DNA from: a virus
Reading direction: 5' to 3' (one strand)
DNA: 64,000 bases
Virus genome (UHGV): UHGV-0120889
Part shown: positions 1 through 64,000 of the stretch, in pieces
Layout: the number at the start of each line of letters is the position of its first letter
Position numbering within the stretch: position 1 is the first letter of the stretch
The notes under the pieces: generated by a model
What the model saw: the letters and a program-made list of their open reading frames with translations, nothing else
Told to the model about the DNA's origin: nothing
The model's database searches: none
Program-made: the position numbers and the translations under genes

Positions 1-22
1 TTCTACGTCTGTACTCTGCCAT
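1..22 (-). CDS. N-terminal tip of a leftward gene continuing beyond the window (partial)
   Basis: ATG at 22..20 overlaps the TAA stop of the 22..402 gene (coupled overlap); rest of ORF lies outside window. Confidence 0.25.
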
Positions 23-402
23 TATTCTAACCCTTGCTGTTCCTTGTAAAGATCAACCGGGGTGCCGTATACAAGTTGTAGCTCAGATCTCGCCCCAAGG
101 TTATATCTTCCAACCCTGCCCCAATATTGATCGTCTTTAAACGACAGCGCCATCAATCTACCTTTCGGTAAATCGTCTCTGTAATGCAGTCCGTCTAAAA
201 TATCTTGACAAGCTGTTACTTTTCTGGTTACTAAAGGGCTGTCACCTACCGGACCAAGAGATAACCACCAGGACTCATCCCTCTCATTCCATTGCATACG
301 CATTTCATACGTCTCATTGTCTAAAACAACACGCATGGTTTGATCAGGAAAGCCGTCAATGTCCCACACAAAGGTGATTATGCACCAATCTTTAAGTTCC
401 AT
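22..402 (-). CDS. hypothetical tail/baseplate-region protein (126 aa)
   Basis: ORF track; tightly packed in late operon downstream of tape-measure gene; no motif recognised. Confidence 0.45.
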   Translation of the reverse strand: MELKDWCIITFVWDIDGFPDQTMRVVLDNETYEMRMQWNERDESWWLSLGPVGDSPLVTRKVTACQDILDGLHYRDDLPKGRLMALSFKDDQYWGRVGRYNLGARSELQLVYGTPVDLYKEQQGLE

Positions 403-414
403 TACACGCTCCCC

Positions 415-1326
415 TTATTTTCCGTTAACTTTGTTGTAGTTTCCCTGCTCAGATGGGACTATGGTAGAAGGTCTTCCATATTCCTGATAATACCAATCCG
501 CAGCAGATTGAGTAACACCGTTTTCATCCGTCCACATCATAGATTTGTAGGGCTGCCACTCTTCTGCGGCATTTGTTGATGCAGTGTCTGCAAATGCCCC
601 TGTGTCCCTCTTGTTACCTACGTTACTGCCATTCTTACAGTCGTTGACAGCACCTTTTTGCTGGGTCTTGCCTACTTTCTTAGGGTTGCTGTATACAGTT
701 GCATTAACAACCTTGTTCAAGTAGAATGTGCGGAACTCTGTAAGTTCTACATCAAACACCATCGCAGCACCTTCACCAACAGACTTGTTGGCAGAAAGGC
801 TGGTTATGATGTAGTTCTCAAGGAGTCTCTCCTCGGTAACCAAAGAAACCAACTGGCGCTTATTAATGATCTCAGTCAAAGCCTCCAGTGCAGCGCCTGG
901 TCGCATAGACGCTGCAGGGTTTTTAGAGTCAGTATTCCTGTCAATGTAGTTTTGCTCATAGATTATATGTGGTGATGTATTTACCCTACCAGTAAAAGAA
1001 AATACACCATCTTTAATTACAGCGTGGTCTGACAGGGTAGATTTATCTTCCACCGCAAACCCAGTCTTATCAACAGAATGTTTGAAAGAGTAATTCTCAA
1101 CCTGATCGAAGATGATGGCAAGATCGTTAGTAAAGTTTTTACCCTTCATCTCCGTATTGCGACCACCATAGTTAAGACCGCTGACAAACATAGTGTACTT
1201 TACATCGCTTTCAGTTTGCTGTTCTGCCTTTTCAGCCTTTGGAGATTTAACCTCTTGAGGCTTGTACAGGTCTTTTTCATCAACTATATTGCTTGGCATA
1301 ACCTCTCCAGGACACTCCGATACCAT
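415..1326 (-). CDS. putative distal tail/baseplate protein (303 aa)
   Basis: ORF immediately downstream of tape-measure gene; position-based call only. Confidence 0.45.
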   Translation of the reverse strand: MVSECPGEVMPSNIVDEKDLYKPQEVKSPKAEKAEQQTESDVKYTMFVSGLNYGGRNTEMKGKNFTNDLAIIFDQVENYSFKHSVDKTGFAVEDKSTLSDHAVIKDGVFSFTGRVNTSPHIIYEQNYIDRNTDSKNPAASMRPGAALEALTEIINKRQLVSLVTEERLLENYIITSLSANKSVGEGAAMVFDVELTEFRTFYLNKVVNATVYSNPKKVGKTQQKGAVNDCKNGSNVGNKRDTGAFADTASTNAAEEWQPYKSMMWTDENGVTQSAADWYYQEYGRPSTIVPSEQGNYNKVNGK

Positions 1327-1364
1327 CTAAATATTGTATCATAAAATAGCCGTTTTTACAACAC

Positions 1365-1392
1365 CGATAAAATAAAGGGGGCCGGAGCCCCC
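1365..1392 (-). terminator. rho-independent terminator-like hairpin downstream of tape-measure gene
   Basis: GGGGGC-CGGA-GCCCCC stem-loop (1377..1392) followed on minus strand by U-rich tract (plus 1365..1376). Confidence 0.55.
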
Positions 1393-1405
1393 TATGTGCT
1401 GTTTA

Positions 1406-3742
1406 TTACCAAAGATCTGTTGACATAAAGTTAATATCTTTGTTATTCTCCCACTCAAGTTTTGCATCAAGTATTTTGCTAAACTCACCCTCATCTATTG
1501 AAATCGTGATTTTCCCATCACTAATCTCTAAAGGTAGCATTTCCATAGTTCTTAATTGAGAAGCAAAACCAGGGCCACCTGGCAACGGAAAAGTACCGCC
1601 CGGTAAGGTGTCCAAAGGATTAACAAATCCGTTACCTCCCGATATGATATCTTTGCGAATCATATCGCTGATAGTATCCAGCTGCTGATTTCTTTCACTT
1701 AGTGGGTTGTAACGGTCATTAAATAATTCCCCGGCGCTTAGTATTGTACCGATAATACCCAGCTTACCGAGCAGACCAACTTTGCCACCAGGTGTCTTGA
1801 GGCCACCTCCCCCTTTTCCTGCCGGAGCGCCACCACCAGATCCTTCTGTAGTAGCGGCACCTGCTACTCCAGCTGCACCCCTTAAAGATCTAAGGTATTT
1901 AAAGGTTTTTACAAGCATAGATACCATGACAAAACCTTTTGTTAGGGCGTTGACGACCAGCATGATGGCAGCAGCAAACCCTGCCCATTTAGCATAGCTA
2001 AAGGTGTCATGAAGCTCTTCAGAATATTCCTTCGTCTTAGCTGTTATGAACCCCCATTTAATCCCCCATTCAAGGAAAAACATGCGGATCTTGACTATAG
2101 TGTTGTTCAGTTCACCAACTACCCAGTTAAGGCCTCTCACAAACCCGCTAACAAAATCACCAGAGGCATCCCACACAAATTGCAGAGTCTCACCAGTGCG
2201 GATTAGTGTATAATAGAACTCTGTTAGTTCGTCAGACCAACGGGTGAACAGTTTCTGACGAGTCAGTTCGATAAAGGTTTTCAGTCTGTTTTCTGCCAGC
2301 ACGTTAGACTTCTGCATTCTTTCATAACCAGCTGCAGATGCCTCGTTCATGTACTTAGCCACATACTTCATGATCTTGGCTGTTTTAACCTCACCTTTCT
2401 TCATCATGTCCATGAACTGATCCATGGAAAGTTCAGAAAGACCAAAAGCCTCTTTGGTGGCCTTGATAAAAGGTTCGTATGCACCAGGCAATGCTTCAGC
2501 AAGTTGTTGCTTCAGTTCTTCGGACATTACCTGTCCTTTCCCGAGCATCTGTTGGATTGCCATAATACCGCGCTGGTATTTTACCTCATCGGCACCATAA
2601 GCAGCAGCATACTGGGAGTATGCAGAAAACAGCTCATGCACTTCCTGATTTGTCATCTGGTTTTTGGCGTTTACCGACATCTGGGCGTAACCTTGAAGAC
2701 CAGATTTGAGATCAAAACCAAGACGCATAGCCTCTTGCTGGACAAACGCAACCTCACTGTTGGCTTTGTTTGGATCTCCAGTGACAGCAGTAAGAGCAGC
2801 ACTTGCCCCCTCCATCATGTGACCGGATCTGTTAACCGCAGCAAATCCAGAAAAAGCTGTATACGCAGCTGTTGCATTAATAACAGATCTACGTAAGTCT
2901 CTCATGGCATCGCCTAGTGTAAGCGTTTGGCTGGTGGCGCTTTTAAACCCAGACTGCAGCGCTGACAGGTGGGCGTTAAAGGTTGACTTCTTCATCTCCC
3001 CGCGAGCAAACCTGGACTCTAACTCTGAGTATCCTGGCAAGCTTCCACGGAATCCGGCCCCATACTTGGCAGAAAGTCTTATCGCGGAGTTGTAGAGGTG
3101 GGTTCTCCTTGCCTCACGATCCGACATAAGCCTATTATCCATACCAGCTTTACTGTCTCTTCTTAGCTGTCTATGATAACGATTCATAGCGGCTGTCTGA
3201 GCTTTCACAAGGTTAGGGTCGGAAGCCACACCACCCATATTAGGGTTACCTGGGATATATTTGAAAGATTTGGCATTAGCCAAAACTCTTGCCTTAGGTG
3301 CCTTATAACCACCGTAAGACACTGGTGCAGATTTGGCAGCCTTTTTGGCCTCTTTAGCTTGCTGCTGGTAGAACTTACGCATCCTAGCCATTTCTGGATT
3401 TTTAGCGGTAAGATTACCTACAGCTTGTTTACGTCTCGCATTCTCCCTACGTTCTATTGCAGCCCTTACTGCAGCCTCTTTCTTGGCCTGTGCTACGCTC
3501 TCTCTGTGCAGTTTAGCATTTGCCTGAGATTGCTGTCTGGCAACCCTCTGCATTGTCTGCTGGGTTTTAACAGCTACCGCCTGCCATCTACTCATGGGGT
3601 TGGCTGAGTTAAAATCCTCGCCCAGTTTCCTGAACTCCCTCCCAATACTGCGAATTTTCTCTACAGCTTTTTTGTAGGAGGAGTTCTCTATCTCAAAGCC
3701 AATCTTGTTGACTGTTGTGGCAACTATTTTGTTTGTAGCCAT
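1406..3742 (-). CDS. tail tape measure protein (778 aa)
   Basis: Longest ORF of the tail module; Ala/Gln/Lys-rich helical N-terminal half, Gly-rich block (GSGGGAPAGKGGGGLKTPGG); preceded by chaperone-like ORF pair. Confidence 0.85.
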   Translation of the reverse strand: MATNKIVATTVNKIGFEIENSSYKKAVEKIRSIGREFRKLGEDFNSANPMSRWQAVAVKTQQTMQRVARQQSQANAKLHRESVAQAKKEAAVRAAIERRENARRKQAVGNLTAKNPEMARMRKFYQQQAKEAKKAAKSAPVSYGGYKAPKARVLANAKSFKYIPGNPNMGGVASDPNLVKAQTAAMNRYHRQLRRDSKAGMDNRLMSDREARRTHLYNSAIRLSAKYGAGFRGSLPGYSELESRFARGEMKKSTFNAHLSALQSGFKSATSQTLTLGDAMRDLRRSVINATAAYTAFSGFAAVNRSGHMMEGASAALTAVTGDPNKANSEVAFVQQEAMRLGFDLKSGLQGYAQMSVNAKNQMTNQEVHELFSAYSQYAAAYGADEVKYQRGIMAIQQMLGKGQVMSEELKQQLAEALPGAYEPFIKATKEAFGLSELSMDQFMDMMKKGEVKTAKIMKYVAKYMNEASAAGYERMQKSNVLAENRLKTFIELTRQKLFTRWSDELTEFYYTLIRTGETLQFVWDASGDFVSGFVRGLNWVVGELNNTIVKIRMFFLEWGIKWGFITAKTKEYSEELHDTFSYAKWAGFAAAIMLVVNALTKGFVMVSMLVKTFKYLRSLRGAAGVAGAATTEGSGGGAPAGKGGGGLKTPGGKVGLLGKLGIIGTILSAGELFNDRYNPLSERNQQLDTISDMIRKDIISGGNGFVNPLDTLPGGTFPLPGGPGFASQLRTMEMLPLEISDGKITISIDEGEFSKILDAKLEWENNKDINFMSTDLW

Positions 3743-3752
3743 GGTTTCCTCA

Positions 3753-3792
3753 TAATAAAAAGGGCCAGATCCCAGAAAAGGAATCCGGCCCT
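3753..3792 (-). promoter_or_regulatory. hairpin plus U-tract immediately upstream of tape-measure RBS (terminator/attenuator-like)
   Basis: Imperfect palindrome AGGGCCAGATCCC...GGAATCCGGCCCT at 3761..3792 with A-tract 3753..3760 on plus strand; sits between chaperone stop and tape-measure start. Confidence 0.4.
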
Positions 3793-3796
3793 TAGA

Positions 3797-4045
3797 TTAT
3801 CCTCTCCTGCGCTTAGCTTTCGCAGCAGCTGCGGCAGCCTTCTGCTCCCGCTCCATTTCCCTGTTTTGGACGGTATCTAGGAATTCTTCGATATCAAGAT
3901 ACTCACAGAGCTTCAGGAAATACGCCATATCTGCAAGATTTAGCGATTCAAAATTTTCCCCTTTGAAATTCTTGAGCACCCTGCACCAAAGAAAGTCGAA
4001 CCAGTTGAGTGAACTGTTCTTGGCTGCCCACTCACTGGCCCTCAC
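3797..4045 (-). CDS. tail assembly chaperone, downstream frame (possible frameshift extension)
   Basis: Small ORF between chaperone-like gene and tape measure; its frame stays open upstream into the 3' end of the 4057..4530 gene. Confidence 0.4.
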   Translation of the reverse strand: MRASEWAAKNSSLNWFDFLWCRVLKNFKGENFESLNLADMAYFLKLCEYLDIEEFLDTVQNREMEREQKAAAAAAKAKRRRG

Positions 4046-4056
4046 AACAGCCTTGC

Positions 4057-4530
4057 TTATTCCTGCTCTTCCGGAGTCTGATCCAGGTTGTTCACCTGCT
4101 GAATCATACCCATCTGCTGTAACATCTCCAGAAGGCTTCCTAAACCGTCTTGTGTGAAAAAACAGCCGTAGTTAACCTCCAGAACCTTACCTGCCAGCTT
4201 AATCATCTCCAGCAGATGCCCTGCAAACACAACATCCGGGTTAAGCTTATCCACACCATCTACGGTAATATCTTCGAACAAGATTTTAAATAGCTCTTCA
4301 ATAGAGTTATCATCAAGTTCTTGGAACAGGTAAGCCAGAGCTGTAGGAAGGACCTCTGCCATGTTCTGACCGCCTGAGATAATAGATCCACCGATAGCAC
4401 CTAGCGGGACAGCCACAATCTTACCGATTTTAGGCATGTTTTTCATTGCTTTCATCGGTCCCCAGTGGGTGATCACAAAGTTGTGCCCTGCTAAATCAAT
4501 CTCTGTTGTAGGTCTAAAGTTTATAGCCAT
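4057..4530 (-). CDS. tail assembly chaperone (157 aa)
   Basis: Conserved position between tube gene and tape measure; acidic C-terminus. Confidence 0.5.
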   Translation of the reverse strand: MAINFRPTTEIDLAGHNFVITHWGPMKAMKNMPKIGKIVAVPLGAIGGSIISGGQNMAEVLPTALAYLFQELDDNSIEELFKILFEDITVDGVDKLNPDVVFAGHLLEMIKLAGKVLEVNYGCFFTQDGLGSLLEMLQQMGMIQQVNNLDQTPEEQE

Positions 4531-4640
4531 TTTATAGCATCCTTATTAGTCATGTTGTGCACCATATTTGTGTATTTTACCATGATTATGGTGCATTGTC
4601 AATTTAACCTTTCAAGCAATTCAAGAACGTGTGTCAAAAC

Positions 4641-4675
4641 CATAAAAGCAAAAAGCCCCACCCGAAGGTGAGGCT
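4641..4675 (-). terminator. rho-independent terminator after tail tube gene
   Basis: AAGCCCCACC-CGAA-GGTGAGGCTT hairpin 4652..4675 with minus-strand U-tract (plus A-tract 4641..4651). Confidence 0.6.
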
Positions 4676-4692
4676 TATGCTAAAGTGTGCCC

Positions 4693-5166
4693 TTAGATAA
4701 TACCTGCAAGACCTGCGAGGCCAGTAAGAGCACCAGTGATGTTATCACGGTTGAGCCATGCATCCAGAATACCGATATCCCAGTCCAGCTGACCTACTTC
4801 GGTTCCGTAAGTCAGGTCAGGCTGTTTCTGGATCCAACCAATTGTGGAAATACCAGGGCCCTGGCTACCTTCCAGCAGAACCGGGAAGAATACCAGGCCA
4901 GTAATCGATGCCTGTTTCTGCCAGTCAGAAAGGTAAGCGTTCCATACAGAAGTGTTCTGCAAAGATACAGTCATAACACCAGATTGGTTACGAGACAGGG
5001 CAGCAGACATTTCGCCATCCACACCAACGTGAGGGTAGATGTTGTCTTCGTTTCTTGAAACAACGATCTTGGTGTCAGCAGCGAAGCCAGTGACACGCTG
5101 CTGCATCAGATACAGTTTGACCTTTTTAGGATCATAAGCATAAGGAGTTAAAATTTGAGTTTCCAT
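4693..5166 (-). CDS. tail tube protein (157 aa)
   Basis: Small ORF directly downstream of the 458-aa sheath-sized gene and upstream of chaperones (myovirus order sheath-tube-chaperones-tape measure). Confidence 0.55.
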   Translation of the reverse strand: METQILTPYAYDPKKVKLYLMQQRVTGFAADTKIVVSRNEDNIYPHVGVDGEMSAALSRNQSGVMTVSLQNTSVWNAYLSDWQKQASITGLVFFPVLLEGSQGPGISTIGWIQKQPDLTYGTEVGQLDWDIGILDAWLNRDNITGALTGLAGLAGII

Positions 5167-5176
5167 CTAGTCTTCC

Positions 5177-6553
5177 TTATTCAGTCATTGCAACAGCATT
5201 GGTGGATTTAGAACCAACTTTGTCCAGAAGGACGTTGATCCGGATACGAACGAAGTGCAGGGCGTTGTTATACACCAGTTCTACTTTCACACCTTCCAGA
5301 ACACGAGCAGCCAACTGATTGGTTGGAATCTCTGCACGTTTAGGAACTGTGATGATCGGGTCGTAGAACACATTGTTGTCTTCGTCAAAACCTGTCAGGA
5401 TCGCACCATTCTTAATGCCAGTGTTGATTGGGTTGTTCATCAGGACAGACTTGATAACCGGAAGATCATCATCAGACATCTTCATGCTTAAACCCATGTT
5501 GGAGCGACGATGCATGTACCCAAACATAGATTCTTCAGATCTGAACTTGATCCAGTGTGCAAAACGAATAGCGTCTGCATACTGACCTGAAGCACACTTA
5601 CCTTCCCAGAAAGCGCCAACACCGTTAATCATTCTGTAGAAGTTAACGTGGTTTTCCCAAATAGCCATACGCTGAGTTAAAGTCAGAGACGGTGCAATCA
5701 CACCTGGCATCTGTTTTAAGTGCAAGCTGTCGCCGTAGGACGGATCGTTGGATGCCATAGCACCTATGATACCACCCTCCGGGAAGTCCTTATCTGCACG
5801 AGGATCGTACATGCCAACACTGTCATATTGTGCAGCTTTCAGTTTGGTAGCGATGTTACTATCTTTGCCAGTCACATCTTCTGCAGTAGAGTAGACGTGC
5901 AGCTTGTAGTTGGCCTGAGCCCACTTAGCACATGCTTCAATGTCGGTGTGGTCTTCATGGCACAGGAAGTACCAATTGTCCCGCTCAGCATTGATCTTAT
6001 CAACTACTGTAGAAGGTTTTTCAGCATTGGCGATATTTTTAATTGTATAGTTACCAGTATGATAACCTACAGTGCAGTCACCAGTGATGGTGATAACACC
6101 GTCTTCAGCCGCTACAGTAATATCGTCCAAGTTATCATCTGCTTCGATTTTAGTCTTCATGGACTCTGCGATCTGAGTTGCAGCTGTCCCACCAGAGATA
6201 GGAACTATCAAAGAGGTATTGTAGCCACCTTTTGCAATAGTCATTACTACATCGGTATCAGCTGCGGCAGCAATACCTTTAAAATCTACAGTGGTTTTTT
6301 CTTTGGCCTGTCTGCCGATCATAACATATTGTGGAGGGAATACACCACCAAAAGCTTTTGCTGCAAACTCATACGCTGCAGAGCCTTGTGCGAAACCATC
6401 TTCCACCATCTGATCCAGCTCCGCATATACGCGAGCTCGCTCAGTAAAGTTGTTGTGGATAGCGATGAACAGGGGAGTTTCGAAACCTACAGTGTCAATA
6501 GGTTGGGTTCCGAGGTTAACTGTAACATCTACCACTTTATCTAAATATGGCAT
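5177..6553 (-). CDS. tail sheath protein (458 aa)
   Basis: Size and position upstream of tube gene; large ORF with no antisense competition; call by synteny. Confidence 0.6.
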   Translation of the reverse strand: MPYLDKVVDVTVNLGTQPIDTVGFETPLFIAIHNNFTERARVYAELDQMVEDGFAQGSAAYEFAAKAFGGVFPPQYVMIGRQAKEKTTVDFKGIAAAADTDVVMTIAKGGYNTSLIVPISGGTAATQIAESMKTKIEADDNLDDITVAAEDGVITITGDCTVGYHTGNYTIKNIANAEKPSTVVDKINAERDNWYFLCHEDHTDIEACAKWAQANYKLHVYSTAEDVTGKDSNIATKLKAAQYDSVGMYDPRADKDFPEGGIIGAMASNDPSYGDSLHLKQMPGVIAPSLTLTQRMAIWENHVNFYRMINGVGAFWEGKCASGQYADAIRFAHWIKFRSEESMFGYMHRRSNMGLSMKMSDDDLPVIKSVLMNNPINTGIKNGAILTGFDEDNNVFYDPIITVPKRAEIPTNQLAARVLEGVKVELVYNNALHFVRIRINVLLDKVGSKSTNAVAMTE

Positions 6554-6625
6554 TTGTTTCCTCTTAATATCTGTGCACGGATATCAAACACGCAGTGTAA
6601 TCATTACACTACACAATTATAACGA

Positions 6626-7177
6626 TTACTGACCACTGTCTGTAACCGATTTATCAGAATTGGGTGAAGGGAAGTGTGTGGTTATTTCAGCCTTAATTCC
6701 CTGAAGATCCTCAAAAGCCCCAATGTCTGTCTCAACAAACCTTACGTTAAATGTCAGCATTACCGTGGCTCTATTTTCATACGTCTGCTTATTCAACGGC
6801 ACTCTTTGAGGTGAGATTGTTGAATTGTTAGAGTAGGCAAAGCACGATCCCAGAGGGAAATACTTGTCATAAAACATTGGAAGGTTTATTGCTTGCAATA
6901 CTCTGCTAAGTGCAGCATATGCCCTGCCGCGATAAGCTGTTAACAGATAAGTAACAGTGTAACTGTGGGTGACGTAAGCATTACCTTCCGCATCTTGAAA
7001 CTCATTATCTTCCCAAGTGGTGGGATTGATCGCCAGGGTTTGCAAAAGTACAAACTCACCTTCCGGCTTCGGTATGGTAGAGCTTTCTGCCAGAACTACA
7101 GTTCTTCCTGTGGCAACCTTGACAAGCTTAGCGATGGTTGTTTCAAGATCAGAAAAAACTTTTTCGAAAGCTTCCAT
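6626..7177 (-). CDS. hypothetical virion protein (neck/tail-completion region)
   Basis: ORF track; between capsid genes and sheath gene. Confidence 0.4.
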   Translation of the reverse strand: MEAFEKVFSDLETTIAKLVKVATGRTVVLAESSTIPKPEGEFVLLQTLAINPTTWEDNEFQDAEGNAYVTHSYTVTYLLTAYRGRAYAALSRVLQAINLPMFYDKYFPLGSCFAYSNNSTISPQRVPLNKQTYENRATVMLTFNVRFVETDIGAFEDLQGIKAEITTHFPSPNSDKSVTDSGQ

Positions 7178-7602
7178 CAGTTTTCTCCTTCAGGCTCTTC
7201 TACCACAAAAAATCTATATCTTCCACCACCAGACGTGACATAAGCATCACATTTTAAAACGGTAAACCACTTCAGGTCACCACGGATGTCAGGCAGTTGA
7301 ATTTGATCAGCCATTGCATATGTTCCTTCGTCTGGACTATACAACTTGGTTGAGGAGTAAACTGTAAAAGCCTCGTACTGTCTGTCACCCTCAGGATTTA
7401 TCTGGGAGGAGTAATCTTTAGCTGCCCTTCCTGTCAACGGCTGCACAACACACTCTAAGACATCAAACTCTTCATACTCAAGTTCTAACCCCTCGTTGGC
7501 AAAAGGGCCACCAACTGTTTTGTTATACACTCTGTGGCGACCTTTGAATGTTTTACGAGGTATTAGTCTGTTCTTTCCTATCAGCTTATAACCTGCTGCC
7601 AC
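7177..7602 (-). CDS. hypothetical virion protein (neck region)
   Basis: ORF track; start overlaps stop of neighbour (coupled). Confidence 0.4.
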   Translation of the reverse strand: MAAGYKLIGKNRLIPRKTFKGRHRVYNKTVGGPFANEGLELEYEEFDVLECVVQPLTGRAAKDYSSQINPEGDRQYEAFTVYSSTKLYSPDEGTYAMADQIQLPDIRGDLKWFTVLKCDAYVTSGGGRYRFFVVEEPEGEN

Positions 7603-7618
7603 TCAACCCCCCTTATTT

Positions 7619-8089
7619 TTACTGTCCGATTTTAAAGGTTGCAGATTCAAGCAGCACATCGTAATGCCGCATAGCCTCGTTGAAGCCTTTCTCTTGTGCC
7701 CACTGCTCGCTAACAGTAGGATTACTAAACTGCCCAGCCTCAATAACAAACTGGATAGCTTTGGCCCCTGTGTCCCCCATCTGCTTAAGAATAGCCTCTG
7801 CACTCGATCCCCTAGCCATAGCTCTCAACAATTTTTCTGTCAAGGTCTGTAGTTGAGTACTATGAAATGCAAAAGCTGTCTCCATGAAATTGCGAACAGG
7901 CAGCCCGTTCCAACCGAAGTTGTGAATGGCTGCCAATGTTGCCATATTTAAGCCTGACGGGTGAGGTTCGTCATAAAAGCCGTAGGTTATTGTTTTACTT
8001 TCAAGTCTCACAAGCTCTTTGTAGAAGCGATCTAAACGCTTTAGGTTGAACCTTGTTTGACATTTAACCTTTAGCATTATATCCCTCAC
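7619..8089 (-). CDS. hypothetical virion protein (head-tail joining region)
   Basis: ORF track; late operon position. Confidence 0.4.
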   Translation of the reverse strand: MRDIMLKVKCQTRFNLKRLDRFYKELVRLESKTITYGFYDEPHPSGLNMATLAAIHNFGWNGLPVRNFMETAFAFHSTQLQTLTEKLLRAMARGSSAEAILKQMGDTGAKAIQFVIEAGQFSNPTVSEQWAQEKGFNEAMRHYDVLLESATFKIGQ

Positions 8090-8130
8090 TAATGTATTTT
8101 ACCACAAAGATGCATCAAAAGCAACAATTT

Positions 8131-8808
8131 TTAAAAACTGCGTTTGCGTCTTGGGTGGCGAGGAGGTTGGTTATTTAGACCACTGATAGGTGTAATCCCC
8201 TGGACATCGAACGGTCCGTTGCTGTTTTCATTAAATTTAACCCGAATTCCTTCGTCTACACGAACACCACCAATGATAATCATTCTGCTGTAAGCATCTA
8301 ACTCAGAATCTACATAGTCTGGGTGTGCCAGCAGCCAATCAAGAAAATCCTTCCATTGGGCGTAGGAAGATCCACCACGAATCTCTATGGTCTCATCACC
8401 TATTTTTTCCAGACGGGAAGTTATACTTGCATTACCACTGGACACTTCCTGCATCATCAGCCACCGCACAAGTTGCACAAGAACATTGTACTTAAGCAGC
8501 GGTAGCTTATCAGGATCTGCCGGATAATTTAGTTTCAACTTCTCCATGTCAAGGAATGTTTTAATTACCTCATCAGGGAGAGTTTCCTCATCAACATTGC
8601 CAAGCAATAACCTCATAATATCAATAAGAGGTTGGTCTGGATCAGGTTCCGGAGGCACAGGATCTTCTTTTGGTGGTTCTTCTGGGGTATCGACTACACC
8701 ATCATGGTTAGGCGGTGACGGGATAATCTCTTCATCTTCATACCATGCCATTTGAAAATACCTCGTAAAAATAAAGCCCCATTCCTGATTTGGAAGGGGC
8801 CTTAACAA
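8131..8808 (-). CDS. hypothetical virion protein
   Basis: ORF track; acidic Pro-rich central segment (PEEPPKEDPVPPEPDPDQP). Confidence 0.4.
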   Translation of the reverse strand: MLRPLPNQEWGFIFTRYFQMAWYEDEEIIPSPPNHDGVVDTPEEPPKEDPVPPEPDPDQPLIDIMRLLLGNVDEETLPDEVIKTFLDMEKLKLNYPADPDKLPLLKYNVLVQLVRWLMMQEVSSGNASITSRLEKIGDETIEIRGGSSYAQWKDFLDWLLAHPDYVDSELDAYSRMIIIGGVRVDEGIRVKFNENSNGPFDVQGITPISGLNNQPPRHPRRKRSF

Positions 8809-8810
8809 AA

Positions 8811-9638
8811 TTATGCCAGTGCAGCCTCAAAATCTTTCATCATATTTTGGAAAGTTTTTGCCTTACTTAAGGTAACACCGTACTCTTTAGCGAAGGTTTG
8901 GAGTGCATCTTTTGAACCACTTTTGTCATCTTCGTTGTTAAGAGCTGCGGCCTGTTTAAGGATTTCATCCTTATTCTCAACGGCTACAAATGAGGAAGAG
9001 GATACAGTCACATCTTGCGGATCTGCTACAGTAACTTCACCGTCACCACCAGGTTCAGTAGGACCTACAGGTGGCTCCGGCTCTGGTTCAGGCGGTGGAG
9101 CTATCGTAGAGACCAGTCCAAGATTTACAACCTGAGAACGTTTCTTAGGCCACTCAATGGTGAAAGTTTGGGTATCTTCTTCATAAACAATGTTGCATTG
9201 CTCATCGTTTATGGTCACTTTTTTAGGCATACCTTCAGGGTCCCACAGATGGCCCTCTGCCACGGAAACTTTGAAAGCAGCATCTACCTCTTTAAACACT
9301 GACGGAGTGAGTGTAATATTGACATCCCCGCTTTGCAGTGTTAAAGTGCTTTCATCAAGGTTCTCTGTGAAGAACAGAAGAATAACACCCATACGAATAG
9401 TTGAGATACCAGTATCAATTGGCAGGCCTGTGTGTTTTGCAATCTTCTCGAAGAAGTCTACAATCGTTCTGCACGGATAGTGAACACTGCCAATAACGAA
9501 TTCTGTTGGTGGCAGCAGGGCTGATAAACCAACATTGATTTCTGGATTGTATTGTGATAAAAATTGATAAAAACTTAACTGATTGTTGAAAACTCTTAAT
9601 AGAGGATCATACTCGACTGGATATACAGCTCTCTTCAC
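8811..9638 (-). CDS. hypothetical virion protein with Pro/Glu linker
   Basis: ORF directly downstream of major capsid gene; PPPEPEPEPPVGPTEPGGDG linker. Confidence 0.4.
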   Translation of the reverse strand: MKRAVYPVEYDPLLRVFNNQLSFYQFLSQYNPEINVGLSALLPPTEFVIGSVHYPCRTIVDFFEKIAKHTGLPIDTGISTIRMGVILLFFTENLDESTLTLQSGDVNITLTPSVFKEVDAAFKVSVAEGHLWDPEGMPKKVTINDEQCNIVYEEDTQTFTIEWPKKRSQVVNLGLVSTIAPPPEPEPEPPVGPTEPGGDGEVTVADPQDVTVSSSSFVAVENKDEILKQAAALNNEDDKSGSKDALQTFAKEYGVTLSKAKTFQNMMKDFEAALA

Positions 9639-9660
9639 GGGACACTCCTGTTAAACCCTA

Positions 9661-9694
9661 ATAAATAAAAAGGGGAGGGGAGAACCCCCTCCCC
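9661..9694 (-). terminator. strong rho-independent terminator after major capsid gene
   Basis: GGGGAGGGG-AGAA-CCCCCTCCCC hairpin 9672..9694, minus-strand U-tract (plus 9661..9671 ATAAATAAAAA). Confidence 0.7.
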
Positions 9695-9718
9695 ATATGG
9701 GATGAATCACCTTAGTGA

Positions 9719-10726
9719 TTATTCACTTTTCAGAGTTACTTTAACAACCAGCTCTGGACGGGTGTTAACTGCCAGCATAGAAGTTTCAGATTCAATCTTC
9801 TCTTCACGCAGGTATGCAGAGTGTTTATACCACATGTACAGTTCCTGTGCTGGAGTGTTTGCTTCGTTAACATCGTCTGCCGGAGCAAAGTGCAGCTGGA
9901 ACATCTGATCAATACCCATCGGCAGAATGCGAGCTTCTTTCTTAGGAATATTGCCAGAGATATCTTCGATAAAGGTGATACCTTTATGCTCAAACACACG
10001 GTATACGCTGTCTTGACCGCCAGCACCCAGACGGCGACGCAAAGGTTCCTGAGCAGAGCCGTAATAGGTGTATGCCAGTTCTACCAGCGGGTGATGAGTA
10101 ACAGCACTGAAGAACTCCGGTGAGCACAGGGCTACAATGCGATAGCCAGCTGCGTTATCACCAGCTTGCAGTGCGATGTGCAGACGAGCTTCTTCCAGAA
10201 CCTCCATAGGATCCTGATCTGCTTTTGCAGGGTCGATCTCAACAGACTTCTGAGACACACCCCACAGAGTGTAGTAATCATACTGGCAGGTAGCGTCACC
10301 AGGTGCATAGGATTTACCCAGAATAGCCTGGAACAGCGCTTTCTCACGCAGTGCTTCATGGGAAACACGGATACGGCGAACAACGCGGGTCACTACGTCC
10401 TGAACAGTTTTCGGAGCATCAGGGGTGAAGTAACGACGGAAGTTCTGGACATCTGCAGCAGTGATGCCTTTATCCAGAGGGAAGAACGGGATGTTCAGGT
10501 TTTTAACCTGAGCACGTTCATTACCAACGTAGTTACGCTCACCACCACGACGGCGTGCTGGAATGTCGGTTACAACTTCATCAACACGCTCAATCTGAGC
10601 AATTGTTGAGGTGCCGAGACGAGTTTCGAACAGATCCATACCGGTAATCAGGCGAAATTGACGCGGAACAAGGTCCAGAGTAGCACCTAAATCGACAATG
10701 CCAAATTCATCTTTACGAGTAATCAT
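9719..10726 (-). CDS. major capsid protein (335 aa)
   Basis: Size, position after scaffold/decoration-position genes and before a strong terminator; typical head-module order portal-protease-scaffold-(decoration)-capsid. Confidence 0.65.
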   Translation of the reverse strand: MITRKDEFGIVDLGATLDLVPRQFRLITGMDLFETRLGTSTIAQIERVDEVVTDIPARRRGGERNYVGNERAQVKNLNIPFFPLDKGITAADVQNFRRYFTPDAPKTVQDVVTRVVRRIRVSHEALREKALFQAILGKSYAPGDATCQYDYYTLWGVSQKSVEIDPAKADQDPMEVLEEARLHIALQAGDNAAGYRIVALCSPEFFSAVTHHPLVELAYTYYGSAQEPLRRRLGAGGQDSVYRVFEHKGITFIEDISGNIPKKEARILPMGIDQMFQLHFAPADDVNEANTPAQELYMWYKHSAYLREEKIESETSMLAVNTRPELVVKVTLKSE

Positions 10727-10778
10727 TTATTTCTCCAAAGTAAAACTTAAATATTTTTCCCGAACAATTTAGGGCTTA

Positions 10779-11165
10779 TTATTCACCAATAGTCTGGACG
10801 TGAACTTTGTTACCTAAAGCTTCCAACTTATCCAGAATTCTTTGGTCTGCTTTAGCTCCATCTGCACCTAACAGCATGTCTTTTGCAAAGGTGACACCAT
10901 GGACGGCAACAACCAGGTTATAGGATTGTCCTACTTCTAACGGTTTTGCAAGATGAACCGTACCAGCATCTTTGACAAGAGCACGGTCAACAAGAACGCC
11001 GTACACATCAGAACCGTCTGCGTTAGCGATGGTCCCGGTTTTTGTTACAACAGTGCCAGCGTGGTGATGCTCTGTCAGTGTTACCTTAATCTCTTTAAAA
11101 TTGTAGCCAGCATCGCTAGAATCAACTTTGCCGAGCACGATATCAGAATATTGAGCGGTAATCAT
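10779..11165 (-). CDS. hypothetical head protein (decoration-protein position)
   Basis: 128-aa ORF between scaffold-like and capsid genes; call by position only. Confidence 0.3.
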   Translation of the reverse strand: MITAQYSDIVLGKVDSSDAGYNFKEIKVTLTEHHHAGTVVTKTGTIANADGSDVYGVLVDRALVKDAGTVHLAKPLEVGQSYNLVVAVHGVTFAKDMLLGADGAKADQRILDKLEALGNKVHVQTIGE

Positions 11166-11185
11166 TTATTTCCCCCGTTAATGTC

Positions 11186-12163
11186 TTATTTGTTAGATTC
11201 TGCACGTGCACGAGCAAGTGCTTTTGCAACGTTTTCAGCAAGAATTTCTTCTGCGGATTTTGCAATATCATCCACAACAGGTTCGCCATCATTACCATGT
11301 TCAGTGGTGGCAAACTCTTCTTTGGTTTTATGCACCTCTGCTTCCAGCTCTTCAATTTTTGCTTGAGCTTTCTCCAGCATAGCTACGATAGGTTCGTTAG
11401 CTTTTTCCAGCATGAAGTCAACTAGGGTTGCATGATCTTCTTCACCAACAAAGCTTAAAGCTTGAGCCTTAGTCAGCATTTTAGCTTTTTCAACTTCAAC
11501 CTGGGCCTTGATGATTTCTTCAGCTTTACTCTGGGTTGCTTTCAGCTCTTCTACTTGCTTCAGCAGATCCAGATACTCTTTAGTTTTGGTTACGTCCACC
11601 GGATTCTCCTCGGTATTTGCGGATTTTGCAACATCATCCACCTCGGCAGTTTTATCCACCTCAGCAGGTTCCTGTACCGCCTTGATCAGGTTCCCTTCTT
11701 TATCGAAGAGATCAGCGGTTACTTGTTCAAAAATCTGTTGTGTTTTTAACAGGCTGTACTGATCTACCACACTAAGCTGCTTACCTTCTTTTGCAGCTTT
11801 ATGAATGGTCACGTTATCACAACGCTCTTCCAGCCATGCAATACAAGACTCTGCGTCAGCTTGCGCCCATTCCCAATCAGGATGCTCTTTGGCCCAAGCC
11901 TCCTCTTCAATCTCAAAACCAAGCATGTGTGCAAGTGCTTTAGCATCATCATACCACATATCGAAGAAACGACGCAGGTATTCTTCAAAACTAAGCTCCA
12001 CAGTAACTTGGCGAAGTGCCTTAACAATATCGTCTGTTAACTGCTCAGGCTTAAGATCACTCTTCATCAAAAGAGATACAGGTCTGTTGTTAGCGCTATA
12101 GCCTTGCGCCTTATGGCACAGGGCAATCCCCTTCTCTTTAATAGTAATCGTTTTTTCAGACAT
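11186..12163 (-). CDS. putative scaffolding protein (325 aa)
   Basis: C-terminal half strongly helical, Glu/Lys/Ala-rich (coiled-coil-like); located between protease-like gene and capsid gene. Confidence 0.45.
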   Translation of the reverse strand: MSEKTITIKEKGIALCHKAQGYSANNRPVSLLMKSDLKPEQLTDDIVKALRQVTVELSFEEYLRRFFDMWYDDAKALAHMLGFEIEEEAWAKEHPDWEWAQADAESCIAWLEERCDNVTIHKAAKEGKQLSVVDQYSLLKTQQIFEQVTADLFDKEGNLIKAVQEPAEVDKTAEVDDVAKSANTEENPVDVTKTKEYLDLLKQVEELKATQSKAEEIIKAQVEVEKAKMLTKAQALSFVGEEDHATLVDFMLEKANEPIVAMLEKAQAKIEELEAEVHKTKEEFATTEHGNDGEPVVDDIAKSAEEILAENVAKALARARAESNK

Positions 12164-12594
12164 TATTCATTGCCCTCTTCTACAACACTGATCCCGAAGT
12201 TTACGTTGGTAATTTCACCAGTTTCTTCATCAACATTACCTGTTGCCTGAATGCTTAGGCCACCAACAATGCCAGCCTTCTTAGCTTCCCATAATTCAGG
12301 ATTATTGTATTTAACTTTAGCAACCCAAGAGCCAGCCTTGATGACCTGCTCAGTGCCAATTACTACAACATCAAACTCTTCTTGAATCCACGTCTTTTCA
12401 ATAGTGAAAGCATCTGTAGAGGTCAAGTGAAAAAGGTTTTCAGAAACTAGGCCTGCGGCGTATGCTGCGTCCCAGTTATCTTTAGCCTTTTTGATGGTGT
12501 CTTTACTCATCCACTCACCGTGAGCATCTTTAGTGTCAGGCTCGTAGATGATTTCGTAGGAAATCATTTCTTCCTGTGGCATCTTATTCCCCAT
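12163..12594 (-). CDS. putative prohead protease, HK97-like (start chosen at internal ATG 12594)
   Basis: Motifs resembling HK97-family prohead protease (LFHL...; GIVGGLSIQA; FGISVVE); upstream part of the long ORF would overlap portal so internal start preferred. Confidence 0.45.
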   Translation of the reverse strand: MGNKMPQEEMISYEIIYEPDTKDAHGEWMSKDTIKKAKDNWDAAYAAGLVSENLFHLTSTDAFTIEKTWIQEEFDVVVIGTEQVIKAGSWVAKVKYNNPELWEAKKAGIVGGLSIQATGNVDEETGEITNVNFGISVVEEGNE

Positions 12595-12649
12595 GTGGAT
12601 TATTTTATCACGCCAAAGGAGGTTTTGCAACCCCCTGTGTTGATAATTT

Positions 12650-14206
12650 TTAATTTTCCATGTTGGATATGGAATTATCTCTGGTTGATGACATCTTAGA
12701 AGTGCCGTTGCCAGTGGATCCTGCAGCCATTCCATCACCAGCCCTACTGATGTCCTGGCCCAAGAGCTTCATCAGCTCTTCCTGATCCATGTCCTCGTCA
12801 AATCTTTCATCAAACCCGCCTACTTCAAGAATCTTATTAATTACTGCAGGAGTTTTTGGCAAGTAACCTACAGCACCGATCCTCTGGACAAACTTGGAGA
12901 AGCTCTCCATATCCACTTCTTCAATCAGACCAGGTTTCAGTTTAGGCATATCATCATCTTCAAGGATGATACCATTCAATGCCAGAAGCTGCGGAATAAG
13001 ATCTTTATTGAAGGCCTCAGTGATAATATCTATATCACGCTGAACAAAATGACCATGGATAGACTGTTTTGACTCAGACAGAGAGAAGGACCCAACGTTA
13101 TCGTTACCGAGGTTAATAAAGCCAGCACCGAAACGGTCAAGAATCGCCTTCTTACGGGCATCAATCAAATCTTTAGTGGAATACTGCTTACCCATACCGT
13201 CAACCCCCTTCAGGGTCATGGAGTAAAGCTCTTTACCAGACTTATCTCTATCAGACGGAAGTATAAAGAAACTTTGCTCACCACTATGGGCGTTTGCTGC
13301 GTCAAGCATAAGGTCTGCAACCATTCTCCCTTCCATTGAATTCGGGTCAATGCTGGCCTTGTTCAAAATATTGGAAGGAATTTTCAGCTCAAGCACACCA
13401 CCAAGGTCTTTGGAACAGCCAACAACCTCAAGGTTTTCAATCAGAACTTTCTCACGGAAAGATCTGTAGCAACCTATCATCGGTGACACACCTGCAGGGT
13501 TAGATTCTGTTCCTGACAGGGTCATGAGCATAAGCTTTTTAGCAGGGATGAAAATTTCAGGCTCATTAAAGCCTTTTGAAGGCATTGCAGCAAGAGGTCC
13601 AGCCCAGCGTGCATTCTGAGTGTTTAGAAATGCATTAGGTGATTGATAAATACCTGTCAGTGTTCTACTATTCTTGTCAAAGACAAACGGCTCTGATCTG
13701 GACAAACTGGCCTGAGGTCGGAATGCAATTTTATCAATAAGAAGCATCCCGGCATATTTACCTTCTTTCTCTCTGCGGTATACTTTCTCAAACAGTGAAA
13801 AACCATACTCGTTAAAGGTAGCTGCACTTCTTGCAATATCTCGAAGAGTTTGTTGGTTTGCCAAATTACGCAAAGAATACTCTATAAGCTCGGCAGCTTT
13901 CTTAGAGTCTTCACTTTTAACATTATAAAGGATCTTAAAATCATTAAATGCTTTCGTGATGAAAACATATTTTGTATCTAAGGCAGTAGCAACTGTGGAA
14001 TCACATTTCATAGTCTCCACTGTAGCAATCAGCTGAGGCCAACGCAATTCCTCAACCATCATAGATTGCGATTCTGCCATAATTTGGGAAAGTGCGCCAG
14101 AACCGATCTCACTCATACGAACATTATGAGTTGGTGCGCCTGCGTTCCCAGATTTATTCACAGTTTTGGCTGTGGCGTTGTGTTTCCTGCGGTTCTTTTT
14201 GGACAC
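12650..14206 (-). CDS. portal protein (518 aa)
   Basis: Large ORF between terminase and head-maturation genes; size typical of portal; synteny-based. Confidence 0.65.
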   Translation of the reverse strand: MSKKNRRKHNATAKTVNKSGNAGAPTHNVRMSEIGSGALSQIMAESQSMMVEELRWPQLIATVETMKCDSTVATALDTKYVFITKAFNDFKILYNVKSEDSKKAAELIEYSLRNLANQQTLRDIARSAATFNEYGFSLFEKVYRREKEGKYAGMLLIDKIAFRPQASLSRSEPFVFDKNSRTLTGIYQSPNAFLNTQNARWAGPLAAMPSKGFNEPEIFIPAKKLMLMTLSGTESNPAGVSPMIGCYRSFREKVLIENLEVVGCSKDLGGVLELKIPSNILNKASIDPNSMEGRMVADLMLDAANAHSGEQSFFILPSDRDKSGKELYSMTLKGVDGMGKQYSTKDLIDARKKAILDRFGAGFINLGNDNVGSFSLSESKQSIHGHFVQRDIDIITEAFNKDLIPQLLALNGIILEDDDMPKLKPGLIEEVDMESFSKFVQRIGAVGYLPKTPAVINKILEVGGFDERFDEDMDQEELMKLLGQDISRAGDGMAAGSTGNGTSKMSSTRDNSISNMEN

Positions 14207-14238
14207 AAGCTTTACCCCTCAAAACAGTATAACAAAAT

Positions 14239-14258
14239 AGCCCTCGTGTTAGAGGGCT
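14239..14258 (-). other. stem-loop between terminase and portal genes
   Basis: AGCCCTC-GTGTTA-GAGGGCT hairpin; weak U-tract so terminator function uncertain. Confidence 0.3.
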
Positions 14259-14308
14259 AGTATCTCCGATTACTCTATTCTACCACATCTAATTAAGATT
14301 GGCAACAC

Positions 14309-15397
14309 TTAGATAAAACGCTTGAACATAGAAGGTGATGAGATTGATGGAATCACACAAGGAAGTGCTACTTCCTCTTTCTCCAGGAAATTAATAGCAG
14401 AAGCTACACAGTCAGCCCAGTCGTCTTTTCTGTTAAATGTTGATCTTTCCCCGTTGAATTTTTCAAGTTCAGTCAGAAATGCTTCCAGAGTATCAGGATG
14501 GAAACTGGATTTTACAATCCTCACCATTCCTTGTTGGGCAAGATTGGCAAAAGGTGAGAACCTTGTCAGTTTAGATTTGTTGGAAGGCATTGGGTCTTCT
14601 TCAACCCTAAACCCTTCGGCAAGCAAGGATCTGGAGGAGGTTAAGAACTCACTCTTACCTGCCTGACCGGGGTCCACAGAGAATACGATTATACAATCAT
14701 CACCATCAAACTGCGCCTGTTTCCTGATGATCACATCTCGTTCACCAGCCTTTTTACAGAACTTGCCTTCTAGACCTGTGGAATACCTCCCGTCATCCAC
14801 GTTCTCAGGACAATAATCACCGGACAGGTAATAAAAGCCGTCGCTATCTTTACTTACCTTAACACTGGCGGTAAAGTCAGGAAATTTATTACCGGAAGTT
14901 CTCTCGGTTCCTGCCTTATCCCATGCCCTGCAAGATACTGATCCAAGGGGTACTCTATCGGCATCACGAAGGAAAGATCTTTGAAAATAGTTTGCGCCCT
15001 CAGGCTTTGCAAACCAGTTACCATGAAGAAGCTGAGCTTTTTCCAGTTCCGGCAGACCTTCAAGGAAAGCAAGGTATTCTGGGTTGTCTCTTAAGCAAAC
15101 AGGATTATCGAATATTGTTGCGCCTATAAACGAGAATGACAACGGTCTTGGCTTGATCTCCACACCAAGTCCGTTAACCGTGGTGTATTTCTCTATCAAC
15201 TCTTCTTTAGAGTCCCCCCAGATAAATTCACCGTCGCGTCGGATAAAATATCTTTTCTTACCGCATTTCTCCGGATCTGGATACCCTTCATCGTCCAACC
15301 ACCACCTAACCAGTTTGGCAAGCATGTGTTCTGAATCGGGGTTACAGCTGATAACCATTCTTGATGGATACTTTGACTGAGATCGCAGACGAGACAT
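14309..15397 (-). CDS. terminase large subunit, C-terminal (nuclease) segment; 5' boundary approximate (exon 2)
   Basis: Same strand, immediately downstream of the ATPase segment after a ~340 bp ORF-less gap; frame open upstream of first Met to 15433. Confidence 0.75.
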   Translation of the reverse strand: MSRLRSQSKYPSRMVISCNPDSEHMLAKLVRWWLDDEGYPDPEKCGKKRYFIRRDGEFIWGDSKEELIEKYTTVNGLGVEIKPRPLSFSFIGATIFDNPVCLRDNPEYLAFLEGLPELEKAQLLHGNWFAKPEGANYFQRSFLRDADRVPLGSVSCRAWDKAGTERTSGNKFPDFTASVKVSKDSDGFYYLSGDYCPENVDDGRYSTGLEGKFCKKAGERDVIIRKQAQFDGDDCIIVFSVDPGQAGKSEFLTSSRSLLAEGFRVEEDPMPSNKSKLTRFSPFANLAQQGMVRIVKSSFHPDTLEAFLTELEKFNGERSTFNRKDDWADCVASAINFLEKEEVALPCVIPSISSPSMFKRFI

Positions 15398-15746
15398 CAG
15401 ATAGTCTATCTGCTCCCATTCGAATTGTGTCGTTTATGTTCGGGCAAGGTCGCTAGTCTTGCCCCGCCATTTTCAGGCAGCTGCATGTCTCCATGCAGAC
15501 CAGACTATATCTTATAAGCGACAACAACCGCTTATCCTCCCGTTTCGAATCGCTTGATTCTACGTCTTTCGACTAGTCGTTGAACGTTCATCCTCTCGGA
15601 TGCTTCGCTGCGGATTATCTAAATTAACACACTGTTACCATACCTTCGATCTCTCTTCGAAGCCTCTATCATGTTACCATGACAGGTTGGTGGTATTAAT
15701 AGTAAAGATTTCCCCGCAATTAGGGAGGTTTTACGAGAGCTACAAA
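15398..15746 (-). other. ORF-less intervening sequence inside terminase large subunit gene (putative self-splicing intron)
   Basis: No ORF in any frame; multiple perfect hairpins (CTGCATG/CATGCAG, CTTCGA/TCGAAG, GGGCAAG/CTTGCCC); separates Walker-A/B ATPase part from C-terminal part. Confidence 0.5.
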
Positions 15747-16175
15747 TTAACCCTCATCGAAGCAAACCATGGTGTACTCAAGCCCTTGATGGTTAAGCTT
15801 ATCTTGTACATACTCCATGTGGCAGTATTTTACAACAGCTCCCTTTTTGCTTCTATCCCACTTGCCAGTGTTCGGATCAAACCGTGGAAAAATGAACTTA
15901 TGATCCTTCTCTCTGAACTTTGGCTTAATGTTTTCAGGCAGATCACTATAAATAGCTACCGCTTTAGGCCATAGTCCACCCTCACCTTCCAACTGCGGGG
16001 TTGTTCTTCGGAACATAACCACAGAGCTGTGGGGGTCATCAATAATTTTAAGTGGCATCAATTGCAAGAGGAACGACTTGCCAGACCCTGCGGCACCGCC
16101 GATTACCAAAATATCTGCATCGTTTTCGAGGATCATCTTCTGCTTTTCAGAACACGGTCCGTAAATCTTAGACAT
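15747..16175 (-). CDS. terminase large subunit, N-terminal ATPase segment (exon 1; 3' boundary approximate)
   Basis: Walker A VIGGAAGSGKSF and Walker B-like VCFDE motifs characteristic of large terminase ATPase domain. Confidence 0.8.
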   Translation of the reverse strand: MSKIYGPCSEKQKMILENDADILVIGGAAGSGKSFLLQLMPLKIIDDPHSSVVMFRRTTPQLEGEGGLWPKAVAIYSDLPENIKPKFREKDHKFIFPRFDPNTGKWDRSKKGAVVKYCHMEYVQDKLNHQGLEYTMVCFDEG

Positions 16176-16462
16176 TAACCGCTCTCCTTTGGAAACAGTG
16201 TTCTAATATAGTCTTGCAAAATGATCAATTTAGCTCTATCATTGCTACAAGACAGATTATTATCCCTCATAATGCCAGAATTCACTGCATCTGGCGCACC
16301 TTTCTTCAAAGGCATAGCTTTAGCAGGTGGTTTCATGGCACCTTCCGGGGGTTTAACAATCAACCTTCCTACATCCGGAGGGTCAATCTTGTATTCTCTC
16401 TCAACGTTGGTTGCACACCCACATAATAACAAGCACACAATAAACAGTGTAGCAACTCTCAT
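16175..16462 (-). CDS. o-spanin (Rz1-like outer-membrane lipoprotein)
   Basis: Signal peptide with lipobox-like LLLCGC, Pro-rich mature region, 4-bp overlap with preceding Rz-like gene. Confidence 0.6.
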   Translation of the reverse strand: MRVATLFIVCLLLCGCATNVEREYKIDPPDVGRLIVKPPEGAMKPPAKAMPLKKGAPDAVNSGIMRDNNLSCSNDRAKLIILQDYIRTLFPKESG

Positions 16463-16857
16463 CGATCCTCCTGATTGATACTCTCATTATAAATATCTAT
16501 AAGCTGATCAGGGAGTGTTGACTTCTTGCCTTCAGGTGACTGGAGGTAGATAATCTGCTTTTCTTTACCTGCCTTCTCAGCCATATTTAATTTATCCTGC
16601 AGATCAGAAAGGGATTTTTCAAGGTTTTTAACCTCCTCTGCGTGGCCCATTTTAATTTTGTCGGCCTGCTTTTGTTGCTGATCAAGGATCCGTTCCCACT
16701 TTAACTCTGTTGCTGACACACCCTCTTGGTAGGCTTCATTAAGCTTAAAGTTAAACCAATATACGGCTCCAAGATAAGCTGTACCTAGCGCAGCTGCAAA
16801 AACTAAACCTTTTATGATCCCTCTATACCTACTCAGCCATGTTAAAACTGAAATCAT
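16459..16857 (-). CDS. i-spanin (Rz-like)
   Basis: N-terminal TM helix (LVFAAALGTAYLGAVYWF) followed by charged coiled-coil region; paired with lipoprotein gene. Confidence 0.55.
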   Translation of the reverse strand: MISVLTWLSRYRGIIKGLVFAAALGTAYLGAVYWFNFKLNEAYQEGVSATELKWERILDQQQKQADKIKMGHAEEVKNLEKSLSDLQDKLNMAEKAGKEKQIIYLQSPEGKKSTLPDQLIDIYNESINQEDR

Positions 16858-16870
16858 TTTAAGGCTCCAG

Positions 16871-16906
16871 AAACGAAAAAACCCCGCAGCTATACAGCTA
16901 ACGGGG
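16871..16906 (-). terminator. rho-independent terminator upstream of spanin genes
   Basis: CCCCG...CGGGG hairpin 16882..16906 followed on minus strand by U-tract (plus 16871..16881). Confidence 0.5.
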
Positions 16907-16962
16907 CGGGTTAAAATTGAGTAACCTAAATAGATCGAAACTAACTAAAAGGAGACTAATAC

Positions 16963-17232
16963 TTATCGAGGCACTCGGTGGATGATTCTAACAGTAACTG
17001 CATTTTCATTCATCAAGTATGCATCTACATCTCTGTAAATATAAAACTTCTGCTCACTATCAACAACACAAGCTACCGCCCCTTCAGAGTTGTCTTCAAA
17101 AAAGACCACCACTGCATCGCAGCTGAGTTCATGATATGACTCTCGAAGATTTACAGCCAGAGGATTGAAATCGTCACGAAAATCTACGGTATGGGTTGGA
17201 TTTACACGCTCTACAATTTTAAGTGTATACAT
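16963..17232 (-). CDS. hypothetical protein (90 aa)
   Basis: Internal ATG at 17232 with AAGGAA RBS; longer ORF-track start would run into tRNA-Pro. Confidence 0.45.
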   Translation of the reverse strand: MYTLKIVERVNPTHTVDFRDDFNPLAVNLRESYHELSCDAVVVFFEDNSEGAVACVVDSEQKFYIYRDVDAYLMNENAVTVRIIHRVPR

Positions 17233-17278
17233 TTTAAAGGTTCCTTTTGTTTGTATATGTTTAAAGTATAACTGAAAG

Positions 17279-17355
17279 TGGTCTCCACGGAGTGATTCGA
17301 ACACTCGACCTCCTGATCCCAAATCAGGCGCTCTACCAAGCTGAGCTACGCGGAG
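17279..17355 (-). tRNA. tRNA-Pro (anticodon UGG)
   Basis: Manual cloverleaf: acceptor CTCCGCG/CGTGGAG, D-arm GCTC..GAGC, anticodon loop UUUGGGA, T-loop TTCGAAT, encoded CCA. Confidence 0.85.
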
Positions 17356-17366
17356 TATTTATTATT

Positions 17367-17441
17367 TGGTGGCCCTGGGTGGAATTGAACCACCGTCTGG
17401 CGATTATGAGTCGCTTGCTTGAACCTTCCAGCTACAGGGCC
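17367..17441 (-). tRNA. tRNA-Met (anticodon CAU; could be Ile-lysidine type)
   Basis: Acceptor GGCCCTG/CAGGGCC, anticodon loop CUCAUAA, T-loop TTCAATT, encoded CCA. Confidence 0.8.
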
Positions 17442-17442
17442 A

Positions 17443-17518
17443 TGGTGCTGATGGCAGGACTTGAACCTGCAACCTATTGATTACAAATCAATTGCACTAC
17501 CAATTGTGCTACATCAGC
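17443..17518 (-). tRNA. tRNA-Thr (anticodon UGU)
   Basis: Acceptor GCTGATG/CATCAGC, D-arm GCAC..GTGC, anticodon stem ATTGA/TCAAT loop UUUGUAA, T-loop TTCAAGT, CCA. Confidence 0.85.
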
Positions 17519-17524
17519 AAAAAA

Positions 17525-17623
17525 GGTGCTAGGTGATGGAATCGAACCACCTATGTATTCAACGACTACCTCGTCTATTTTCAGGATTAAAAATCCTCGC
17601 CCTTGCCAAAGGGCTTACCTAGC
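17525..17623 (-). tRNA. atypical tRNA-like gene (possible anticodon UUU; ~30-nt extra arm)
   Basis: Acceptor GCTAGGT/ACCTAGC, D-arm GCCC..GGGC, T-arm GGTGG-TTCGATT-CCATC present, but 99 nt long with oversized variable region and no encoded terminal A. Confidence 0.3.
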
Positions 17624-17721
17624 TCAGTATGTTGACCATGTTGCTAGTCGGCGATGACGACTGTAACATTTGATAATCCGGTTCTGCTTCCGGCTTTCGC
17701 TTAATTACAAGGTCAACAATA

Positions 17722-17812
17722 TGGCTGAGGGTAATGGAATCGAACCATCATCGAGTCATCCTCAACGGGACGGTTTTCAAGACCGCTTGAGCACCATTGC
17801 TCCCTACCCTCA
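17722..17812 (-). tRNA. tRNA-Ser (anticodon UGA), type II
   Basis: Anticodon arm GCGGT-CUUGAAA-ACCGT, long variable arm, T-loop TTCGATT, acceptor TGAGGGT/ACCCTCA, CCA. Confidence 0.75.
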
Positions 17813-17926
17813 TTTATAAACAATACTGATAATGACACTGATTTTCGAGCAGTTAGTGACTAGTATAAACGACGATAAATATCAATGCCATTATCTGTAT
17901 GATTTATGCATTTAAAACTATAAATT

Positions 17927-18013
17927 TGGTGGGGAGTGGTGGAGTCGAACCACCCGAGTCGTAATGACAATAGATTTACAGTCTACACCGCTACCTCTAC
18001 GGGATAACTCCCC
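17927..18013 (-). tRNA. tRNA-Tyr (anticodon GUA), type II
   Basis: Anticodon loop CUGUAAA and variable arm TGTCATTACGACTCG closely resemble bacterial tRNA-Tyr; acceptor GGGGAGT/ACTCCCC, CCA. Confidence 0.85.
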
Positions 18014-18017
18014 AATT

Positions 18018-18092
18018 TGGCACCCCGTACTGGACTCGAACCAGTGTCAACGGCTTAGAAGGCCGCTGCTTTATCCACTAAGCTAACAGGGC
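18018..18092 (-). tRNA. tRNA-Arg (anticodon UCU)
   Basis: D-arm GCTT..AAGC, anticodon arm GCGGC-CUUCUAA-GCCGT, T-arm ACTGG-TTCGAGT-CCAGT, CCA. Confidence 0.8.
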
Positions 18093-18150
18093 ACTGGGTG
18101 GCTTTCTTTTACACCTTAGCCGCCAGAAAAGGTGGGAGACCATGTTTACA

Positions 18151-18179
18151 ATATTACACTGTTAAGCAAAGTTTGTCAA
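18151..18179 (-). promoter_or_regulatory. sigma70-type promoter for tRNA cluster
   Basis: Minus strand TTGACA (18179..18174) - 17 bp - TAATAT (18156..18151), just upstream of first tRNA. Confidence 0.6.
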
Positions 18180-18188
18180 GAAAATATT

Positions 18189-18527
18189 TTAGCTATTGCT
18201 AACAGGTTGTATTTCTGTGGTAAATGGCATAAAAGGTGCTGGTTTTTCAGCCTCTTCTACTACCACCTCTTCCTCTTCACCAAACATCTCATCATATTCT
18301 TCCTGCATTCGGTCTGCCTTATCAAGAACATACTCTGCAATGCTTTGACGAATATTTTGTTTGGTTTTCGGGTCCAACATCAGCTCTCTTAGAACTTTGT
18401 GAGCTTCTGGAACCATCGCTATAAAAGATTCCTTCATATCGAGGATGTTCTTCTCTAGCTGAATGGCGTTGGACTCCTCTTTCAGAGGTCTGCCTCTACG
18501 GCGACGCTTTTTAGTTGTATCCGCCAT
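18189..18527 (-). CDS. hypothetical basic/acidic protein (112 aa; internal start)
   Basis: ATG 18527 with GGAGG RBS; N-terminal KKRRRRGRPLK basic patch, acidic C-terminus. Confidence 0.5.
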   Translation of the reverse strand: MADTTKKRRRRGRPLKEESNAIQLEKNILDMKESFIAMVPEAHKVLRELMLDPKTKQNIRQSIAEYVLDKADRMQEEYDEMFGEEEEVVVEEAEKPAPFMPFTTEIQPVSNS

Positions 18528-18877
18528 GTTTCCTCCATTATCACGTGATAGGTGGATTTTATCATAGCAAATACTGATTGTCAAGTTCGCCGCAGGGTGG
18601 TATTCCCTGCGACTTGTCCAGCGTCCTGGACCAGCAAGACCCAACAAGTGGGTTTTCCAGCTATACCCATTACCGCGCACAGGCTCGACCTTATTACAGG
18701 TTGGCTGGGGTCACATCGTCATGTGCTGGCTGCCCCTACCATTTTAAGTGTGGTGCACTATCAAGCCCTCTAAGGGGAACTCAGCTTTCTCCGAACCCTG
18801 TTTCAAAGCATCCGGAGATAAAAAGCCATCAAATTCATCTTTAAATTGGATATTCATCATGATACACGAAAACAACC

Positions 18878-19120
18878 TCATTGTAAAGCACAAATAAATA
18901 AAACATACTTGATTTGTTTGTTATCGGGCTCAGGGTAGAAGTAGAAGATCTTGCTATCACCGATCTGAACACCACCATCCCAACAGCATAGCCCATAACC
19001 CGTATTCATACAAGCTAAGTCGTTGGCAAAATCTATTGCATCATCCAGTGCACGAAATTCACCTTCATCTTCTAAATAATCCTCATTCATGGAACGAAAA
19101 ACGAGCTTAACCTTAAACAT
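18878..19120 (-). CDS. hypothetical protein (80 aa)
   Basis: ORF track. Confidence 0.4.
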   Translation of the reverse strand: MFKVKLVFRSMNEDYLEDEGEFRALDDAIDFANDLACMNTGYGLCCWDGGVQIGDSKIFYFYPEPDNKQIKYVLFICALQ

Positions 19121-19196
19121 AGCATTACCTGTAGACCTCGTAAGTTAAAATTGTATCACATCATATTGCAGATCTTATCAGGTAACATTATTTTTG

Positions 19197-19406
19197 TCAA
19201 CAGATTCCGGCCTTATCCCTCCTGTCTGCGTATTCTTTAATCGCAACCTCATCTGCATTGGTGACTAAATCTTCAAAGTAACTCTCAAGCTCCTCGTCAA
19301 TGTCAGGAAACCAACTCTTTTTCCTATCAGTGTGAATCGCAGACTTGTTGAATTTATTACAGTTCTTTGCTACCGGATTGTTCATTAATCGCCCCTCAGC
19401 GTTCAT
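19197..19406 (-). CDS. hypothetical protein (69 aa)
   Basis: ORF track; overlaps upstream gene stop. Confidence 0.35.
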   Translation of the reverse strand: MNAEGRLMNNPVAKNCNKFNKSAIHTDRKKSWFPDIDEELESYFEDLVTNADEVAIKEYADRRDKAGIC

Positions 19407-19974
19407 AGTAAATCTTATTTAACATTACCTCATCCTTTGCAGAAAGAATACCGAGATATGCATCACCGAACCTACCTGCAACAACCTCTACATGATACAT
19501 AACTTCGTTAATATCGTCAAGAGTGATAACTGGATGACCGTACCTCTCTGAGTATTGTCTCAGAGTGCGATGTAGGGAATCATCATCGTAGGCAGACTTT
19601 TTAATATCACAAACACGACGAATAGCCTTGATGTCGAAAAACCCTGTGCGATACCAACCAAGAAAAAGGTTTCGTACAGTGTCAACACCTACATCAACAC
19701 CGTCAAGAACCTTATCTACAAGATAGCTGTCATCCTTTGGACCTGCTTCCTTAGTTCGAATGTAGTTGCCATCTTTTCCTGGTGACAGCTCCTTCTCATC
19801 ACCAACCTGAATGCCATCATTTGGCGGTGTTAACCACTTATCCGGATGCTTACGATCACGAGCGTTAGAATGATTACGCTGGAAACCTGGCTTCCACTTG
19901 AAAGTTTTCTCCATCTGTTCTTCATTCTGATAACGTTTTGCAATCTTTTCACGGTCATCTTTGCGTGGACTCAT
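19396..19974 (-). CDS. hypothetical protein (192 aa)
   Basis: ORF track; GAGGAGG RBS upstream of ATG at 19974. Confidence 0.5.
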   Translation of the reverse strand: MSPRKDDREKIAKRYQNEEQMEKTFKWKPGFQRNHSNARDRKHPDKWLTPPNDGIQVGDEKELSPGKDGNYIRTKEAGPKDDSYLVDKVLDGVDVGVDTVRNLFLGWYRTGFFDIKAIRRVCDIKKSAYDDDSLHRTLRQYSERYGHPVITLDDINEVMYHVEVVAGRFGDAYLGILSAKDEVMLNKIYYER

Positions 19975-20480
19975 AGCTGCCTCCTCTTCAAGTTATAGAA
20001 AAACTCACTGTATCGCTTTGTAACGAGCTTTTCTATCAAACTGGTGCGATTGCCTTACCTGGTATAGTTTATATAGCTGTGGAGCGATTTAGGGGCCTTC
20101 TTGTCCGTTTCCACACATAAACTTCATCCAAGCTCGCGCGGGAGACTCTCAACCGACTCCTTACGGCGCTGGCAAGCTTTCGTCGGTGGTCCACATCAGT
20201 GCTCGGCCTTTGGCCTGCGCTATCGCTTCGCTCCCACACATGTTAACAGACCTTCATGTATGCACTTCTGTTATTGTGTGCACCAAGGAGGCCCGGCATC
20301 TCGCCCCTCGTAGGCGAGTGCCAATGAAGGGCCGACACTACCTATAGTAAGTAATAAATTTAAAACATGGTACTTAGGATCTAGTATATTCTACATAAGT
20401 TAAGTATATGTACTTAGTACCATAAGTACTAGATCTTTTATTTTTTTTTTATTATTTAGTTATTTTAGTTATATTCTTTA

Positions 20481-20567
20481 TGTGTCCGTATCACGGACAG
20501 TTAGTGTCCGTATTACGGACAGATGTGTCCGCGTGACGGACAGTAGTGTCCGTATCACGGACAGTTA
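20481..20567. repeat. array of four 17-bp palindromes TGTCCGT-N3-ACGGACA at ~21-22 bp spacing (operator/iteron-like)
   Basis: Read directly: TGTCCGTATCACGGACA, TGTCCGTATTACGGACA, TGTCCGCGTGACGGACA, TGTCCGTATCACGGACA. Confidence 0.8.
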
Positions 20568-20630
20568 CTAACCTCTGTTCCAGAGTGAACATAAAACATA
20601 CGAATCCTTATAGTACAGATATTTAAGTTT

Positions 20631-20990
20631 TTACTGGTCTAACCAGTTGTTGACATTCGAATAACTTCTTCTGGTGGCAAAACTTTGGAAAATGTGCATC
20701 TTTTTACCTCTCCCTTGTGTGGATATTTCAACCACTCCTGCACATTCTAAAGTTTTAACGCACGCTGCTGCTTTTGTTTTCTTTATCCCAATATCTGCTG
20801 CAATTTTCCTTGTGCTGGGCGTGAAGCGTGAATTTCCTCCAAGCTTATACCAGTTGTGCAGGTAGCAGTATACGATCTTGTCATATAAGTCAAGAACAAC
20901 AACCTCACCAGTTGTGTCATTCAAAACTTTTGACATAGACAGTATTTCAAGGGGGACTTTAAGATATAGCAGCTTATCCCCATCTTTCAT
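20631..20990 (-). CDS. putative HTH DNA-binding protein (119 aa)
   Basis: Helix-turn-helix-like segment (RKIAADIGIKKTKAAACVKTLECAGVV); adjacent to palindrome array. Confidence 0.45.
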   Translation of the reverse strand: MKDGDKLLYLKVPLEILSMSKVLNDTTGEVVVLDLYDKIVYCYLHNWYKLGGNSRFTPSTRKIAADIGIKKTKAAACVKTLECAGVVEISTQGRGKKMHIFQSFATRRSYSNVNNWLDQ

Positions 20991-21037
20991 ATCTCCTGAT
21001 TCTCCTTGTGTGGCAATTTTCTTTAAAATAGCAGGGA

Positions 21038-21592
21038 TTACTCCACGCTGTCAATAGCAAGACTCATTGCAATACGGTATGCCTCTTCTAATGGTAAGAG
21101 TCTCCCCCACACATCCCAACCGACATCAAACTGCCTGCCAAACAACTGCTGTGTGGTTCCGTGAGCATGACCGAACAGTTGGACCGATCCGTGAGGCTTT
21201 CTGTTCCACTTTGCAAACTGGTAATGGCTCATACAGATCAAATTCTTGTTGTGGCGAAGCTCGTAATAATCTACAACCTCATGACCGAACTCTTTCATAA
21301 TTCTGACAGTCGTCCTTGTGTCATGGTTACCACGAACAAGAATAATATGTCCGTTCAACATATTTAGAACATCTGGGAGCAATTTGTTAATATTCTTATC
21401 ATTAGTGCACGCAATATCTCCTAAGTGAAACACAGTGTCTGCAGGTGACACAACAGAGTTCCACTTGGTGATGATCCCCGCATTCATACTGTCAAGATTG
21501 TGATCATACTGAGATCTGTGTTTTTGACATGAGTCAAACTCCATGACCCGCTGGTGGAGAAAGTGTGTGTCGCTTGTTACAAAGTATTTCAT
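21038..21592 (-). CDS. calcineurin-like metallophosphoesterase (putative polynucleotide 2',3'/3'-phosphatase)
   Basis: Metallophosphatase motifs VTSDTHF, HLGDIA, VRGNHD, GHAHG; start at internal ATG 21592 with GAGGAA RBS. Confidence 0.65.
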   Translation of the reverse strand: MKYFVTSDTHFLHQRVMEFDSCQKHRSQYDHNLDSMNAGIITKWNSVVSPADTVFHLGDIACTNDKNINKLLPDVLNMLNGHIILVRGNHDTRTTVRIMKEFGHEVVDYYELRHNKNLICMSHYQFAKWNRKPHGSVQLFGHAHGTTQQLFGRQFDVGWDVWGRLLPLEEAYRIAMSLAIDSVE

Positions 21593-21599
21593 ACATTCC

Positions 21600-22010
21600 T
21601 CATTTAAGTTTAATGCAGTTTTTAAGCTGGCGTTCCATACGATCCACAACCCTGTCTGGAACATCATGAATGCTTTTACTACCATGGCGGTTTTCAACCA
21701 CGATTACGGTATAACTATACCCATGACTGATCGCCATGTCAATATATTCTTGCACATATTTTTCTTTTGTAAATGTATTACTTACCACGATACGGTCGTA
21801 TCCCATACGCATCATATCTTCTACGTTATCTTTGCACCATTTTGCTGCAAGTGTTACTTTACTTGCATCCCAGTTGTAATTTCCATCATCGTCGTACCAG
21901 AACATGTCGTTCTCAAAATGTGGATACAGACCTTCTAAAGATAGCGCACTTGCCAGTGTTGATTTGCCAGACCCTGGTAGACCACGCACGATATATAGCA
22001 TTTTAGACAT
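21600..22010 (-). CDS. P-loop polynucleotide 5'-kinase-like protein
   Basis: Walker A GLPGSGKST, VVSNTF and ENRHGSKS...R motifs resembling Pnk kinase domains; ATG 22010 with GGAGG RBS. Confidence 0.55.
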   Translation of the reverse strand: MSKMLYIVRGLPGSGKSTLASALSLEGLYPHFENDMFWYDDDGNYNWDASKVTLAAKWCKDNVEDMMRMGYDRIVVSNTFTKEKYVQEYIDMAISHGYSYTVIVVENRHGSKSIHDVPDRVVDRMERQLKNCIKLK

Positions 22011-22110
22011 AGTAATCCTCCGTTTTAATTTCAACGATAGTATACCTAACTGTTTTGTTAATTTCAAGTGTTGACACTAGGTTATTTGTGTGGCAGGATA
22101 GACTGACAAA

Positions 22111-23046
22111 ATGACAAATGAGGAACGTATGATGAAGTATTTTAATGCAGACGACCTAGTTGACAAAGGTCTTGTAACCAGCAGATATCACCCAGACCTT
22201 GGGTTAAAGATCTATAAATATGCCAGAAAAGTATTCTACAACAACTTATGGCATTTGTCTCCTCGATTACTGGAGTGCCGAGGCATTGTTGTCGGTAATG
22301 AAGGAAATGTTGTGGCATGGCCCTTTACAAAAGTGTTTAACTTGGGAGAAAACTCCACCAACCTGCCTGACAATAAGCTTGTGACGGCGGTAGAGAAAAA
22401 GAACGGATTCCTTGGTGTGGTGTCATCTCATAAAGGTGAACTATTGTTCTCAACAACCGGGTCTCTTGATTCTCCATATTGTAACCTTGCAAAGGAAACC
22501 ATCCAGGAGCAATGTGGTAATTTAGATCTTATCAAGAAGGTTATGGGCAATGAAAATATGACATTCATGTTTGAAATTTGTCACCCATCAGATCCGCATA
22601 TTGTTCAGGAAGATCATGGCGCATATTTGATAGGTTGCAGATATAATGATTCTGGAATAATGCTACCAGAAGCAGCTTTAGATTGGATTGCCAAATACCT
22701 TGGTGCAAAACGTCCTCACACTGTGCGTGAAATTCCGTTCAGTTATGCAAAAGAATTAGCTGCAGAAACAAGAGGTGAAGGGTATATGATTCGTAAGCCT
22801 TACTACCCTTATGATCTGCAGCTGAAGATTAAGTCTCCATACTATCTGGCACAGAAGGCCGTAATGAGGGGTAAAGCTTGGAAGATTTGGGATGATGATA
22901 TCTTTAAACGTGTTGACGAAGAGTTTTACGGCATGGTAAACTTCATTCGTAACAACTACACAGAGGATGTATGGAACTGCCTCCTGGAGCAGGAACGCCG
23001 TGAGATACTCGATTACTATTTCCACAACGAGAACTATATGCAATGA
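22111..23046 (+). CDS. RNA ligase, Rnl1-like nucleotidyltransferase
   Basis: Motif I KKNGF (lysine ~97), motif IV EGYMIRK, motif V LKIKSPYY; divergent from kinase/phosphatase genes. Confidence 0.6.
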   Translation: MTNEERMMKYFNADDLVDKGLVTSRYHPDLGLKIYKYARKVFYNNLWHLSPRLLECRGIVVGNEGNVVAWPFTKVFNLGENSTNLPDNKLVTAVEKKNGFLGVVSSHKGELLFSTTGSLDSPYCNLAKETIQEQCGNLDLIKKVMGNENMTFMFEICHPSDPHIVQEDHGAYLIGCRYNDSGIMLPEAALDWIAKYLGAKRPHTVREIPFSYAKELAAETRGEGYMIRKPYYPYDLQLKIKSPYYLAQKAVMRGKAWKIWDDDIFKRVDEEFYGMVNFIRNNYTEDVWNCLLEQERREILDYYFHNENYMQ

Positions 23047-23393
23047 AGAAGTTGATTGTGTGGCTAGATGACTTGAGAGATCCGTCAAAGTACGGGCTCC
23101 AAGACGCTGTTTGGCTAAAGAATTCCTCCGAGTTTATAGATTTTATTAACGATAATAGAAAGCTCTACAGACGCGTTTCTGAGTGGCATATGGACAACGA
23201 CCTTGGAGAGGTATTCGAAGGGTACGATTGCCTATCTATGTTGGAGGAAAAATTTGTATTTGGTAAGCCTCCTGTAGTTGACAACGTGAAGATTTTCGTG
23301 CATACTTCTAACCCATCAGCGGCTCGTAAATTCATGCTTGCAGCTGACTCGTTTAAAAAGTTTGGAATAGAGATTAAACAAAACATCTACTGA
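23043..23393 (+). CDS. hypothetical protein (116 aa)
   Basis: ORF track; overlaps ligase stop. Confidence 0.45.
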   Translation: MKKLIVWLDDLRDPSKYGLQDAVWLKNSSEFIDFINDNRKLYRRVSEWHMDNDLGEVFEGYDCLSMLEEKFVFGKPPVVDNVKIFVHTSNPSAARKFMLAADSFKKFGIEIKQNIY

Positions 23394-23401
23394 GGACACT
23401 T

Positions 23402-24163
23402 ATGCGACGACTGATTATTATCTCCGGTGCTGGTTTGAGCGCTGAATCTGGTATTCCCACTTTCCGATCTGGTAGCACTGCAATGTGGGAGAATTTCAGC
23501 ATCGATGAGGTGTGCAACATCCACACCTTTGCCAAGAACTACTATAAGGTGCATGACTTTTACAATGCACGTCGTGTAGCTTTAGGCAGTGTTGAGCCTA
23601 ACCTTGCACATCTTCGGATCGCTGAGTGGTATTCCCGCTGGTCTGGTCGTGTGATCAACCTTACCACCAATGTAGATGATTTGCTGGAGCGTGCTGGTGT
23701 AAAACATGAAGATATTTTACATGTCCACGGGTATTTGCCAGAAATAGTCTATGAGGACGATGAAGGAAGTGACGTCATTAAGGACATTGGATACTCTGAG
23801 GTAGACGCAGGAAAGTATACCTGGGTTAAGCCTAATGTGGTGTTCTTCGGAGAAGTAGCTCCGAAGTATACAGACATGTATGACCTGTTGACTTCTCTTA
23901 CGAGCAATGATATGGTTATCCTTGTAGGGTGCTCCAACACAGTTATCAATTTTAACTGGGAGCTATTCCCTGCCTGCAATAAGGGAACCAAACTACTGAT
24001 CGTTAATAAATACGACTCACAGCATCTAGAGGAGAATGGCATTTCACGTAGTGATATTTACCAGTATGAGGATCGTGGCATCCCAGTTTGGTTTAACGGT
24101 GCGGTTGATGCCTTCTCTGATAAAACATTCATTGAGACTGTAGAAAACTTTATGGAACTTTAA
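23402..24163 (+). CDS. Sir2-family (sirtuin-like) NAD-dependent protein
   Basis: NAD-binding motif ISGAGLSAESGIPTFRS, catalytic HG (LHVHGYL), FFGE and LVGCS motifs; no CxxC zinc-ribbon pairs visible. Confidence 0.7.
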   Translation: MRRLIIISGAGLSAESGIPTFRSGSTAMWENFSIDEVCNIHTFAKNYYKVHDFYNARRVALGSVEPNLAHLRIAEWYSRWSGRVINLTTNVDDLLERAGVKHEDILHVHGYLPEIVYEDDEGSDVIKDIGYSEVDAGKYTWVKPNVVFFGEVAPKYTDMYDLLTSLTSNDMVILVGCSNTVINFNWELFPACNKGTKLLIVNKYDSQHLEENGISRSDIYQYEDRGIPVWFNGAVDAFSDKTFIETVENFMEL

Positions 24164-24176
24164 AAGGAGACCTTTA

Positions 24177-24890
24177 ATGCTGAATACTAAATTAATTGAC
24201 AACCTGGAAAAACTATCCCAACCTGAAAACTACCTTTGGTCTGCCAACTGGGTGGAAAACTGGAACCGTGTGGCAGCTAAAGTGAAAAAATCATACACAC
24301 CATTCGAATTACAGCTTAGCTTCATTAAGGAAGAGTTCAATGAAGTTTTGGAAGAGCTGGAGAAAGGTGATGGTGGAGATCACCTGCTAAAGGAGGCCTG
24401 CGATCTTCACGTTGTCACAAGTTATGCAGCTTATCTTGTTAATGACAATCACGAAAAGTGGTCAAACCTGTTTGATAATCCACGAGGTCTTAAGTTCAAG
24501 ATCGGTGAGTTCTATGACACACTGATCGCTGCGAAAAACACATCCAAGCAAAGAGCGTCAGCTTACCGTTTAGCGGAGTTGTCAACAGCTTTGCTGTTCC
24601 AGCTTCGCGGCGATGTGTGCGGGATGATGCGTAAGGTTCTCAAATCGAATGACAGCAAGTTTGCACGGGTCAACCATCTACGGTATTCACACGGTGCCAG
24701 TGCAGATATGCCTGCTGAACAACTCATAGAGTTGGAGATTAAAGATCTTGAGCGACGCTTTGATGGTCGATATGAAGGTTTTGTTGCTAAGGAAGAATTC
24801 TACAACGGTAATAAAGTTATCATATTCCTTGACAGTAAAGGTAAGATCATGAAGCCTTCGAGCTTCAAGGATGTAGCAGAGTATATTTAA
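24177..24890 (+). CDS. hypothetical protein, possibly MazG-like NTP pyrophosphohydrolase
   Basis: EEFNEVLEELEKGDGGDHLLKEACDLHVV resembles MazG EExxE...D motif; weak. Confidence 0.35.
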   Translation: MLNTKLIDNLEKLSQPENYLWSANWVENWNRVAAKVKKSYTPFELQLSFIKEEFNEVLEELEKGDGGDHLLKEACDLHVVTSYAAYLVNDNHEKWSNLFDNPRGLKFKIGEFYDTLIAAKNTSKQRASAYRLAELSTALLFQLRGDVCGMMRKVLKSNDSKFARVNHLRYSHGASADMPAEQLIELEIKDLERRFDGRYEGFVAKEEFYNGNKVIIFLDSKGKIMKPSSFKDVAEYI

Positions 24891-24897
24891 CAACATG

Positions 24898-24920
24898 GCC
24901 GGGATTACCCGGCTTTACTT
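24898..24920 (+). terminator. rho-independent terminator
   Basis: GCCGGG-ATTA-CCCGGC hairpin followed by TTTACTT. Confidence 0.6.
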
Positions 24921-24923
24921 GTT

Positions 24924-25262
24924 GTGGAAAGTATGCAAGTGAGGCAGATAGTTATGTACAAGCACTCTAGAGATCTTGAAAACGATGCTGTGTTTGGGGA
25001 TCAGATGAAAGAGTTGGTTAAACTTATAGGCAGGATAGAGGATAAGTTTGACACTAAGATCTACATCGACAGCAAAGTATTCAACCACAAAATATGGACA
25101 AATCTGTGTGTTGGACTACATGGAGATAAAGATGTGGTAAATTTAGTTGTAATTAAGTTCATAGTGTGGCAGAATAAAACTATAAATTATTACGATCCAC
25201 ACCTGCTTGTTTACCCAATAAAAGATCTATTAGATAAGGAGGACTGCAATGCCGTTATTTAA
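24924..25262 (+). CDS. hypothetical protein (112 aa)
   Basis: ORF track (start may be ATG at 24933). Confidence 0.4.
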   Translation: MESMQVRQIVMYKHSRDLENDAVFGDQMKELVKLIGRIEDKFDTKIYIDSKVFNHKIWTNLCVGLHGDKDVVNLVVIKFIVWQNKTINYYDPHLLVYPIKDLLDKEDCNAVI

Positions 25263-25518
25263 TCTTGCTAAACCTGTAGAAGCACACCAGTTTGACGGAA
25301 GCTCTTCATCAGTATCTGATCTGCAACGGTGGATTGATACAGGTGTGTTTACATCGTCACCTGTTCGGACCAGAGATCTTCGTCGCATGTGTGAGCTTGT
25401 AGAGCCGTTTGGTAACCTAGTCTTGTACCAGGGTGATTGGCTTGTTGATTTTATGGGGGACTGGTTGGTAATGAGTAAAGAAGAGATGTTTAAAATTTTT
25501 AAGGAAGAGGCCGAGTAA
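25249..25518 (+). CDS. hypothetical protein (89 aa)
   Basis: ORF track; stop overlaps ligase start. Confidence 0.4.
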   Translation: MPLFNLAKPVEAHQFDGSSSSVSDLQRWIDTGVFTSSPVRTRDLRRMCELVEPFGNLVLYQGDWLVDFMGDWLVMSKEEMFKIFKEEAE

Positions 25519-26801
25519 TGCATCAAATCAAAACAACACTGTACGCACTGAACAAAGATGGCAGCTACCAACAGTGGAAAGTATTCACGGATGGTGATAA
25601 GGTTATCGTAGAGTTTGGCAAGCTTGATGGTAAACTGCAATACAAAGAGACGATCTGCACACCTAAGAACGTGGGTCGCGCCAATGAAACTACAGCTGAG
25701 CAACAGGCCGAGCTGGAAGCGATCAGTAAGTGGGAAAAACAGGTCCGACTCGGGTACGTGGAAAGTATGGAAGATTGTGAGCAAGGTGTTGATCTTTTAC
25801 CCATGTTGGTGCATGACTACCTGAAGCGTGGCAAGGCACTTAAATTACCTTGCTGGATCTTGCGTAAGTTAGATGGCCTTCGTCTACTTGTTGTTTTCCA
25901 GAATGGTGAGCCTAAATTTATTTCCCGTGGTAATAAGTCCTACCCTATTCAAGGAAAGCTTCTGGAGCAACTTCGCTCTTTCCACCTAACCACCGGGATT
26001 AAACAGCTCGACGGAGAGCTCTATATTCATGGTCTACCTCTGCAGAAAATAGTGTCTCTTGCTAAACGGTGGCGCACACAGGAAGAAATTCAGGCCGAGA
26101 TCGATAAAGACTACAAGGCAGATAAAAAACGCCGTCAGGCTGCGATTAAAGCAGGTTTAGCAACATACAAAAACTTCAACAAGGTGGACATTCCTGTTGA
26201 TGTTGAGCCTGTTCGTGATGATTTGCGTTACGGAGGGTACTGCAGCTACGACTTAGAGTATCATATTTTCGATATTCCTAGCGATAAGGTGTGGTGGGAT
26301 CCTGAAACAGAGTCTGGTCGCTGTAAGGATCTTATGGAGGCAAACGGTGCTATTACTTCTTTGATGCTTGATCATATTAAGGTTGTTGATGCAGAGCTTG
26401 CATATACGGTTGATCGGTGCGAAGAGTCTGTTGGTATATTTATGTCTGAAGGATATGAAGGTACCATTATGCGTAACTTCTGTGGTAAATATGAGTATGG
26501 TCAGCGAACATCTGAAGCATTGAAATGGAAAAAGTTCAACGACGCAGAGGTGAAAGTTATTGACGTTGAGAAAGATAAGAATGATGAAGGTGTTCTTATC
26601 TGTGTTGACAAGGAAGGTGTTGTTGTTAAAATGAAGATGAAAGGCACGCACGAGGAGCGTAGCTATGACAGGATGCAGGAAATGATCGGCAAGTTTGTCA
26701 CCTTCAAATATCAAGCAAGGACAGAAGACAACAACTACCAATTCCCTGTCGGTATCTGCGTCCGAAATGTTAACCCAGATACTTGGGAGGTTCTGGAATG
26801 A
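25518..26801 (+). CDS. ATP-dependent DNA ligase-like nucleotidyltransferase (427 aa)
   Basis: Motif I KLDGLR, motif IV EGTIMRN, motif V LKWKKF; larger than the Rnl1-like protein. Confidence 0.6.
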   Translation: MHQIKTTLYALNKDGSYQQWKVFTDGDKVIVEFGKLDGKLQYKETICTPKNVGRANETTAEQQAELEAISKWEKQVRLGYVESMEDCEQGVDLLPMLVHDYLKRGKALKLPCWILRKLDGLRLLVVFQNGEPKFISRGNKSYPIQGKLLEQLRSFHLTTGIKQLDGELYIHGLPLQKIVSLAKRWRTQEEIQAEIDKDYKADKKRRQAAIKAGLATYKNFNKVDIPVDVEPVRDDLRYGGYCSYDLEYHIFDIPSDKVWWDPETESGRCKDLMEANGAITSLMLDHIKVVDAELAYTVDRCEESVGIFMSEGYEGTIMRNFCGKYEYGQRTSEALKWKKFNDAEVKVIDVEKDKNDEGVLICVDKEGVVVKMKMKGTHEERSYDRMQEMIGKFVTFKYQARTEDNNYQFPVGICVRNVNPDTWEVLE

Positions 26802-26925
26802 TGTAGGATGGTTTAGTAGGTAACGGTAGCCAATTGAATGATGGTTTTTCAATTGGCACCTACATAACCACACTATGCAGTGTTGTTGATCGGGTTAGTT
26901 ATGAGCAAACTGGAGAGTATGAAAA

Positions 26926-27396
26926 ATGAAACTTGATAAAAATGTTCAACGAAAAGCTTTCTTGGATATGATCGCATATTCGGAAGGAACAGATAATGGT
27001 AGACAACCTACCAAGGATCGGGGGTACGATGTCATAGTCGGCGGCAAGCTGTTCAGCGATTACAGCAAGCATCCAGGTGTTTACGTTAAGCTAAATGCTA
27101 AACTTACCTCCTCCGCTGCTGGTCGTTACCAGGTTTTGGAGAAGTTTGCTAAACACTACATGAAACAGCTAGGATTACCAGATTTTGGCCCTGCCAGTCA
27201 GGACAAGATTGCGTTGCAACTGATCCGTGAGTGCAAGGCTCTCGCCGACATTGACGAAGGGCGTATCCACGAAGCTATCCGCAAATGCCGTTCCCGCTGG
27301 GCTTCGTTACCCGGCGCTGGATATGGTCAGCATGAACAGAAGATCGAGAAGTTGATCGAGGTGTTTAAAAAGGCAGGCGGCATTGTCCTGGATTGA
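26926..27396 (+). CDS. endolysin, lambda R-type lytic transglycosylase
   Basis: Near-identical motif string to lambda R: QRKAFLDM, SEGTDNGRQ, GYDVIVGG, GRYQ, WASLPGAGYGQ. Confidence 0.85.
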   Translation: MKLDKNVQRKAFLDMIAYSEGTDNGRQPTKDRGYDVIVGGKLFSDYSKHPGVYVKLNAKLTSSAAGRYQVLEKFAKHYMKQLGLPDFGPASQDKIALQLIRECKALADIDEGRIHEAIRKCRSRWASLPGAGYGQHEQKIEKLIEVFKKAGGIVLD

Positions 27397-27459
27397 TCAT
27401 TGACATAACCACACGGACGTGGTATTGTTACCTCATAAAATGTTATGGAGTGTTTAACC

Positions 27460-27666
27460 ATGAAAGATTTTCTGTTGGCAATTTTGTTCATGGCAGCATG
27501 TCTGGCCTGTGGTGTCGTGTTTGCAGGTGAAACAGCGTATCTTGTCGATGTGTATCGGGACAATGGTAAACGTATTTGCCTTTATGAGACAAGCCAAGGT
27601 GAGCTCTACGAGCTTGTGAAACAAGGCGAGGCAGGTTCCTGCCCTCGCACCCATTTCTTTGAATAA
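27460..27666 (+). CDS. small secreted/lipoprotein-like protein (68 aa)
   Basis: ATG 27460 with GGAG RBS; N-terminal hydrophobic signal-like segment with Cys (LFMAACLACGVVFAG). Confidence 0.4.
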   Translation: MKDFLLAILFMAACLACGVVFAGETAYLVDVYRDNGKRICLYETSQGELYELVKQGEAGSCPRTHFFE

Positions 27667-27675
27667 GGGGGATAC

Positions 27676-28140
27676 GTGGAAGACGGACGTTTAATGAGGT
27701 CTGAACGCAGGCTTATTGTGCAACTGATCCCAGAAACAGCTTGGTATAATAACCTCCGAAACGCTGTGAAGAAGAGTGAGTGGGATAAGATCCGTAAGAA
27801 GTGCTACAGAGAGGCAAACTACACTTGCGAGGTGTGCGGCGGTAAAGGCAGCAAACATCCAGTGGAGTGTCATGAACTTTACACTTTCGAAGAGGGAGTG
27901 ATCCGGCTTGTCGGACTGATAGCGTTGTGCCCAGATTGTCACACATCGGTACATCCTGGATTAGCAAATATCCGTGGAAAGTATGCTCAGGCAGTTAATC
28001 AGTTGGCTAAGGTGAATAAGATCACCAGAGGTATGGCAGAGGCGTATTACCGAGACTGCTTTGCAGAGTGGCGCGAGCTTAGTAAAGTTCCAGAATGGAA
28101 GACTGACTTTTCGTGGATAGAGGGTTACCTTGATAGCTAA
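27676..28140 (+). CDS. zinc-finger protein, possibly HNH-like nuclease
   Basis: CEVCGG...HPVECHELY...CPDCHTSVH Cys/His arrangement. Confidence 0.35.
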   Translation: MEDGRLMRSERRLIVQLIPETAWYNNLRNAVKKSEWDKIRKKCYREANYTCEVCGGKGSKHPVECHELYTFEEGVIRLVGLIALCPDCHTSVHPGLANIRGKYAQAVNQLAKVNKITRGMAEAYYRDCFAEWRELSKVPEWKTDFSWIEGYLDS

Positions 28141-28423
28141 GAGATCTGTAAAAGAGAAATTCGATAAGACAGCTTTTGTATTCGATACACCTCTGGACGA
28201 TATCATCAGGGGTATGCAAGCCTTGTATCGGAAGGCTGAATCTGAGCAGTTGTCTGAATCAGAACTTTACTGGCTTGGTTGGTGGGAGTTAAACCTGCCT
28301 AAAGCTGAAAGCTCTTGTCTGAGAACTGTTAAAACGTGCGCCCAAGAAAACGCTGCACTTGGAATCTACCACAAAAGGAAAAGATCAACAAAAAGCTCTC
28401 CAAGAAAGACTAAAAAGTCTTGA
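28130..28423 (+). CDS. hypothetical protein (97 aa)
   Basis: ORF track; basic C-terminus. Confidence 0.4.
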   Translation: MIAKRSVKEKFDKTAFVFDTPLDDIIRGMQALYRKAESEQLSESELYWLGWWELNLPKAESSCLRTVKTCAQENAALGIYHKRKRSTKSSPRKTKKS

Positions 28424-28449
28424 CAAAAGTGTTATTAATCTGATATTAT
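28420..28449 (+). promoter_or_regulatory. sigma70-type promoter
   Basis: TTGACA (28420) - 18 bp - TATTAT (28444). Confidence 0.55.
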
Positions 28450-28482
28450 CGGTCAGATATCTATAAACTAGGAGAACTAGGT

Positions 28483-28791
28483 ATGCTTAAAATTTTTATT
28501 GTTGAAGATAAAGATATTGTCCAGTTGTATGCAAACGAGAATCATAAAGGTATGATTCTGAAGAAGGCAAGCAACCTTCATGAAAACACAATTCAACCTG
28601 GCGATGTAATTAAGATCTGTGGTTATATGATACCGGACTCCTTGATGAAAATAACCCACCACTGGGGGTCTAATCCGTTCCTTTTTGAAAAGTATTGGGA
28701 TGTTGAGTCACTTATTGCAGGGAGTGATGATGCATTCCATTACAGCATCCAACCATCTTGCAGAATAACTAACAGGAGGGTCTTTGAGTAG
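28483..28791 (+). CDS. hypothetical protein (102 aa)
   Basis: ORF track; AGGAGAA RBS. Confidence 0.45.
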   Translation: MLKIFIVEDKDIVQLYANENHKGMILKKASNLHENTIQPGDVIKICGYMIPDSLMKITHHWGSNPFLFEKYWDVESLIAGSDDAFHYSIQPSCRITNRRVFE

Positions 28792-29923
28792 AGAATATCC
28801 ACTTATTGAGTCCATAGATTGTCTGGCTGATCTTCTTGAACCTGACGCTATAGTTTATTATGACTTCGATCAGGTTGCATATCAAGCTGCAGCAAGTTGT
28901 GAAAAAAGGACAATTGAGGTAACACACAAAGCCTCCGGACGTAAGAAGATGTTTAAAACACGAACAGAGTTCTGGGGGCGGCAGAAGAACACCGTTGGTG
29001 GTTGGCTAAAAGCTGAGAATACCAACCGTGAAGCCGCATGTAAAAAGTCTGGTAAGGAGTTTATTCCGTGGACACGTGAAGATTTTGATGTCTTGGATAT
29101 CCAAACACCTGACCCTGTAGAGAACTGCTTGCACACAATAAAATGTAAGGCAAATGCAGTTCTTAACTATCTTGGTATTCCGGAAGAGCGATGTGTCGGG
29201 GTGTTGGGAGGCACAGGTAACTTCAGACTAGATCTTCCAATGCCGGAAAGATACAAAGCCAACCGTAACAATACTCTTCGACCACTGCTGCTTGGAGATG
29301 CAAGACAGTATCTCCAAAAGCAGTATAATGCTCAAGTGATCAACGGTATCGAGGCTGATGACTGGTTAGCTATCCAGCAATTTGAAGGTTGGAACCACTA
29401 CCAAAAAACAGGTAAGTTCAACAAGTTTATTATCTCTATTGATAAGGACCAAAGAACACTACCGGGGCTTGTGTTCGATCCCATGCGAAACGATAAGGGA
29501 GATTTTGTAAGGGAAACCCCTATGCTGATCGATAACGGTATGGGGAACATCTTCATGAAGCCTAATGGAGAGGTTGGTGGTTACGGAATGCTGTTCTTCG
29601 GATACCAAATGCTGTGTGGTGACTCTGCTGACAACATCAAGCCGTATCAAGGACTTATCGGTAAGGGTAAGTTCGGAGATGCCTCAGCATTCTACCTACT
29701 GTCTCAGTGCAGCACTCCAAAGGAGATGTGGGTGGCTATTATTGATCAGTACAAGAAGTGGTTCCCGAAAGGTGTTGTTAAGTATACTGACTTCAATGGT
29801 ATTGATCGTAGAATCTCCGTAGGTCAATGGATGAGTATAATTTTTGACTGTTTGTATATGAAGCGAACATTCAATGATCAAACAAAACTTGTTAACGTTC
29901 TTAGAAATGTTGGAGCAATTTGA
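28784..29923 (+). CDS. 5'-3' exonuclease / flap endonuclease (FEN family)
   Basis: GIEADDWLA and LCGDSADNIKPYQGLIGKGKFG (H3TH GDxSDNIPGV-like) motifs. Confidence 0.7.
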   Translation: MSREYPLIESIDCLADLLEPDAIVYYDFDQVAYQAAASCEKRTIEVTHKASGRKKMFKTRTEFWGRQKNTVGGWLKAENTNREAACKKSGKEFIPWTREDFDVLDIQTPDPVENCLHTIKCKANAVLNYLGIPEERCVGVLGGTGNFRLDLPMPERYKANRNNTLRPLLLGDARQYLQKQYNAQVINGIEADDWLAIQQFEGWNHYQKTGKFNKFIISIDKDQRTLPGLVFDPMRNDKGDFVRETPMLIDNGMGNIFMKPNGEVGGYGMLFFGYQMLCGDSADNIKPYQGLIGKGKFGDASAFYLLSQCSTPKEMWVAIIDQYKKWFPKGVVKYTDFNGIDRRISVGQWMSIIFDCLYMKRTFNDQTKLVNVLRNVGAI

Positions 29924-30255
29924 TGACTAAAAATTCTGTAGATAACGCAATTATGGAAGCTGTTTTTGAGGATGATCACACAACAGGGACACTTAAAACA
30001 AAAAATACATTCGTTGTTGCCACAGGTATGTGGCGGTTGTATGAAGATGACACCATTTCATACATCCTGTACACGGATGATTACGCAGATGACCGTGTAT
30101 GGTCTGCTGTTTTAAAAGAGGATTGTGAGCTGATTGAGGGCGAGCGGTTATGCATGTTCACCAGTGTGGAAACAGATGTTAAGCTTTGCTCTCTCGTATT
30201 GTTCAAAGATAAGGCTTATGCTCCTGATGAAGGAGAGGAGGATGAGGAAGCATGA
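29920..30255 (+). CDS. hypothetical acidic protein (111 aa)
   Basis: ORF track; C-terminal EGEEDEEA. Confidence 0.4.
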   Translation: MMTKNSVDNAIMEAVFEDDHTTGTLKTKNTFVVATGMWRLYEDDTISYILYTDDYADDRVWSAVLKEDCELIEGERLCMFTSVETDVKLCSLVLFKDKAYAPDEGEEDEEA

Positions 30256-30881
30256 GAGAGCGTCTATTATCCATAGACCAGTCGTTGACACACACAGCTT
30301 GCGTTGTATGGGACGATGGAAAGCCTGTTCATAAGGTTGTGTTACGAACTCAAAGCTCATCTGCAAAAGAGAAGAAACCAGGGACGGTTTCTTTTGCAAC
30401 AGCTGCTGAGCGTATTGACTGGATCTGCAAACAGGTCAGATATTATATCCACACGCACGGCGTTGACACTGTAGTTATGGAAGGGCTTTCCTTTGGATCA
30501 CGCGGGGATGCCACACGTGAACTGGCTGGGTTGTTTTACGGTCTTGAAGTTATGCTTTGGGATGCCTTAGCTGATTGTGAAAATGACGGCCTGTTTAAGG
30601 TCCACACAGTGACACCAACAACTGCCAAAAAGTTTGCTCGTGGTCATCTTCCTGAGGAACTTGCTTTCGAGGAGAAGAAAAAGCTTGACAAAAAGACAGG
30701 TAAAGAGCATACTGTGAAGAAACCTGTTACGATGGATAAAAAGTTGATGGTTAAGGCCTGCGAAGTATCTGAACCTGGGTTCCTAGATGGGATCAATTTG
30801 GTACAAGGTAAGGCCGATCTCGCAGATGCTTATTGGATAGGCAGGGCGCATCTGGAGGGATTATCGCAAAGCGTAAAATAA
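30252..30881 (+). CDS. RuvC-like Holliday junction resolvase
   Basis: RuvC-pattern acidic residues: LLSIDQS (D), VVMEGLSF (E), DLADAYWIGRAHL (D) with overall RuvC-like spacing. Confidence 0.55.
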   Translation: MRERLLSIDQSLTHTACVVWDDGKPVHKVVLRTQSSSAKEKKPGTVSFATAAERIDWICKQVRYYIHTHGVDTVVMEGLSFGSRGDATRELAGLFYGLEVMLWDALADCENDGLFKVHTVTPTTAKKFARGHLPEELAFEEKKKLDKKTGKEHTVKKPVTMDKKLMVKACEVSEPGFLDGINLVQGKADLADAYWIGRAHLEGLSQSVK

Positions 30882-31438
30882 GAAAGAAAGCTGTCAAAGC
30901 CCCCGTTCATAACGGGTGGTTAAAAGATTCTAAGGACATAGCCAACTTTCGAAAAGAATTGTCAGAGGAGCAGGATGGTCTTGATCCTATCTTGTGCGAG
31001 CCACTTCGTAAGCCTTGTTTGGATCATGACCATCTGACTGGTCGTTGCAGGGGTGTTTTGTCCCAATGCACTAATACCTTTGAGGGGTATGTGCTTAAAT
31101 ACTGGATGAAATACTGTAACGAGTATACAGATTGCAGTTTATCAGAGGCGTTGCGCCGGATGGCTGACTATTTGGAGAAAGACTACAGCGACTTCCCGCT
31201 CCACAAAAACTACAGAGATGATATGACAAAGTTCTTGAGGAGATGCTCTAAAGCTACGATCATTGCACGAGCAGAATCAGATTTCAATCTTGTCATTAAT
31301 CCGGAGTGCACCAAGCATGAGGCTATTGAGTTCTACATGCAGGAGTTTATAAAGAAAACTGAGGAGAGAGATTTCTATGGGGATGAAAAAGGTATTCAAT
31401 CCTTGCGATTCAGTTCTGATCAGGATGAAATACCGTAA
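30833..31438 (+). CDS. endonuclease VII-like (T4 gp49-type) protein; start uncertain
   Basis: CEPLRKPCLDHDHLTGRCRGVLSQCTNTFEG matches endo VII H-N-H/zinc motif (LDHDH...RG.LC..CN); no clean ATG, TTG at 30833. Confidence 0.5.
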   Translation: MDRQGASGGIIAKRKIRKKAVKAPVHNGWLKDSKDIANFRKELSEEQDGLDPILCEPLRKPCLDHDHLTGRCRGVLSQCTNTFEGYVLKYWMKYCNEYTDCSLSEALRRMADYLEKDYSDFPLHKNYRDDMTKFLRRCSKATIIARAESDFNLVINPECTKHEAIEFYMQEFIKKTEERDFYGDEKGIQSLRFSSDQDEIP

Positions 31439-31598
31439 CTGGAAAGGTGTTGTTGCAGATCGCTGCGTTACTGAGCCTAATTTATGGTTTGGCTCTACAG
31501 AGTATCATAAAGAAGAGCAATGGTTGATGCGTGCCTTCGATGTAGACAAGGGCGAATATCGTGACTTCGCTTTAAAAGACATTCTTCAGTTTTACTAA
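31377..31598 (+). CDS. hypothetical protein (73 aa)
   Basis: ORF track; overlaps 3' end of previous gene in another frame. Confidence 0.3.
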   Translation: MGMKKVFNPCDSVLIRMKYRNWKGVVADRCVTEPNLWFGSTEYHKEEQWLMRAFDVDKGEYRDFALKDILQFY

Positions 31599-31610
31599 GG
31601 AATCTTAACG

Positions 31611-32594
31611 ATGATGACAAAGTTAACTCTTGAGCAAATTTTAACACTAAAGCAACAGGGATACACTAATAGACAAATTGCTCGTGAATTTTTAGGCCGT
31701 GAGTCACGTGAGAGCTGGATCCGACTACAGCTTAAACGTGCACAAGAGAATATGTCAGAGATTCTAGGAGAAGCAACGGAGCGCTTCCTTGAAGAGCACA
31801 AAGGTGCTAAAGTTTGGGTGTATGATACAGAGACATCTCCAACAAACGGCTGGTTCTTTGGGCACTATAAGACCAACATTCAAACCTGCGGTATTGAAAT
31901 TATGCCCTACATGCTAACTTTCGCAGGTAAGTGGTTAGACAGTCCTAGTGTGGTTGACTGCGCTCTTCCTGATTACAAAATGTGGGATGAGGATATTCAC
32001 AATGATCTCGAATTGATTCAGGATTTGTGGTATTATCTGGATAAATGTGATGTCGCAGTAGCCCACAATTCAGGTTTTGACTGTGGGTGGGCCAACCAAC
32101 GATTTGCATTTCACGGATTGCCTCCAACAAGCCCCTACAAAGAGGTTGACACCCTTAAAATGATCAAGAAGGCATTCCGTTTGAATGCAAACACTTTGGA
32201 GTATGCATGCAAATACTTCCAACTTGCCCGACAGAAACTGATTGACCACACATTTGAAATGTGGATCAAGTGTGTTCACGGTGATCTTGAGGCGTTTAAA
32301 CAGATGCGGGAGTACAATGTTGGCGATATCCTATCTCTGGAAGGCCTGTATTTGCTGGCTCGCCCGTTTGCTAAGCAGCACCCCAACATGTCATTGTACT
32401 ACCAGGATGAGGAGCCAAAAGTTCGTTGCCCACGCTGTGGTGGAGAACACCTTCACGAGGAAGAAGCTTTGGCGTATACTCAACTGAGTGCATTTAAAAC
32501 ATACCGCTGCGAAGGTTGTGGATCTGTTGTTCGTGACCGTAACAACATCCGCACCAGAGAAGAAATGAAAAATACCCTGATTCAGATAATCTAA
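31611..32594 (+). CDS. DnaQ-like DEDD 3'-5' exonuclease with N-terminal HTH and C-terminal zinc ribbon
   Basis: Exo I VYDTETS, Exo II AHNSGFD, Exo III YNVGD; N-terminal QQGYTNRQIAREF HTH; CPRCGG...CEGCGS. Confidence 0.55.
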   Translation: MMTKLTLEQILTLKQQGYTNRQIAREFLGRESRESWIRLQLKRAQENMSEILGEATERFLEEHKGAKVWVYDTETSPTNGWFFGHYKTNIQTCGIEIMPYMLTFAGKWLDSPSVVDCALPDYKMWDEDIHNDLELIQDLWYYLDKCDVAVAHNSGFDCGWANQRFAFHGLPPTSPYKEVDTLKMIKKAFRLNANTLEYACKYFQLARQKLIDHTFEMWIKCVHGDLEAFKQMREYNVGDILSLEGLYLLARPFAKQHPNMSLYYQDEEPKVRCPRCGGEHLHEEEALAYTQLSAFKTYRCEGCGSVVRDRNNIRTREEMKNTLIQII

Positions 32595-32602
32595 CAATTA
32601 TA

Positions 32603-32630
32603 GGGAGGCTTGCGCCTCCCTTTTCCTTTT
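32603..32630 (+). terminator. rho-independent terminator
   Basis: GGGAGGC-TTGC-GCCTCCC perfect hairpin followed by TTTTCCTTTT. Confidence 0.75.
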
Positions 32631-32639
32631 GGAGGAACT

Positions 32640-33458
32640 TTGAGCAAGAAAGAGTCCAACGACAAATACTACACAAACCCTGAGTATGCAGAATATCTTG
32701 TTGGTAAAGTAAAAGATAAGTATGGGAATTGTGCATACGTTGAGCCTTCTGCTGGAAGGGGTTCTTTTTCAAAACTATTTTCAGAGATACTGTCGTACGA
32801 TTTAGTACCAGATCCTGAATTTGAAGGACCAACACCGTGCATTCAGGCAAACTTCTTGGAGGTGCATCCCAAGGCAGATGTCTTCATAGGTAACCCACCA
32901 TTTGGCAAGAATTCATCCTTAGCTTGCAAATTCTTTAACCATTGTGCATCATTGCTAGAGCTTGGAGGGGCTATAGCCTTCATCTTGCCACGGACATTTG
33001 AAAAAATATTTTTTGCAAACAAACTGGACATGTCGATGCACCTTGTCTACAGCGAAAGGTGCCCTAAGAATTCGTTTTTACTTAATGGCAAACCTTATGA
33101 CGTGCCATGTGTTTTCCAAATTTGGGAGAAAAAGGCGTGCAATAGGGATCCTGTAGAGATTGGAGAGAATAAGTTATTTTCTTTTAGCACACCAGATGAC
33201 TACGACTTCTGTGTAAGACGTGTTGGGTATAATGCTGGAAAAGTATTGGGGGATGATGACCCAAAATCTGAAGAATCAACATATTTCATAAAATCTTTAG
33301 TTAACGGTGTTGACAGAGTGTTTGCTGAATGCTATTCTTCTTTTCAAGAAGAAGCAGGTAAGACTGCTGGAATGAAGAGTATAGGTAAGAAAGAACTACA
33401 ATACATTTTGGAGACCAGGTATGATCAAAAGCATAGACTTGACCAAAGAACTTACTGA
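32640..33458 (+). CDS. DNA methyltransferase (NPPF motif; N6-adenine or N4-cytosine), TTG start
   Basis: Motif I VEPSAGRGSF and motif IV FIGNPPFG; GGAGG RBS then in-frame TTG after the terminator. Confidence 0.55.
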   Translation: MSKKESNDKYYTNPEYAEYLVGKVKDKYGNCAYVEPSAGRGSFSKLFSEILSYDLVPDPEFEGPTPCIQANFLEVHPKADVFIGNPPFGKNSSLACKFFNHCASLLELGGAIAFILPRTFEKIFFANKLDMSMHLVYSERCPKNSFLLNGKPYDVPCVFQIWEKKACNRDPVEIGENKLFSFSTPDDYDFCVRRVGYNAGKVLGDDDPKSEESTYFIKSLVNGVDRVFAECYSSFQEEAGKTAGMKSIGKKELQYILETRYDQKHRLDQRTY

Positions 33459-33879
33459 TGCAAAAGCTTTTGGTGAGACAGCGGTACAAAGAGGACAGGC
33501 GATGGGACTGGCACTACCTTTCGTCTTAAAAGAGCACTTTACAGATTTTCAACTTATCAAAGGTGATAAGGGAATGCTTATCCTGGAGCATAAGTTGAGT
33601 AAGAAACGCTATAAAGTCGTTTTTAATTCTAAAGCTCCAACAAAACTGGGATTCAGAACTTACAATCTTAACCCATCCTACACTAAGGGTGTTGGAAGGG
33701 TAGAACAACAGCATTTCAGTGCCAGAGCTTCTTTAGCCCCTTTGATGCTAAATTTCTCAGGGGTGGCTTTAGGATACCTTGATAAGAAAAGGGTTCTTCA
33801 TGTTCGTTTCACAGACTTTGTAACGCTTTTAGCTAACAACGAGGTTGATGAGAAGGGACGTGTAAAAACAAACTTCTAA
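33421..33879 (+). CDS. hypothetical protein (152 aa)
   Basis: ORF track. Confidence 0.4.
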   Translation: MIKSIDLTKELTDAKAFGETAVQRGQAMGLALPFVLKEHFTDFQLIKGDKGMLILEHKLSKKRYKVVFNSKAPTKLGFRTYNLNPSYTKGVGRVEQQHFSARASLAPLMLNFSGVALGYLDKKRVLHVRFTDFVTLLANNEVDEKGRVKTNF

Positions 33880-33894
33880 TAACGCATAGTATGA

Positions 33895-34098
33895 TTGGAG
33901 ACCGAAATGACACTAGAGTTAACAATTCCAGACAGCTTTTCAGAAAACTTTATCCCAGAAATGATGAGTAAGATGCGATCATTGCTTGATCAGATTGAGG
34001 AGGCTGTTTGGGAAGACGATGCTGTAGTGGCTAACGAGCTGGTAGATAAGTGTAAAAGTATTATTGATGCAGTTGAAGAATACCACGGAGGTTTTTAA
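33895..34098 (+). CDS. hypothetical protein (67 aa)
   Basis: ORF track; GGAG RBS; stop overlaps next start. Confidence 0.4.
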   Translation: METEMTLELTIPDSFSENFIPEMMSKMRSLLDQIEEAVWEDDAVVANELVDKCKSIIDAVEEYHGGF

Positions 34099-34715
34099 TG
34101 GATATTATTGTTCTTAACGCCCCACCCAGCAGTGGTAAGGATCACATTGCAGATCTCTTGTTGGAAGCTATTCCTAACTCACACCACCGTGAGGTTAAGG
34201 AAATGCTCTTCAGTGTGGCAATTAAGGCAGCTGGTGTAACTCCTCAACTCTGGAATGCACTTTATGACGACCGCCACTACAAAGAAGAGCCTTGCCCTTT
34301 CTTAATGATAGACGGCAAGCATGTTTCTCCGCGAGAATGGATGATCCATTGTAGTGAAAATCTGATTAAACCTATCTTTGGTGAAGATGCTTTCGGTAAA
34401 GCCGCAGTCGCATCTTTGAAGAAAGATTTCCCTGAAGGTAAAGGGGTTATTGTTTACTCCGATGGGGGATTCAAAGAGGAGCTGGCATGCCTTAGCGAGT
34501 ACGCATACAGCACAGGTGGAGATCTGTTGTTGTTCCGTATTCACCGTGTAGGATATGACTGGGGAAATGATTCCAGAACCTATCTAAGTCTGGAAAAGAA
34601 CGGAATAAAAGGGGTTGAGTTTGATGTTGTAAACCCTGAAGGTGCACCTTGGGAGTGTGCATCGGAGATTGTGTGCAAGTATATTGATGCTAAAGAGGCC
34701 CAAGAAGAATGTTAA
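34098..34715 (+). CDS. deoxynucleoside monophosphate kinase-like P-loop protein
   Basis: N-terminal IIVLNAPPSSGKDHIADLL resembles T4 gp1 dNMP kinase P-loop (LSG..SGKDT.A). Confidence 0.5.
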   Translation: MDIIVLNAPPSSGKDHIADLLLEAIPNSHHREVKEMLFSVAIKAAGVTPQLWNALYDDRHYKEEPCPFLMIDGKHVSPREWMIHCSENLIKPIFGEDAFGKAAVASLKKDFPEGKGVIVYSDGGFKEELACLSEYAYSTGGDLLLFRIHRVGYDWGNDSRTYLSLEKNGIKGVEFDVVNPEGAPWECASEIVCKYIDAKEAQEEC

Positions 34716-35302
34716 TCGGAATTGATGTAGATCTGACACTGGTAGATTCAGGAACAGCATGGTGGGAGTGGTTGGAGCGTTTGTATGGTCCAGCCAGTAA
34801 GACAGTAGCTAAACCTTCTAATGGGCTAATGTATTACGATCTGTCAAAGTATTGGCCTGATCGTCCCAAAGAAAACATCATAGGACCTTTTGATTTCTGG
34901 AGTGATCCGTTCCTCTACGACTTCCTTAAGCCTGAAGAGGGGGCTATTGAGGTTATGAAAGATTTGGTGGCTCGTGGTCACAAGCTTGCATTTATCTCGG
35001 TATGCAAGAAAGGTCACCTTGCATCTAAATCAAGGTTCTTAAAGCGTTGGACCAGTGATTTTATGGATCTGGACGATCACACCCAGGGCCACGGCTTCTA
35101 CGCCACACATTTCAAAGGGAATGTGGCTGTAGATGTTATAATTGACGACAGGCATGAATACCTGAACCAATTCGCTTCACGACCTGAAGTTATTAAAATC
35201 CTAAAAGATACGCCTTATGAGCAATTCGAGGAGTTAAAGGTCAGTGTTGACTATACCGCTAATAGCTGGTATAAAATAGGAAAATTTTTAGAAGGTATTT
35301 GA
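34709..35302 (+). CDS. HAD-superfamily phosphatase (5'-nucleotidase-like)
   Basis: HAD motif I IDVDLTLVD (DxDxT), motif IV-like VDVIIDD. Confidence 0.5.
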   Translation: MLIGIDVDLTLVDSGTAWWEWLERLYGPASKTVAKPSNGLMYYDLSKYWPDRPKENIIGPFDFWSDPFLYDFLKPEEGAIEVMKDLVARGHKLAFISVCKKGHLASKSRFLKRWTSDFMDLDDHTQGHGFYATHFKGNVAVDVIIDDRHEYLNQFASRPEVIKILKDTPYEQFEELKVSVDYTANSWYKIGKFLEGI

Positions 35303-35303
35303 A

Positions 35304-35504
35304 ATGGGCAGATGTTCTAAAGGTGGCGATCCTGTAGTCAGATACGGTGACTGGCTAGAGGTGTATGATCTAGGAGGTAAGCTAGTGTATGCCTCTAGGA
35401 TCACCCAAGATATGTGCTCTGACATGTTCAACAGATACCTTGCATTTAAGGCCAACATAAACCCAGACGAAATTTCCAAAATTAAAACAAGGAGAGCTAA
35501 ATAA
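35304..35504 (+). CDS. hypothetical protein (66 aa)
   Basis: ORF track. Confidence 0.4.
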   Translation: MGRCSKGGDPVVRYGDWLEVYDLGGKLVYASRITQDMCSDMFNRYLAFKANINPDEISKIKTRRAK

Positions 35505-36487
35505 TGCTAAAACTGTGCACTGCAAAGATTATTGCTGACAGCATTTCCGAGAAAGGTAAGCGTATCACCACTTTTGAACTAGAGTATCCTCGAATTATTC
35601 ACTCAGAGCTTATGACGCACCGAGTGTTCAGCCGAAACGCCATGTCTTCCCGTGCAGTGCCTGTCGGCAAGATGCTGCAACAGATTGTGGAGAATCCGGC
35701 AATGCCAGTTCGCTTCGGTGTAAATAAGCGAGGAATGGAAGATGGTGGGGAACACGATCAAAAGATCCGTGTAGAGTACACTGACATGGAGCTAACTCCT
35801 GAAGAGTTTTGGAAAGAAGCTGCAAAAAACGCCGCTTGGCATGCAGAGAAGTTCGCCCTTGCTGGTTACCATAAGCAAGTATGTAACCGCTTAGTGGAGC
35901 CGTTCCAGCGCATGAAAACAGTTGTAACAAGCACCGAGTGGAATAATTTTTTCCACCTCCGTTGCTGGCACGATGCGGATCCTACGATTCAGATGTTAGC
36001 TAATTGTATGTGGGAGGCTCTTGAGAATAGCACTCCTGAAATCCTTAAACCGGGTCAATGGCACACCCCATATGTAGAGCACGTTTATTTGGACGGAGAG
36101 TTTAACTACGCTGTACGTGACACAGAAGGAAAGCTCTGCATTCTCGATACTAAAGAAGCTCTGTCTATCAGTGCTAGTTGCTGTGCACAAGTATCTTATC
36201 GAAATATTGACAGCACGTTTGAAAAGGCAGATAGTGTGGCTAAAAAATTGATTGGTGGGGATCGTATTCATGCAAGCCCTTACGAGCACCAGGCAACACC
36301 TATGGATCACGATAACGCAATGGAACGTTTAAACTACTACCTGTCTTCATGTGAAATCACACAAGACATCAGTACTTGGCAGGAAGGTGTAACCCATCAA
36401 GACCGTGATGGTAAATTCTGGTCTGCCAACTTTTGTGGGTGGGTTCAGCACAGACAACTGCTTAATAACCACTTCGTGAAAGGTTAA
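35504..36487 (+). CDS. thyX: flavin-dependent thymidylate synthase-like (ThyX-like)
   Basis: THRVFSRNAMSSRAVP resembles ThyX RHR...S.R signature; sits in nucleotide-metabolism block. Confidence 0.45.
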   Translation: MLKLCTAKIIADSISEKGKRITTFELEYPRIIHSELMTHRVFSRNAMSSRAVPVGKMLQQIVENPAMPVRFGVNKRGMEDGGEHDQKIRVEYTDMELTPEEFWKEAAKNAAWHAEKFALAGYHKQVCNRLVEPFQRMKTVVTSTEWNNFFHLRCWHDADPTIQMLANCMWEALENSTPEILKPGQWHTPYVEHVYLDGEFNYAVRDTEGKLCILDTKEALSISASCCAQVSYRNIDSTFEKADSVAKKLIGGDRIHASPYEHQATPMDHDNAMERLNYYLSSCEITQDISTWQEGVTHQDRDGKFWSANFCGWVQHRQLLNNHFVKG

Positions 36488-36516
36488 TCCTATCACAGCG
36501 ATAGGTAACTTTTGTG

Positions 36517-36545
36517 TTGACTAATAGTATTAGATAATCTATAAT
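36517..36545 (+). promoter_or_regulatory. sigma70-type promoter
   Basis: TTGACT (36517) - 17 bp - TATAAT (36540). Confidence 0.6.
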
Positions 36546-36546
36546 A

Positions 36547-37047
36547 ATGGCTCACTTTGTTGGTGAGCCAGAAATGGAGACAGATATGAGTAATGTTATG
36601 ATTCCTAAAAAGACATTTATTTCAGTTACTTTAGATTTTCTATCTACCGTCCCAGGGTTTAACGTTCGCACACGAAACGGTCTCCGAGCTGCACTCTTTG
36701 CCGTAGGGTTTGATTTAAAAAGTATTGATGTTCTTCGTGGAAAAAACGTTCGATGCAAAAATAAGCCAACACATTATCGAAAGGCAGATGTATTTGCTGG
36801 TGTCATGCGTGCAGACTTTAGATACCCACAAATGTATAACGGTGTAGATATTTTAGATGTAGATAAAGCACCTGGTGAGGCAATGCTTGTTCAAGATCTC
36901 CCGTATGATATCCCTGTAGAGGATCGTGTTAATGTAAGAAAGTATACAAAACAATCTGAAAAGGCTGAAGATATTCATATTGTTGATGAACCTTTCAATT
37001 TTGAAGATCTGCATCGCCTGGAAAAATTATTCGGTATTGAAAGCTAA
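36547..37047 (+). CDS. hypothetical protein (166 aa)
   Basis: ORF track. Confidence 0.4.
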   Translation: MAHFVGEPEMETDMSNVMIPKKTFISVTLDFLSTVPGFNVRTRNGLRAALFAVGFDLKSIDVLRGKNVRCKNKPTHYRKADVFAGVMRADFRYPQMYNGVDILDVDKAPGEAMLVQDLPYDIPVEDRVNVRKYTKQSEKAEDIHIVDEPFNFEDLHRLEKLFGIES

Positions 37048-37057
37048 GGTGGTGAAG

Positions 37058-37288
37058 ATGAGTCATAACTCCAAGTGGAAGGATCTTGGTTTTGCAAGTC
37101 GGGCAGAGTATGTTGGTTGGCTTTGGTTCAATGGCCTGACAAACGATATTAAAATGTATGATGATGTCTATTATGACGAGTATACAGGTAAAATTATAAA
37201 TATCTCTGTAGAAGAGGATACTTTTATCCAGCAAGATACTGATACCTGCCTTGATAAATACGTTAGTGAAGTGGAGGAAGCAAATTGA
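37058..37288 (+). CDS. hypothetical protein (76 aa)
   Basis: ATG 37058 with AAGGTGG RBS; stop overlaps nrdA start. Confidence 0.4.
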   Translation: MSHNSKWKDLGFASRAEYVGWLWFNGLTNDIKMYDDVYYDEYTGKIINISVEEDTFIQQDTDTCLDKYVSEVEEAN

Positions 37289-39600
37289 TCACCAAGGTAA
37301 TTAAAAGCAACGGATGTGAAGTGGCATTCGATCCAGAACGTTTAAATAAGGCAGCTATTTTCGGTGACGATGGTAACGGCAATTGGTCACATATTGCACT
37401 GGATGCCTACAAGCGGTTGTATGATGGATGTACAACCAAAGAAGTTAACCAAGCTATTATAGACTCTTGTGTTAGCCGTAAAGACGAAGCACATTCCCGT
37501 ATGGCTGGTCGTGTTCTTATTGGTCAGATCTATAAAGAGGCTTTTGGAGGGTTTACAAAGATCCCTTCCTTACCATCATTTTACAATGACATGGTTGAGA
37601 AAGGTTATTGGGAGGATATGGGTTATAGCTTTACCGAGCTGAACACTTTAGACGCTGTTATTGACCACAGTAAAGATCTCGGTTATGGCTATGCAGTCCT
37701 TAAACAGTTTCGCGACAAATACGGGATCAAGGATACTCTTAAAGACACCTTGTTTGAATCTCCCCAGATGATGTTTATGGGGATAGCAATGGCTGTCATG
37801 AAGAATATGCCGAAAGAACGTCGTATCAACGATGTTGTAAAATTATACACTTATCTGTCCGACTTAAAGATCAATGCCCCAACACCGTACTTAAACGGGC
37901 TGCGTACAGGTAAGACAGGGTATGCATCTTGTTGTGTAATAAAAGCTGACGATACAGCAAAATCTATTGGTGTGGCACGTGAAGTTGCGTACACAATGAC
38001 GGTTAACCAAGCAGGTATCGGCTACTACTTATCCTCAAGATCTGCAGGCGATGGTGTTCGTGGTAACACTATTAAACATATGGGTAAGATTCCATATTAT
38101 CGAGGTATTGATGCTGGGGTTAAGGAGAACAGACAACAATCACGTGGTGGTTCTGCAACAGTATCATTCCTTGCACTGGACCCGCAGATTGATGAGCTAA
38201 TCCGTTTGAGAAACCCTATGACTGTTGCTTCAAAAAGAATCAACACCATGGACTACTCCATCGGTATTAATAGGTCGTTTATCAACCGTGTGGCTAAGAA
38301 TTTAGATTGGATGCTTGTTTCTTATAAGCACGCGCCTCAACTGCATGAGGGTATCTTCACCATGTCTATGGAGGAGTTTGATGCAGAGGTTGATCGTATT
38401 GCTAAAGATGACAGTATTCCTAAAACATGGATCCGAGCCAGAGATCTTGCTGTTGAACTGATCACGCAGCGTACTGAGGTGGGAAGGCTGTATGTATACT
38501 GGACAGATGAGATGAATAGGCATACACCTTTTAAAGATGTGATCTATTCAAGCAACCTGTGTGCAGAAATAGCCCTCCCGACAAAAGGCTATTCAGATAT
38601 GCGTAATATCTTCAAGTACGATGTTGATGATGGTGAGGTTGCATTGTGCTTCCTGTCATCTCTTGTAGCTGGAAGGGTTACCCCAGAGGAGTATGAGGAT
38701 GTTGCATACTACACGGTGCTTATGATTGACAATGTTATGGAAATCATGACATATCCGTATGAAAATATGGAGAGCACTGTTAAAAAACGCAGATCCATCG
38801 GGGTTGGCCTTACCAATGTTGCACATTTTATTGCCAGCCACAAGGTTACTTACGGATCTCCTGAAAGTAAACAGCTCGTTCACGATCTTGCAGAACTTCA
38901 CAGCTACAGCTTGCATAAGGCAAGTTTACGGTTGGCAAAAGAGCGTGGTGTCTGCGAGTGGATGCATAAAACAAAATATCCAGAAGGTTGGTTACCAATC
39001 GACACCTATAACAAAGAGGTCGATAGCGTGGTGAAAGATCCTTCTCTTAAACAGGATTGGGAAGGGTTACGTAAAGAAATCATTGAGAATGGTGGGCTAC
39101 GTAATAGCGTTCTTGAAGCATATATGCCTAATGAAAGCTCTTCGCTGGCAACAAACACCACTAACGGGGTTTATCCTGTCCGTGAGCACATTATCTTTAA
39201 AAAGTCGCCACAAGGGCAGGTGCTGTTTATCGTTCCTGACTATGATGAGTTGAAAGAGTATTACACCTCGGCTTGGGACGTTGATACTAACGACATGATC
39301 GATATGTATGCCGTGATTCAAAAATTCACAGGTCAGGCAATCAGCGCGGATTTATACATAGACTACACCAAGTTGAAAGATGGTAAAATTTCAATGAAGG
39401 AGCAGTTAGGGTACCTTATCCGTGCCACTAAATTCGGGATGAAGACATGGTATTATTTAAACTCTAGGGTTGGTGCTGGTGACTCCTTGGCAGAGGAACT
39501 TCATGCCAAGAAACAGGCTGAAGATGAAACCAGAAAGAACTATCCTTTGATTGCAGATAGTTCAGTTGAAGATCCGTATTGCGAAAGCTGTGCACTATAA
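37285..39600 (+). CDS. nrdA: ribonucleoside-diphosphate reductase large subunit (class Ia NrdA)
   Basis: 771 aa; active-site region SSNLCAEIALP and C-terminal Cys pair (CESCAL) typical of class I RNR alpha; followed by nrdB. Confidence 0.8.
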   Translation: MITKVIKSNGCEVAFDPERLNKAAIFGDDGNGNWSHIALDAYKRLYDGCTTKEVNQAIIDSCVSRKDEAHSRMAGRVLIGQIYKEAFGGFTKIPSLPSFYNDMVEKGYWEDMGYSFTELNTLDAVIDHSKDLGYGYAVLKQFRDKYGIKDTLKDTLFESPQMMFMGIAMAVMKNMPKERRINDVVKLYTYLSDLKINAPTPYLNGLRTGKTGYASCCVIKADDTAKSIGVAREVAYTMTVNQAGIGYYLSSRSAGDGVRGNTIKHMGKIPYYRGIDAGVKENRQQSRGGSATVSFLALDPQIDELIRLRNPMTVASKRINTMDYSIGINRSFINRVAKNLDWMLVSYKHAPQLHEGIFTMSMEEFDAEVDRIAKDDSIPKTWIRARDLAVELITQRTEVGRLYVYWTDEMNRHTPFKDVIYSSNLCAEIALPTKGYSDMRNIFKYDVDDGEVALCFLSSLVAGRVTPEEYEDVAYYTVLMIDNVMEIMTYPYENMESTVKKRRSIGVGLTNVAHFIASHKVTYGSPESKQLVHDLAELHSYSLHKASLRLAKERGVCEWMHKTKYPEGWLPIDTYNKEVDSVVKDPSLKQDWEGLRKEIIENGGLRNSVLEAYMPNESSSLATNTTNGVYPVREHIIFKKSPQGQVLFIVPDYDELKEYYTSAWDVDTNDMIDMYAVIQKFTGQAISADLYIDYTKLKDGKISMKEQLGYLIRATKFGMKTWYYLNSRVGAGDSLAEELHAKKQAEDETRKNYPLIADSSVEDPYCESCAL

Positions 39601-39607
39601 TTTTAAA

Positions 39608-39627
39608 GGGGCTTCGGCCCCATTTTA
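39608..39627 (+). terminator. hairpin/attenuator between nrdA and nrdB
   Basis: GGGGC-TTCG-GCCCC followed by ATTTTAG; short U-tract, nrdB RBS immediately after. Confidence 0.4.
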
Positions 39628-39638
39628 GAGGTAGAATA

Positions 39639-40727
39639 ATGGCTGTATTTAATGCTGAGAACACCGCTCATAAAACTGGTGACTATCCGCTGTTTCTGGG
39701 ACAGCAAATGGGTATGTACGACTCTATCAACAAAAAATATCCACAACTGTTTGAACTATACAAAAAACAAAAAGAGCAAGATTGGGCAGAGGATGAAGTG
39801 GATTTGTCGCAATCTATTTCAGATTTTGTAACATGCTCAAAATCAACTTATGACGTGATGGTGCAGACCTTGATGTGGCAATGGGAGGCTGATAGCGTTG
39901 CGGCAAGATCGATCATCTGCCTCTTTTCACCATTCATCACTAATAGTGAGCTTTTCACTCTATTGATGAAACAGTCAGAGATTGAAGTTCTTCACGCACT
40001 AACTTACTCAGAGATTGTTAGACAATGCCTCCCCAATGCCCGTGAGATTATAGAAGAGATTCAGGAAAACCAAAACGTTCTGAGCAGATCCGGCGTTATT
40101 GTCAAATACATGCAAGAGCTTGAGGTTATTGGTGCAAAATACCGCCTGGATCCTTCTAGTGTTGAAGAAGATATTGTGCGGAAATGCATTCTTAGAGCGC
40201 TTTTTGCGCTTTTAGCTCTGGAAAGTATTGAGTTTATTGCAAGTTTTGCATGCACTTTCGCAGTAGCTGAACAGGGTATCTTTGTTCAGGTGGCGCAGCT
40301 TGTTCAAAAAATCATGCTTGACGAAATGCTACATTCGAAAGGTGATTTTGCCATCATTGATATCTTGCTTAATGATCCCGCATGGGAGAAAAGCTTCCTT
40401 GAGATAAAGGGGGAGTTAAAAGAGATTCTTGATGAAGTACGAACCAAAGAGTACGGTTGGAGTGACTATATTTTCAGCGAAGGAAGAGCGATTATAGGTC
40501 TTAACTCACCGTTGCTTAAAGAGTGGGTTGACTATAACTGCTCACCGATTTATGATTACTACGACATCGACAAAGACTTTGTGCCGCCAACAAAGGACCC
40601 GCTACCGTTTATGCAGGTGTGGATGAAACCTTCATTACAACAGACGGCGAACCAAGAAATGTCGAACACTGACTACCGCGTCAACACAACTGTTAACGAC
40701 GCTGAAGAAGAAATTTGGGAGTTTTAA
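39639..40727 (+). CDS. nrdB: ribonucleoside-diphosphate reductase small subunit (NrdB)
   Basis: ATG 39639 with AGAGG RBS; 363 aa helical protein adjacent to nrdA; di-iron ligand-like E/H motifs (MLDEMLHSKGD). Confidence 0.7.
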   Translation: MAVFNAENTAHKTGDYPLFLGQQMGMYDSINKKYPQLFELYKKQKEQDWAEDEVDLSQSISDFVTCSKSTYDVMVQTLMWQWEADSVAARSIICLFSPFITNSELFTLLMKQSEIEVLHALTYSEIVRQCLPNAREIIEEIQENQNVLSRSGVIVKYMQELEVIGAKYRLDPSSVEEDIVRKCILRALFALLALESIEFIASFACTFAVAEQGIFVQVAQLVQKIMLDEMLHSKGDFAIIDILLNDPAWEKSFLEIKGELKEILDEVRTKEYGWSDYIFSEGRAIIGLNSPLLKEWVDYNCSPIYDYYDIDKDFVPPTKDPLPFMQVWMKPSLQQTANQEMSNTDYRVNTTVNDAEEEIWEF

Positions 40728-40730
40728 TAT

Positions 40731-41009
40731 ATGAGCTGCGAAAAATCTTTTTTCATCATCATTTACGGTAAGGATAACTGCCCACATTGTGTCAGAGCAA
40801 AAGAATTTGCAATCAGCAAAGGTCTGCCTTTTGTATATAAGACACTTGGCGAGGGCTACACAAAAGAAGAGCTTATTGAGAAGTGCAGTCCAATCGTCCC
40901 CCGAACGTTGCCGCAGATCTTCTTAGAAAGCGATCTTGACAGTATCCATATAGGCGGTGCCGACGATTTCATCTCTTTTGTTAAGAATGGTTTTGGAGAG
41001 AAAAAGTGA
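40731..41009 (+). CDS. glutaredoxin/NrdH-like redoxin
   Basis: CPHC active-site motif in 92-aa protein between nrdB and nrdD. Confidence 0.65.
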   Translation: MSCEKSFFIIIYGKDNCPHCVRAKEFAISKGLPFVYKTLGEGYTKEELIEKCSPIVPRTLPQIFLESDLDSIHIGGADDFISFVKNGFGEKK

Positions 41010-41869
41010 AAGTTGTAAAACGGGACGGTAGAGAAGAGTTCTATAACGGAATTAAGGTGATCAAGGCGGCAGAGTCCGCCTTACTTGAGTCTGGACATAC
41101 TGAAGAAGAAGCTTACCGGATCGCTTGTGCGGTTAATGAAGTTGTTGCTAACAATCTGCCAACCGACCAGTGCACGATCTCTGTAAAAAATATCCATATC
41201 CTTGTTGAAGATGCTCTTATGGATATGGGTTTAAAATGTGCAGCCAGAGAATACATCCAGTATAGACAGACAAGAGATAATAACAGAGAGGCAGGTGGAA
41301 AACTACTTGCAGATATTAGTGGCTTCTTGGATCGAACTTGTGATGAATTTACAAAAGAAAACGCAAATAAGCCCACTAATCATGTACACACTCATCGTGA
41401 CCTGCTTGCAGGCATCCTTAGCAAACACCTTGCATCAACACAGATCCTGCCAGACCGTGTTTCAGAAGAGCACAATAAAGGCTTCATCCATGTGCATGAT
41501 CTTGACTACTTGATCAGTCCGTTAACAAACTGTTGTTTGGTAAATTATCCAGATATGTTGGAAAACGGATTCAACATTGGCAACGCCCATGTCAGTAAGC
41601 CGAAGTCAATAGGGGTTGCAACAACAATCCTTAGTCAAATCTCTAGCGCGGTAGCTAGTGCTCAATATGGTGGTCAGACTATGAGCCATATTGATCATTA
41701 TCTGGCACAGTATGCTGAAGCAACCTATGAGAAGAACCTTAAATTTTGCCAGGAACATTGGTTGCCGGATGCTGAAACTGTTGCAATGCAAATGACAGAT
41801 AAAGATGTATTTGACAGCATGCAGACTTTGCTCTATCAAATCAATACGTTAACCTCTGTCAACGGTTAA
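41006..41869 (+). CDS. nrdD: anaerobic ribonucleoside-triphosphate reductase NrdD, exon 1 (3' boundary approximate)
   Basis: ATP-cone start MKVVKRDGREE, IHVHDLD and NCCL motifs; ORF ends where intron-like sequence begins. Confidence 0.7.
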   Translation: MKVVKRDGREEFYNGIKVIKAAESALLESGHTEEEAYRIACAVNEVVANNLPTDQCTISVKNIHILVEDALMDMGLKCAAREYIQYRQTRDNNREAGGKLLADISGFLDRTCDEFTKENANKPTNHVHTHRDLLAGILSKHLASTQILPDRVSEEHNKGFIHVHDLDYLISPLTNCCLVNYPDMLENGFNIGNAHVSKPKSIGVATTILSQISSAVASAQYGGQTMSHIDHYLAQYAEATYEKNLKFCQEHWLPDAETVAMQMTDKDVFDSMQTLLYQINTLTSVNG

Positions 41870-42717
41870 CAAACTGGCCGTTGTAAAACTCTCCTAACCT
41901 CATAAGAGGGGTCGGTAAATCCGGCTAACGGGGAACGCTAAGGCGAAAGCTATGCCAATCCCGTGACTAGTTCTTACAGGAGTTGGAACGGTTGTAACGA
42001 CTAACGAAAGGCAGAGATGCTTGACAAACATTTCTGAACCAAGTAGTGTAGGGGTTAGTTGAAATACTAACTTCGAAATGGAGAGGCTCTATGAAAAAGA
42101 TCATTCTTAATGGTGAAGAATCGAACTATGTGATTGATGAGGTTGGAAACGTATACGGAAAACGTGGAATGCTACACCCAATATTGTGGGGAGGTTATGG
42201 AAAAGGTAACAAGCATGTTAAACGCCGTTATATGTACTCTTTCAACCACAAAGGTAAAAAGATTCGAATCCAAACCTCAAGGGTTGTTGCCTTGTATTGT
42301 TTGCCAGATGTCCCAGAAGACCCTGAAAACTGGGAAGTGAATCATAAAGATGGCAATACATTGAATGATCATCCGTCTAACCTAGAGTGGGTTTTGCCGG
42401 AAGATAATAAGAGACATGCTTTCCGAACAGGACTTTGTCCAGGTAAGTGCTATAGGAAAGTGCAGGCATACAAAGGGAAAATCTTGGTGGGTGAATATCC
42501 TTCACTCTATGCCTGTGCAAAAGCCTTAAATTTGAACGTAGGTAACGTTCACAGGGCTATCGAAGGAAATGCCGAAGGTAAGCATCTCACAATAAAGGGT
42601 TATTATCTTATTGAAGTAGAGTAAGAGATAGTCTGGCCCTGTGGAAACACAGGGAGGAGACAGCAGACTCCATTCATCACATTAAGTTTAGGACTAGATA
42701 CCTCGGTCTTTGGTAGA
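41870..42717 (+). mobile_element. putative group I intron in nrdD carrying an HNH homing endonuclease gene (boundaries approximate)
   Basis: ~850 bp interrupts nrdD between N- and C-terminal halves; contains free-standing HNH ORF; flanking non-coding parts are structured. Confidence 0.55.
42091..42624 (+). CDS. HNH homing endonuclease (intron-encoded)
   Basis: Classic HNH motif EVNHKDGNTLNDHPSNLEWV; located inside nrdD intervening sequence. Confidence 0.75.
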   Translation: MKKIILNGEESNYVIDEVGNVYGKRGMLHPILWGGYGKGNKHVKRRYMYSFNHKGKKIRIQTSRVVALYCLPDVPEDPENWEVNHKDGNTLNDHPSNLEWVLPEDNKRHAFRTGLCPGKCYRKVQAYKGKILVGEYPSLYACAKALNLNVGNVHRAIEGNAEGKHLTIKGYYLIEVE

Positions 42718-43926
42718 ATGATTACCAAAAACTACTTGAAAGTCCACAAAATGGGTCTTGGTGAAGAACGTATCACACCTGTGTTCCCTAAAGTGCTGTT
42801 CTTCCTGGAAGAGGGTGTCAACATGAACCCTGGGGATCCTAACTATGATTTGAAACGATTAGCTCTGGAATGCTGTGCAGAACGTATCTATCCTGACTTC
42901 GTATCTGTACCACTAAATAGAAAAGTGACAGGCTCGACAGATGGCAAAGTAACTAGCATGGGTTGCAGGAGTTTTCTTAGCAAATACAATGACTTGGAAA
43001 CAGGCGAGGAGAAATACCTTGGCAGATTTAACTTAGGCGTTGTTAGCCTTAACCTGCCAATGATTGCGGCAAAAGCTAAAACGGAAGGTGTTGATTTCTT
43101 TGCAGTTCTTGACGAATACCTGGATCTTGCATACGAGGCTCACCTTGTAAGGGTTAATCGTCTAAAAGGGACAAAGGCAGGGCAGAACCCTATCATGTGG
43201 TGTGAAGGCGCTCTTGCTCGCCTGGACCCTGAAGAGAGTATTGATAAACTCTTCTATGACGGGTACGCTTCCATCAGTATTGGGTATATTGGTGTGTATG
43301 AAACCTGTCAGATTTTGGGCAGAGAGGGTGACAAGGCTTTAGCTCTTGGAATCCTTCAGCACATGAGAGATGCTTGTGAGCGACACAAGAAGGAAAGTAG
43401 ACTAGCGTTTAGCTTGTACGGCACCCCTTCTGAGAGTCTATGCTATAAAGCTGCAACCTGTCTGGATCGTGAATATCCTGAAGTGTTGAAGCACGAGCAT
43501 GAATATCTCACCAACAGTTTCCATCAGCCAGTATGGATCAATAGCTCTCCTTTTGATAAGTGGGAGTATGAGGAAGGTTTTGCTATGATCTCCTCTGGTG
43601 GCAACATCGGATACGTAGAGACACCAAATCTGAAAAACAACTTAGATGCTTTGGAAGCTCTTGTTGATTTCGGATATAAACACATTATGTATTTTGGTAT
43701 TAACCAACCTGTGGATAAATGTCTCAAGTGTGGTTTCTCTGGTGAGTTCAGTGCAACAGCTAAAGGCTTTGTATGCCCAGAGTGTGGAAACCATGAAGAG
43801 GGAACGATCAGTGTAATTCGACGTGTGTCTGGATACCTTTCCAGTCCTAACTCCCGTCCTTACAATAAAGGTAAGCAAGCGGAAGTTATCGAGCGAGTTA
43901 AGCACTACGGAAGTTGTGGTTGCTGA
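42718..43926 (+). CDS. nrdD: NrdD exon 2 (5' boundary approximate; frame open from 42625)
   Basis: C-terminal zinc ribbon CLKCGFSG...CPECGN and glycyl-radical motif RRVSGYL. Confidence 0.7.
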   Translation: MITKNYLKVHKMGLGEERITPVFPKVLFFLEEGVNMNPGDPNYDLKRLALECCAERIYPDFVSVPLNRKVTGSTDGKVTSMGCRSFLSKYNDLETGEEKYLGRFNLGVVSLNLPMIAAKAKTEGVDFFAVLDEYLDLAYEAHLVRVNRLKGTKAGQNPIMWCEGALARLDPEESIDKLFYDGYASISIGYIGVYETCQILGREGDKALALGILQHMRDACERHKKESRLAFSLYGTPSESLCYKAATCLDREYPEVLKHEHEYLTNSFHQPVWINSSPFDKWEYEEGFAMISSGGNIGYVETPNLKNNLDALEALVDFGYKHIMYFGINQPVDKCLKCGFSGEFSATAKGFVCPECGNHEEGTISVIRRVSGYLSSPNSRPYNKGKQAEVIERVKHYGSCGC

Positions 43927-43989
43927 TTCTTGACAAAAGCCACAAGAATGTGGCATATTATTGACACACAGTGAGCTAGGAGGTGCAGT

Positions 43990-44106
43990 ATGTCATCAGG
44001 TATTTATAAAATTTGCAAGTGCGGCTGTAGTTGTAATCTTCGTTGGTGCAAGGCACTAGACGATTTTATTTGGCATTGCCCTAAATGTGATGCGGAGTAT
44101 CTATGA
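43990..44106 (+). CDS. small Cys-rich zinc-ribbon-like protein (38 aa)
   Basis: AGGAGG RBS 6 nt upstream; CKCGCSC...WHCPKCD; stop overlaps nrdG start. Confidence 0.45.
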   Translation: MSSGIYKICKCGCSCNLRWCKALDDFIWHCPKCDAEYL

Positions 44107-44576
44107 ACATTGCTGGATACACAGAAATATCTTACACCGAAGGACCAGGTATTAGAACTGCCTTGTGGGTATCTGGGTGCCCACACGCTTGCCCTGGTTG
44201 CTTTAATCAGGCATTTTGGTCAAAAGATAAGGGGAGGAAGTTCACTGAAGAAGACTTGCAAAAAATCTTGTCAGATTTAGATAACCCGTCTGTGTGCGGT
44301 ATCTCTCTACTAGGTGGAGAACCCTTAGCATACTATAATGAGCCAGATATTATTAGCCTGATGGAGAAAATTAAGGAAAAATTTGGTGACAAGAAAACTA
44401 TTCTTGTATATACTGGGTTCACATTTGACCATATCTCTAGTGATGTTCTTAAACTGGCTGATATCATCATTGACGGTAAGTATGTAAAAGATTTACCAAC
44501 CAAGAAACCGTTCCGAGGCAGTGATAACCAAAGAATGTTTAAAAAAGTATCAGGCGGTTGGGTTCAGGTAGACTAG
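44103..44576 (+). CDS. nrdG: anaerobic RNR activating protein NrdG (radical SAM)
   Basis: CPHACPGC cluster motif near N-terminus; 157 aa; directly after nrdD. Confidence 0.75.
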   Translation: MNIAGYTEISYTEGPGIRTALWVSGCPHACPGCFNQAFWSKDKGRKFTEEDLQKILSDLDNPSVCGISLLGGEPLAYYNEPDIISLMEKIKEKFGDKKTILVYTGFTFDHISSDVLKLADIIIDGKYVKDLPTKKPFRGSDNQRMFKKVSGGWVQVD

Positions 44577-44579
44577 TTG

Positions 44580-44609
44580 TTGACAAAGCTTTGTTGAGTT
44601 GGTTATAAT
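44580..44609 (+). promoter_or_regulatory. sigma70-type promoter
   Basis: TTGACA (44580) - 18 bp - TATAAT (44604). Confidence 0.6.
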
Positions 44610-44638
44610 TGCCGTAATGAAAGCAGAGGAGGTGCCAA

Positions 44639-44752
44639 ATGGCTAAAAAAGCCTTGAAGAAGGCGTACAAGAAAGAGATTGCGCTTGAGCTTAAGAAAAA
44701 ACACAAGCGTGAAAAGAAACATCATGAAGATGAAGAGGGGGTGCAACAGTGA
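44639..44752 (+). CDS. small highly basic protein (37 aa)
   Basis: GAGGAGG RBS; Lys-rich MAKKALKKAYKKEIALELKKKHKREKKHH. Confidence 0.4.
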   Translation: MAKKALKKAYKKEIALELKKKHKREKKHHEDEEGVQQ

Positions 44753-45099
44753 CACAAGAACGTATCGATTTGGCTAATAAGTTTGTAGATCTCATTTTGC
44801 CACGGTTAGTTACTCAACATGCAGATGCTATTTCTACTAATCTTGATGGCTTACGCCTAATGCTGAATCGCACAGATGACCCTCGTATTCGGGCTGATTT
44901 AGAAGCCTCTGCCAACAAACTGGAAAAGTTCTTGCAAGTAGACACGCAAGAAGCCTTGCACAAGATTATGGTGGAAGGTTTCTCTAAAGAATTTACCATT
45001 AAAGAGCTTAAGGAGCTGATCCACCAAGAAGAGATGAATATCCGAGTTCAGGCTGTTGCAAGCAGCATGGAAGCGGCTATTGAAAAACTGTTGCAGTAA
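44749..45099 (+). CDS. hypothetical protein (116 aa)
   Basis: ORF track (GTG start overlapping previous stop). Confidence 0.4.
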   Translation: MTQERIDLANKFVDLILPRLVTQHADAISTNLDGLRLMLNRTDDPRIRADLEASANKLEKFLQVDTQEALHKIMVEGFSKEFTIKELKELIHQEEMNIRVQAVASSMEAAIEKLLQ

Positions 45100-45137
45100 A
45101 AGTACTTGGCACATCTCAATCTGAAAGGAGTCCCAAC

Positions 45138-45926
45138 ATGGGTCGAGCTAAAGAAACAAAACGCATGCGTGATGAAGCTAGAGAGGCTCGCAAATCTGAT
45201 CGCCTGCGTAAGGCTGCTGAGAAATTTGCTGACGAAAGAGAGCACACCGCTCCAGCTCTCCGACCAATGAATAAGAAGCAGCAAAAGTATCTTGATTATC
45301 TAGGGTCACGTAAGATTATTATTGTAAACGGTGTGTTTGGATCTGGTAAGACATTCATGGCATCTGCATATGCAGGTGATCTTCTGCGTAAGAACGAGAT
45401 TGATAAGATTATTGTTGCACGTCCTTACGTTCAGACAGGAAAGACTTCAGGATTTAAACCTGGAAATGCAATGCAGAAACTGTGGCCCTATCTTCGAAGC
45501 ATGATGGACACGATTTGTCGTCGTGTTGGCAAAGGTGCTTTTGCCGCAATGCTGGGAGACGGTCAGAACAGCCGTATCGAGATTTGTGAAGTTGAAAGCA
45601 TTCGTGGTCGTAGTTTCGATGAGCGATGCTTTGTCCTGATTGACGAGGCACAGCAAACTAACCCTGAAGAAATGTTGTCAATTATCACAAGGATCTCTGA
45701 TCAAGCCACCCTTGTAATTATGGGTGATAATAGCCAACGTGACATCCCTGGTAAATCTGGCCTTGCATGGGTGACGGATTTCTTTACTCGTCATCCAGAT
45801 CCTGAGGTTGGAATGATCAGCTTTGATAGTCCAGACGATGTCGTTCGTTCTGGGTTGGGTCGTCAGATCGCACTCAATCTTATTGAGGATCGTGCAAATC
45901 ATATTTGGACCCCTGTTTCCGAGTAA
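45138..45926 (+). CDS. phoH: PhoH-like ATPase
   Basis: Walker A GVFGSGKTFMA, PhoH-like layout, Walker B-like VLIDEAQ. Confidence 0.75.
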   Translation: MGRAKETKRMRDEAREARKSDRLRKAAEKFADEREHTAPALRPMNKKQQKYLDYLGSRKIIIVNGVFGSGKTFMASAYAGDLLRKNEIDKIIVARPYVQTGKTSGFKPGNAMQKLWPYLRSMMDTICRRVGKGAFAAMLGDGQNSRIEICEVESIRGRSFDERCFVLIDEAQQTNPEEMLSIITRISDQATLVIMGDNSQRDIPGKSGLAWVTDFFTRHPDPEVGMISFDSPDDVVRSGLGRQIALNLIEDRANHIWTPVSE

Positions 45927-45970
45927 TACAGAAGGGTGGTTATTCCACCCTTAAATATCTAAAACAGTTG

Positions 45971-45999
45971 TTGACAAATAGGTAAGCTTTAGATATTAT
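45971..45999 (+). promoter_or_regulatory. sigma70-type promoter
   Basis: TTGACA (45971) - 17 bp - TATTAT (45994). Confidence 0.6.
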
Positions 46000-46027
46000 T
46001 ATCGGACAAAACAGAGAGAAGGACAGT

Positions 46028-46339
46028 ATGGCTACAATACAAGAGAAACTGAATAAAATATACTGCCTGTTTGTCTATAACGGCGAGACAATTTTGGCAA
46101 ATAAAGGATCCAAGAATGTGTGGACCAAGGACAGTGGTGGTAATATAATTAACTTAGCGTTGCTACGTGAGCGCCGACACAGATTCTTTATCGAGTCTCG
46201 AATTATTGAAAGCAGCACTTGCTACAGAACAGGCGATAAAGTAATTGTTGACAATGATACGTGGTATGTGGTAGACTGGCAATCATTGAGTTGTGATGCT
46301 TCTGACAATCGTAAGTATTCCCTAGTGATTGCTAAATAA
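46028..46339 (+). CDS. hypothetical protein (103 aa)
   Basis: ORF track. Confidence 0.4.
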   Translation: MATIQEKLNKIYCLFVYNGETILANKGSKNVWTKDSGGNIINLALLRERRHRFFIESRIIESSTCYRTGDKVIVDNDTWYVVDWQSLSCDASDNRKYSLVIAK

Positions 46340-46399
46340 AGGTAAATGTGAATCAGGTTTAAATAAATAGCTTTCAACTTCCAATATTAAGGATTTCTC

Positions 46400-47449
46400 A
46401 TGAATTTAACACCTCGCAGCACCATGGTACACGGCATGAAAGAAAAACAGAACGGTTTCGAACCTATGAGTAATAAAATGTTTGGTATGCCGGGTGGTAT
46501 TATGGAAACATACAGCTACCCAACACCTGTTGTTGACCACGTTCTTTATATCGACGATTTGGAAGACCTGCAGGATCATATGTCTCGTCTGCAGACGATC
46601 CGTATGGCTCAGCCGGAAGAAAGCATTCGGGTGATCATCAATAGCCCTGGGGGTTGCGTGAACATTGCAATGGCTTATCTACAGGCATTCCGCGAGTCTC
46701 AGGCAAGCGTTGTTGCACATGCTGAAGGGATGTGCTGCTCTGCGGGAACAATCTTATGGCTGGGTTGTAAAGAACGCACTGTGGCTCCGGACACAGAATT
46801 TATGTTCCACTACTATCAAGGTGGCACCTATGGTAATGGTGTGAACATGAATACTCAGGTCAGCTACTGGAAAAAACGTTTTGAACGCCTGATCGAAAAA
46901 TACTACGGTGGGGTGCTGACAGAAGATGAGATCGCATCCATCACAGCTGGTGGTGAAGTGTGGTTGGACGGAGAGGAGCTGGCAGCTCGAACTGGAGCCA
47001 TCGTTCTGGATGAAGGCAACATACAGCGCATCCAGAACGGACAAAAACCTAAAAAGCTTTTGGCAAAAGGTGATGAAGAAGGTGTGCTAGGTGAAGCAGG
47101 TCTTCCGGAGATTCACCAGTGCACCTCTTTAGATGAGCTAGTTCATGCTGTTGAATCTGCAAAAGCGGGTGGTTCGAAAGGTGATGTTCACACTGTGTTC
47201 CTGAACCTGCAGATGGAAAGTGGTGAGACCGTTAAGATTGCCTTAGGCGAGATTACCTCAGAAGATCTGCAGCGATTCTCTGTCGTTGAACTTCAAGACA
47301 TTCTGTCCCAATTGAAGACAACCCTGAACGGCGGTGAAGAGGTTAAGGTAAAAGATAAGACTCGCAAGCGTCTGGTGGACAATATTATTAAAACAGCAAA
47401 AGAGCTCAATGAAAAAATCCTGGGTGCAGGAATTGTCGAAGAAGCTTAA
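46400..47449 (+). CDS. ClpP-like serine protease (S14/S49 fold) with N- and C-terminal extensions
   Basis: INSPGGCV, GMCCSAGTIL (Ser) and FMFHYYQGG (His) align with ClpP catalytic core motifs. Confidence 0.65.
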   Translation: MNLTPRSTMVHGMKEKQNGFEPMSNKMFGMPGGIMETYSYPTPVVDHVLYIDDLEDLQDHMSRLQTIRMAQPEESIRVIINSPGGCVNIAMAYLQAFRESQASVVAHAEGMCCSAGTILWLGCKERTVAPDTEFMFHYYQGGTYGNGVNMNTQVSYWKKRFERLIEKYYGGVLTEDEIASITAGGEVWLDGEELAARTGAIVLDEGNIQRIQNGQKPKKLLAKGDEEGVLGEAGLPEIHQCTSLDELVHAVESAKAGGSKGDVHTVFLNLQMESGETVKIALGEITSEDLQRFSVVELQDILSQLKTTLNGGEEVKVKDKTRKRLVDNIIKTAKELNEKILGAGIVEEA

Positions 47450-47462
47450 ACATTAATTCTAA

Positions 47463-47487
47463 AGCCCTCTTCGGAGGGCTTTTATGA
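47463..47487 (+). terminator. rho-independent terminator
   Basis: AGCCCTC-TTCG-GAGGGCT hairpin followed by TTTATGAT. Confidence 0.55.
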
Positions 47488-47500
47488 TCTGGAGATTTGC

Positions 47501-48034
47501 ATGACTTGTGCTCGAAAACCTGATGAACAACGTAACGCCTACGATGAGTATGTGACACCGGAGTGGTGTGCAGAAGGGCTGTACGACCTTATTCCGTTCC
47601 CAGAAGACTGGACCTACTTAGAGCCTTGCAGGAATAGTGCCTCAGGTGTGTTCTACTCCCGTATGCCGTTAGGATCTGCATGGGGAGAAATCCAAGAAGG
47701 TGTTGACTATCTGAATACAGAATACAACCATGTTGACTGTATTATCACCAACCCACCATACAGTTTGGCTCGTGAGTTTGTAGACAAGGCGTTGAAAGAT
47801 GCTGACGTAGTTATTATGCTTTTGCGTCTTAATTTTCTGGAAAGCAAAGCCAGATTTGAATGGTGGCTTGATAATGCACCTACCACTGTGATCACAATAT
47901 CTAAGCGTCCATCTTTTCAATCAAATGGCAGAACTGACGGGCAAGCATATGCATATTTTGTGTGGGATAAGAAAAACCGTTTAGGCTTGCCGCCATTTAT
48001 GTGGTTGGCACCCCCAGAGGTAGACCTGAAATGA
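47501..48034 (+). CDS. small DNA N6-adenine methyltransferase-like protein (NPPY)
   Basis: Motif IV IITNPPY plus upstream YVTPEW; 177 aa. Confidence 0.55.
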   Translation: MTCARKPDEQRNAYDEYVTPEWCAEGLYDLIPFPEDWTYLEPCRNSASGVFYSRMPLGSAWGEIQEGVDYLNTEYNHVDCIITNPPYSLAREFVDKALKDADVVIMLLRLNFLESKARFEWWLDNAPTTVITISKRPSFQSNGRTDGQAYAYFVWDKKNRLGLPPFMWLAPPEVDLK

Positions 48035-48315
48035 AAATGAGTGCTAAGGACAAATTACACCAGCTAGCGCTAAAACGCCCTGTAACGCTCCCTGACGAGC
48101 TTAACTCCATTTATGATGCGATTGTAGGGGAGATACAAAATAAAGCGTTAGCAGGCTTTCTGGGGTGCGGATTTTCGATAAATCTACCCTCGCATCTCTC
48201 AGATTACTTCCCGCACATTGTTGGAGATTTAAGGGCAGGAGGTCTGCAGGTAGATGTTGTTGGCATCTCCCCAGAGAAAAATAATACGGTTGCCTACTTG
48301 ACAGTAACCTGGTAG
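48031..48315 (+). CDS. hypothetical protein
   Basis: ATG 48031 overlapping methyltransferase stop (ATGA). Confidence 0.4.
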   Translation: MKMSAKDKLHQLALKRPVTLPDELNSIYDAIVGEIQNKALAGFLGCGFSINLPSHLSDYFPHIVGDLRAGGLQVDVVGISPEKNNTVAYLTVTW

Positions 48316-48351
48316 TTGTGTATTGTTGTTTTCAACAAGAGGGGGTCATTT

Positions 48352-48591
48352 ATGTACAAGTCATTTTCAATCTACTCAAGACAGGCGAAACACTACACAG
48401 AGATCCTGATCACTCAGAAAAAATTTGTGGAAGGTGAGTGGGAATATCACCATAAAATGTTGCGTCCAGACTGGGTTTTTGATAGACTTATTGCTATGAT
48501 CCCTCTCGGAGAAGTATACCCTCTGACAGCCCATCGCGATGCTTGGGATTTAATTGATTACATAGATTCATTTAAGGAGCCTAGATTATGA
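48352..48591 (+). CDS. hypothetical protein
   Basis: ATG 48352 with GAGGGGG RBS. Confidence 0.4.
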   Translation: MYKSFSIYSRQAKHYTEILITQKKFVEGEWEYHHKMLRPDWVFDRLIAMIPLGEVYPLTAHRDAWDLIDYIDSFKEPRL

Positions 48592-48986
48592 AGATTGAGA
48601 TTACTAAAGAAGGTAAGAAAGTGTCCGGCAACTATGCAACAGTAATTCGGGATTTAATGTTTGAAGCCACCAAGATCGGTACATCTAAAGTTGGTCAAAC
48701 TGTTAGTGTGAAAAGTAATATCTCCACAGGAGAGAAGGTATTCATTGTGGTCAAAGGGCAGGATCCCGTGGAAGGAACAGTGGGCCGAGGTGGCTACCTG
48801 TGCATTTCTGAAGAGCCGCGTATGTTAGTGGCTGACGCTACTATGGGTGGGAAACGTGTGTGCGAGGCGGATGAGGTAATGATTATCCAACCTGTTGATC
48901 CAGATGACCCAGCAACTTGGGTGGTAGGAAATGAAATCTTCTCTTTAGAAGAGTTATCCTTCCCAGCACCGCGCTCTGTTCAGTAA
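48588..48986 (+). CDS. hypothetical small protein (MKIEIT N-terminus)
   Basis: ORF track. Confidence 0.45.
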   Translation: MKIEITKEGKKVSGNYATVIRDLMFEATKIGTSKVGQTVSVKSNISTGEKVFIVVKGQDPVEGTVGRGGYLCISEEPRMLVADATMGGKRVCEADEVMIIQPVDPDDPATWVVGNEIFSLEELSFPAPRSVQ

Positions 48987-49023
48987 TAATTTATCTTACC
49001 AGGGACGGTAGGTAGGAGGTAGC

Positions 49024-49257
49024 ATGAAAGTTAAATTTCTTACAGATTTAGGGTACCCTTCCTTGGTTGACTGTGTTGGTAAAATTGTGGAAGCAAAACG
49101 GCTATCTGCAAACGAGAATGTTGTCCTGGTTAAAGGGAAGGATTTACTAGCTGCAGGTGCAGAGTCTGGCAGGATCTCTCCTGATTATATGTATTACCTA
49201 TCTTTAAGTAATCTGCCAGAGCGAGGCGGTAAAGGCCTTGAAGTTGTGGAGGAGTGA
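49024..49257 (+). CDS. small acidic protein, paralog family member
   Basis: MKVKFLTD N-terminus and acidic C-terminus GLEVVEE shared with other family members. Confidence 0.45.
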   Translation: MKVKFLTDLGYPSLVDCVGKIVEAKRLSANENVVLVKGKDLLAAGAESGRISPDYMYYLSLSNLPERGGKGLEVVEE

Positions 49258-49787
49258 CAGGTATGCTTCTGATTAACTGGGAAGACCTCTATGGGGACAA
49301 AGACCCTGTTGCGTTTGTTGATCGTAGGTGGAGATACACTGAAGAACAACTGGCGGCAAAAAATTTAACTGCAAAACGCAGAAAGATCATCCAGTGCAAG
49401 TACAAATACGCACAGTTTGCTGCAAAAGTGTCTCCACAAATCGAGAGCTTTGTGCTTAAATTGTATGACGAGTACCTCAAATTCAAATTGGATTTTGTGC
49501 AGGTGTACCGTGCACAGGTACGACCAGATACCAACATATGTAGATGGAAGGTTGTTTGTGACGGTAAAGATTTGCCGCTCAGCTTGACAATTGAGTGGCG
49601 TTATGGGTATCATGAGTGTGGTCTGTATGATATTTGGGATGTCATTGTAGATCCTGCTAAGCACCTGAACACAGAGGAGCTGGAATATATCAATAAGATT
49701 ATTCTTGATATGTTTTTCAGCTACACCCGTGAAAACTCTGGGAAAGAACGGGATAATTTTCTTGACACCCTCAGCGACCATTTGTAG
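49254..49787 (+). CDS. hypothetical protein (177 aa)
   Basis: ORF track. Confidence 0.45.
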   Translation: MTGMLLINWEDLYGDKDPVAFVDRRWRYTEEQLAAKNLTAKRRKIIQCKYKYAQFAAKVSPQIESFVLKLYDEYLKFKLDFVQVYRAQVRPDTNICRWKVVCDGKDLPLSLTIEWRYGYHECGLYDIWDVIVDPAKHLNTEELEYINKIILDMFFSYTRENSGKERDNFLDTLSDHL

Positions 49788-49790
49788 TAT
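49762..49790 (+). promoter_or_regulatory. sigma70-type promoter (overlaps 3' end of previous gene)
   Basis: TTGACA (49762) - 17 bp - TAGTAT (49785). Confidence 0.45.
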
Positions 49791-49817
49791 ACAATTTAAC
49801 CTACAAAGGGAGGCCCA

Positions 49818-50045
49818 ATGAGTATAAATGTTGTGCTAATAGGTTACCTGGTAATATCCGTTATAACAGCGGTATTCTTGACAGGTATATGCATCGTGTC
49901 CAGACGAAGGGTGAAGTTTGATGATTTTATCACCATCATCACTGCTGCGCCTTTTTGGCCTGTTGTTATCTTCATCGTAATAATGTGCCTAGTTGATTAC
50001 TACAAGAATATCCGGAAGGAGAGTAGGGATGGAGACCACACCTAA
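49818..50045 (+). CDS. small membrane protein (two predicted TM helices)
   Basis: Hydrophobic stretches VVLIGYLVISVITAVFLTGICIV and IITAAPFWPVVIFIVIMCLV. Confidence 0.45.
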   Translation: MSINVVLIGYLVISVITAVFLTGICIVSRRRVKFDDFITIITAAPFWPVVIFIVIMCLVDYYKNIRKESRDGDHT

Positions 50046-50181
50046 AACTGTTTATACTGTTCTTAAAGAGATTGCGTTCTACGCAGATCTTAGCCAGGCA
50101 CCTTTATGGGAAAAGAGCATGTATTTAAAATGGTGCGTTAATTTAGGGAGACCTTCCAGTGTTTCAAGCCATGTTTATTGA
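50029..50181 (+). CDS. hypothetical small protein
   Basis: ATG 50029 with GGAAGGAG RBS; overlaps previous gene by 17 nt. Confidence 0.35.
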   Translation: METTPKTVYTVLKEIAFYADLSQAPLWEKSMYLKWCVNLGRPSSVSSHVY

Positions 50182-50278
50182 GATGCTATCTGGGGTATTG
50201 TTACTGGTAGCCATCTTAGGTGGTGCAGTTCTGATGTATAACTATCTTGAAAAAGGAGACAGCAATGGCAAAAAATAA
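50171..50278 (+). CDS. micro-ORF encoding hydrophobic peptide (35 aa)
   Basis: MFIEMLSGVLLLVAILGGAVLMYNYL; no clear RBS. Confidence 0.3.
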   Translation: MFIEMLSGVLLLVAILGGAVLMYNYLEKGDSNGKK

Positions 50279-50450
50279 ATCTTTAGAGCAGGCTGAAAAC
50301 CTTCTCCACGAGCTGGTAAAGGAGTGGAAAGTTGAATACTCAGATTTTAATGCACGAGAGGGTGAAGATTATTGGCCTACGGAGCGCTCAGAGGGCGAAT
50401 GGTATCAAGATTTTATAGAGTGGTTATATCAGACGTGCGATGAGGGGTGA
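50265..50450 (+). CDS. hypothetical protein
   Basis: ATG 50265 with AAGGAG RBS. Confidence 0.45.
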   Translation: MAKNKSLEQAENLLHELVKEWKVEYSDFNAREGEDYWPTERSEGEWYQDFIEWLYQTCDEG

Positions 50451-50908
50451 CGATGTTTGTTAAATATGTAAAAACGTGCCTCAACAGTCTTGGCAGAGAG
50501 CATTGGTACACCTTACTTGAAAAAGGAGAAATTTTAACAAAATCTGGAAAGATAACTTTGATACCCTTGGACGATAAAGACCCGTCACTCCTTGTCATAG
50601 ATGATTACGTTACAGGTGTGTCGTACGAGGTCTCTGTGGAGAGGTTAATACGCAGAGCTGGCGGCCCTTATGACCGAAGAGAGTATATTTTCGATTCTGT
50701 TACAGAGAAGGAAGATCCGTCTCTAATGTTCAGGATGGTAATCAGGGATATGAAATCATCTATAAATAGGATCGTAAAGGACATTAAGGAGCCTTTTAGG
50801 GTAAAAGTTAAGAAGTTTTTTGATTCTAAGATTAACATACTTGCCGTTGTGCTAGGCGTAATTCAACTTCTGTTAATTTTGCACTATCTTGAACTGTTGT
50901 TTAAGTAG
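50447..50908 (+). CDS. hypothetical protein with C-terminal TM segment
   Basis: ORF track; C-terminal NILAVVLGVIQLLLILHYL. Confidence 0.45.
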   Translation: MTMFVKYVKTCLNSLGREHWYTLLEKGEILTKSGKITLIPLDDKDPSLLVIDDYVTGVSYEVSVERLIRRAGGPYDRREYIFDSVTEKEDPSLMFRMVIRDMKSSINRIVKDIKEPFRVKVKKFFDSKINILAVVLGVIQLLLILHYLELLFK

Positions 50909-50968
50909 TGTGCAATAAGGCACAAAGGATGTGCCATAACTAAATAAACTAAGAAAGAGGTAGAGAGA

Positions 50969-51316
50969 ATGCCAAAGATTAAATCGATATTAATGTGGGT
51001 AGCTGTTGTAGCTTTTGTAGGATACTGGACTTGGGAAACTGAATTAAAAGATATTGGATATACTAGTTTTGAGAGCAAGGCGTGCATTGGTATAACCGAT
51101 GCGTTCAGGCAAAATGCTATGGATCACGAATGTGTTGATGCAGATATAGATGAGAAACTGTCTAAGGACAAAGATTTTTACCATGGGCATGCTTTGCTTG
51201 ATAGTGGTGATACTGTAGAGTTCTGGTCGTGGTTCCGTGAAGATGGAACAATAAAAACAGCAGTAAAGATCTCTAACAAAGAGTTAATGCTGTTGCAGCA
51301 GAAGGAGGCTCAATGA
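50969..51316 (+). CDS. hypothetical protein with N-terminal TM/signal segment
   Basis: AGAGG RBS; N-terminal ILMWVAVVAFVGYW. Confidence 0.45.
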   Translation: MPKIKSILMWVAVVAFVGYWTWETELKDIGYTSFESKACIGITDAFRQNAMDHECVDADIDEKLSKDKDFYHGHALLDSGDTVEFWSWFREDGTIKTAVKISNKELMLLQQKEAQ

Positions 51317-51600
51317 TCTGGATATCCTATGCTGATGGCACCATGCTGTATACTGCAGGTACCAGATATGAAGTTCAGGAGAACGATAAAAAATTTATCG
51401 TAAGAACATTTGACAAGGACGACAACCTTTTGCTAGAATTGACTTACAAGGTTGGAGAGGTATCCAATATCCAATTGGATTGTGGTCATAAAGATAATCC
51501 ACTCAAAAAACCTGGAATAGGCAAGGCTTCAGAAGAACGTTTGTCTCGTATTGCAGAAAGCGTTTCTACACAAAAATCTAAGAAGGGGACTAGAAAATGA
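51313..51600 (+). CDS. hypothetical protein
   Basis: ORF track; coupled overlap. Confidence 0.4.
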   Translation: MIWISYADGTMLYTAGTRYEVQENDKKFIVRTFDKDDNLLLELTYKVGEVSNIQLDCGHKDNPLKKPGIGKASEERLSRIAESVSTQKSKKGTRK

Positions 51601-51791
51601 AAAACTTACGTTTTAACACTTATTACTACAACACATTGAATGATTTGTACTATATTGTTCGAAGTAAAAGTCCTGAAACAGTCCTATTCTGCCGTGAACC
51701 TTTCAAAGGGGAGGAAGTAGAGTCTGAGATGAATGTTAGCCAAATCACCTCTTTGTTGCTCTCAGGCGCAATGGAAGAAGCAATATTCTAA
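51597..51791 (+). CDS. hypothetical protein
   Basis: ORF track; coupled overlap. Confidence 0.4.
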   Translation: MKNLRFNTYYYNTLNDLYYIVRSKSPETVLFCREPFKGEEVESEMNVSQITSLLLSGAMEEAIF

Positions 51792-51809
51792 ACCGGGCGG
51801 GAGGGTTTT

Positions 51810-51995
51810 ATGAAGCACTATTGCCTGTCTGGTAGAATGGGTGCAGATTGTGATTGGGTTTTCTTAAAACTTGTCAGCATTCGAGAGTTCATCCCAGAGG
51901 AAGAGCAAGAAAGCGAGCTGATGTCATGGATCAACCATTATGGTAACACTTTTCGACATGTTAAGGTAGAAGAGTTGCCAAGCGAGGCTGATTGA
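51810..51995 (+). CDS. hypothetical protein
   Basis: ORF track. Confidence 0.4.
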   Translation: MKHYCLSGRMGADCDWVFLKLVSIREFIPEEEQESELMSWINHYGNTFRHVKVEELPSEAD

Positions 51996-51997
51996 CT

Positions 51998-52087
51998 ATG
52001 ATTGCATCAATATTAACGTTTATGGGTGGCGTGGCATTCGGATTCATTGTTTGCCTGTTTATAGTGATTATGTCTATGCGAGGCTGA
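51998..52087 (+). CDS. micro-ORF encoding hydrophobic peptide (29 aa)
   Basis: MIASILTFMGGVAFGFIVCLFIVIMSMRG; fills gap between genes. Confidence 0.35.
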   Translation: MIASILTFMGGVAFGFIVCLFIVIMSMRG

Positions 52088-52090
52088 ATT

Positions 52091-52387
52091 ATGAAACTTT
52101 TTGAGTGGTTTAAAAAGTTTAAATATAAAGCTGTAGCCATCGTGCCGTGGTCAATTCAGTGGGTTGATGAAGGTGGTCTACCAATACCTGGTGACAAAGA
52201 TACTGGGTACTGGATTATGATGGAGAACGGGTTTGGAAAGCGAAAGTATACGTGCACAAACTCTACTCGATCTGCACTTAATAGAGTGCCTGGTTACAAA
52301 CTTATGGTTGTGTGGAAAATGTCAGGCGTCCCTCCAGCCAATGCTCAATTTCTTACTGACAATCCTACCACGGTAGAGGAAGATTGA
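52091..52387 (+). CDS. hypothetical protein
   Basis: ORF track. Confidence 0.4.
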   Translation: MKLFEWFKKFKYKAVAIVPWSIQWVDEGGLPIPGDKDTGYWIMMENGFGKRKYTCTNSTRSALNRVPGYKLMVVWKMSGVPPANAQFLTDNPTTVEED

Positions 52388-52671
52388 TAATGAAAAAGAT
52401 TAACAGTAGTGAAGTCGAGTTTAAACTTGTCGGAAAAGGCACTTACTGGGAAGTTCGTCAAAAGGTATATTTGTTCGGTCTTATTCCTTACTGGTCTAAA
52501 TTCTACTGGGGAGCTAACGAGTGGGGAAGATACGCCACCAAATCAATGGCACTTATTGGTATAGCAGAGTACATTGCAGCCAGAGATAGGGTTGGAGACA
52601 CTTATTACTATACTGCGGACGATATTCGTAACAGTGTTTACGTCCCACAACCACCTGATAGAGACCGTTGA
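52384..52671 (+). CDS. hypothetical protein
   Basis: ORF track. Confidence 0.4.
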   Translation: MIMKKINSSEVEFKLVGKGTYWEVRQKVYLFGLIPYWSKFYWGANEWGRYATKSMALIGIAEYIAARDRVGDTYYYTADDIRNSVYVPQPPDRDR

Positions 52672-52882
52672 TGAAAGTTAAAGTTTTAGATTCAAGCTTC
52701 TATATTGGTCAGGAGCCCTTAGTGGGGAAGTGTTTACTGCTGTCCCTAACGAAGATTACCCCGACCTTTTAAAAATAAAAGGAGCAGACCTGATCACCGC
52801 TGGTGCACCTGAATATTATTTCGGGGAAGAGTCCTATTATACCTTTGGGGTAGGGTCAGATGCAGATATTGTAGAGCTGTGA
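52671..52882 (+). pseudogene. frameshifted member of the small acidic protein family (or programmed -1 frameshift)
   Basis: 33-codon ORF MKVKVLDSSFYIGQEP... stops at 52770; -1 frame continues KIKGADLITAGAPEYYFGEESYYTFGVGSDADIVEL with family-type C-terminus; junction in TTTTAAAAATAAAA run. Confidence 0.4.
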
Positions 52883-52894
52883 TGGGTAACCGTT

Positions 52895-53293
52895 GTGAAA
52901 AATAAACTGTTCAAAGTTACAATGAAAATTCGCGGAGCTTGGAGCGTAAAGCAAGGGCGTATTCCAGAATTTGAGAAAGACTTCTACGTAGTCTCCACCT
53001 CGGAGGAGGCTGCATGCTGGCAAGCTGGCTATGCCTATGCAAGAACCTGGTACGAAGGATACCAGACTGGGGGCTATGACGGAGAAATTATCAGCAAGGG
53101 TGTAGAAGAAATTAATGTGTTGACAAGTGAAAAAGTTTTTGTTATAGTGCATCCAGATTCCAGAGTGAAGCATTACTGGAATGCCAGAACAAAAACTTGG
53201 ACACCGTTTGCAGATTCTGCTACGCCACTTTTAAACCAGAAAGCTCTTGACTCTGCCCCAAGTTATGGGGTTGTTGAAGAAAAGCTAAACTGA
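52895..53293 (+). CDS. hypothetical protein, paralog of 55100..55495
   Basis: Shared C-terminal motif HP.S...YW.....WTP....AT.L with 55100..55495. Confidence 0.45.
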   Translation: MKNKLFKVTMKIRGAWSVKQGRIPEFEKDFYVVSTSEEAACWQAGYAYARTWYEGYQTGGYDGEIISKGVEEINVLTSEKVFVIVHPDSRVKHYWNARTKTWTPFADSATPLLNQKALDSAPSYGVVEEKLN

Positions 53294-53310
53294 AACAGTG
53301 AGGTGCCACT

Positions 53311-53601
53311 ATGATGGATTTAGTTCTGAATATTGATAACGCAGGAGAGCTTAAAGACGATGGTGTAACAAGCATGGACAAACCCTGCTCTGCCGAGGTT
53401 GACTCAAAATGGACCTACAAGTTTGACGGAGAGATCTTCGCAAATGATGAGAAGGTTGTAGATGCTGCAGCCATTTTGAACGCTTTAGGGTACGACCCTG
53501 TGAATTCTTTGATCAAGGATCCTGTTGAGTTTGCAGAGTATGTTCGAAAAATGGCAGATCTTGCTGTGGATATTTTAAAAACTATCGATAACAAGCTGTA
53601 A
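53311..53601 (+). CDS. hypothetical acidic protein
   Basis: ORF track; AGGTG RBS. Confidence 0.4.
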   Translation: MMDLVLNIDNAGELKDDGVTSMDKPCSAEVDSKWTYKFDGEIFANDEKVVDAAAILNALGYDPVNSLIKDPVEFAEYVRKMADLAVDILKTIDNKL

Positions 53602-53607
53602 AAACTG

Positions 53608-53636
53608 TTGACACAACGCTTCAGATTTAGTATCAT
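53608..53636 (+). promoter_or_regulatory. sigma70-type promoter
   Basis: TTGACA (53608) - 17 bp - TATCAT (53631). Confidence 0.55.
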
Positions 53637-53683
53637 TGTTTTCAAAGAGGGTTTGGTTCCCTCTTCTTTAAAAGGAACACGTT

Positions 53684-54001
53684 ATGCAAATTGAAATCAC
53701 TGGCAACGTAGAAATCACTGAAGGTATGGTGTCTTTCATTTCCCACAAAATGTCTAAGCTGGAGCGTTTGCACCCCTCTGCCAACTATGCACGTGTGAGT
53801 GTAAAAGTTGAAAATGATCACCAGGAAGTTATGGCGTTCATTTTTGACAATTCCGGAAAAGAAGTTATTGCCAAAGCTAAAGGTAGCGATGCTTACGAGG
53901 CAACTGACCGTATGGTAGATGTTGCAGCACGTCAGCTGGCTAAATGTGGTGGAAAGAAAGGTAAGGGGAAAGGCAAAGTAAAGATTGACTTTGTAGAATG
54001 A
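53684..54001 (+). CDS. ribosome hibernation promoting factor / RaiA (YfiA) homologue
   Basis: MQIEITGNVEITEGMVSFISHKMSKLE...AKGSDAYEATDRMVDVAARQLAK matches HPF/YfiA family pattern (ITG..EIT....KL....D.Y.A.D....RQL.K). Confidence 0.7.
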   Translation: MQIEITGNVEITEGMVSFISHKMSKLERLHPSANYARVSVKVENDHQEVMAFIFDNSGKEVIAKAKGSDAYEATDRMVDVAARQLAKCGGKKGKGKGKVKIDFVE

Positions 54002-54138
54002 GGTGCTACAATGAGCGTGATTAAGAAATTAGTCCCAAATGTAGAGATTGCATGCTTTGAAATTATGTTTGCAATCGCAGTTGTAGTTAATGTGTTAGGT
54101 TACGGCTATTAATATCAAATAATTGAGGAGACCTCTAA

Positions 54139-54408
54139 ATGAAAATTAAATTATTCAAAACTGAGCTGGCAGACAAAAACTGTGGACTGGTTGAAGGCAT
54201 GATTGTTGAAGCACAACCAGTGGACTATATGAAGGTGGTTCGTGATGCCCTGGGTGAAGGTTTTGATCTGATGGAGCCAGCTCTGCGAGAAGATGTTATC
54301 GAGATGGCTAAAAAGCACACACCTGAGGGTTTGGTGGTGTTTGTTGCACCTGGTAATGGAGAAGAGTTGATTGTAACTCCTGATGTGTATGAGATTGTAG
54401 AGGAATAA
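54139..54408 (+). CDS. small acidic protein, paralog family member
   Basis: MKIKLFKT N-terminus; C-terminus TPDVYEIVEE. Confidence 0.45.
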   Translation: MKIKLFKTELADKNCGLVEGMIVEAQPVDYMKVVRDALGEGFDLMEPALREDVIEMAKKHTPEGLVVFVAPGNGEELIVTPDVYEIVEE

Positions 54409-54499
54409 TCCTGCTTGGATTAGCATACTTCCTCGCTAAGGAAGATTTGTAATTATTTGTGGGAAAGGAATCCCAATCTCTTACCAGAGGTGATACTAT

Positions 54500-54763
54500 A
54501 TGATTGTTTATTTTAAAACTTCAGGTGGATACCCTGATTCTCAAAGCTTGATCGGAAAAACGTGCACAGCATACTCACCTCTTGATGAGGAGGTAAGTGA
54601 TATTCTACGAAATATGTATCGGATTGACCCCCAAGAAGCTTTTGATCAAAACCTTGTATTTGTCAAGGGCTCAGACATGAAGTCTTTGGGAGCATTCCCT
54701 GAAGCAGATGATGATGCCGTTTATTCGTTCATGACTCCTTTTGAAGCTATGGTTGTTGGGTGA
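54500..54763 (+). CDS. hypothetical small protein
   Basis: ORF track. Confidence 0.4.
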   Translation: MIVYFKTSGGYPDSQSLIGKTCTAYSPLDEEVSDILRNMYRIDPQEAFDQNLVFVKGSDMKSLGAFPEADDDAVYSFMTPFEAMVVG

Positions 54764-54767
54764 TAAT

Positions 54768-55100
54768 ATGAAAGTACGCTTTATTGGTGAAACAATTCCT
54801 GTGCATCTCCGGTCTCCTGAGGATTCTGCAGATCTTGCATCTCAAAAGGCGAGAGGTTATGATAAGAAAGTAACCTCAACTGATGTAGTGCTTGAGGCTA
54901 CTAGTCTACCTGACCCTGCTGCATTCTTTAATCATTATGGGTACTATTTCAGCAATCTGATGAATATCGGTGAGCTTGTGTTTATTAGTGGTGGAGAGAT
55001 TGTTAGCAAGCTTGGCGGCGATCCGGATGTCTTTCATGAAACCTGTCCTTTTGCATTTGTGGTAGGTTCAGATGTGGAAGTTATTGAGGAGGTGCGGTAA
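54768..55100 (+). CDS. small acidic protein, paralog family member
   Basis: MKVRFIGE N-terminus at internal ATG 54768; C-terminus SDVEVIEEVR. Confidence 0.4.
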   Translation: MKVRFIGETIPVHLRSPEDSADLASQKARGYDKKVTSTDVVLEATSLPDPAAFFNHYGYYFSNLMNIGELVFISGGEIVSKLGGDPDVFHETCPFAFVVGSDVEVIEEVR

Positions 55101-55495
55101 TGGTAAGCCTATACCGTGTTGAGTATAGCTCAGATACTGTATACAACGTAAGAAGCAAAGATCGCAGCGACAGAGTGCAAGAAATGTATGTTCTTGCCGA
55201 CAGTCCGTTATCTGCAGCGTTCAAGGCAGGGGCTCTTGCATCTCGTTGGAAATTTGAAGGCGGATCTTTCTATGAAGAAACCCTTGAAGATTCTGTTGTT
55301 ATTTCTTCTGTAGAGGTTTCAGATGACTACGAAGGGAAAAAGTTCGTAATGCGGCACCCACACAGCAACATTGCGTACTACTGGGATGTTCTGAACAACG
55401 AGTGGACCCCAGATCTTCAGAAGGCTACTGTGCTAACACCGTTTTTGGCAGATAAGTTCCCACCAGAAGGTAATTTATCCGCACTGTTTCAGTAA
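55100..55495 (+). CDS. hypothetical protein, paralog of 52895..53293
   Basis: Shared RHPHSNIAYYWDVLNNEWTP...KATVLTPFL motif block. Confidence 0.45.
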   Translation: MVSLYRVEYSSDTVYNVRSKDRSDRVQEMYVLADSPLSAAFKAGALASRWKFEGGSFYEETLEDSVVISSVEVSDDYEGKKFVMRHPHSNIAYYWDVLNNEWTPDLQKATVLTPFLADKFPPEGNLSALFQ

Positions 55496-55513
55496 TTTTC
55501 TTGCACACAGGTG

Positions 55514-55544
55514 TTGACAACGCCAACCCTGTGTGAAATAATAC
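55514..55544 (+). promoter_or_regulatory. sigma70-type promoter
   Basis: TTGACA (55514) followed 18-19 bp later by ATAATA/TAATAC. Confidence 0.45.
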
Positions 55545-55574
55545 CTTCATCTTAACAAGACAGGAGACCGATTG

Positions 55575-55832
55575 ATGAAGATTAAATTGAAAAACCTTGA
55601 AACGGCAGAGATTCAGGACGGTGTTGATTTCCGTTCTAAAGATGGTGACATCTTAGAGGTAAATATTCCAACCTACGAGCTGATTAAAGGTTTTGGCAAC
55701 GTTCCGGAAGAGGATATTACAGAAATTCTTATGATGTTGATTCTTGACGGAACTGTGTTTGTAGGTGAAGGTGAGAACGCTATTGCAATCCCAGGCCATT
55801 TTTATGAAGTAGTTGACGAAGAGGTGCTGTAA
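55575..55832 (+). CDS. small acidic protein, paralog family member
   Basis: ATG 55575 with GGAGA RBS; MKIKLKN N-terminus; C-terminus FYEVVDEEVL. Confidence 0.45.
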   Translation: MKIKLKNLETAEIQDGVDFRSKDGDILEVNIPTYELIKGFGNVPEEDITEILMMLILDGTVFVGEGENAIAIPGHFYEVVDEEVL

Positions 55833-56183
55833 ATGAAAGTAGAAATTACTGGTTTTGATGTTAATGTGGTTCCGGAAGATATTTTAGCTAAACTTCCGGA
55901 AGGTTTTGGTAACGGTGTTGTGGTGGATGCTGTTCCTCCTACTAAAGACATTCTGCTGCAGTATGGTGTAGCAGAGGAAGATGTCGATAAAGTTCTTACA
56001 ATGATGGCAATCGATCGTGTTGTCGTTGTTAAAGGTCTCGATAATTTTGAGAGTGATCCACTGATTATTCGTGGAGATGACTACAAAATCATCGATAATG
56101 AAGGCCAAGAGTTCTATGAGCCTTGTGCAGAAGATATTCTTAACTTATTACTGGAAGCAGGCACCGAAGAGGAGGACGAATAA
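55833..56183 (+). CDS. small acidic protein (MKVEITG N-terminus)
   Basis: ORF track; acidic C-terminus EEEDE. Confidence 0.4.
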   Translation: MKVEITGFDVNVVPEDILAKLPEGFGNGVVVDAVPPTKDILLQYGVAEEDVDKVLTMMAIDRVVVVKGLDNFESDPLIIRGDDYKIIDNEGQEFYEPCAEDILNLLLEAGTEEEDE

Positions 56184-56512
56184 TGAAGATTGACCCGTTA
56201 CTGAAGGCTCGTGCAGAAAAAGCGTACACCATTAAGTTGACCAACTTGGTTCCTACTTGTCATCCGGATGTAGGTTGGCCCGAAGGTTTGGTGGAGGGAA
56301 CTGTAACAGCTGCATACCTTCCTAACATCAAATACCTCATGGAAATCTTGGAGCTGGATGAGGAAACGGCAGAAGAGTTCCAGTTGGACATGAAACAAAG
56401 TGGGACTCTGGTTATTCACGGGTGGTACAATACTAAAGATGTAGAAGACCCTCTGGTAACTTCTAATCTGGCATATGAAATCTTAGGGCCTTTGAACCTG
56501 GAGGAAGACTAA
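56183..56512 (+). CDS. small acidic protein
   Basis: ORF track; coupled overlaps on both sides. Confidence 0.4.
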   Translation: MKIDPLLKARAEKAYTIKLTNLVPTCHPDVGWPEGLVEGTVTAAYLPNIKYLMEILELDEETAEEFQLDMKQSGTLVIHGWYNTKDVEDPLVTSNLAYEILGPLNLEED

Positions 56513-56799
56513 TGAAAGATCTGGTTAAGATTAAGATTAAAGATACCAATGGAGAACTCAGCCATTTTGGAATTAATGATGGTGACGAGCTGATCGCACA
56601 CCTGCCTACCAAGGAGGTTGTAAGCAAAGCAGTTGCCGGAGAAGAAGCTGCAATGCAGGCTGCAGGTGTGGATGAAAACTATGTAGCTATGTGCATGTGC
56701 CGAGATCAGGTTGTTCTGTATAAAGCGTATCGACCAAACGGAGCCACGGAGTGGCTTGTATTCCGACCCGAAGGATATGAAATCTTAGAGGCACTATGA
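56512..56799 (+). CDS. small acidic protein, paralog family member
   Basis: MKDLVKIKIKD N-terminus; C-terminus PEGYEILEAL. Confidence 0.4.
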   Translation: MKDLVKIKIKDTNGELSHFGINDGDELIAHLPTKEVVSKAVAGEEAAMQAAGVDENYVAMCMCRDQVVLYKAYRPNGATEWLVFRPEGYEILEAL

Positions 56800-56879
56800 T
56801 AAATCTTGCCAAGGTTGCAACGGCACTGTTAATTATTTGCTGGTCAGTAACCTTAACACTGTGTCTTGTATTTCAGTGA
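56796..56879 (+). CDS. micro-ORF encoding hydrophobic peptide (27 aa)
   Basis: MINLAKVATALLIICWSVTLTLCLVFQ; ATG overlaps previous stop (ATGA). Confidence 0.3.
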   Translation: MINLAKVATALLIICWSVTLTLCLVFQ

Positions 56880-56888
56880 GGTGCTTGT

Positions 56889-57152
56889 ATGAACATCCTG
56901 ATGTGGGTTATAGCAGTGGCGTTTGTTGCATGTTTTTGCTGCTGGGTTGCGGTGAGGATTTCTGTAGCTACCCTTCGGAAGTTGGGGTTCTCAGAATGGG
57001 ATATTAATATCCTTTCTTTTCGCAATGAAACAATCTCAGCCGCCCTGCTTTGTAAGAAATTTAAGTGGGAACCTTGTGAGGTCATGAGCTATCTAAGAAC
57101 AGGCGATATCCCTGAAAGATTTAAAAAAGTTCTTGACGGCAAGGATAAATGA
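56889..57152 (+). CDS. small membrane protein (N-terminal TM)
   Basis: GAGGTG RBS; N-terminal ILMWVIAVAFVACFCCWVAV. Confidence 0.45.
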   Translation: MNILMWVIAVAFVACFCCWVAVRISVATLRKLGFSEWDINILSFRNETISAALLCKKFKWEPCEVMSYLRTGDIPERFKKVLDGKDK

Positions 57153-57180
57153 CAGTATAGTGACTAACAAGAGGTGAGGG

Positions 57181-57321
57181 GTGACTGATTTTACTGAAGC
57201 TTTAATGATGGCCTTGTCTGTTTTAGCGCTATCGGTGTGTTTTGGGGCGTTATTCACATCTCTGGTTAAAGTTTTACATACAGTATTATTACCCAAGGAG
57301 CGCAGTAATGACGAAGATTGA
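57181..57321 (+). CDS. micro-ORF encoding hydrophobic peptide (46 aa; GTG start)
   Basis: GAGGTGAGGG RBS; ALMMALSVLALSVCFGALFTSLV; 3' end overlaps next gene. Confidence 0.3.
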   Translation: MTDFTEALMMALSVLALSVCFGALFTSLVKVLHTVLLPKERSNDED

Positions 57322-57559
57322 CTTGAATGCTGGTGATCATGTTGTTGTCAAATGCGTTGGAGATTATCTTGGATTCACAATCGGCAATACTTACGAGGCG
57401 GTAGTGGCGAAGGTTTATCATGATAAAGTCCTCAGTCTTGTATTTGACTGTGATGATGACGGAGATGACCGTTACGTCTGTGAGGTGCTGGCTCGTGACG
57501 ATAGTGAAGACCAGAAATTCCTGGTTATTGAACTGAACGGTATTTTTGTAGAACGTTAA
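57308..57559 (+). CDS. hypothetical protein (83 aa)
   Basis: ATG 57308 with AAGGAG RBS. Confidence 0.45.
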   Translation: MTKIDLNAGDHVVVKCVGDYLGFTIGNTYEAVVAKVYHDKVLSLVFDCDDDGDDRYVCEVLARDDSEDQKFLVIELNGIFVER

Positions 57560-57587
57560 TTTAAAACAACATAAGGAGACTCTTACT

Positions 57588-57893
57588 ATGGCTAAATCTA
57601 AAGTTGAACTGTTCACCTCTCTTCCTTCTGACACTGCAGAACGTGATCGCCTTCGCAAAACAATTGAAGAACTGGTGGAACTCCAGCTTCAGATTAAAGA
57701 TTTGAAAGATGCCATCAAGGATATCATTCTTGTTGAGAAGCAGGATCATCTGTATTCTCCTAAATTCATCAAATCTTTGGTGGCTACAGAGTTTGATATC
57801 CGCTACGAAGCTGAAAAACGTCGCGCTAAGATTGAAGAAGAGGTTGAGCACATGTCTGAGGCAGACATTCTGTTCAAACGCTCTGTAGAATAA
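57588..57893 (+). CDS. hypothetical coiled-coil protein
   Basis: AAGGAGA RBS; helical charged sequence. Confidence 0.45.
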   Translation: MAKSKVELFTSLPSDTAERDRLRKTIEELVELQLQIKDLKDAIKDIILVEKQDHLYSPKFIKSLVATEFDIRYEAEKRRAKIEEEVEHMSEADILFKRSVE

Positions 57894-57894
57894 T

Positions 57895-58266
57895 ATGGCA
57901 GAGGGGCCCCTCTTTCACTATTTGCAAAAGGAACCAGCTATGAGAATGCCAATCACTGTGAAAGAGCTAAATGAACGTGATGCAGGTGGTCTATGGCCTG
58001 CACGAAAAATCCGCTGCGTCTATATGAAAGAGAATCTTGAACATCTTGATCAACAGATCAAGGTCGGTGATATTTTCGAGGTCTTCTATTCCAATCGTCG
58101 CAACTGGGAAACCATTCAGCCTTCTGGTTTTGTTCTTGCCAAACTTGACACTGGAGAAGTGATTATTCCTGGGTTGGATATTGTCTTCGAAATTATCCAG
58201 GAGTGGGATCCGGATAAGATTAGATATGAAGAGTTATTCGGTGAAGGTATTATCAAACCTGTGTGA
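57895..58266 (+). CDS. hypothetical protein (start may be 57940)
   Basis: ORF track. Confidence 0.4.
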   Translation: MAEGPLFHYLQKEPAMRMPITVKELNERDAGGLWPARKIRCVYMKENLEHLDQQIKVGDIFEVFYSNRRNWETIQPSGFVLAKLDTGEVIIPGLDIVFEIIQEWDPDKIRYEELFGEGIIKPV

Positions 58267-58574
58267 GGTGGATTATGTCTACAAAGGCGGCTAAATACTC
58301 CTATATGCCATCAACCTCTGCAGAGGTAGACTTTAGTTTCGATGTGTTTCCACTGTTTGAGGTGGTTCTGGCATACCCAACAATACTATCTACTCCTGAA
58401 TCACTTGTGCCTGTTAAGTTGCAGAACGCTATGCATTCCATGCACTACAACAACAAATGTAGGCACAGATGGTGTCAGGACGAGGAAAAAGATTTGGATA
58501 GTTTGAGAGATTTTGACAGTCACCTTTTGACACCTTTCAGCTACTCCAACCTTGATAAGCCCTCGTGGGTATAG
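58263..58574 (+). CDS. hypothetical protein
   Basis: ORF track. Confidence 0.4.
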   Translation: MRWIMSTKAAKYSYMPSTSAEVDFSFDVFPLFEVVLAYPTILSTPESLVPVKLQNAMHSMHYNNKCRHRWCQDEEKDLDSLRDFDSHLLTPFSYSNLDKPSWV

Positions 58575-58598
58575 CAAAATATCAAATTTAAGACACCT

Positions 58599-58627
58599 AG
58601 GACGCTCTGTGGCGTCCTTTTCTTTAT
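58599..58627 (+). terminator. rho-independent terminator ending the plus-strand gene block
   Basis: AGGACGC-TCTGTG-GCGTCCT hairpin followed by TTTCTTTATC. Confidence 0.65.
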
Positions 58628-58787
58628 CTGGTGCACGATTGCATACCTTGGGTAGTTAATCTCATTACAGAGCGTTTAAGAGCTCCCTACAAACAACTCC
58701 ATATTTCGAGCGTAGCGAGAACGCACGTCCGTTTTGACCCAAATCACCATACGCTCGGATTTTAACCAAACCCTCGCGGCGTTTCTG

Positions 58788-58816
58788 TTGACACATTGCC
58801 GATCCAGTGATAGTAT
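58788..58816 (+). promoter_or_regulatory. sigma70-type promoter
   Basis: TTGACA (58788) - 17 bp - TAGTAT (58811). Confidence 0.5.
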
Positions 58817-58848
58817 CCACACATAGTTTGTAGAATATGGAGTACACA

Positions 58849-58938
58849 ATGAGAACATTGTCCGAAGTTTTAGTGGTGATCCTGATGATCATTACGTCCA
58901 TAGTGGCTGTTGCCGGAATACTCACGGGTGGAACATGA
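58849..58938 (+). CDS. micro-ORF encoding hydrophobic peptide (29 aa)
   Basis: MRTLSEVLVVILMIITSIVAVAGILTGGT; stop overlaps next ATG (ATGA). Confidence 0.35.
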   Translation: MRTLSEVLVVILMIITSIVAVAGILTGGT

Positions 58939-59147
58939 TAAACACACATGCATCTGAAGAGACATCCAAAGGAGTGACTATATGTCCCTTGACTGAGCCA
59001 GTGAAAGAGGAAAACTTCGATTCTGAAGATTCTCCATCTTCGCTCCAGGTAGATCCTGAGGTTGATGACCTAACGTGGGAGGACATCGTAGATATCTGGT
59101 TCTCTATTATGCCTGAGCACGAAGAGTTCAGGGGCGGCAGACTATGA
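58935..59147 (+). CDS. hypothetical acidic protein (70 aa)
   Basis: ORF track. Confidence 0.4.
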   Translation: MINTHASEETSKGVTICPLTEPVKEENFDSEDSPSSLQVDPEVDDLTWEDIVDIWFSIMPEHEEFRGGRL

Positions 59148-59186
59148 AGCACCGAGCCCACACAGGTTCCTCATGCTAAAGCATGG

Positions 59187-60376
59187 CCTGAAGAGGCAAA
59201 CGTGCATAATTCCAGCGTATTGGAACGCATAAAACCCTGTTCACACTCTCATTTTCCAGAGGAGATTTCATGAAGATAGAAATATTTGGTGGAGCTGACA
59301 ACACTCGTGGCCTGATTTACCTTGAATTCGAGGAATCATACCTGCCAGAGGTGTTAAATATAGACTCTGTTGCTGAGGCTTTGGGAGTAAACCCTAAAGA
59401 ACTCCACTCTTGTGCTGAGATCGATGGTTGGGAAGAGACCATGAACATTGATTTCAGTGAAGTAGAGGATGAACCGCTGGACTGACACACAATTAGCTGC
59501 CCGGCTAAAGTGCTGGAAGCACCTATAACACATCTTTCAACTAAATTTCCTACCACCACAATCACTTACCTCCCACACATGACTGTTTGCTTGTTTAGTG
59601 AGCAGTCATGCCTTGACATTCTTGCCTATCTTGATAAAATTAAGTTCTTCTCTTTTCTTTTACCGAGTAATTCGGGTTTTCTGTTCTCTTCGGTTTGAAG
59701 GGGTATGGAGATACACCTGAGTGAACAGGGTGAACAACCGAACCTTTGGCTATGGCATTAGCATGGCGAAGCGGACGGGTGACGAAAGAGGGGCCGGAGG
59801 ACACCAGTCACTGCCATATGATATATGGGTGATAACCTGAAGAGTCTGAATAAGTGTTTAAGTACCAGTCAGAGGAAAAGGTGAATGGTAGCCGAAGGGG
59901 GAGGGGGGTTTCTTGTATCTTTAATTTGTATATTATGTATACACTTGTAAACCAACACCATCTGAATTTGTTTACCACAGAAAGCGGATAGAGACAAATA
60001 TTACCTATTAAACTTGAATTATTTATAGAAAATACCACAACACCACTTAAGTATTTGATTTTACACATAAATCCTACAGATATTCACCCTCCATATTTAA
60101 CATACTTGTAACATATTCCATACTCTACCTGTCTGATCAATTTCCCCAACTACACCCACCATATTTTCCCTGTCTGTACCACCCCTGACCCGCCGGGAGT
60201 CCCGTCATATCTGGCTTTCCAGCAAATATCACACCCACAAATATCATTGCCTGAAGAGGGTTTCATCCCATAATACATGCCTTACCTGAAGAGCGCTTCA
60301 TACACCACGTAAATTTTTTAATTGACCCCCTCCCCGCCGCCGGAGAGGTTGTCTTTTCCCACACAGACCTGAAGAG
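59187..60376. repeat. five dispersed copies of 9-mer CCTGAAGAG in an ORF-poor region
   Basis: Exact copies at 59187, 59836, 60250, 60285, 60368 (all same orientation). Confidence 0.8.
59270..59485 (+). CDS. small acidic protein (MKIEIFGG N-terminus)
   Basis: GGAG RBS; N-terminus like family members. Confidence 0.4.
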   Translation: MKIEIFGGADNTRGLIYLEFEESYLPEVLNIDSVAEALGVNPKELHSCAEIDGWEETMNIDFSEVEDEPLD

Positions 60377-60903
60377 TCAGTCAGAAATATCTGAATGGAC
60401 CCAATTCTGCCCTGTCATGAGCGGTAGCGACTGGAGTGCTGCCAGGCGGACGAAATGGGAATACTTCTCATTCTTATAATAATTCTCAAATATCGAGGCA
60501 GTGAGGAAAATTAATAGGTGAGGCCGTTCACACAGTGGCACAACATTTGCAACCTATCTTGTGGGGGTGAATGAGAATACCTATCATTGTGAGAATAGTT
60601 ATCATTACGGGCAATTTAACATAATACCCATTATGCGCACCACTGGCGATCCATACAGGGATTGATAACATGAGTTACAGTTTACGCATATAACAATCAT
60701 ATTTCTTACTATTTGTGTGGGATATAGTTAGCAGCCGATAGATTAGATATTGACCTGTGGACTTCCAACCATCTAGACGTCTAAACGCCCACACAACAAG
60801 GATTATACATACATTACTGAATGTAAACAGGGCCGCAAAAATGCTACCATACCAGTTTGTAAATTTTTCATGCAGCACTTGACAAAGAGGAGGAAAACTT
60901 GTC

Positions 60904-61028
60904 TGACATAATGTGACCTAACTGACACAACATGACACTTTTACACACCTATTAGTTTACACACTGGATTGTTTACATTCCTGATTGTTCACATGCTAAC
61001 CATTTACATGATTGACTGTTTACACACC
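60904..61028. repeat. iteron-like arrays: TGACA x4 then TTTACA(C/T) x6 at ~16-bp spacing
   Basis: TGACA at 60904-60937; (T)GTTTACA-type units starting 60940, 60955, 60972, 60988, 61003, 61019. Confidence 0.7.
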
Positions 61029-61036
61029 GATAATCA

Positions 61037-61287
61037 GCCATGCCATTCGTTTGCATGACAATAATTATACATGACAATAATCGCACTGATTATAATTAGC
61101 ATGACATAATATAAAAGCAGGGCAACTATTAGCAGATCTATAGTTGCCTTGCTTGTCATGTCATGATTAACTAAATACAAGGCAACTATGATCTGATTAA
61201 TAGTTTGCAGACAAACTATCACGGGGGTGATGGTTACTGCTTTTATATTATGTCGCGACTCCGTCGCGCCATGCCATTCGTTTGCAT
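61037..61287. repeat. 251-bp element bounded by perfect 20-bp direct repeats with nested inverted repeats
   Basis: GCCATGCCATTCGTTTGCAT at 61037..61056 and 61268..61287; inner 15-bp inverted repeat 61106..61120 / 61237..61251; palindromes GGCAACTAT-N10-ATAGTTGCC (61121..61148) and 61181..61208. Confidence 0.8.
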
Positions 61288-61949
61288 AGTTGCCTTATTG
61301 TTACAGGTAAAATAATTGTATTGTTAATTATTTCTTATCTTTCTATTAGTCATCTAATGATTCCAGTTAGTATAGTAACGTACAGTAAACATTAGACGAC
61401 TAAAGATTTCTCTGCTTATGATAACCTAACGTGACAATTTCAGACTGTTTACGAAAAATGTTGACACCTGAGCTGATTTATGTTATGCAGTTTACACGAA
61501 TAATTATTTTATGCAGGTATTGACTATTCCGTTATTCTATGGTTGGAATAAATACTTAGCAGACTATAGAATGGTGAGCGTACGTAAATTCTGAGATCTG
61601 TCGGCTATAGTTATACTCGATTTTTCACGTAGAACACGCTTTTTGGTTTGTGTAAGTGTATGACTTATAAAGATTTTTAGTTGTTGACAAGATATTGGAG
61701 ATGTGCATCAGATTAAATTTTGTGCAATAGCTACATTACGTGCACTTTTGGAAGAAAAAACGTGTAAAAATGGCCCTGCTACCACACAATGAAAGATTAT
61801 GCAATAGTTATTTTATATGTATATTTGTACAGTGTGTGGGATTAATGGCTAGTCAATTATTCCACTTGCCAGGTAGGGCCGTTTATGGTAGGAGAAGAGC
61901 AGACAAAAAGAAAGGGGCCTTTAAGCCCCTTGATAATTCAATTAAGAAA

Positions 61950-62369
61950 TTATAATGATTCGTATATTTCAAAAATCCGATTTGCCAGGTCGTTACGGTA
62001 GCGGAATTTTTCATCACGCTTGATCATTAAATCCTTATAGCCGTACTCTTTAAGCACTTCATTAACTTTATGGCGGCATACCTGCATATTATCTTGAGCG
62101 TCACCAATAAATCTGTTGCTATGGTGCATGGCTTTAATTTCTTCTTCCAGGACCAGGGCAACTATGCGGACCGGATCAAGCTGATAGGCGGTAACATCCA
62201 TGCGGCATTGTAAACGGCTTTTTACGTCTGCCACCGGATATACTGCAACCTCTTCCCCGTCAACATTGACAATAATTAGTTTACCATCGATTTCGAATCC
62301 TTTCGCCGCCGGACCGTGACAAAAAGCGTTATCAAAGCTATATGCCGGATTATTAGATTTAATGTTCAT
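61950..62369 (-). CDS. hypothetical protein (139 aa)
   Basis: ORF track. Confidence 0.45.
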   Translation of the reverse strand: MNIKSNNPAYSFDNAFCHGPAAKGFEIDGKLIIVNVDGEEVAVYPVADVKSRLQCRMDVTAYQLDPVRIVALVLEEEIKAMHHSNRFIGDAQDNMQVCRHKVNEVLKEYGYKDLMIKRDEKFRYRNDLANRIFEIYESL

Positions 62370-62513
62370 GGTGTTTTTACCTCTTAGTTAATTTTCTTAC
62401 AACTTCCCTTCAAAAAAGAATATAGCAAAACTGCCGATCCCTGTCAACCAGGGATAGCATAATTTTTATGTGATCAAGGGGCTTTATTGCCCCTGACCAT
62501 GTAACTTGTTGTA

Positions 62514-62777
62514 TTATTTGTTGCTCATCCAGTTTTCCCAAGCTGCCTGATAATCTGCCTCACTACGGCGGATCTCTTCTTGCTCTTCAAGGCGGATCTC
62601 TTCTTCCAGGTACCCCAAGATGTCAGCCTTTTTAGTCTGGCGTAGCATCCAGTCATCTTTTTTGCGAGTGAAGATCTTATAAGCTTTCTCGCAAACCTCT
62701 TTTTTGCTACCTTTCTGGACTTCAAGAACACGATAAGCCATATATTGAACTAATTTGAGCTGATCAAGACGTTTCAT
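62514..62777 (-). CDS. hypothetical protein (87 aa)
   Basis: ORF track. Confidence 0.45.
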   Translation of the reverse strand: MKRLDQLKLVQYMAYRVLEVQKGSKKEVCEKAYKIFTRKKDDWMLRQTKKADILGYLEEEIRLEEQEEIRRSEADYQAAWENWMSNK

Positions 62778-62837
62778 GATGTTTACCTCTTTGTGCGGTT
62801 CTGATTAGTGGGCCTTTTGGCCCGTGTCATTATCTTA

Positions 62838-63110
62838 TTACTTATGACGGCAGAGTTCAAGCGTTTTTAATTGATAATCTTCCTCAGCTTGGAGTACGAC
62901 CGCCTCGATCATTTCGTTGGCATTGTTAAAGCCATAACCTTTAGCGAACTCATCCGCGCCACCTTCGTGATCATGTTCTGCGTTCATCGCTTCCACAAAA
63001 TGGAATTCCAAATTGTTGAGGTAGGGGCTTGATGTTCCGTCCTCTTTTTCGATGAGATCCCAAATAGCATTAAAACGTGATTCGACTTCTTGATTAATCC
63101 AGCTTGACAT
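62838..63110 (-). CDS. hypothetical acidic protein (90 aa)
   Basis: ORF track. Confidence 0.45.
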   Translation of the reverse strand: MSSWINQEVESRFNAIWDLIEKEDGTSSPYLNNLEFHFVEAMNAEHDHEGGADEFAKGYGFNNANEMIEAVVLQAEEDYQLKTLELCRHK

Positions 63111-63327
63111 AGTGTTTTCCTCTCTCCTGGTTGTTGTGTGGGCACTTTTGCCCCTTCAAGATAAATGTTACCTCACCCCATGGCAGATGTCAACGGTTTT
63201 TATAGTTCTTATATGACAGGCAGGCCCGGTGATTGTCTCCCCCTGTTCCCAAGTGCCGCCCGTTTAATAAGAATAGCAAAAGGGGCCGAACAAGTCAACC
63301 CCAAAATCAGTACCAAAACACTTTTAT

Positions 63328-63639
63328 TTATACGGTCCGATCATTGGCCTTTGTCCAGGACCTGGCGATCCGTTTCCCGGTCACCTGGAACGGAGGCTGC
63401 ATTGTGTGTAATGAGTCCAGAGTAAGGGAGGACCGTTTACGGCGTATCTTCAGGATCGCTAACGTATTGTCCATCTCACGGCCAGGTCCTGGGCGGTATG
63501 GTGTGCCTCCAGCGTTAAGGTTGATGATCTCATGTATTGAGATCCGGCGTTGTTTTGCTTCCGCATCTTTGAAGATAGCCAGCGGAGGCGCTATGCGTTG
63601 CCGATACCAATCTAAAACGGTTGGCGTAATAGCGATCAT
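63328..63639 (-). CDS. hypothetical basic protein (103 aa)
   Basis: ATG overlaps stop of upstream gene (ATGA); unusually GC-rich. Confidence 0.4.
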   Translation of the reverse strand: MIAITPTVLDWYRQRIAPPLAIFKDAEAKQRRISIHEIINLNAGGTPYRPGPGREMDNTLAILKIRRKRSSLTLDSLHTMQPPFQVTGKRIARSWTKANDRTV

Positions 63640-63827
63640 ATTTTACCCCCTATGTAGTCCGGTCGGTTTTTCTCTGTCATACGCTTAAGCAATTCTTGCA
63701 TGTTGCTTATGGCTTGTAGTGTATCCTCTTCAAGGGATGAATCAAGATAATCAGGATCATTCTTCACCTTGCAATGATTATGATAACGCAGTACCGCCAG
63801 TACTTTTTTAACTTCTTCCGCTGTCAT
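63636..63827 (-). CDS. hypothetical protein (63 aa)
   Basis: ORF track. Confidence 0.4.
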   Translation of the reverse strand: MTAEEVKKVLAVLRYHNHCKVKNDPDYLDSSLEEDTLQAISNMQELLKRMTEKNRPDYIGGKI

Positions 63828-63835
63828 TATCGCGC

Positions 63836-63970
63836 CTAAAACAATGAGTTAATATATAACACCAGATCGCTGACTACCAGGACAACATTAATCAGCACAT
63901 ACCTAACCATAAAGGGAAAGATCGCCAACATTGCCGCCACGATCCCCATGGTAATAATTATCTTTCTCAT
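63836..63970 (-). CDS. small membrane protein (44 aa)
   Basis: ATG at 63970; hydrophobic MRKIIITMGIVAAMLAIFPFMVRYVLINVVLVV. Confidence 0.35.
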   Translation of the reverse strand: MRKIIITMGIVAAMLAIFPFMVRYVLINVVLVVSDLVLYINSLF

Positions 63971-64000
63971 GGTTAACGGTTCACGTAAGTTTTCCCGTTT

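What the first reader, a model, noticed from the sequence alone, without database searches (positions are those of the whole stretch)
47501..48034. Second, compact NPPY-type DNA methyltransferase
A 177-aa protein with IITNPPY is a second orphan methyltransferase in the same genome segment. Two methyltransferases imply two modified motifs and broad anti-restriction coverage.
Basis: partly seen in the sequence, partly recalled or inferred. Interest (0 to 1): 0.4.

Follow-up and report, generated by a model that had tools for sequence, protein, structure and literature searches.

The report
Known phage GATC adenine methyltransferase
The 177-residue gene is real and is the small DNA adenine methyltransferase of rV5-like E. 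coli phages; a 99%-identical copy has already been shown to methylate GATC sites and to set off bacterial retron defences, so this is a correct but ordinary, already-described gene.

Summary
Window 47501-48034 (+) encodes a 177-aa protein with IITNPPY.

The window is an rV5-like Vequintavirus. The protein is 100% identical to rV5 gp118, annotated "DNA methyltransferase". It is 175/177 identical to bas51_0176 of BASEL phage Bas51 (WalterGehring).

A 2025 PLoS Biology paper (PMC12548924) studied the Bas51 "N6 adenine methyltransferase". Its retron-escape mutations D69G, D79G and T83P match only this protein among Bas51's four annotated methyltransferases.
- Wild-type Bas51 has 1405 methylated adenines at GATC. 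I count 703 GATC sites, which is 1406 adenines.
- The T83P mutant has 35.
- GTAC methylation does not change (509 versus 511).

So the enzyme is a GATC-specific (Dam-like) m6A DNA methyltransferase. A second motif, GTAC, is made by another enzyme.

By fold it is a bare M.TaqI-like gamma-class catalytic domain with no separate recognition domain. It is a remote relative of the compact HP1-type phage Dam family (PF05869) but scores below Pfam's threshold.

"Broad anti-restriction coverage" is not supported. The BASEL study calls Vequintavirinae exceptionally susceptible to restriction-modification systems, and the enzyme is a documented liability as a retron trigger.

Verdict: already known, low interest.

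The parts
47501..48034 (+). CDS of the 177-aa GATC-specific N6-adenine DNA methyltransferase. It is the orthologue of rV5 gp118 and Bas51 bas51_0176.
47491..47494 (+). GGAG ribosome-binding site, 6 nt upstream of the ATG
   Evidence: Read directly from the sequence.
47543..47560 (+). Residues D15-P20 (DEYVTP). This is the conserved N-terminal D-x-Y-x-T-P motif, equivalent to motif X or the 'ETP' of M.TaqI.
   Evidence: T19 is invariant. D15, Y17 and P20 are at least 90% conserved. The motif aligns with E22-T-P of M.TaqI and with D-x-W-x-TP of HP1 Dam.
47618..47647 (+). Residues L40-G49 (LEPCRNSASG). This is motif I, the SAM-binding loop after strand beta-1.
   Evidence: E41 and P42 are at least 90% conserved. 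The stretch aligns with LEPACAHG of M.TaqI.
47687..47707 (+). Residues E63-D69 (EIQEGVD). E63 is motif II, the acidic residue for the SAM ribose. D69 is motif III, for the SAM adenine. D69G is a published loss-of-trigger mutation.
   Evidence: E63 aligns with M.TaqI E71 and D69 with M.TaqI D89. D69 is at least 90% conserved. D69G in Bas51 abolishes retron triggering (PMC12548924).
47735..47761 (+). Residues D79-Y87 (DCIITNPPY). This is strand beta-4 plus catalytic motif IV. D79G and T83P are published loss-of-function mutations.
   Evidence: T83, N84, P85 and P86 are invariant. The stretch aligns with M.TaqI D100...N105-PPY108. T83P lowers GATC m6A from 1405 to 35 adenines.
47801..47968 (+). 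Residues 101-156, the C-terminal half of the Rossmann core (strands 101-109, 129-133, 150-156). It carries family-invariant L107, R109, R118, R136, D146, Y150 and W155 and the 134-149 loop. These are candidate DNA-recognition elements, since there is no separate TRD. This assignment is an inference.
32640..33458 (+). Context only: the 'first' methyltransferase of the window (272 aa, GNPPF). It is the orthologue of rV5 gp096 and Bas51 bas51_0200. It is a candidate for the GTAC m6A activity, but this is not shown.
   Evidence: 99% identical to bas51_0200. phrog_5172 matches at E=2.6e-129, and the N-terminal half hits phrog_799 at E=3.3e-13. It lacks D69/D79/T83.

Best explanation
**What it is.** The gene encodes a SAM-dependent DNA N6-adenine methyltransferase that methylates the adenine of GATC, the same specificity as host Dam. 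It acts on essentially every GATC site of the replicating phage genome.

**How it works.**
- It is a single Rossmann-fold domain with gamma-class motif order: D-x-Y-x-TP, then motif I (LEPC..G), motif II (E63), motif III (D69), motif IV (T83-NPPY).
- By inference, SAM is held by motif I, E63 and D69.
- By inference, the target adenine is flipped into the NPPY pocket.
- By inference, GATC is read by loops of the catalytic domain itself, because there is no separate target-recognition domain.

**Where it sits.** It is an orphan enzyme expressed from the nucleotide-metabolism and early-middle gene block: ribonucleotide reductase genes, PhoH, ClpP-like protease, then the methyltransferase.

**What is shown, in a 99%-identical orthologue.**
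- Methylation of GATC on phage DNA depends on this gene.
- Host Dam alone leaves the phage DNA almost unmethylated.
- The gene is dispensable for plaque formation.
- Its activity triggers retrons Asa1 and Squ1.

**What is inferred about benefit.** The enzyme probably keeps fast-replicating phage DNA in the 'fully Dam-methylated' state. That would avoid GATC-directed attack by MutH, or by DpnII/MboI-type enzymes in some hosts, and sequestration by SeqA. It is not a broad anti-restriction device.
For: 1. **Identity with the studied enzyme.**
 - The window protein is 175/177 identical to Bas51 bas51_0176, with the same ClpP-like neighbour.
 - The published escape mutations D69G, D79G and T83P fit residues D69, D79 and T83 of this protein.
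 - They fit none of Bas51's other three annotated methyltransferases: bas51_0200 has Q/A/I at those positions, and bas51_0070 and bas51_0074 also differ.
2. **Published methylome** (PMC12548924, Fig 4f and S4 Table).
 - Wild type: GATC 1405, GTAC 509, other 576.
 - T83P: GATC 35, GTAC 511, other 349.
 - I count 703 GATC sites (1406 adenines) and 258 GTAC sites (516 adenines) in the Bas51 genome. Methylation is therefore about 100% at GATC in wild type and about 2.5% in the mutant.
3. **Activity of the gene alone.** Cloned on its own, it triggers Retron-Squ1 in Serratia quinivorans and is toxic in E. coli. The downstream overlapping ORF is therefore not needed.
4. **Fold and motifs.**
 - The AF2 model has pLDDT 88 and pTM 0.85.
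 - The family profile hits M.TaqI at E=6e-6 and aligns TP, LEP..G, E63/E71, D69/D89 and NPPY.
5. **Conservation.** T19, T83, N84, P85 and P86 are invariant, and D69, E41 and P42 are at least 90% conserved across 48 homologues.
6. **Relationship to HP1 Dam.** hhalign against HP1 Dam, the 173-aa archetype of PF05869, gives 92.9% probability and E=3.6e-7 with the same motif order.
Against: - The experiments were done on Bas51, not on this exact phage. Two residues differ, G162D and V174A, both in the C-terminal tail.
- All methylome work was done in a dam+ host, so catalysis by the phage protein itself in a dam- background has not been shown in what I read.
- The 'other' m6A class also drops in the mutant, from 576 to 349. 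Strict GATC specificity is therefore not proven.
- The biological benefit is not established. Mutant phage stocks titre only about 2-3-fold lower (S4 Table).
- GATC is neither avoided nor enriched beyond its Markov expectation in the window (343 observed, 332 expected).
- No Pfam model reaches its threshold.
Confidence: 0.9

Rival explanations
1. Together with the other methyltransferase, the enzyme gives the phage broad protection against host restriction-modification systems.
For: - Orphan phage methyltransferases can block restriction enzymes whose sites contain the methylated motif.
- Both GATC and GTAC are about 100% methylated in Bas51 virion DNA.
- GATC m6A would block MboI/DpnII-type enzymes, and GTAC m6A would block some GTAC/GGTACC-type enzymes. 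This is established enzymology, recalled from my own knowledge.
Against: - BASEL phenotyping found Vequintavirinae 'exceptionally susceptible' to the tested type I, II and III RM systems, lacking 'any effective protection' (PMC8594841).
- Two 4-bp motifs cover only a small share of restriction specificities.
- Enterobacterial hosts are themselves Dam+, so restriction enzymes that m6A at GATC would block are not expected in them.
- Methylated GATC is a target for DpnI-like methyl-directed enzymes and a retron trigger.
Confidence: 0.1
2. The protein is an RNA (tRNA or rRNA) m6A methyltransferase rather than a DNA enzyme.
For: - One GenBank record, phage BP9, labels the orthologue 'tRNA1(Val) A37 N6-methylase TrmN6'.
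- The phage carries its own tRNAs.
Against: - A point mutation in the orthologue removes m6A at GATC in DNA.
- The best structural and profile hit is the DNA enzyme M.TaqI.
- There is remote homology to HP1 Dam.
- The RNA methyltransferases share only the common Rossmann core.
Confidence: 0.03
3. The protein does not catalyse methylation itself. It stimulates or recruits host Dam onto phage DNA.
For: All published methylome data come from dam+ hosts. The motif is exactly that of host Dam.
Against: - The protein has a complete SAM-binding and NPPY catalytic motif set, conserved across hundreds of homologues.
- The loss-of-function mutations hit predicted SAM-binding and catalytic positions: D69 aligns with TaqI D89, and T83 is next to NPPY.
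- Homologues occur in phages of Gram-positive hosts such as Listeria, Staphylococcus and Enterococcus, which as far as I know lack Dam.
Confidence: 0.03
4. The enzyme prefers GATC but has relaxed specificity or acts on single-stranded DNA. It would therefore differ functionally from host Dam. That extra activity, rather than duplex GATC methylation, would explain its toxicity and its retron triggering.
For: - The retron hosts are expected to be Dam+ (E. coli MG1655 is; for S. quinivorans I assume so), yet they are triggered only when the phage enzyme is present.
- The enzyme is toxic in dam+ E. coli without any retron.
- 227 non-GATC, non-GTAC m6A calls disappear in the T83P mutant (576 to 349).
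- There is no dedicated recognition domain.
Against: - The logo of methylated sites is a clean GATC.
- The 'other' class may be basecaller noise next to methylated GATC sites.
- Toxicity and triggering could simply reflect much higher expression or activity than host Dam.
Confidence: 0.3

Closest known systems
Bas51 (Escherichia phage WalterGehring) bas51_0176 / rV5 gp118, the 'N6 adenine methyltransferase' characterised in PMC12548924 (PLoS Biol 2025)
   Same: - The sequence is 99% identical to bas51_0176 and 100% identical to rV5 gp118.
- The genomic position is the same, downstream of the ClpP-like protease.
- The residues hit by the published mutations are the same.
- It is the same gene in a sister phage.
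   Different: It differs from Bas51 at two C-terminal residues, G162D and V174A. Nothing suggests a functional difference.
HP1-type compact phage Dam family (Pfam PF05869 'Dam', TIGR01712). HP1 Dam (orf13, 173 aa) is the member tested here. VT-2 Dam is named as another phage Dam in PMC7556043. T1 Dam's membership is from memory only.
   Same: - The size is about 170-180 aa with a single domain.
- The motif order is the same: D-x-[YW]-x-TP, then an acidic-P/C-A motif I, NPPYS, a hydrophobic LL strand and R-x-x-F.
- The GATC specificity is the same.
- It is phage-borne and orphan.
- hhalign probability is 92.9%, E=3.6e-7.
   Different: - It falls below both curated thresholds: PF05869 19.2 bits against a cutoff of 28.1, and TIGR01712 16.1 bits against 97.
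- Only 13 of 48 family members give even weak PF05869 hits.
- It is best treated as a sister family (phrog_799) and not as a member.
M.TaqI and other gamma-class N6-adenine DNA methyltransferases (type I HsdM, M.BseCI, PacII, CamA catalytic domains)
   Same: - They share the gamma-class motif order and the NPPY catalytic motif.
- SAM-binding residues E63 and D69 align with TaqI E71 and D89.
   Different: - M.TaqI is 421 aa with a large C-terminal DNA-recognition domain, and type I enzymes use a separate S subunit.
- This protein has neither.
- The specificity is GATC rather than TCGA.
Host and T-even Dam (E. coli Dam, T4 Dam; alpha-class)
   Same: The product is the same: m6A at GATC. Both are orphan enzymes.
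   Different: - No Pfam match to a family of that type appears among the hits.
- Those enzymes are about 260-280 aa.
- From my own knowledge, they carry a recognition domain inserted between the SAM-binding and catalytic halves and use DPPY.
- The shared specificity is convergent. PMC7556043 makes the same point for another phage GATC enzyme.

Membership tests
N6-adenine (amino) DNA methyltransferase, gamma-class | Catalytic motif IV (D/N/S)PP(Y/F/W) on the loop after strand beta-4 | tested here: met
   T83-N84-P85-P86-Y87 are present. T83 to P86 are invariant in 48 homologues. The motif aligns with N105-PPY108 of M.TaqI.
N6-adenine (amino) DNA methyltransferase, gamma-class | SAM-binding motifs I, II and III lie N-terminal to motif IV with no inserted domain (gamma order) | tested here: met
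   LEPC..G (residues 40-49), E63 and D69 precede NPPY (84-87) within 45 residues. They align with M.TaqI LEPACAHG, E71 and D89.
N6-adenine (amino) DNA methyltransferase, gamma-class | Class I Rossmann-like methyltransferase fold | tested here: met
   [not shown]
N6-adenine (amino) DNA methyltransferase, gamma-class | A separate C-terminal target-recognition domain or a specificity subunit | tested here: not met
   The protein is 177 aa and a single domain. 144 residues align to the TaqI catalytic domain alone. The cloned gene is active alone (PMC12548924).
N6-adenine (amino) DNA methyltransferase, gamma-class | Demonstrated m6A formation in DNA | not testable with these tools
   Shown in the literature for the 99%-identical Bas51 orthologue: 1405 versus 35 m6A at GATC in wild type versus T83P. 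Not shown for this exact phage.
Pfam PF05869 'Dam' / TIGR01712 (HP1-type compact phage Dam) | Score above the curated threshold of the family model | tested here: not met
   PF05869 scores 19.2 bits against a cutoff of 28.1. TIGR01712 scores 16.1 bits against 97.05. HP1 Dam itself scores 250.8 bits.
Pfam PF05869 'Dam' / TIGR01712 (HP1-type compact phage Dam) | Detectable homology over the whole domain with the same motif order | tested here: met
   hhalign of the A1 profile against HP1 Dam gives probability 92.9%, E=3.6e-7, over 122 columns. This is remote homology only.
Pfam PF05869 'Dam' / TIGR01712 (HP1-type compact phage Dam) | GATC specificity | not testable with these tools
   Met according to published nanopore data on the orthologue.
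PHROG phrog_799 (phage 'DNA methyltransferase') | Significant full-length match to the family profile | tested here: met
   E=5.5e-67, 227.9 bits, residues 1-172.
Alpha-class Dam (E. coli Dam / T4 Dam type) | Sequence match to a family of that type, with a DPPY motif and a recognition domain inserted between motifs | tested here: not met
   No such family appears among the Pfam or NCBIfam hits at E up to 1. The motif is NPPY, and only about 35 residues separate motif I from motif IV.
Orphan (solitary) methyltransferase | No cognate restriction endonuclease gene adjacent | tested here: met
   The neighbours are a PhoH-like protein, a ClpP-like protease and small proteins with no Pfam hit and PHROG 'unknown function'. 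No nuclease is annotated within several kb in rV5 or Bas51.
Retron-triggering phage methyltransferases | Loss-of-function mutations let the phage escape a retron, and expression of the gene alone activates the retron | not testable with these tools
   Published for the Bas51 orthologue with retrons Asa1 and Squ1 (PMC12548924).

The most novel reading that the evidence does not exclude
The enzyme may belong to a distinct lineage of minimal GATC methyltransferases that lack a recognition domain. This is phrog_799, a sister to the HP1-type Dam family. Its way of reading DNA is unknown: intrinsic loops, dimerisation, or action on single-stranded or hairpin DNA. It may also have activity beyond duplex GATC. 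That would explain three things: why it triggers retrons in hosts that are probably Dam+ while host Dam does not, why it is toxic in dam+ E. coli, and why about 230 non-GATC m6A calls vanish in the mutant.
Probability: 0.3. Interest if true: 0.4.

Novelty: already known. Interest (0 to 1): 0.12.

Why it matters
It matters little as a discovery. The gene has been annotated as a DNA methyltransferase in the rV5 record, and its specificity and a phenotype were published in 2025.

It is useful for annotation. The product can be named a GATC-specific (Dam-like) m6A DNA methyltransferase and retron trigger, rather than 'hypothetical protein' or 'TrmN6' as in several GenBank records.

It also corrects an over-reading. 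Carrying orphan methyltransferases does not make these phages broadly restriction-proof.

The residual scientific interest is mechanistic:
- how a 177-residue single domain reads GATC;
- why it, unlike host Dam, activates retrons.

Tried and rejected
- **Sequence search of the PDB with the single protein** gave only noise (adenylate kinase and antibody chains, E>0.6). The family profile was needed.
- **Pfam and NCBIfam** gave no hit above threshold. I do not file the protein under PF05869, EcoRI_methylase or Eco57I.
- **The rV5 genome paper** (PMC3606486) says nothing about methylation or restriction.
- **The EHEC Zorya/Druantia/ARMADA paper** (PMC13463889) has nothing on phage methyltransferases. 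The retron Eco2 paper (PMC12916289) only mentions methyltransferases in general.
- **The overlapping downstream 94-aa ORF as a trans-acting specificity subunit** was considered and rejected. The cloned methyltransferase gene alone triggers the retron, and the ORF belongs to a PHROG of unknown function.
- **GATC avoidance or enrichment as a signature** was considered. Observed over Markov-expected is 1.03, so it is uninformative.
- **Locus L005** never appeared in the Python sandbox. Motif counts for Bas51 were taken from the DNA search instead, so sites spanning chunk borders could be missed. At most three such borders exist.
- **A linear rV5-to-window coordinate map** failed by about 411 bp for the first methyltransferase. 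Its position was fixed by tblastn instead.
- **The large representative-protein search** was not run, because it would not change the verdict.

Full report
**1. The observation**

It runs from 47501 to 48034 on the + strand, starts with ATG and encodes 177 aa containing ...VDCIITNPPYSLAR.... A GGAG ribosome-binding site lies 6 nt upstream.

It is not a chance ORF.
- The identical sequence is on 112 public contigs, named 'DNA methyltransferase [Escherichia phage V5]'.
- tblastn finds 545 phage records with a match.
- PHROG phrog_799 ('DNA methyltransferase') matches at E=5.5e-67.

**2. Where the window comes from**

Megablast places the window in the rV5-like E. coli myoviruses (Vequintavirus, about 137 kb). 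It is 98-99% identical to phages magaca, rV5_ev146, nomo, JeffSchatz and others.
- The protein is 100% identical to rV5 gp118, annotated 'DNA methyltransferase; similar to Vibrio cholerae phage K139 hypothetical protein'.
- The gene follows a PhoH-like gene and a ClpP-like protease gene, at the end of the nucleotide-metabolism block (ribonucleotide reductases, ThyX).
- Small genes of unknown function follow it.
- No nuclease lies nearby, so 'orphan' is correct.

The 'first' methyltransferase of the window is at 32640-33458 (+). It is 272 aa with GNPPF and is the orthologue of rV5 gp096.

**3. Published experiments on the same gene**

A full-text search led to PMC12548924 (PLoS Biol 2025). That paper reports the following.
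- The mutations D69G, D79G and T83P were rebuilt in a clean background and abolished defence.
- Nanopore 6mA calling on virion DNA gave a GATC logo, and T83P caused 'near complete depletion' at GATC.
- The S4 Table gives, for wild type, GATC 1405, GTAC 509 and other 576. For T83P it gives GATC 35, GTAC 511 and other 349.
- The cloned gene alone was toxic in E. coli. It triggered growth arrest through Retron-Squ1 in Serratia quinivorans.

**4. Is that enzyme the orthologue of this ORF?**

Bas51 is Escherichia phage WalterGehring, MZ501111 (BASEL supplement). I fetched the whole genome. It carries four annotated methyltransferases.

| Gene | Size | Type |
|---|---|---|
| bas51_0070 | 441 aa | beta-class, DPPF |
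| bas51_0074 | 254 aa | Dcm-like |
| bas51_0176 | 177 aa | next to the ClpP-like gene |
| bas51_0200 | 272 aa | NPPF |

- Only bas51_0176 has D, D and T at positions 69, 79 and 83.
- bas51_0176 is 175/177 identical to the window protein, which has the same three residues.

So the published enzyme is this gene. My own count of the Bas51 genome gives 703 GATC sites (1406 adenines) and 258 GTAC sites (516 adenines).
- Wild-type virion DNA is therefore about 100% methylated at both motifs.
- T83P DNA is about 2.5% methylated at GATC and unchanged at GTAC.
- Host Dam alone evidently does not keep up with phage DNA synthesis.

**5. What kind of enzyme it is**

No Pfam or NCBIfam model reaches its threshold. 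EcoRI_methylase scores 20 bits, PF05869 Dam 19.2 and Eco57I 13.2.

A search of the large protein database returned 309 relatives of 160-230 aa, almost all without a Pfam assignment. In a 48-sequence alignment:
- T19, T83, N84, P85, P86, L107, R109, R118, R136, D146, Y150 and W155 are invariant;
- D15, Y17, P20, E41, P42 and D69 are nearly invariant.

The profile hits M.TaqI in the PDB at E=6e-6. The alignment pairs:
- TP with E22-TP;
- LEPC..G with LEPACAHG (motif I);
- E63 with E71 (motif II);
- D69 with D89 (motif III);
- D79 with D100;
- NPPY with N105-Y108 (motif IV).

The published loss-of-function mutations therefore fall on a predicted SAM-contacting residue (D69), on the start of strand beta-4 (D79) and next to the catalytic tetrapeptide (T83).

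The structural evidence agrees.
- The AF2 model is confident: pLDDT 88.2 and pTM 0.85.
- Nothing is left over that could be a separate target-recognition domain.

hhalign of the family profile against HP1 Dam gives 92.9% probability and E=3.6e-7, with the same motif order. HP1 Dam (orf13, 173 aa) scores 250.8 bits on PF05869.

I therefore describe the protein as a bare gamma-class catalytic domain. It is a sister family to the compact HP1-type phage Dam enzymes and convergent in specificity with the alpha-class host Dam.

**6. Mechanism**

Shown in the orthologue:
- GATC adenine methylation of phage DNA depends on this gene;
- the gene is not essential;
- it triggers two retrons.

Inferred from motifs and fold:
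- SAM binds through motif I, E63 and D69;
- the flipped adenine sits in the NPPY pocket;
- sequence is read by loops of the catalytic domain, with candidates R109, R118, R136, D146, Y150 and the 134-149 loop.

Inferred for biology: the enzyme keeps rapidly replicating phage DNA fully Dam-methylated. That would avoid GATC-directed nicking or cleavage by MutH, or by MboI/DpnII-type enzymes in some hosts, and binding by SeqA. PMC7556043 notes that the role of phage Dam enzymes 'is still not well understood'.

**7.

Right:
- it is a DNA methyltransferase, compact, orphan and the second in the segment;
- two m6A motifs exist.

Wrong or over-reached:
- 'Broad anti-restriction coverage' fails. The BASEL study reports Vequintavirinae as 'exceptionally susceptible' to RM systems and lacking 'any effective protection' (PMC8594841).
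- The tested RM sites there (EcoRI, EcoRV, EcoKI, EcoP1I and others) do not contain GATC or GTAC. This illustrates how narrow the protection from two 4-bp marks is.
- A relative's genome has four annotated methyltransferases, not two. Only two are in this window.
- Which enzyme makes the GTAC mark is unresolved. The candidates are the 272-aa NPPF enzyme in the window and the 441-aa beta-class enzyme outside it.

**8. Loose ends**

Four observations leave room for activity beyond duplex GATC. This is the only part that is not already known.
- E. coli MG1655 is Dam+, and I assume S. quinivorans is too. Yet only the phage enzyme triggers the retrons.
- The enzyme is toxic in dam+ E. coli.
- 227 'other' m6A calls disappear in T83P.
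- The enzyme has no recognition domain.

I give this reading about 0.3.

**9. Verdict**

The finding is a correct reading of a real gene, but the gene is already annotated and its orthologue is experimentally characterised.
- Novelty: already known.
- Interest: low, 0.12.
- Confidence that it is a GATC-specific m6A DNA methyltransferase: 0.9.

Noticed in passing
window 32640-33458 (+): This is the companion methyltransferase: 272 aa, GNPPF, motif I YVEPSAGRGSF, phrog_5172. Its N-terminal 118 residues weakly match phrog_799, the family of the 177-aa enzyme (E=3.3e-13). It also has about 150 extra C-terminal residues, possibly a recognition domain. It is a candidate for the GTAC m6A seen in Bas51, but that is unassigned. 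Bas51 also has a 441-aa beta-class enzyme and a Dcm-like enzyme, neither of which is in this window.
   Followed up: partly
whole window: GTAC is the most under-represented 4-nt palindrome in the window: 105 observed against 195 expected from a second-order Markov model, ratio 0.54. Yet it is fully m6A-methylated in the relative Bas51. GATC is at expectation (343 against 332).
   Followed up: partly
window 49263-49787 (+): This 174-aa protein is 98% identical to Bas51 'putative glycosidase' bas51_0171. Its R87* mutation co-occurs in retron escapers and relieves Retron-Asa1 defence (PMC12548924). It has no Pfam hit, and phrog_13467 is of unknown function, so the 'glycosidase' label has no support from the searches run here. 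It lies only four genes downstream of the methyltransferase.
   Followed up: partly
window 47461-47482 (+), and 47485-47488: A 9-bp GC-rich hairpin with a UUCG tetraloop (AAAGCCCUC-UUCG-GAGGGCUUU) has a centroid energy of -14.7 kcal/mol and z=-2.5. It sits between the ClpP-like stop codon and the methyltransferase start and is followed by UAUGAUC. It could be a terminator or an RNA-stability element that is not annotated in rV5. A GATC site lies between it and the ribosome-binding site.
   Followed up: partly
window 48031-48315 (+): The methyltransferase stop codon overlaps the ATG of a 94-aa ORF (ATGA). That ORF belongs to phrog_12158, of unknown function, and has no Pfam hit. This suggests translational coupling. 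The ORF is not needed for retron triggering by the cloned methyltransferase.
   Followed up: partly
window 46400-47449 (+): The ClpP-like protease is 349 aa, but the Clp protease domain covers only residues 59-168. About 180 C-terminal residues have no assignment.
   Followed up: no
GenBank MG0656xx records: Nineteen records named 'Campylobacter phage', with host Campylobacter jejuni, are about 98% identical to this E. coli rV5-like DNA. The host label looks doubtful, or the propagation host was contaminated.
   Followed up: no
window between 33458 and 47501, compared with rV5 (L001): The distance between the two methyltransferase genes is about 411 bp shorter in the window than in rV5. This points to an indel, probably a small gene or homing-endonuclease difference, somewhere in the ribonucleotide-reductase region.
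   Followed up: no
Bas51 L002-L005; literature: E. coli MG1655 is Dam+, and I assume Serratia quinivorans is too. Their retrons carry GATC, yet only the phage enzyme triggers them. The enzyme is also toxic in dam+ E. coli. Host Dam leaves phage DNA about 97% unmethylated at GATC in the T83P mutant.
   Followed up: no

Follow-up and report, generated by a model that had tools for sequence, protein, structure and literature searches.

The window, that is, the whole 64,000-nt stretch of DNA analysed, derives from an rV5-like coliphage of the genus Vequintavirus. Six micro-genes lie in slots between its larger genes, all on the + strand. Micro-gene A (50159..50278; rV5 gp131) encodes 39 aa with a best 17-residue Kyte-Doolittle mean (KD17) of 2.55, B (51998..52087) 29 aa (KD17 2.71), C (56796..56879) 27 aa (2.52), D (57181..57321; rV5 gp156) 46 aa (2.35), and E (58849..58938) 29 aa (2.97). 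The original prediction flagged these five as ORFs starting at 50171, 51998, 56796, 57181, and 58849; all five exist and are strongly hydrophobic (KD17 2.35-2.97). A sixth ORF of the same kind, absent from that list, was found at 54011..54112 (micro-gene X; rV5 gp145; 33 aa; KD17 2.50), 9 nt downstream of the gene for HPF, a ribosome hibernation factor. Two further membrane protein genes on the + strand are relevant. gp155 (56889..57152; 87 aa) has an N-terminal TM segment (KD 2.23 over residues 1-19), and gp129 (49818..50045; 75 aa) has two TM helices and a basic C-terminus.

The expectation that each product is a single-TM peptide was borne out. Hydrophobicity identified one helix in each, and gp131, gp145, and gp156 are listed as "membrane protein, 1 TMD" on the basis of TMHMM and Phobius in Table S3 of the rV5 report (Kropinski et al. 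2013, PMC3606486). Summed insertion energies, which are approximate, were negative (favourable) in five cases (A, B, C, D, and E) and marginal (+2.0) in X because its TM segment contains Glu and Asn. All six are shorter than 50 aa with one insertable helix, as in the small single-pass class, X being marginal in energy. The TM helices of B and E carry a GxxxG motif, and B is almost wholly helix. Among the six, only A and D have charged tails (EKGDSNGKK in A, acidic in D).

We compared these ORFs with others of similar size. In the block at 22.1-59.6 kb, KD17 reached 2.3 in none of the 104 other + strand ORFs of 25-50 aa and in only 1 of 173 on the - strand. Among small ORFs at 49.0-59.5 kb, 6 of 10 that fill a slot between genes were hydrophobic, whereas none of the 24 embedded ones was (Fisher p = 1.6e-4). 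The hydrophobic slot-filling pattern therefore exceeds chance. The junctions are tight, as had been proposed: A and D each share 14 nt with the gene that follows, and B is separated from its upstream and downstream neighbours by 2 and 3 nt, respectively. The predicted ATGA couplings were found at two junctions, where the start of C overlaps the stop of the upstream gene and the stop of E overlaps the start of the next gene. We also noted two hydrophobic gap ORFs outside 50171-58938, at 31447 and 43961, both with weak SDs and unfavourable insertion energies. The reading frame of ORF 43961 is broken in rV5, and both are probably chance ORFs.

All six micro-genes are preceded by a recognizable SD at the correct distance from the start. 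Anti-SD pairing energies were -8.9 (A, from GTG 50159), -7.6 (B), -6.9 (X), -5.8 (C), -7.1 (D), and -5.9 kcal/mol (E), against medians of -6.6 kcal/mol for real genes and -2.8 kcal/mol for internal start codons. The start originally assigned to E (ATG 58849) was retained. However, that assigned to A (ATG 50171) is internal and has an anti-SD energy of +0.5 kcal/mol; GTG 50159 is most likely the start of A, and rV5 ORF131 begins at the same GTG. The start codon of D is GTG here and ATG in many relatives. Another ATG upstream of E, at 58837, has no SD and is missing in L014; relatives do not conserve this apparent dual start. Each micro-gene would be read from its own SD site within the last codons of the upstream gene, often with the stop codon of that gene embedded in the SD, as in TGAGGTGCT, and this placement would couple its translation to that of the flanking genes.

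The flanking genes appear to be carried in sigma-70-driven transcription units. A sigma-70-like promoter (TTGACA-N17-TAGTAT) lies at 58788..58816 (+), with hexamers kept in relatives including L014. E is the first ORF behind it and would thus be the first cistron after its own promoter. An intrinsic terminator-like hairpin with a T-run at 58599..58618 (+; 8 pairs, 5 GC), which has the best terminator score of the region, closes the preceding transcription unit. From the sigma-70-like promoters, we infer early timing of the block. Mass spectrometry detected gp133, gp137, and gp152 of this block in rV5 virions (PMC3606486), and none of the six micro-gene products is listed in those data.

The prediction also expected conservation in related phages. 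We examined 12 GenBank genomes together with metagenomic relatives down to approximately 82% nucleotide identity, and the six frames were intact wherever the DNA was present (up to 19 genomes, 82-99% nucleotide identity). The pooled dN/dS was 0.23 in the predicted frame (p = 2.5e-22) versus 0.81 and 1.39 in the other two same-strand frames, and only the predicted frame was open throughout. Substitutions per ORF are few. An echo of the selection signal (omega 0.31) was seen in the antisense frame with the same third positions, which carries stops in 27 sequences, and for this reason the frame assignment also leans on open-frame conservation. The minus-strand ORF overlapping E is broken in 7 of 14 relatives, and annotated frames that compete with the micro-genes are either broken or show no constraint. 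Individual dN/dS values were 0.04-0.08 for A, 0.23 for B, 0.14 for X (against L014), 0.23-0.34 for C, 0.13-0.35 for D, and 0.16-0.36 for E; pairwise values against L014 were 0.04-0.25 for the micro-genes, similar to the 0.02-0.15 of neighbouring genes. Phage records containing the micro-genes numbered 118 for each of A, X, C, and D, 114 for E, and about 91 (of the 118 genus records) for B, with no micro-gene found in phage records outside the genus Vequintavirus. Over 19 genomes, the tails of A, X, and D vary whereas their TM helices hardly change, showing only V/I/A/L/M swaps; this suggests sequence-specific helix packing. In the same comparison, helix conservation was weaker for E and did not hold for C. 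In a divergent clade, the slot of C is occupied by a 26-aa hydrophobic ORF only 37-42% identical to C.

These results bear on the view that the peptides have no function, their frames being translational-coupling spacers or chance ORFs. The tight junctions, the ATGA overlaps, and the SD-in-stop arrangements are what a spacer would produce, and the poor conservation of C in the divergent clade and the dispensability of B and E point the same way. However, purifying selection acts on the amino acid sequence, the helices of A, X, and D hardly change, the diverged C keeps its hydrophobicity and length, and the hydrophobic enrichment is significant. Moreover, no spacer is needed because the flanking genes couple directly where B is absent. 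We consider this explanation highly improbable. The six micro-genes are genuine coding frames under selection, carry translation signals, and are conserved across the genus; as originally proposed, they are genes for small single-helix membrane peptides.

Most of these micro-genes are already known and not new. Annotation of A, X, and D dates from the original rV5 record; gp131, gp145, and gp156 are 94-100% identical to them, and their published description is based on TM prediction only. In the BASEL records and a small number of others, B and E are entered as hypothetical proteins. Full-length profile matches link A to phrog_15251, X to phrog_15151, D to phrog_16755, and E to phrog_34195, which represent the same genes as those described here; B has no PHROG family of its own. 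The curated LL12 annotation includes only D of the six. The claim that such ORFs fall below annotation cutoffs was only partly right: of the six, only C, which has no PHROG, is unannotated in all 13 annotated records inspected.

Some members of the set come and go among relatives. B is absent in Aya, MaxBurger, L014, L018, and L019. Its cassette is bounded by a 10-nt direct repeat, GCGAGGCTGA, which contains an SD and a stop (copies at 51982..51991 and 52078-52087, +). In Aya, the ends of the deletion coincide exactly with the two repeat copies, and ORF137 and ORF138 meet at an ATGA junction. E is replaced in B9-1 and has mosaic alleles. Furthermore, the gap at 54409-54499 contains the relic of a seventh TM micro-gene (54411..54452, +). 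Alignment to an intact 39-aa ORF of L014 and L018 revealed that its start changed from ATG to CTG and that an in-frame 78-nt deletion took the helix, while the stop was kept. B and E are naturally dispensable. The set turns over, and its members are most likely gained, lost, and swapped one by one at gene junctions.

The original prediction raised holin or antiholin activity and noted that no canonical holin is evident beside the endolysin. The latter point agrees with the literature, in which the holin of the genus has no positive identification; the published putative holin of rV5 is gp129, a different gene, which is genus-restricted and is a proposal only (PMC3606486). If one or more micro-genes regulated lysis, whether as the missing holin or as an antiholin or pinholin-like protein, A would be the most plausible, with its charged tail and its position two genes downstream of gp129. 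With the lysis proteins lambda S105/S107, S21 68/71, and T4 T/RI, the micro-peptides share a TM helix, to which A and D add a charged C-terminal tail, and every genus record has A, C, D, and X. However, the micro-peptides have a single helix, are at most about half the size of those proteins, and lack a lysis-cassette context. They are not linked to the endolysin gene (26926-27396), about 23 kb upstream, or to the spanins, which lie on the opposite strand close to the terminase genes, more than 30 kb away. Holins are typically 60 aa or more. At 27-46 aa and one helix, the micro-peptides also fall outside the holin description of two to three TMDs with a charged C-terminus, and their promoters are of the sigma-70 type and not the late-type motif described for rV5 (PMC3606486). 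No Pfam holin family matched any micro-gene, and the best NCBIfam holin match, TIGR01598 to micro-gene E, reached 12.5 bits (E-value 0.13), below its cut-off of 39.7. In addition, natural isolates lose B and E, and the second start of E lacks conservation. We regard a role in lysis as very unlikely, and this part of the prediction was not upheld.

The neighbourhood of gp155 and gp129 raises another explanation, by analogy with KdpF and CydX, which are small subunits in bacterial complexes: rather than modulating host proteins, the micro-peptides may be dedicated to phage membrane proteins encoded close by, as small subunits or as partners in assembly, C and D with gp155 and A with gp129. C and D directly flank gp155, forming three consecutive genes for bitopic membrane proteins, and A follows gp129 at a distance of two genes, in a block where TM segments otherwise occur in only 5 of 71 larger ORFs. 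The arrangement is kept in the divergent clade, and the helices of A and D are invariant. On the other hand, B, X, and E have no membrane protein neighbour, and co-variation is uninformative because the partners are all universal in the genus. A tight, specific complex of C with gp155 also fits poorly because the C helix varies freely (37-42% identity) while gp155 stays 83% identical (81-83% in L014 and L015). We consider this explanation somewhat unlikely.

Strong hydrophobicity and small size also recall membrane-damaging peptides. The type I toxins TisB, Ibs, ShoB, DinQ, Hok, and Ldr are 19-50 aa long and extremely hydrophobic, and the micro-peptides resemble TisB, Ibs, ShoB, and DinQ in size and composition. 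Peptides of this kind might depolarise or permeabilise the inner membrane for host shut-off or the timing of death. However, no toxin family matched at E <= 1 in Pfam or NCBIfam, and no known antisense RNA family was detected with Rfam at 49-60 kb. Unlike the toxin genes, the micro-genes are embedded in operons with strong SDs and efficient coupling, without tight repression or a detected antisense RNA partner. Six depolarisers expressed from constitutive-type promoters are hard to square with a productive infection. We consider toxin activity unlikely.

We therefore favour the interpretation that the micro-genes are six unrelated, genus-specific genes for one-helix peptides of 27-46 residues with very short tails, which act as accessory inner-membrane modulators; we assign this a probability of roughly 0.55. 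The assignment to a modulator class rests on analogy because no homologue of the peptides has a known function and none of them occurs beyond a single genus. AcrZ, MgrB, MgtS, SgrT, KdpF, and CydX are bacterial small inner-membrane regulators that bind larger membrane proteins. Like these regulators, the micro-peptides are under 50 residues long and consist of one TM helix flanked by very short tails, and the helices in A, X, and D show the same manner of sequence conservation. The micro-peptides are phage-encoded, however, and have no sequence relationship to the bacterial proteins. A phage-genome survey by Fremin et al. in 2022 (Cell Reports) reportedly described small transmembrane gene families; its catalogue is of the same general kind (conserved, fewer than 50 codons, many TM), with no specific link to the present families.

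Phage proteins offer further parallels. T4 Imm and Sp act in superinfection exclusion. Both are larger (83-97 aa) and show no homology to the rV5-type peptides. Exclusion by Sp has been described (PMC7677548), and PhiNM1 Gp11, a small early protein of the membrane, inhibits enzymes of the host envelope and binds MurG and DivIC (PMC11237401). Similar to the micro-gene products, Gp11, Imm, and Sp are small, membrane-associated, and non-structural, and their genes lie amid small genes of unassigned role. We infer membrane insertion, early timing, and a modulator role. The peptides would insert into the host inner membrane and most likely modulate their targets through helix-helix contacts. They could act on neighbouring membrane proteins of the phage or on host envelope proteins, serving host takeover, evasion of defence, or superinfection exclusion. 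The transporter-targeting role in the original prediction is plausible.

The present analysis adds three details to a largely known set of genes: the repeat-bounded cassette of B, the relic of a seventh micro-gene, and the near-invariant helices of A, X, and D. We speculate, as a rather unlikely extension of the modulator interpretation, that the small-gene arm of rV5-like phages maintains a shifting repertoire of unrelated one-helix micro-proteins. Each would be tuned to bind and disable one host inner-membrane protein, such as a transporter, a defence effector bound to the membrane, or a factor in receptor assembly. They would be acquired, lost, and swapped as cassettes of approximately 90 nt through SD-plus-stop microhomology at gene junctions, as hinted by the 10-nt repeat that bounds B, the micro-gene relic (54411-54452), and the mosaic alleles of E.

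All five tiny ORFs listed in the original prediction (50171, 51998, 56796, 57181, and 58849) exist in the window, and each encodes a hydrophobic core (best 17-residue Kyte-Doolittle mean, 2.35-2.97). We herein refer to these + strand micro-genes as A (50159-50278), B (51998-52087), C (56796-56879), D (57181-57321), and E (58849-58938). A sixth ORF of the same kind, X (54011-54112, 33 aa), was not on that list and is located directly after the gene for a ribosome hibernation factor (HPF). In the block between 22.1 and 59.6 kb, scores of at least 2.3 were found in none of the 104 other + strand ORFs of 25-50 aa and in one of the 173 - strand ORFs of this size. Using curated gene boundaries between 49.0 and 59.5 kb, six of the ten slot-filling small ORFs were hydrophobic versus none of the 24 embedded ones (Fisher p = 1.6e-4), and the four non-hydrophobic slot ORFs were within promoter or terminator spacers. 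The hydrophobic slot-filling pattern is not due to chance. Approximate insertion energies, calculated with scale values from the literature, were favorable for all of the micro-genes except X, for which the estimate was marginal. Two other hydrophobic gap ORFs outside the flagged range (31447-31527 and 43961-44059) had weak Shine-Dalgarno (SD) sequences and unfavorable insertion energies, and were rejected as probable chance ORFs; the frame of the latter is broken in rV5.

The reading frames of the micro-genes are under selection. Conservation in relatives had been proposed as a check, and all frames were intact wherever the DNA was present in 12 GenBank relatives (88-100% local identity), with conservative substitutions. 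In the predicted frame of the six pooled ORFs, synonymous changes (64) outnumbered non-synonymous ones (46), with a dN/dS of 0.23 (p = 2e-14); dN/dS in the two alternative frames was 1.19 and 1.08. In a second test, the metagenomic relatives L014 and L015 (82-87% identity) were added and six frames were scored. The predicted frame (omega 0.23, p = 2.5e-22) was the sole frame open throughout. The antisense frame gave an omega of 0.31, but had stops in 27 sequences, and this echo of the signal is expected because it shares third codon positions with the predicted frame. Substitution counts are small for each single ORF, and pairwise dN/dS values against L014 were 0.04 for A, 0.14 for X, 0.16 for E, 0.23 for C, and 0.25 for D; most neighboring genes ranged between 0.02 and 0.15. 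We consider the six micro-ORFs to be real translated genes with a probability of approximately 90%. Two annotated CDSs overlapping E were rejected. The 94-aa - strand CDS of phage I29 (I29_147, 58665-58949) appears spurious and is interrupted in seven of 14 relatives. The 306-nt ORF162 of rV5 and LL12, which extends the gene downstream of E across E, is unconstrained (omega 0.95), and the frame of this extension (upstream of 58935, +2 frame) is closed by a stop in the window.

The observation that these ORFs fill or overlap gaps was also confirmed. The ATG of C overlaps the upstream stop and the stop of E overlaps the next ATG, both as ATGA. The overlap with the next gene is 14 nt for both A and D, B is located 2 nt downstream of ORF137 and 3 nt upstream of ORF138, and X starts 9 nt past the stop of the HPF gene. 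The HPF-to-X and C-to-gp155 junctions have a common motif, TGAGGTGCT, whose SD sequence includes the stop codon. Anti-SD pairing ranged from -5.8 to -8.9 kcal/mol for the six micro-genes, with medians of -6.6 for 56 real genes versus -2.8 kcal/mol for 1,104 internal ATG/GTG codons. The signal of A was at GTG 50159 (-8.9 kcal/mol), the start also used by rV5 ORF131 and giving 39 aa, rather than at ATG 50171 (+0.5 kcal/mol). That of E was at ATG 58849; the upstream ATG 58837 has no SD sequence and is missing in the most divergent relative, and the four codons separating the two ATGs vary freely across relatives. E is the first ORF downstream of a conserved sigma-70-like promoter (TTGACA-N17-TAGTAT, 58788-58816), which is preceded by the region's top-scoring terminator hairpin (58599-58618). 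The "early" timing of the block is a prediction based only on promoter-like sequences. In SYGMH1, the start codon of D (homologous to 57181; GTG or ATG elsewhere) is AGG, which could mean that D is no longer expressed, that translation starts at an internal Met, or that the codon was sequenced incorrectly. In the rV5 study, gp133, gp137, and gp152 of this block were detected in virions by MS (PMC3606486); we found no transcriptome or Ribo-seq data for Vequintavirus in the literature searched, and no expression or proteomic evidence for the six products.

The segment between 49.8 and 59.2 kb matched 122 phage records at 90-99% identity, all of the genus Vequintavirus (rV5-like coliphages), with PMBT16 being the best match (97.8%). 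Since a sensitive blastn search of other Vequintavirinae genera matched only the regulator gene at 57588-57893, the block is genus-specific at the DNA level. Genes up to approximately 22 kb lie on the - strand and those from 22.1 to approximately 59.5 kb on the + strand; the rV5 paper described the same genome part as "88 mainly small ORFs" (PMC3606486). The terminase region contains a group I intron (84 bits, 15481-15759), and six tRNA genes are clustered at 17282-18092; both features are on the - strand and fit the description of rV5. About 2.3 kb without a long ORF (~59600-61900) has the minimum GC content of the window (0.378) and is the counterpart of the "non-coding" region of rV5 (104013-106618) between converging small-gene arms. 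Several small acidic proteins in the small-gene block (49024-49257, 54139-54408, 54500-54763, 54741-55100, 55572-55832, 55833-56183, 56183-56512, and 56512-56799) have similar Y/V-E-[IV]-[IV]-[DE]-E-like tails, which suggests a tandemly expanded paralogous family.

A tblastn search of 50,697 phage records gave matches in 118 records for each of A, X, C, and D, in 114 for E, and in about 91 for B; none of the six peptides had a credible match outside Vequintavirus. In a collection of 5.8 billion proteins, D was present in only 11 clusters, each at least 78% identical. Searches of PHROGs, Pfam, and NCBIfam returned only sub-threshold noise beyond the genus; genus-only PHROGs (function unknown in PHROGs) exist for A, X, D, and E, B had only a weak partial match, and C had none. 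A (ORF131), X (ORF145), and D (ORF156) were annotated in the original rV5 record. On the basis of TMHMM and Phobius, Table S3 of the rV5 paper gives the entry "membrane protein, 1 TMD" for gp131 (39 aa), gp145 (33 aa), and gp156 (46 aa), and it includes four further transmembrane (TM) proteins of 39-46 aa in the adjacent small-gene arm (PMC3606486). B and E are hypothetical proteins in the BASEL and MiataMamis records, the curated LL12 record calls D as its sole micro-gene, and C is uncalled in all 13 annotated records inspected. Thus, the expectation that these ORFs fall below annotation cutoffs holds for C, but not for A, X, and D (rV5) or B and E (BASEL and MiataMamis). The feature was essentially already catalogued, and the present results are a confirmation with a slight extension rather than a discovery.

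The six peptides had no meaningful Pfam or NCBIfam match at E <= 1, and no Rfam family overlapped the region in an Rfam scan. They show no paralogy to one another or to TM segments in neighboring proteins. Depolarising toxins, ranked second among the four alternatives that we considered, would also be small hydrophobic peptides; no match to the Hol-Tox or type I toxin families was found in Pfam or NCBIfam. Holin families were similarly unmatched, with a best "holin" score of 12.5 bits versus a cut-off of 39.7. The endolysin is gp89 (26926-27396; phrog_90, E = 5e-56), 23 kb from the range of the micro-ORFs. The micro-ORFs do not resemble holins in size, helix number, family match, or linkage, and B and E additionally lack the indispensability expected of a holin. 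Directly after the endolysin, rV5 gp90 (27445-27666, 68 aa) has an N-terminal hydrophobic segment with cysteines (FMAAC/LAC, lipobox-like) and could be a secreted or lipid-anchored protein; its PHROG has no assigned function.

The rV5 paper proposed gp129, which was the sole product with two TMDs and has a basic C-terminus, as a putative holin located apart from the lysin, as in T4 (PMC3606486). In the window, gp129 (49818-50045, 75 aa) has two TM helices and is immediately upstream of the flagged range. The remark that no canonical holin is evident next to the endolysin was right, because gp129 is genus-restricted and, although a putative holin since 2013, is named a holin by no source. The third alternative is that one or more of the micro-proteins are lysis regulators. 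A is two genes downstream of gp129 and has a charged tail; therefore, a lysis-related role for A is conceivable. A lysis-like module of gp128 (49263-49787, "putative glycosidase" in BASEL records) and gp129 was rejected: gp128 has no Pfam or PDB match, an uninformative PHROG, and a single cluster of close homologues besides a few remote ones. Its single-sequence AlphaFold model was of low confidence (pLDDT 44.7). A viable "glyco R87*" mutation in Bas51 abolishes Retron-Asa1 defence (PMC12548924). Residue 87 of gp128 is Arg, in agreement with this mutation; therefore, gp128 is probably dispensable and a retron trigger, or R87* is polar on downstream genes.

The TM helices of A, X, and D are nearly invariant in 19 genomes (V/I/A/L/M swaps only) with variable tails, which suggests sequence-specific helix packing. 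C and E are more change-tolerant. In the divergent clade of metagenomic relatives (including L014, L018, and L019), the C slot contains a 26-aa hydrophobic ORF whose identity to C is only 37-42%, although its start and stop are coupled in the same way. TM proteins account for five of the 71 larger genes of the block. One of these, gp155 (56889-57152), is directly flanked by C and D, and A follows gp129, which is the arrangement that the first alternative, dedicated partners of gp155 or gp129, would explain.

The sequence comparisons show turnover of the micro-genes at gene junctions. A 10-nt direct repeat, GCGAGGCTGA, which carries both the SD sequence and a stop, flanks B (51982-51991 and 52078-52087). 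Genomes without B have exactly one copy; in Aya, for example, the inter-repeat segment is precisely absent, one repeat copy is left, and ORF137 and ORF138 overlap at ATGA. B is also missing from the divergent clade, and no donor sequence for B was found within the window. This looks like the gain or loss of a cassette via junction microhomology, in either direction. Functionless coupling spacers, the last alternative, would account for the tight junctions; however, the amino-acid-level constraint on the peptides contradicts this, as does the fact that the flanking genes are directly coupled in genomes lacking B. In B9-1, most of E is replaced and the last ~30 nt, with the ribosome-binding site of the next gene, are kept. 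The gap after the gp146 homologue (54409-54499) is a relic of a seventh TM micro-gene, which is intact (39 aa) in L014:7154-7273 and L018:14770-14889; the relic ORF (54411-54452) starts with CTG and is missing an in-frame 78-nt helix-encoding block. Genomes that are otherwise similar carry a mosaic of E alleles. Within the divergent clade, E is 96.6% identical to the window in L018 (19279-19365) and 72% in L019 (19273-19347), which indicates local mosaic exchange.

The best-supported reading is that these independent, genus-specific genes encode single-pass inner-membrane micro-proteins, which would be produced by coupled translation within sigma-70-type transcription units and may modulate membrane proteins of the host or phage in an accessory role. 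The modulator role is our inference, modelled on bacterial small membrane regulators, with PhiNM1 Gp11 (PMC11237401) as a comparable phage precedent. Overall, the original observation is confirmed, and its interpretation is partly supported: real, selected genes for membrane micro-proteins are supported, and the holin reading is not.

Small membrane proteins are routinely under-annotated, and almost none in phages has a known function. The present study provides comparative evidence that six such genes are real in a group of phages that is widely used for therapy and typing. It also corrects public annotations by adding C, revising where A and E start, and rejecting as spurious both the - strand CDS and the extended N-terminus of the gene that follows E. 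Should one of these peptides prove to inhibit a particular membrane protein or defence system of the host, it would provide a compact tool or drug lead.

Follow-up and report, generated by a model that had tools for sequence, protein, structure and literature searches.

Reading frames at the locus and the phrog_5009 family

The window (the whole 64,000-nt stretch of DNA analysed here) contains an ATG at position 52671 that shares one base with the TGA of the gene upstream and opens a 33-codon ORF, MKVKVLDSSFYIGQEPLVGKCLLLSLTKITPTF, on the plus strand. This frame is closed by a TAA (52770–52772) within a run of T and A residues, TTTTAAAAATAAAA (52767–52780), and no single uninterrupted ORF of approximately 70–84 codons was found at the locus. 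No stop codon interrupts the −1 frame between 52682 and a TGA at 52880–52882; past the frame-0 TAA it encodes 36 further codons, the final residues being GSDADIVEL in a C-terminal end that reads ...GVGSDADIVEL. Translation of both frames confirmed this arrangement, which had been described in a sequence-only reading of the window. That reading proposed that the two halves together would make a family member of normal length, broken in the T/A homopolymer run, and that the locus was either a pseudogene or the site of a programmed −1 shift.

The frame homologous to the family switches well before the stop codon. From codon 21 onwards (VFTAVPNEDYPDLLKIK...), 13 codons upstream of the T/A run, it is the −1 frame that is homologous. 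The residues 21–33 of the frame-0 ORF (CLLLSLTKITPTF, encoded with the TAA by 52731–52772 on the plus strand) have no family homology and no counterpart among the aligned relatives, in which the same DNA is read in the other frame to give VFTAVPNEDYPDLL. The 5′ remnant in the original frame (52671–52729, plus strand) comprises codons 1–19 and two bases of codon 20 (MKVKVLDSSFYIGQEPLVG-K) of an ORF129-type phrog_5009 gene, and the 3′ remnant in the −1 frame (52730–52882, plus strand) comprises codons 21–70 and the TGA. Gene callers report the latter as a 50-aa ORF with a GTG start, and in hmmsearch it matched a local family HMM with E = 1.7e-30, far above chance. The addition of one A after 52729 restored a 70-aa protein, MKVKVLDSSFYIGQEPLVGKVFTAVPNEDYPDLLKIKGADLITAGAPEYYFGEESYYTFGVGSDADIVEL, which aligned end to end with phrog_5009 (positions 1–69 of 74, E = 3.1e-34), as did both parental proteins described below.

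The phage itself is rV5-like (Vequintavirus) and infects E. coli. A 1.5-kb query from the locus retrieved 119 phage records with a top identity of 97.6%, and an 18-kb query from the window gave approximately 97–98% identity to evolved rV5 phages and to BASEL phages. Eighteen GenBank records in the MG0656xx series, named 'Campylobacter phage' (host C. jejuni), showed at least 95% identity to E. coli rV5-like phages at the locus, and these are probably mislabelled or contaminant genomes. Comparison with rV5_ev158 also revealed a segment of approximately 800 nt in the window (41865–42663) that rV5_ev158 lacks, located within the region of the anaerobic ribonucleotide reductase large subunit and containing an ORF for an HNH_3/I-HmuI-like endonuclease (42091–42624); no Rfam intron matched this segment. 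Conversely, two segments of rV5_ev158 are missing from the window, one of approximately 585 nt, corresponding to an EndoVII gene within the terminase gene, and one of approximately 790 nt (L003 28193–28986).

The family to which the locus belongs is real. Three more distant paralogs were found in the window, all on the plus strand: a 77-aa protein at 49024–49257 (hmmsearch E = 2.7e-7 among 440 window ORFs, also recruited by jackhmmer and supported by alignment), an 87-aa protein at 54500–54763 (phrog_5009 E = 1.2e-4, hmmsearch E = 1.3e-3, also recruited by jackhmmer) and a 110-aa protein at 54768–55100 (hmmsearch E = 9e-7, supported by alignment). Phrog_5009 consists of small Vequintavirus hypothetical proteins predicted to be SH3-like beta-barrels, for which the small barrels of the KOW, SH3 and PsaE folds are the candidate nearest systems. 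A profile search of 1.84 billion cluster representatives returned just 21 matches at E ≤ 0.001; a second family search yielded 52 protein clusters, mostly of 60–90 aa, none of them with a Pfam domain or an informative name. Pfam likewise returned no match when queried with the repaired protein, with either parent or with five candidate paralogs. The members share the pattern MKVK(I/L)L...GY.G...VGKVV.A...I.G.(D/E)L..AGA...F...Y.F...E(V/I)VE. Literature searches on frameshifts in rV5 and Vequintavirus and on escape mutants of BASEL Vequintaviruses found nothing on the gene at 52671–52882. In the DRT10 study of Bas52, escape mutations map to Bas52_0087 and not to bas52_0156, the counterpart of the ORF129-type gene in that phage.

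Fusion of two tandem paralogs and loss of one A

Approximately 110 GenBank relatives of the window phage carry two genes at this position. In FFH2, CarlMeissner and rV5_ev158 the adjacent genes ORF129 (74 aa) and ORF130 (84 aa) overlap by 11 nt, and both belong to phrog_5009 (ORF129 and ORF130 are AHN83719.1 and AHN83720.1 in FFH2; the corresponding pairs are bas48_0158 and bas48_0157 in CarlMeissner and bas52_0156 and bas52_0155 in RudolfGeigy). The flanks of the window locus were colinear with FFH2, CarlMeissner and rV5_ev158 at 91–99% identity, and the slot is bounded in the window and in its Vequintavirus relatives by a 93-aa gene on one side and, on the other, by a 123/132-aa gene upstream of a ribosome hibernation factor. 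Within this shared slot the window differs from the relatives in having one gene instead of two and in having its frame broken at codon 20. A 601-nt FFH2 query across both genes was matched over at least 80% of its length in 116 of 118 GenBank records, and the match was a single contiguous one in all of the best 60 of these 118 records. With the window query, all 60 of the matches listed were split in two pieces, which spanned 257 nt more than the window. Alignments with the relatives resolved two separate differences, a gap of 256 nt and a gap of 1 nt.

The larger gap, which the sequence-only reading had missed, makes the gene a chimera of the two adjacent paralogs. It joins the first 39 codons of an ORF129-type gene in frame to the last 31 codons of an ORF130-type gene; since 256 = 3 × 85 + 1 and the two genes lie one frame apart, the product of the deletion is in register and in frame. 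The junction is a 9-nt stretch, AGGAGCAGA (52780–52788, plus strand), common to the ORF129- and ORF130-type genes of CarlMeissner-like parents and situated in the conserved G-x-D-L-I-x-A-G-A motif of both paralogs. The sequence to its left is derived from ORF129, and that from 52789 onwards from ORF130. The ORF130-derived segment (52789–52882, plus strand; …LITAGAPEYYFGEESYYTFGVGSDADIVEL and the stop codon) matched the 3′ ends of ORF130 of FFH2 and CarlMeissner bar single substitutions. Adjacent parents, a junction in shared sequence and the preservation of register and frame identify the gene as a chimera produced by deletion between paralogs.

An ancestor with two tandem overlapping paralogs lost the 256 nt between the copies to give an in-frame 70-aa chimera, with strands 1–3 of the barrel contributed by ORF129 and strands 4–5 by ORF130. 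An AlphaFold2 model of a 96%-identical chimera (mean pLDDT 96.4, pTM 0.83) contained five strands and one helix. The junction falls in the helix (residues 38–43) that connects strands 3 and 4, which makes it plausible that the chimera folds. The event resembles the Lepore-type globin fusions, in which adjacent homologous genes are joined in register and in frame at a shared sequence while the intervening 3′ half of one and 5′ half of the other are lost. It also resembles other chimeras of tandem paralogs in that the fusion recurs with different junctions, as described below. It differs from chimeras made by classical homologous recombination in that the identity at the junction is just 9–11 nt, in a region of approximately 24 nt where homology is imperfect. 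Replication slippage could have produced the fusion, as could recombination of the unequal homologous or microhomology-mediated type, and because of the short junction identity the fusion may be of the microhomology-mediated or the slippage kind.

The second difference is the loss of one A from codon 20 (Lys). Where the intact relatives have GGGGAAAG, GGGAAAG or GGAAAAG, the window has GGGGAAG (52724–52730, plus strand), and in comparison with the ORF129-type genes of CarlMeissner and rV5_ev158 the missing A is the sole difference in the whole 5′ remnant (52671–52729). The indel sits in this G4A3 tract, 40 nt upstream of the T/A run. The run itself (52767–52780, plus strand) is unmutated: its length and sequence were the same in all aligned intact, chimeric and frameshifted relatives, and in the ancestral frame it encodes L-L-K-I-K. 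It holds the stop codon at which the broken frame ends, but the break assigned to it by the sequence-only reading lies elsewhere.

The exact repaired 70-aa protein (P0006) was found unbroken on four public contigs. One of these, L006 (ENA ERZ28620781, a 135.6-kb scaffold), is 99.9% identical to the window over 6.2 kb, from which it differs by four substitutions and two single-A indels. One of the two indels is at the frameshift site, and it is the only one inside the gene. The other concerns a different gene: at 50271–50276 the window has A6 and L006 (positions 510–783) has A7, which breaks a 61-aa gene (window 50265–50450) whose frame is uninterrupted in both the window and rV5_ev158. This is a second single-A coding indel between near-identical genomes. 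In GenBank, the best matches to an 81-nt query from the window were 98.8% identical and spanned 82 nt. None of approximately 110 records matched any of three frameshifted 81-nt queries at 100%, and all rows listed spanned 82 nt, with the extra A present. Loss of one A from the G4A3 tract is the second step in the history of the gene. Since L006 carries the intact fusion, the chimera came first and the frameshift later, and very recently.

Recoding, separate genes, artefact or pseudogene

A two-frame gene of normal total length could also be a functional one. In programmed recoding, a −1 ribosomal frameshift, either at the T/A run or at G GGG AAG, or transcriptional slippage would give the full-length protein. 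The downstream frame is indeed in the correct direction for this (−1) and was open in all five carriers examined. In the window a G precedes the GGG codon, so that the P-site tRNA-Gly might re-pair one base back, and G GGG AAG is preceded by an AGGAG at a distance of 7 nt. In their overlapping frames, the −1 position of the downstream frame and the nearby A/T- and G-rich runs, the two ORFs are similar to known programmed −1 sites (dnaX, A AAA AAG; the G/GT-type sites of tail-assembly chaperones). The window nevertheless differs from such sites: a slippery heptamer, a stimulatory structure and a conserved layout are all missing, and homology passes to the −1 frame 40 nt before the proposed run. 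A scan of frame 0 from 52671 to ACC TTT, completed by visual inspection of the final pair, C TTT TAA, yielded no X XXY YYZ heptamer; the region covered includes the whole overlap (52682–52772). At the nearest candidate, G GGG AAG, the A-site AAG (Lys) would be unable to re-pair as GAA, and two carriers of the same one-base loss (L010 and L016) have A GGG, which removes the P-site option. For the two candidate sites, pseudoknot-free folding of the downstream RNA gave minimum free energies of −8.6 kcal/mol (z = −0.96 against shuffled sequences) and −14.8 kcal/mol (z = +0.57), and the fold of a 101-nt context had z = −1.78, equalled by 8 of 200 shuffles. No downstream fold distinct from shuffled sequence was thus detected. 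Polymerase stuttering fares no better, as the T4, A5 and A4 runs present are too short for it; no homopolymer of the length used in slippage or contingency (approximately 7–9 nt or more) occurs at the locus, where the tracts are G4, A2 (A3 in the intact allele), T4, A5 and A4. A shift at the T/A run would, moreover, retain 13 non-homologous residues in the protein. Programmed frameshift sites are conserved, but the two-frame layout was missing from approximately 110 GenBank relatives, none of which needs a shift, and from the 99.9% sibling L006; among public contigs the break is confined to about 3%. From the sequence, programmed frameshifting at 52671–52882 is not supported, and the probability that we would assign to any form of recoding is close to negligible. 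It is also highly improbable that the locus now expresses two small genes, a 33-aa peptide (52671–52772) and a 50-aa protein from the GTG at 52730. Gene callers predict a 50–54-aa ORF in all carriers, and the 33-aa ORF retains the native start and the coupling to the upstream gene. However, the GTG lies inside the translated 33-codon ORF and is poorly spaced from any ribosome binding site, with GGGG just 2 nt and AGGAG 14 nt upstream, and in another carrier, L015, the remnant contains a further nonsense codon. The structural model places strand 1 at residues 2–5 and strands 2–5 past residue 21, so that the frameshift cuts after strand 1 and neither fragment would be expected to form the barrel.

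If neither reading of the broken frame as functional holds, the break might still be a sequencing or assembly error, the phage truly having GGGGAAAG and an intact 70-aa chimeric gene. The difference amounts to one nucleotide of homopolymer length, the deletion was seen in none of approximately 110 GenBank genomes, and the sibling L006 is intact and itself has the other single-A indel at 50271–50276. An identical change in otherwise near-identical genomes is also the pattern that a context-specific artefact would leave. Against this, the 50-aa −1-frame product was found on five public contigs, drawn from ENA and from Logan, two assembly resources that are independent of each other, although the samples behind the contigs may be related or the read sets shared. 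Over 6.15 kb, one of the contigs (L005, ERZ1309454, with the contig name NODE_20…cov_74.2) matches the window at 100% identity. The change in the tract is merely from A3 to A2, and short-read consensus errors are very rare at tracts of this kind. Absence from approximately 110 GenBank genomes is only mildly surprising, and not very unlikely, for an allele present on about 3% of public contigs. An indel scan of the 64 kb against rV5_ev158 detected many intergenic or mutually compensating indels, and only three uncompensated frameshift indels in annotated coding sequences: the codon-20 site, the indel at 20705 and a third in a 32-aa hypothetical gene. The scan revealed no other unexplained coding frameshift of the kind seen at codon 20. 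At approximately 20705, the window has A5 in place of A4 near the 3′ end of an HTH 'transcriptional regulator / replication initiation' gene (20631–20990, minus strand), which replaces the last approximately 20 residues and gives a protein of 119 aa, compared with 116 aa in rV5_ev158. No GenBank record matched this window allele at 100%, and 15 of the 15 rows listed were without the extra base. The 119-aa form was nevertheless present on 10 public contigs, and the indel is a trait of the lineage rather than an error; the lineage includes both the broken allele (five contigs) and the intact chimera (four contigs). A general homopolymer error in the assembly was rejected from the indel scan together with the occurrence of the 20705 indel on these 10 contigs. 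An artefact at codon 20 is improbable, and the loss of the A is, to judge from the assemblies, probably a real mutation. Of the outcomes that the sequence-only reading had anticipated from a comparison with related genomes, an uninterrupted ORF was indeed found in the relatives, while an assembly error does not appear to account for the break, since it is found on five contigs.

We therefore read the locus as a twice-mutated and now inactive member of phrog_5009, most likely a pseudogene, with a probability of approximately 0.8. Of the two possibilities named in the sequence-only reading, the pseudogene arising by frameshift is the one supported by the exact repaired protein in L006, and the programmed shift is not. 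Ribosomes that start at the ATG at 52671 would make a 33-residue peptide consisting of strand 1 and 13 nonsense residues and terminate at 52772. The other 50 codons would be left in the −1 frame, with a GTG as their sole start, inside a translated region and behind a poorly spaced ribosome binding site. Since complete genomes of approximately 137 kb carry the broken allele, the gene is dispensable. The carrier L015 has, in addition to the one-A loss, a GAG to TAG nonsense mutation at codon 71 of the remnant, just ahead of the ORF130 start (L015 1442–1680), which is consistent with ongoing decay. A point against inactivity is that the 50 codons past the break carry no damage in the window and may still be expressed, although a recent event would leave them in the same state. 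For annotation, 52671–52882 should be treated as one frameshifted chimeric gene and neither as two ORFs nor as a recoding site.

Recurrence of both lesions in other genomes

The same two lesions were not restricted to the lineage of the window. Family searches recovered 50–54-aa ORFs starting at the same internal GTG in four further contigs (L010, L014, L015 and L016). Their DNA showed an identical loss, from GGGAAAG to GGGAAG, and all four keep the two-gene arrangement. L014 differs from the GenBank phage RudolfGeigy by three substitutions and a one-A gap in 3142 nt (99.87% identity), the gap being the sole difference within the phrog_5009 gene, and L015 is 99.68% identical to L014. L016 and L010, which are 94% identical to each other, have a JohannBauhin-type local haplotype, GTAGGGAAAG. 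At least three backgrounds therefore carry the one-A loss (the window lineage, L014/L015 and L016/L010), either through independent events or through spread by recombination, and both tract lengths occur in near-identical genomes, as in the window and L006 (99.9%) and in L014 and RudolfGeigy (99.87%). Fusions were also found with more than one junction. Type A, in AGGAGCAGA, is shared by the window, L006 and L009, and types B and C lie approximately 20 nt further on, in CCGCTGGTGCA, in L007, L008 and L011–L013; as judged from these junction sequences, the fusion arose at least twice. Rough counts, taken from listed cluster members, gave at least 267 intact contigs, approximately 15 chimeric ones (about 5%) and approximately 9 with the one-A loss (about 3%). 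Searches for the exact junction and frameshift patterns returned zero matches in IMG/VR, JGI metagenome contigs and GTDB genome contigs. IMG/VR and GTDB were also without the pattern of the intact allele; they therefore hold no matching Vequintavirus sequence and provide no denominators.

Other rearrangements were observed among homologs of the region 52671–53601 of the window. P0026 is a 41-aa protein of the ORF130 type with an internal in-frame deletion. P0034 (68 aa) joins an ORF130 N-terminus, through a 'KVV' microhomology, to the C-terminal end of the 53311–53601 homolog, which lies two genes further downstream. In the neighbourhood of the frameshift site, AGTGGGGAAG forms an exact 10-nt direct repeat with its copies 201 nt apart (52520–52529 and 52721–52730), and three of the four copies of GGGGAAG in the 64-kb window fall within a stretch of 307 nt around the site (52520–52529, 52721–52730 and 52823–52829). 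Templated mutation from a quasi-repeat was considered and dropped: the inverted partner is absent, and L010 and L016 (GTAGGGAAG) do not fit.

The recurrence of the one-A loss on at least three backgrounds exceeds what is expected for a weak A3 tract. The same base might be hit repeatedly because loss is selected or because the site is a mutational hot spot; micro gene conversion and a context-specific artefact are the other candidates. The loss could accordingly be real but non-neutral, either recurrently selected (for example through sensing by host defence or a cost on some hosts) or the product of a hot spot or on-off switch; this would refine the pseudogene explanation rather than exclude it, and we regard it as possible though unlikely. 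The identical GGGAAAG to GGGAAG change on its several backgrounds speaks for it, with the window lineage just 0.1% from L006. So does the fact that, in the first 60 nt, this was the one disabling change observed despite other A3 and T4 runs there, and that the same gene pair was hit by independent fusion deletions with at least two junctions and by the deletions in P0026 and P0034. However, A3 and G4 are far shorter than known contingency tracts, a single event could have spread via short-patch recombination, and no defence system or phenotype has been tied to the phrog_5009 family. The survey is also biased, as a recognisable 50–54-aa ORF arises only from breaks upstream of the GTG. It is rather doubtful that the recurrent A loss and the two or more fusion deletions mark the SH3-like pair as a target of repeated inactivation, for example because it is sensed by a defence system, or as a hot spot or switch.

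The pseudogene in the window is a known kind of event, a frameshifted chimera of tandem paralogs in an accessory, early-gene-like region of a phage genome, and on its own, as an ordinary pseudogene of a well-known phage genus, it is of low general interest. Only the repeated occurrence of both lesions makes the locus worth following up. The tandem SH3-like gene pair is unusually fragile in nature, the fusion being found in approximately 5% and the identical one-base loss in approximately 3% of public contigs. If this recurrence reflects selection, phrog_5009 proteins would be candidates for studies of host interaction and defence triggering in BASEL-type Vequintaviruses, which are easily manipulated.
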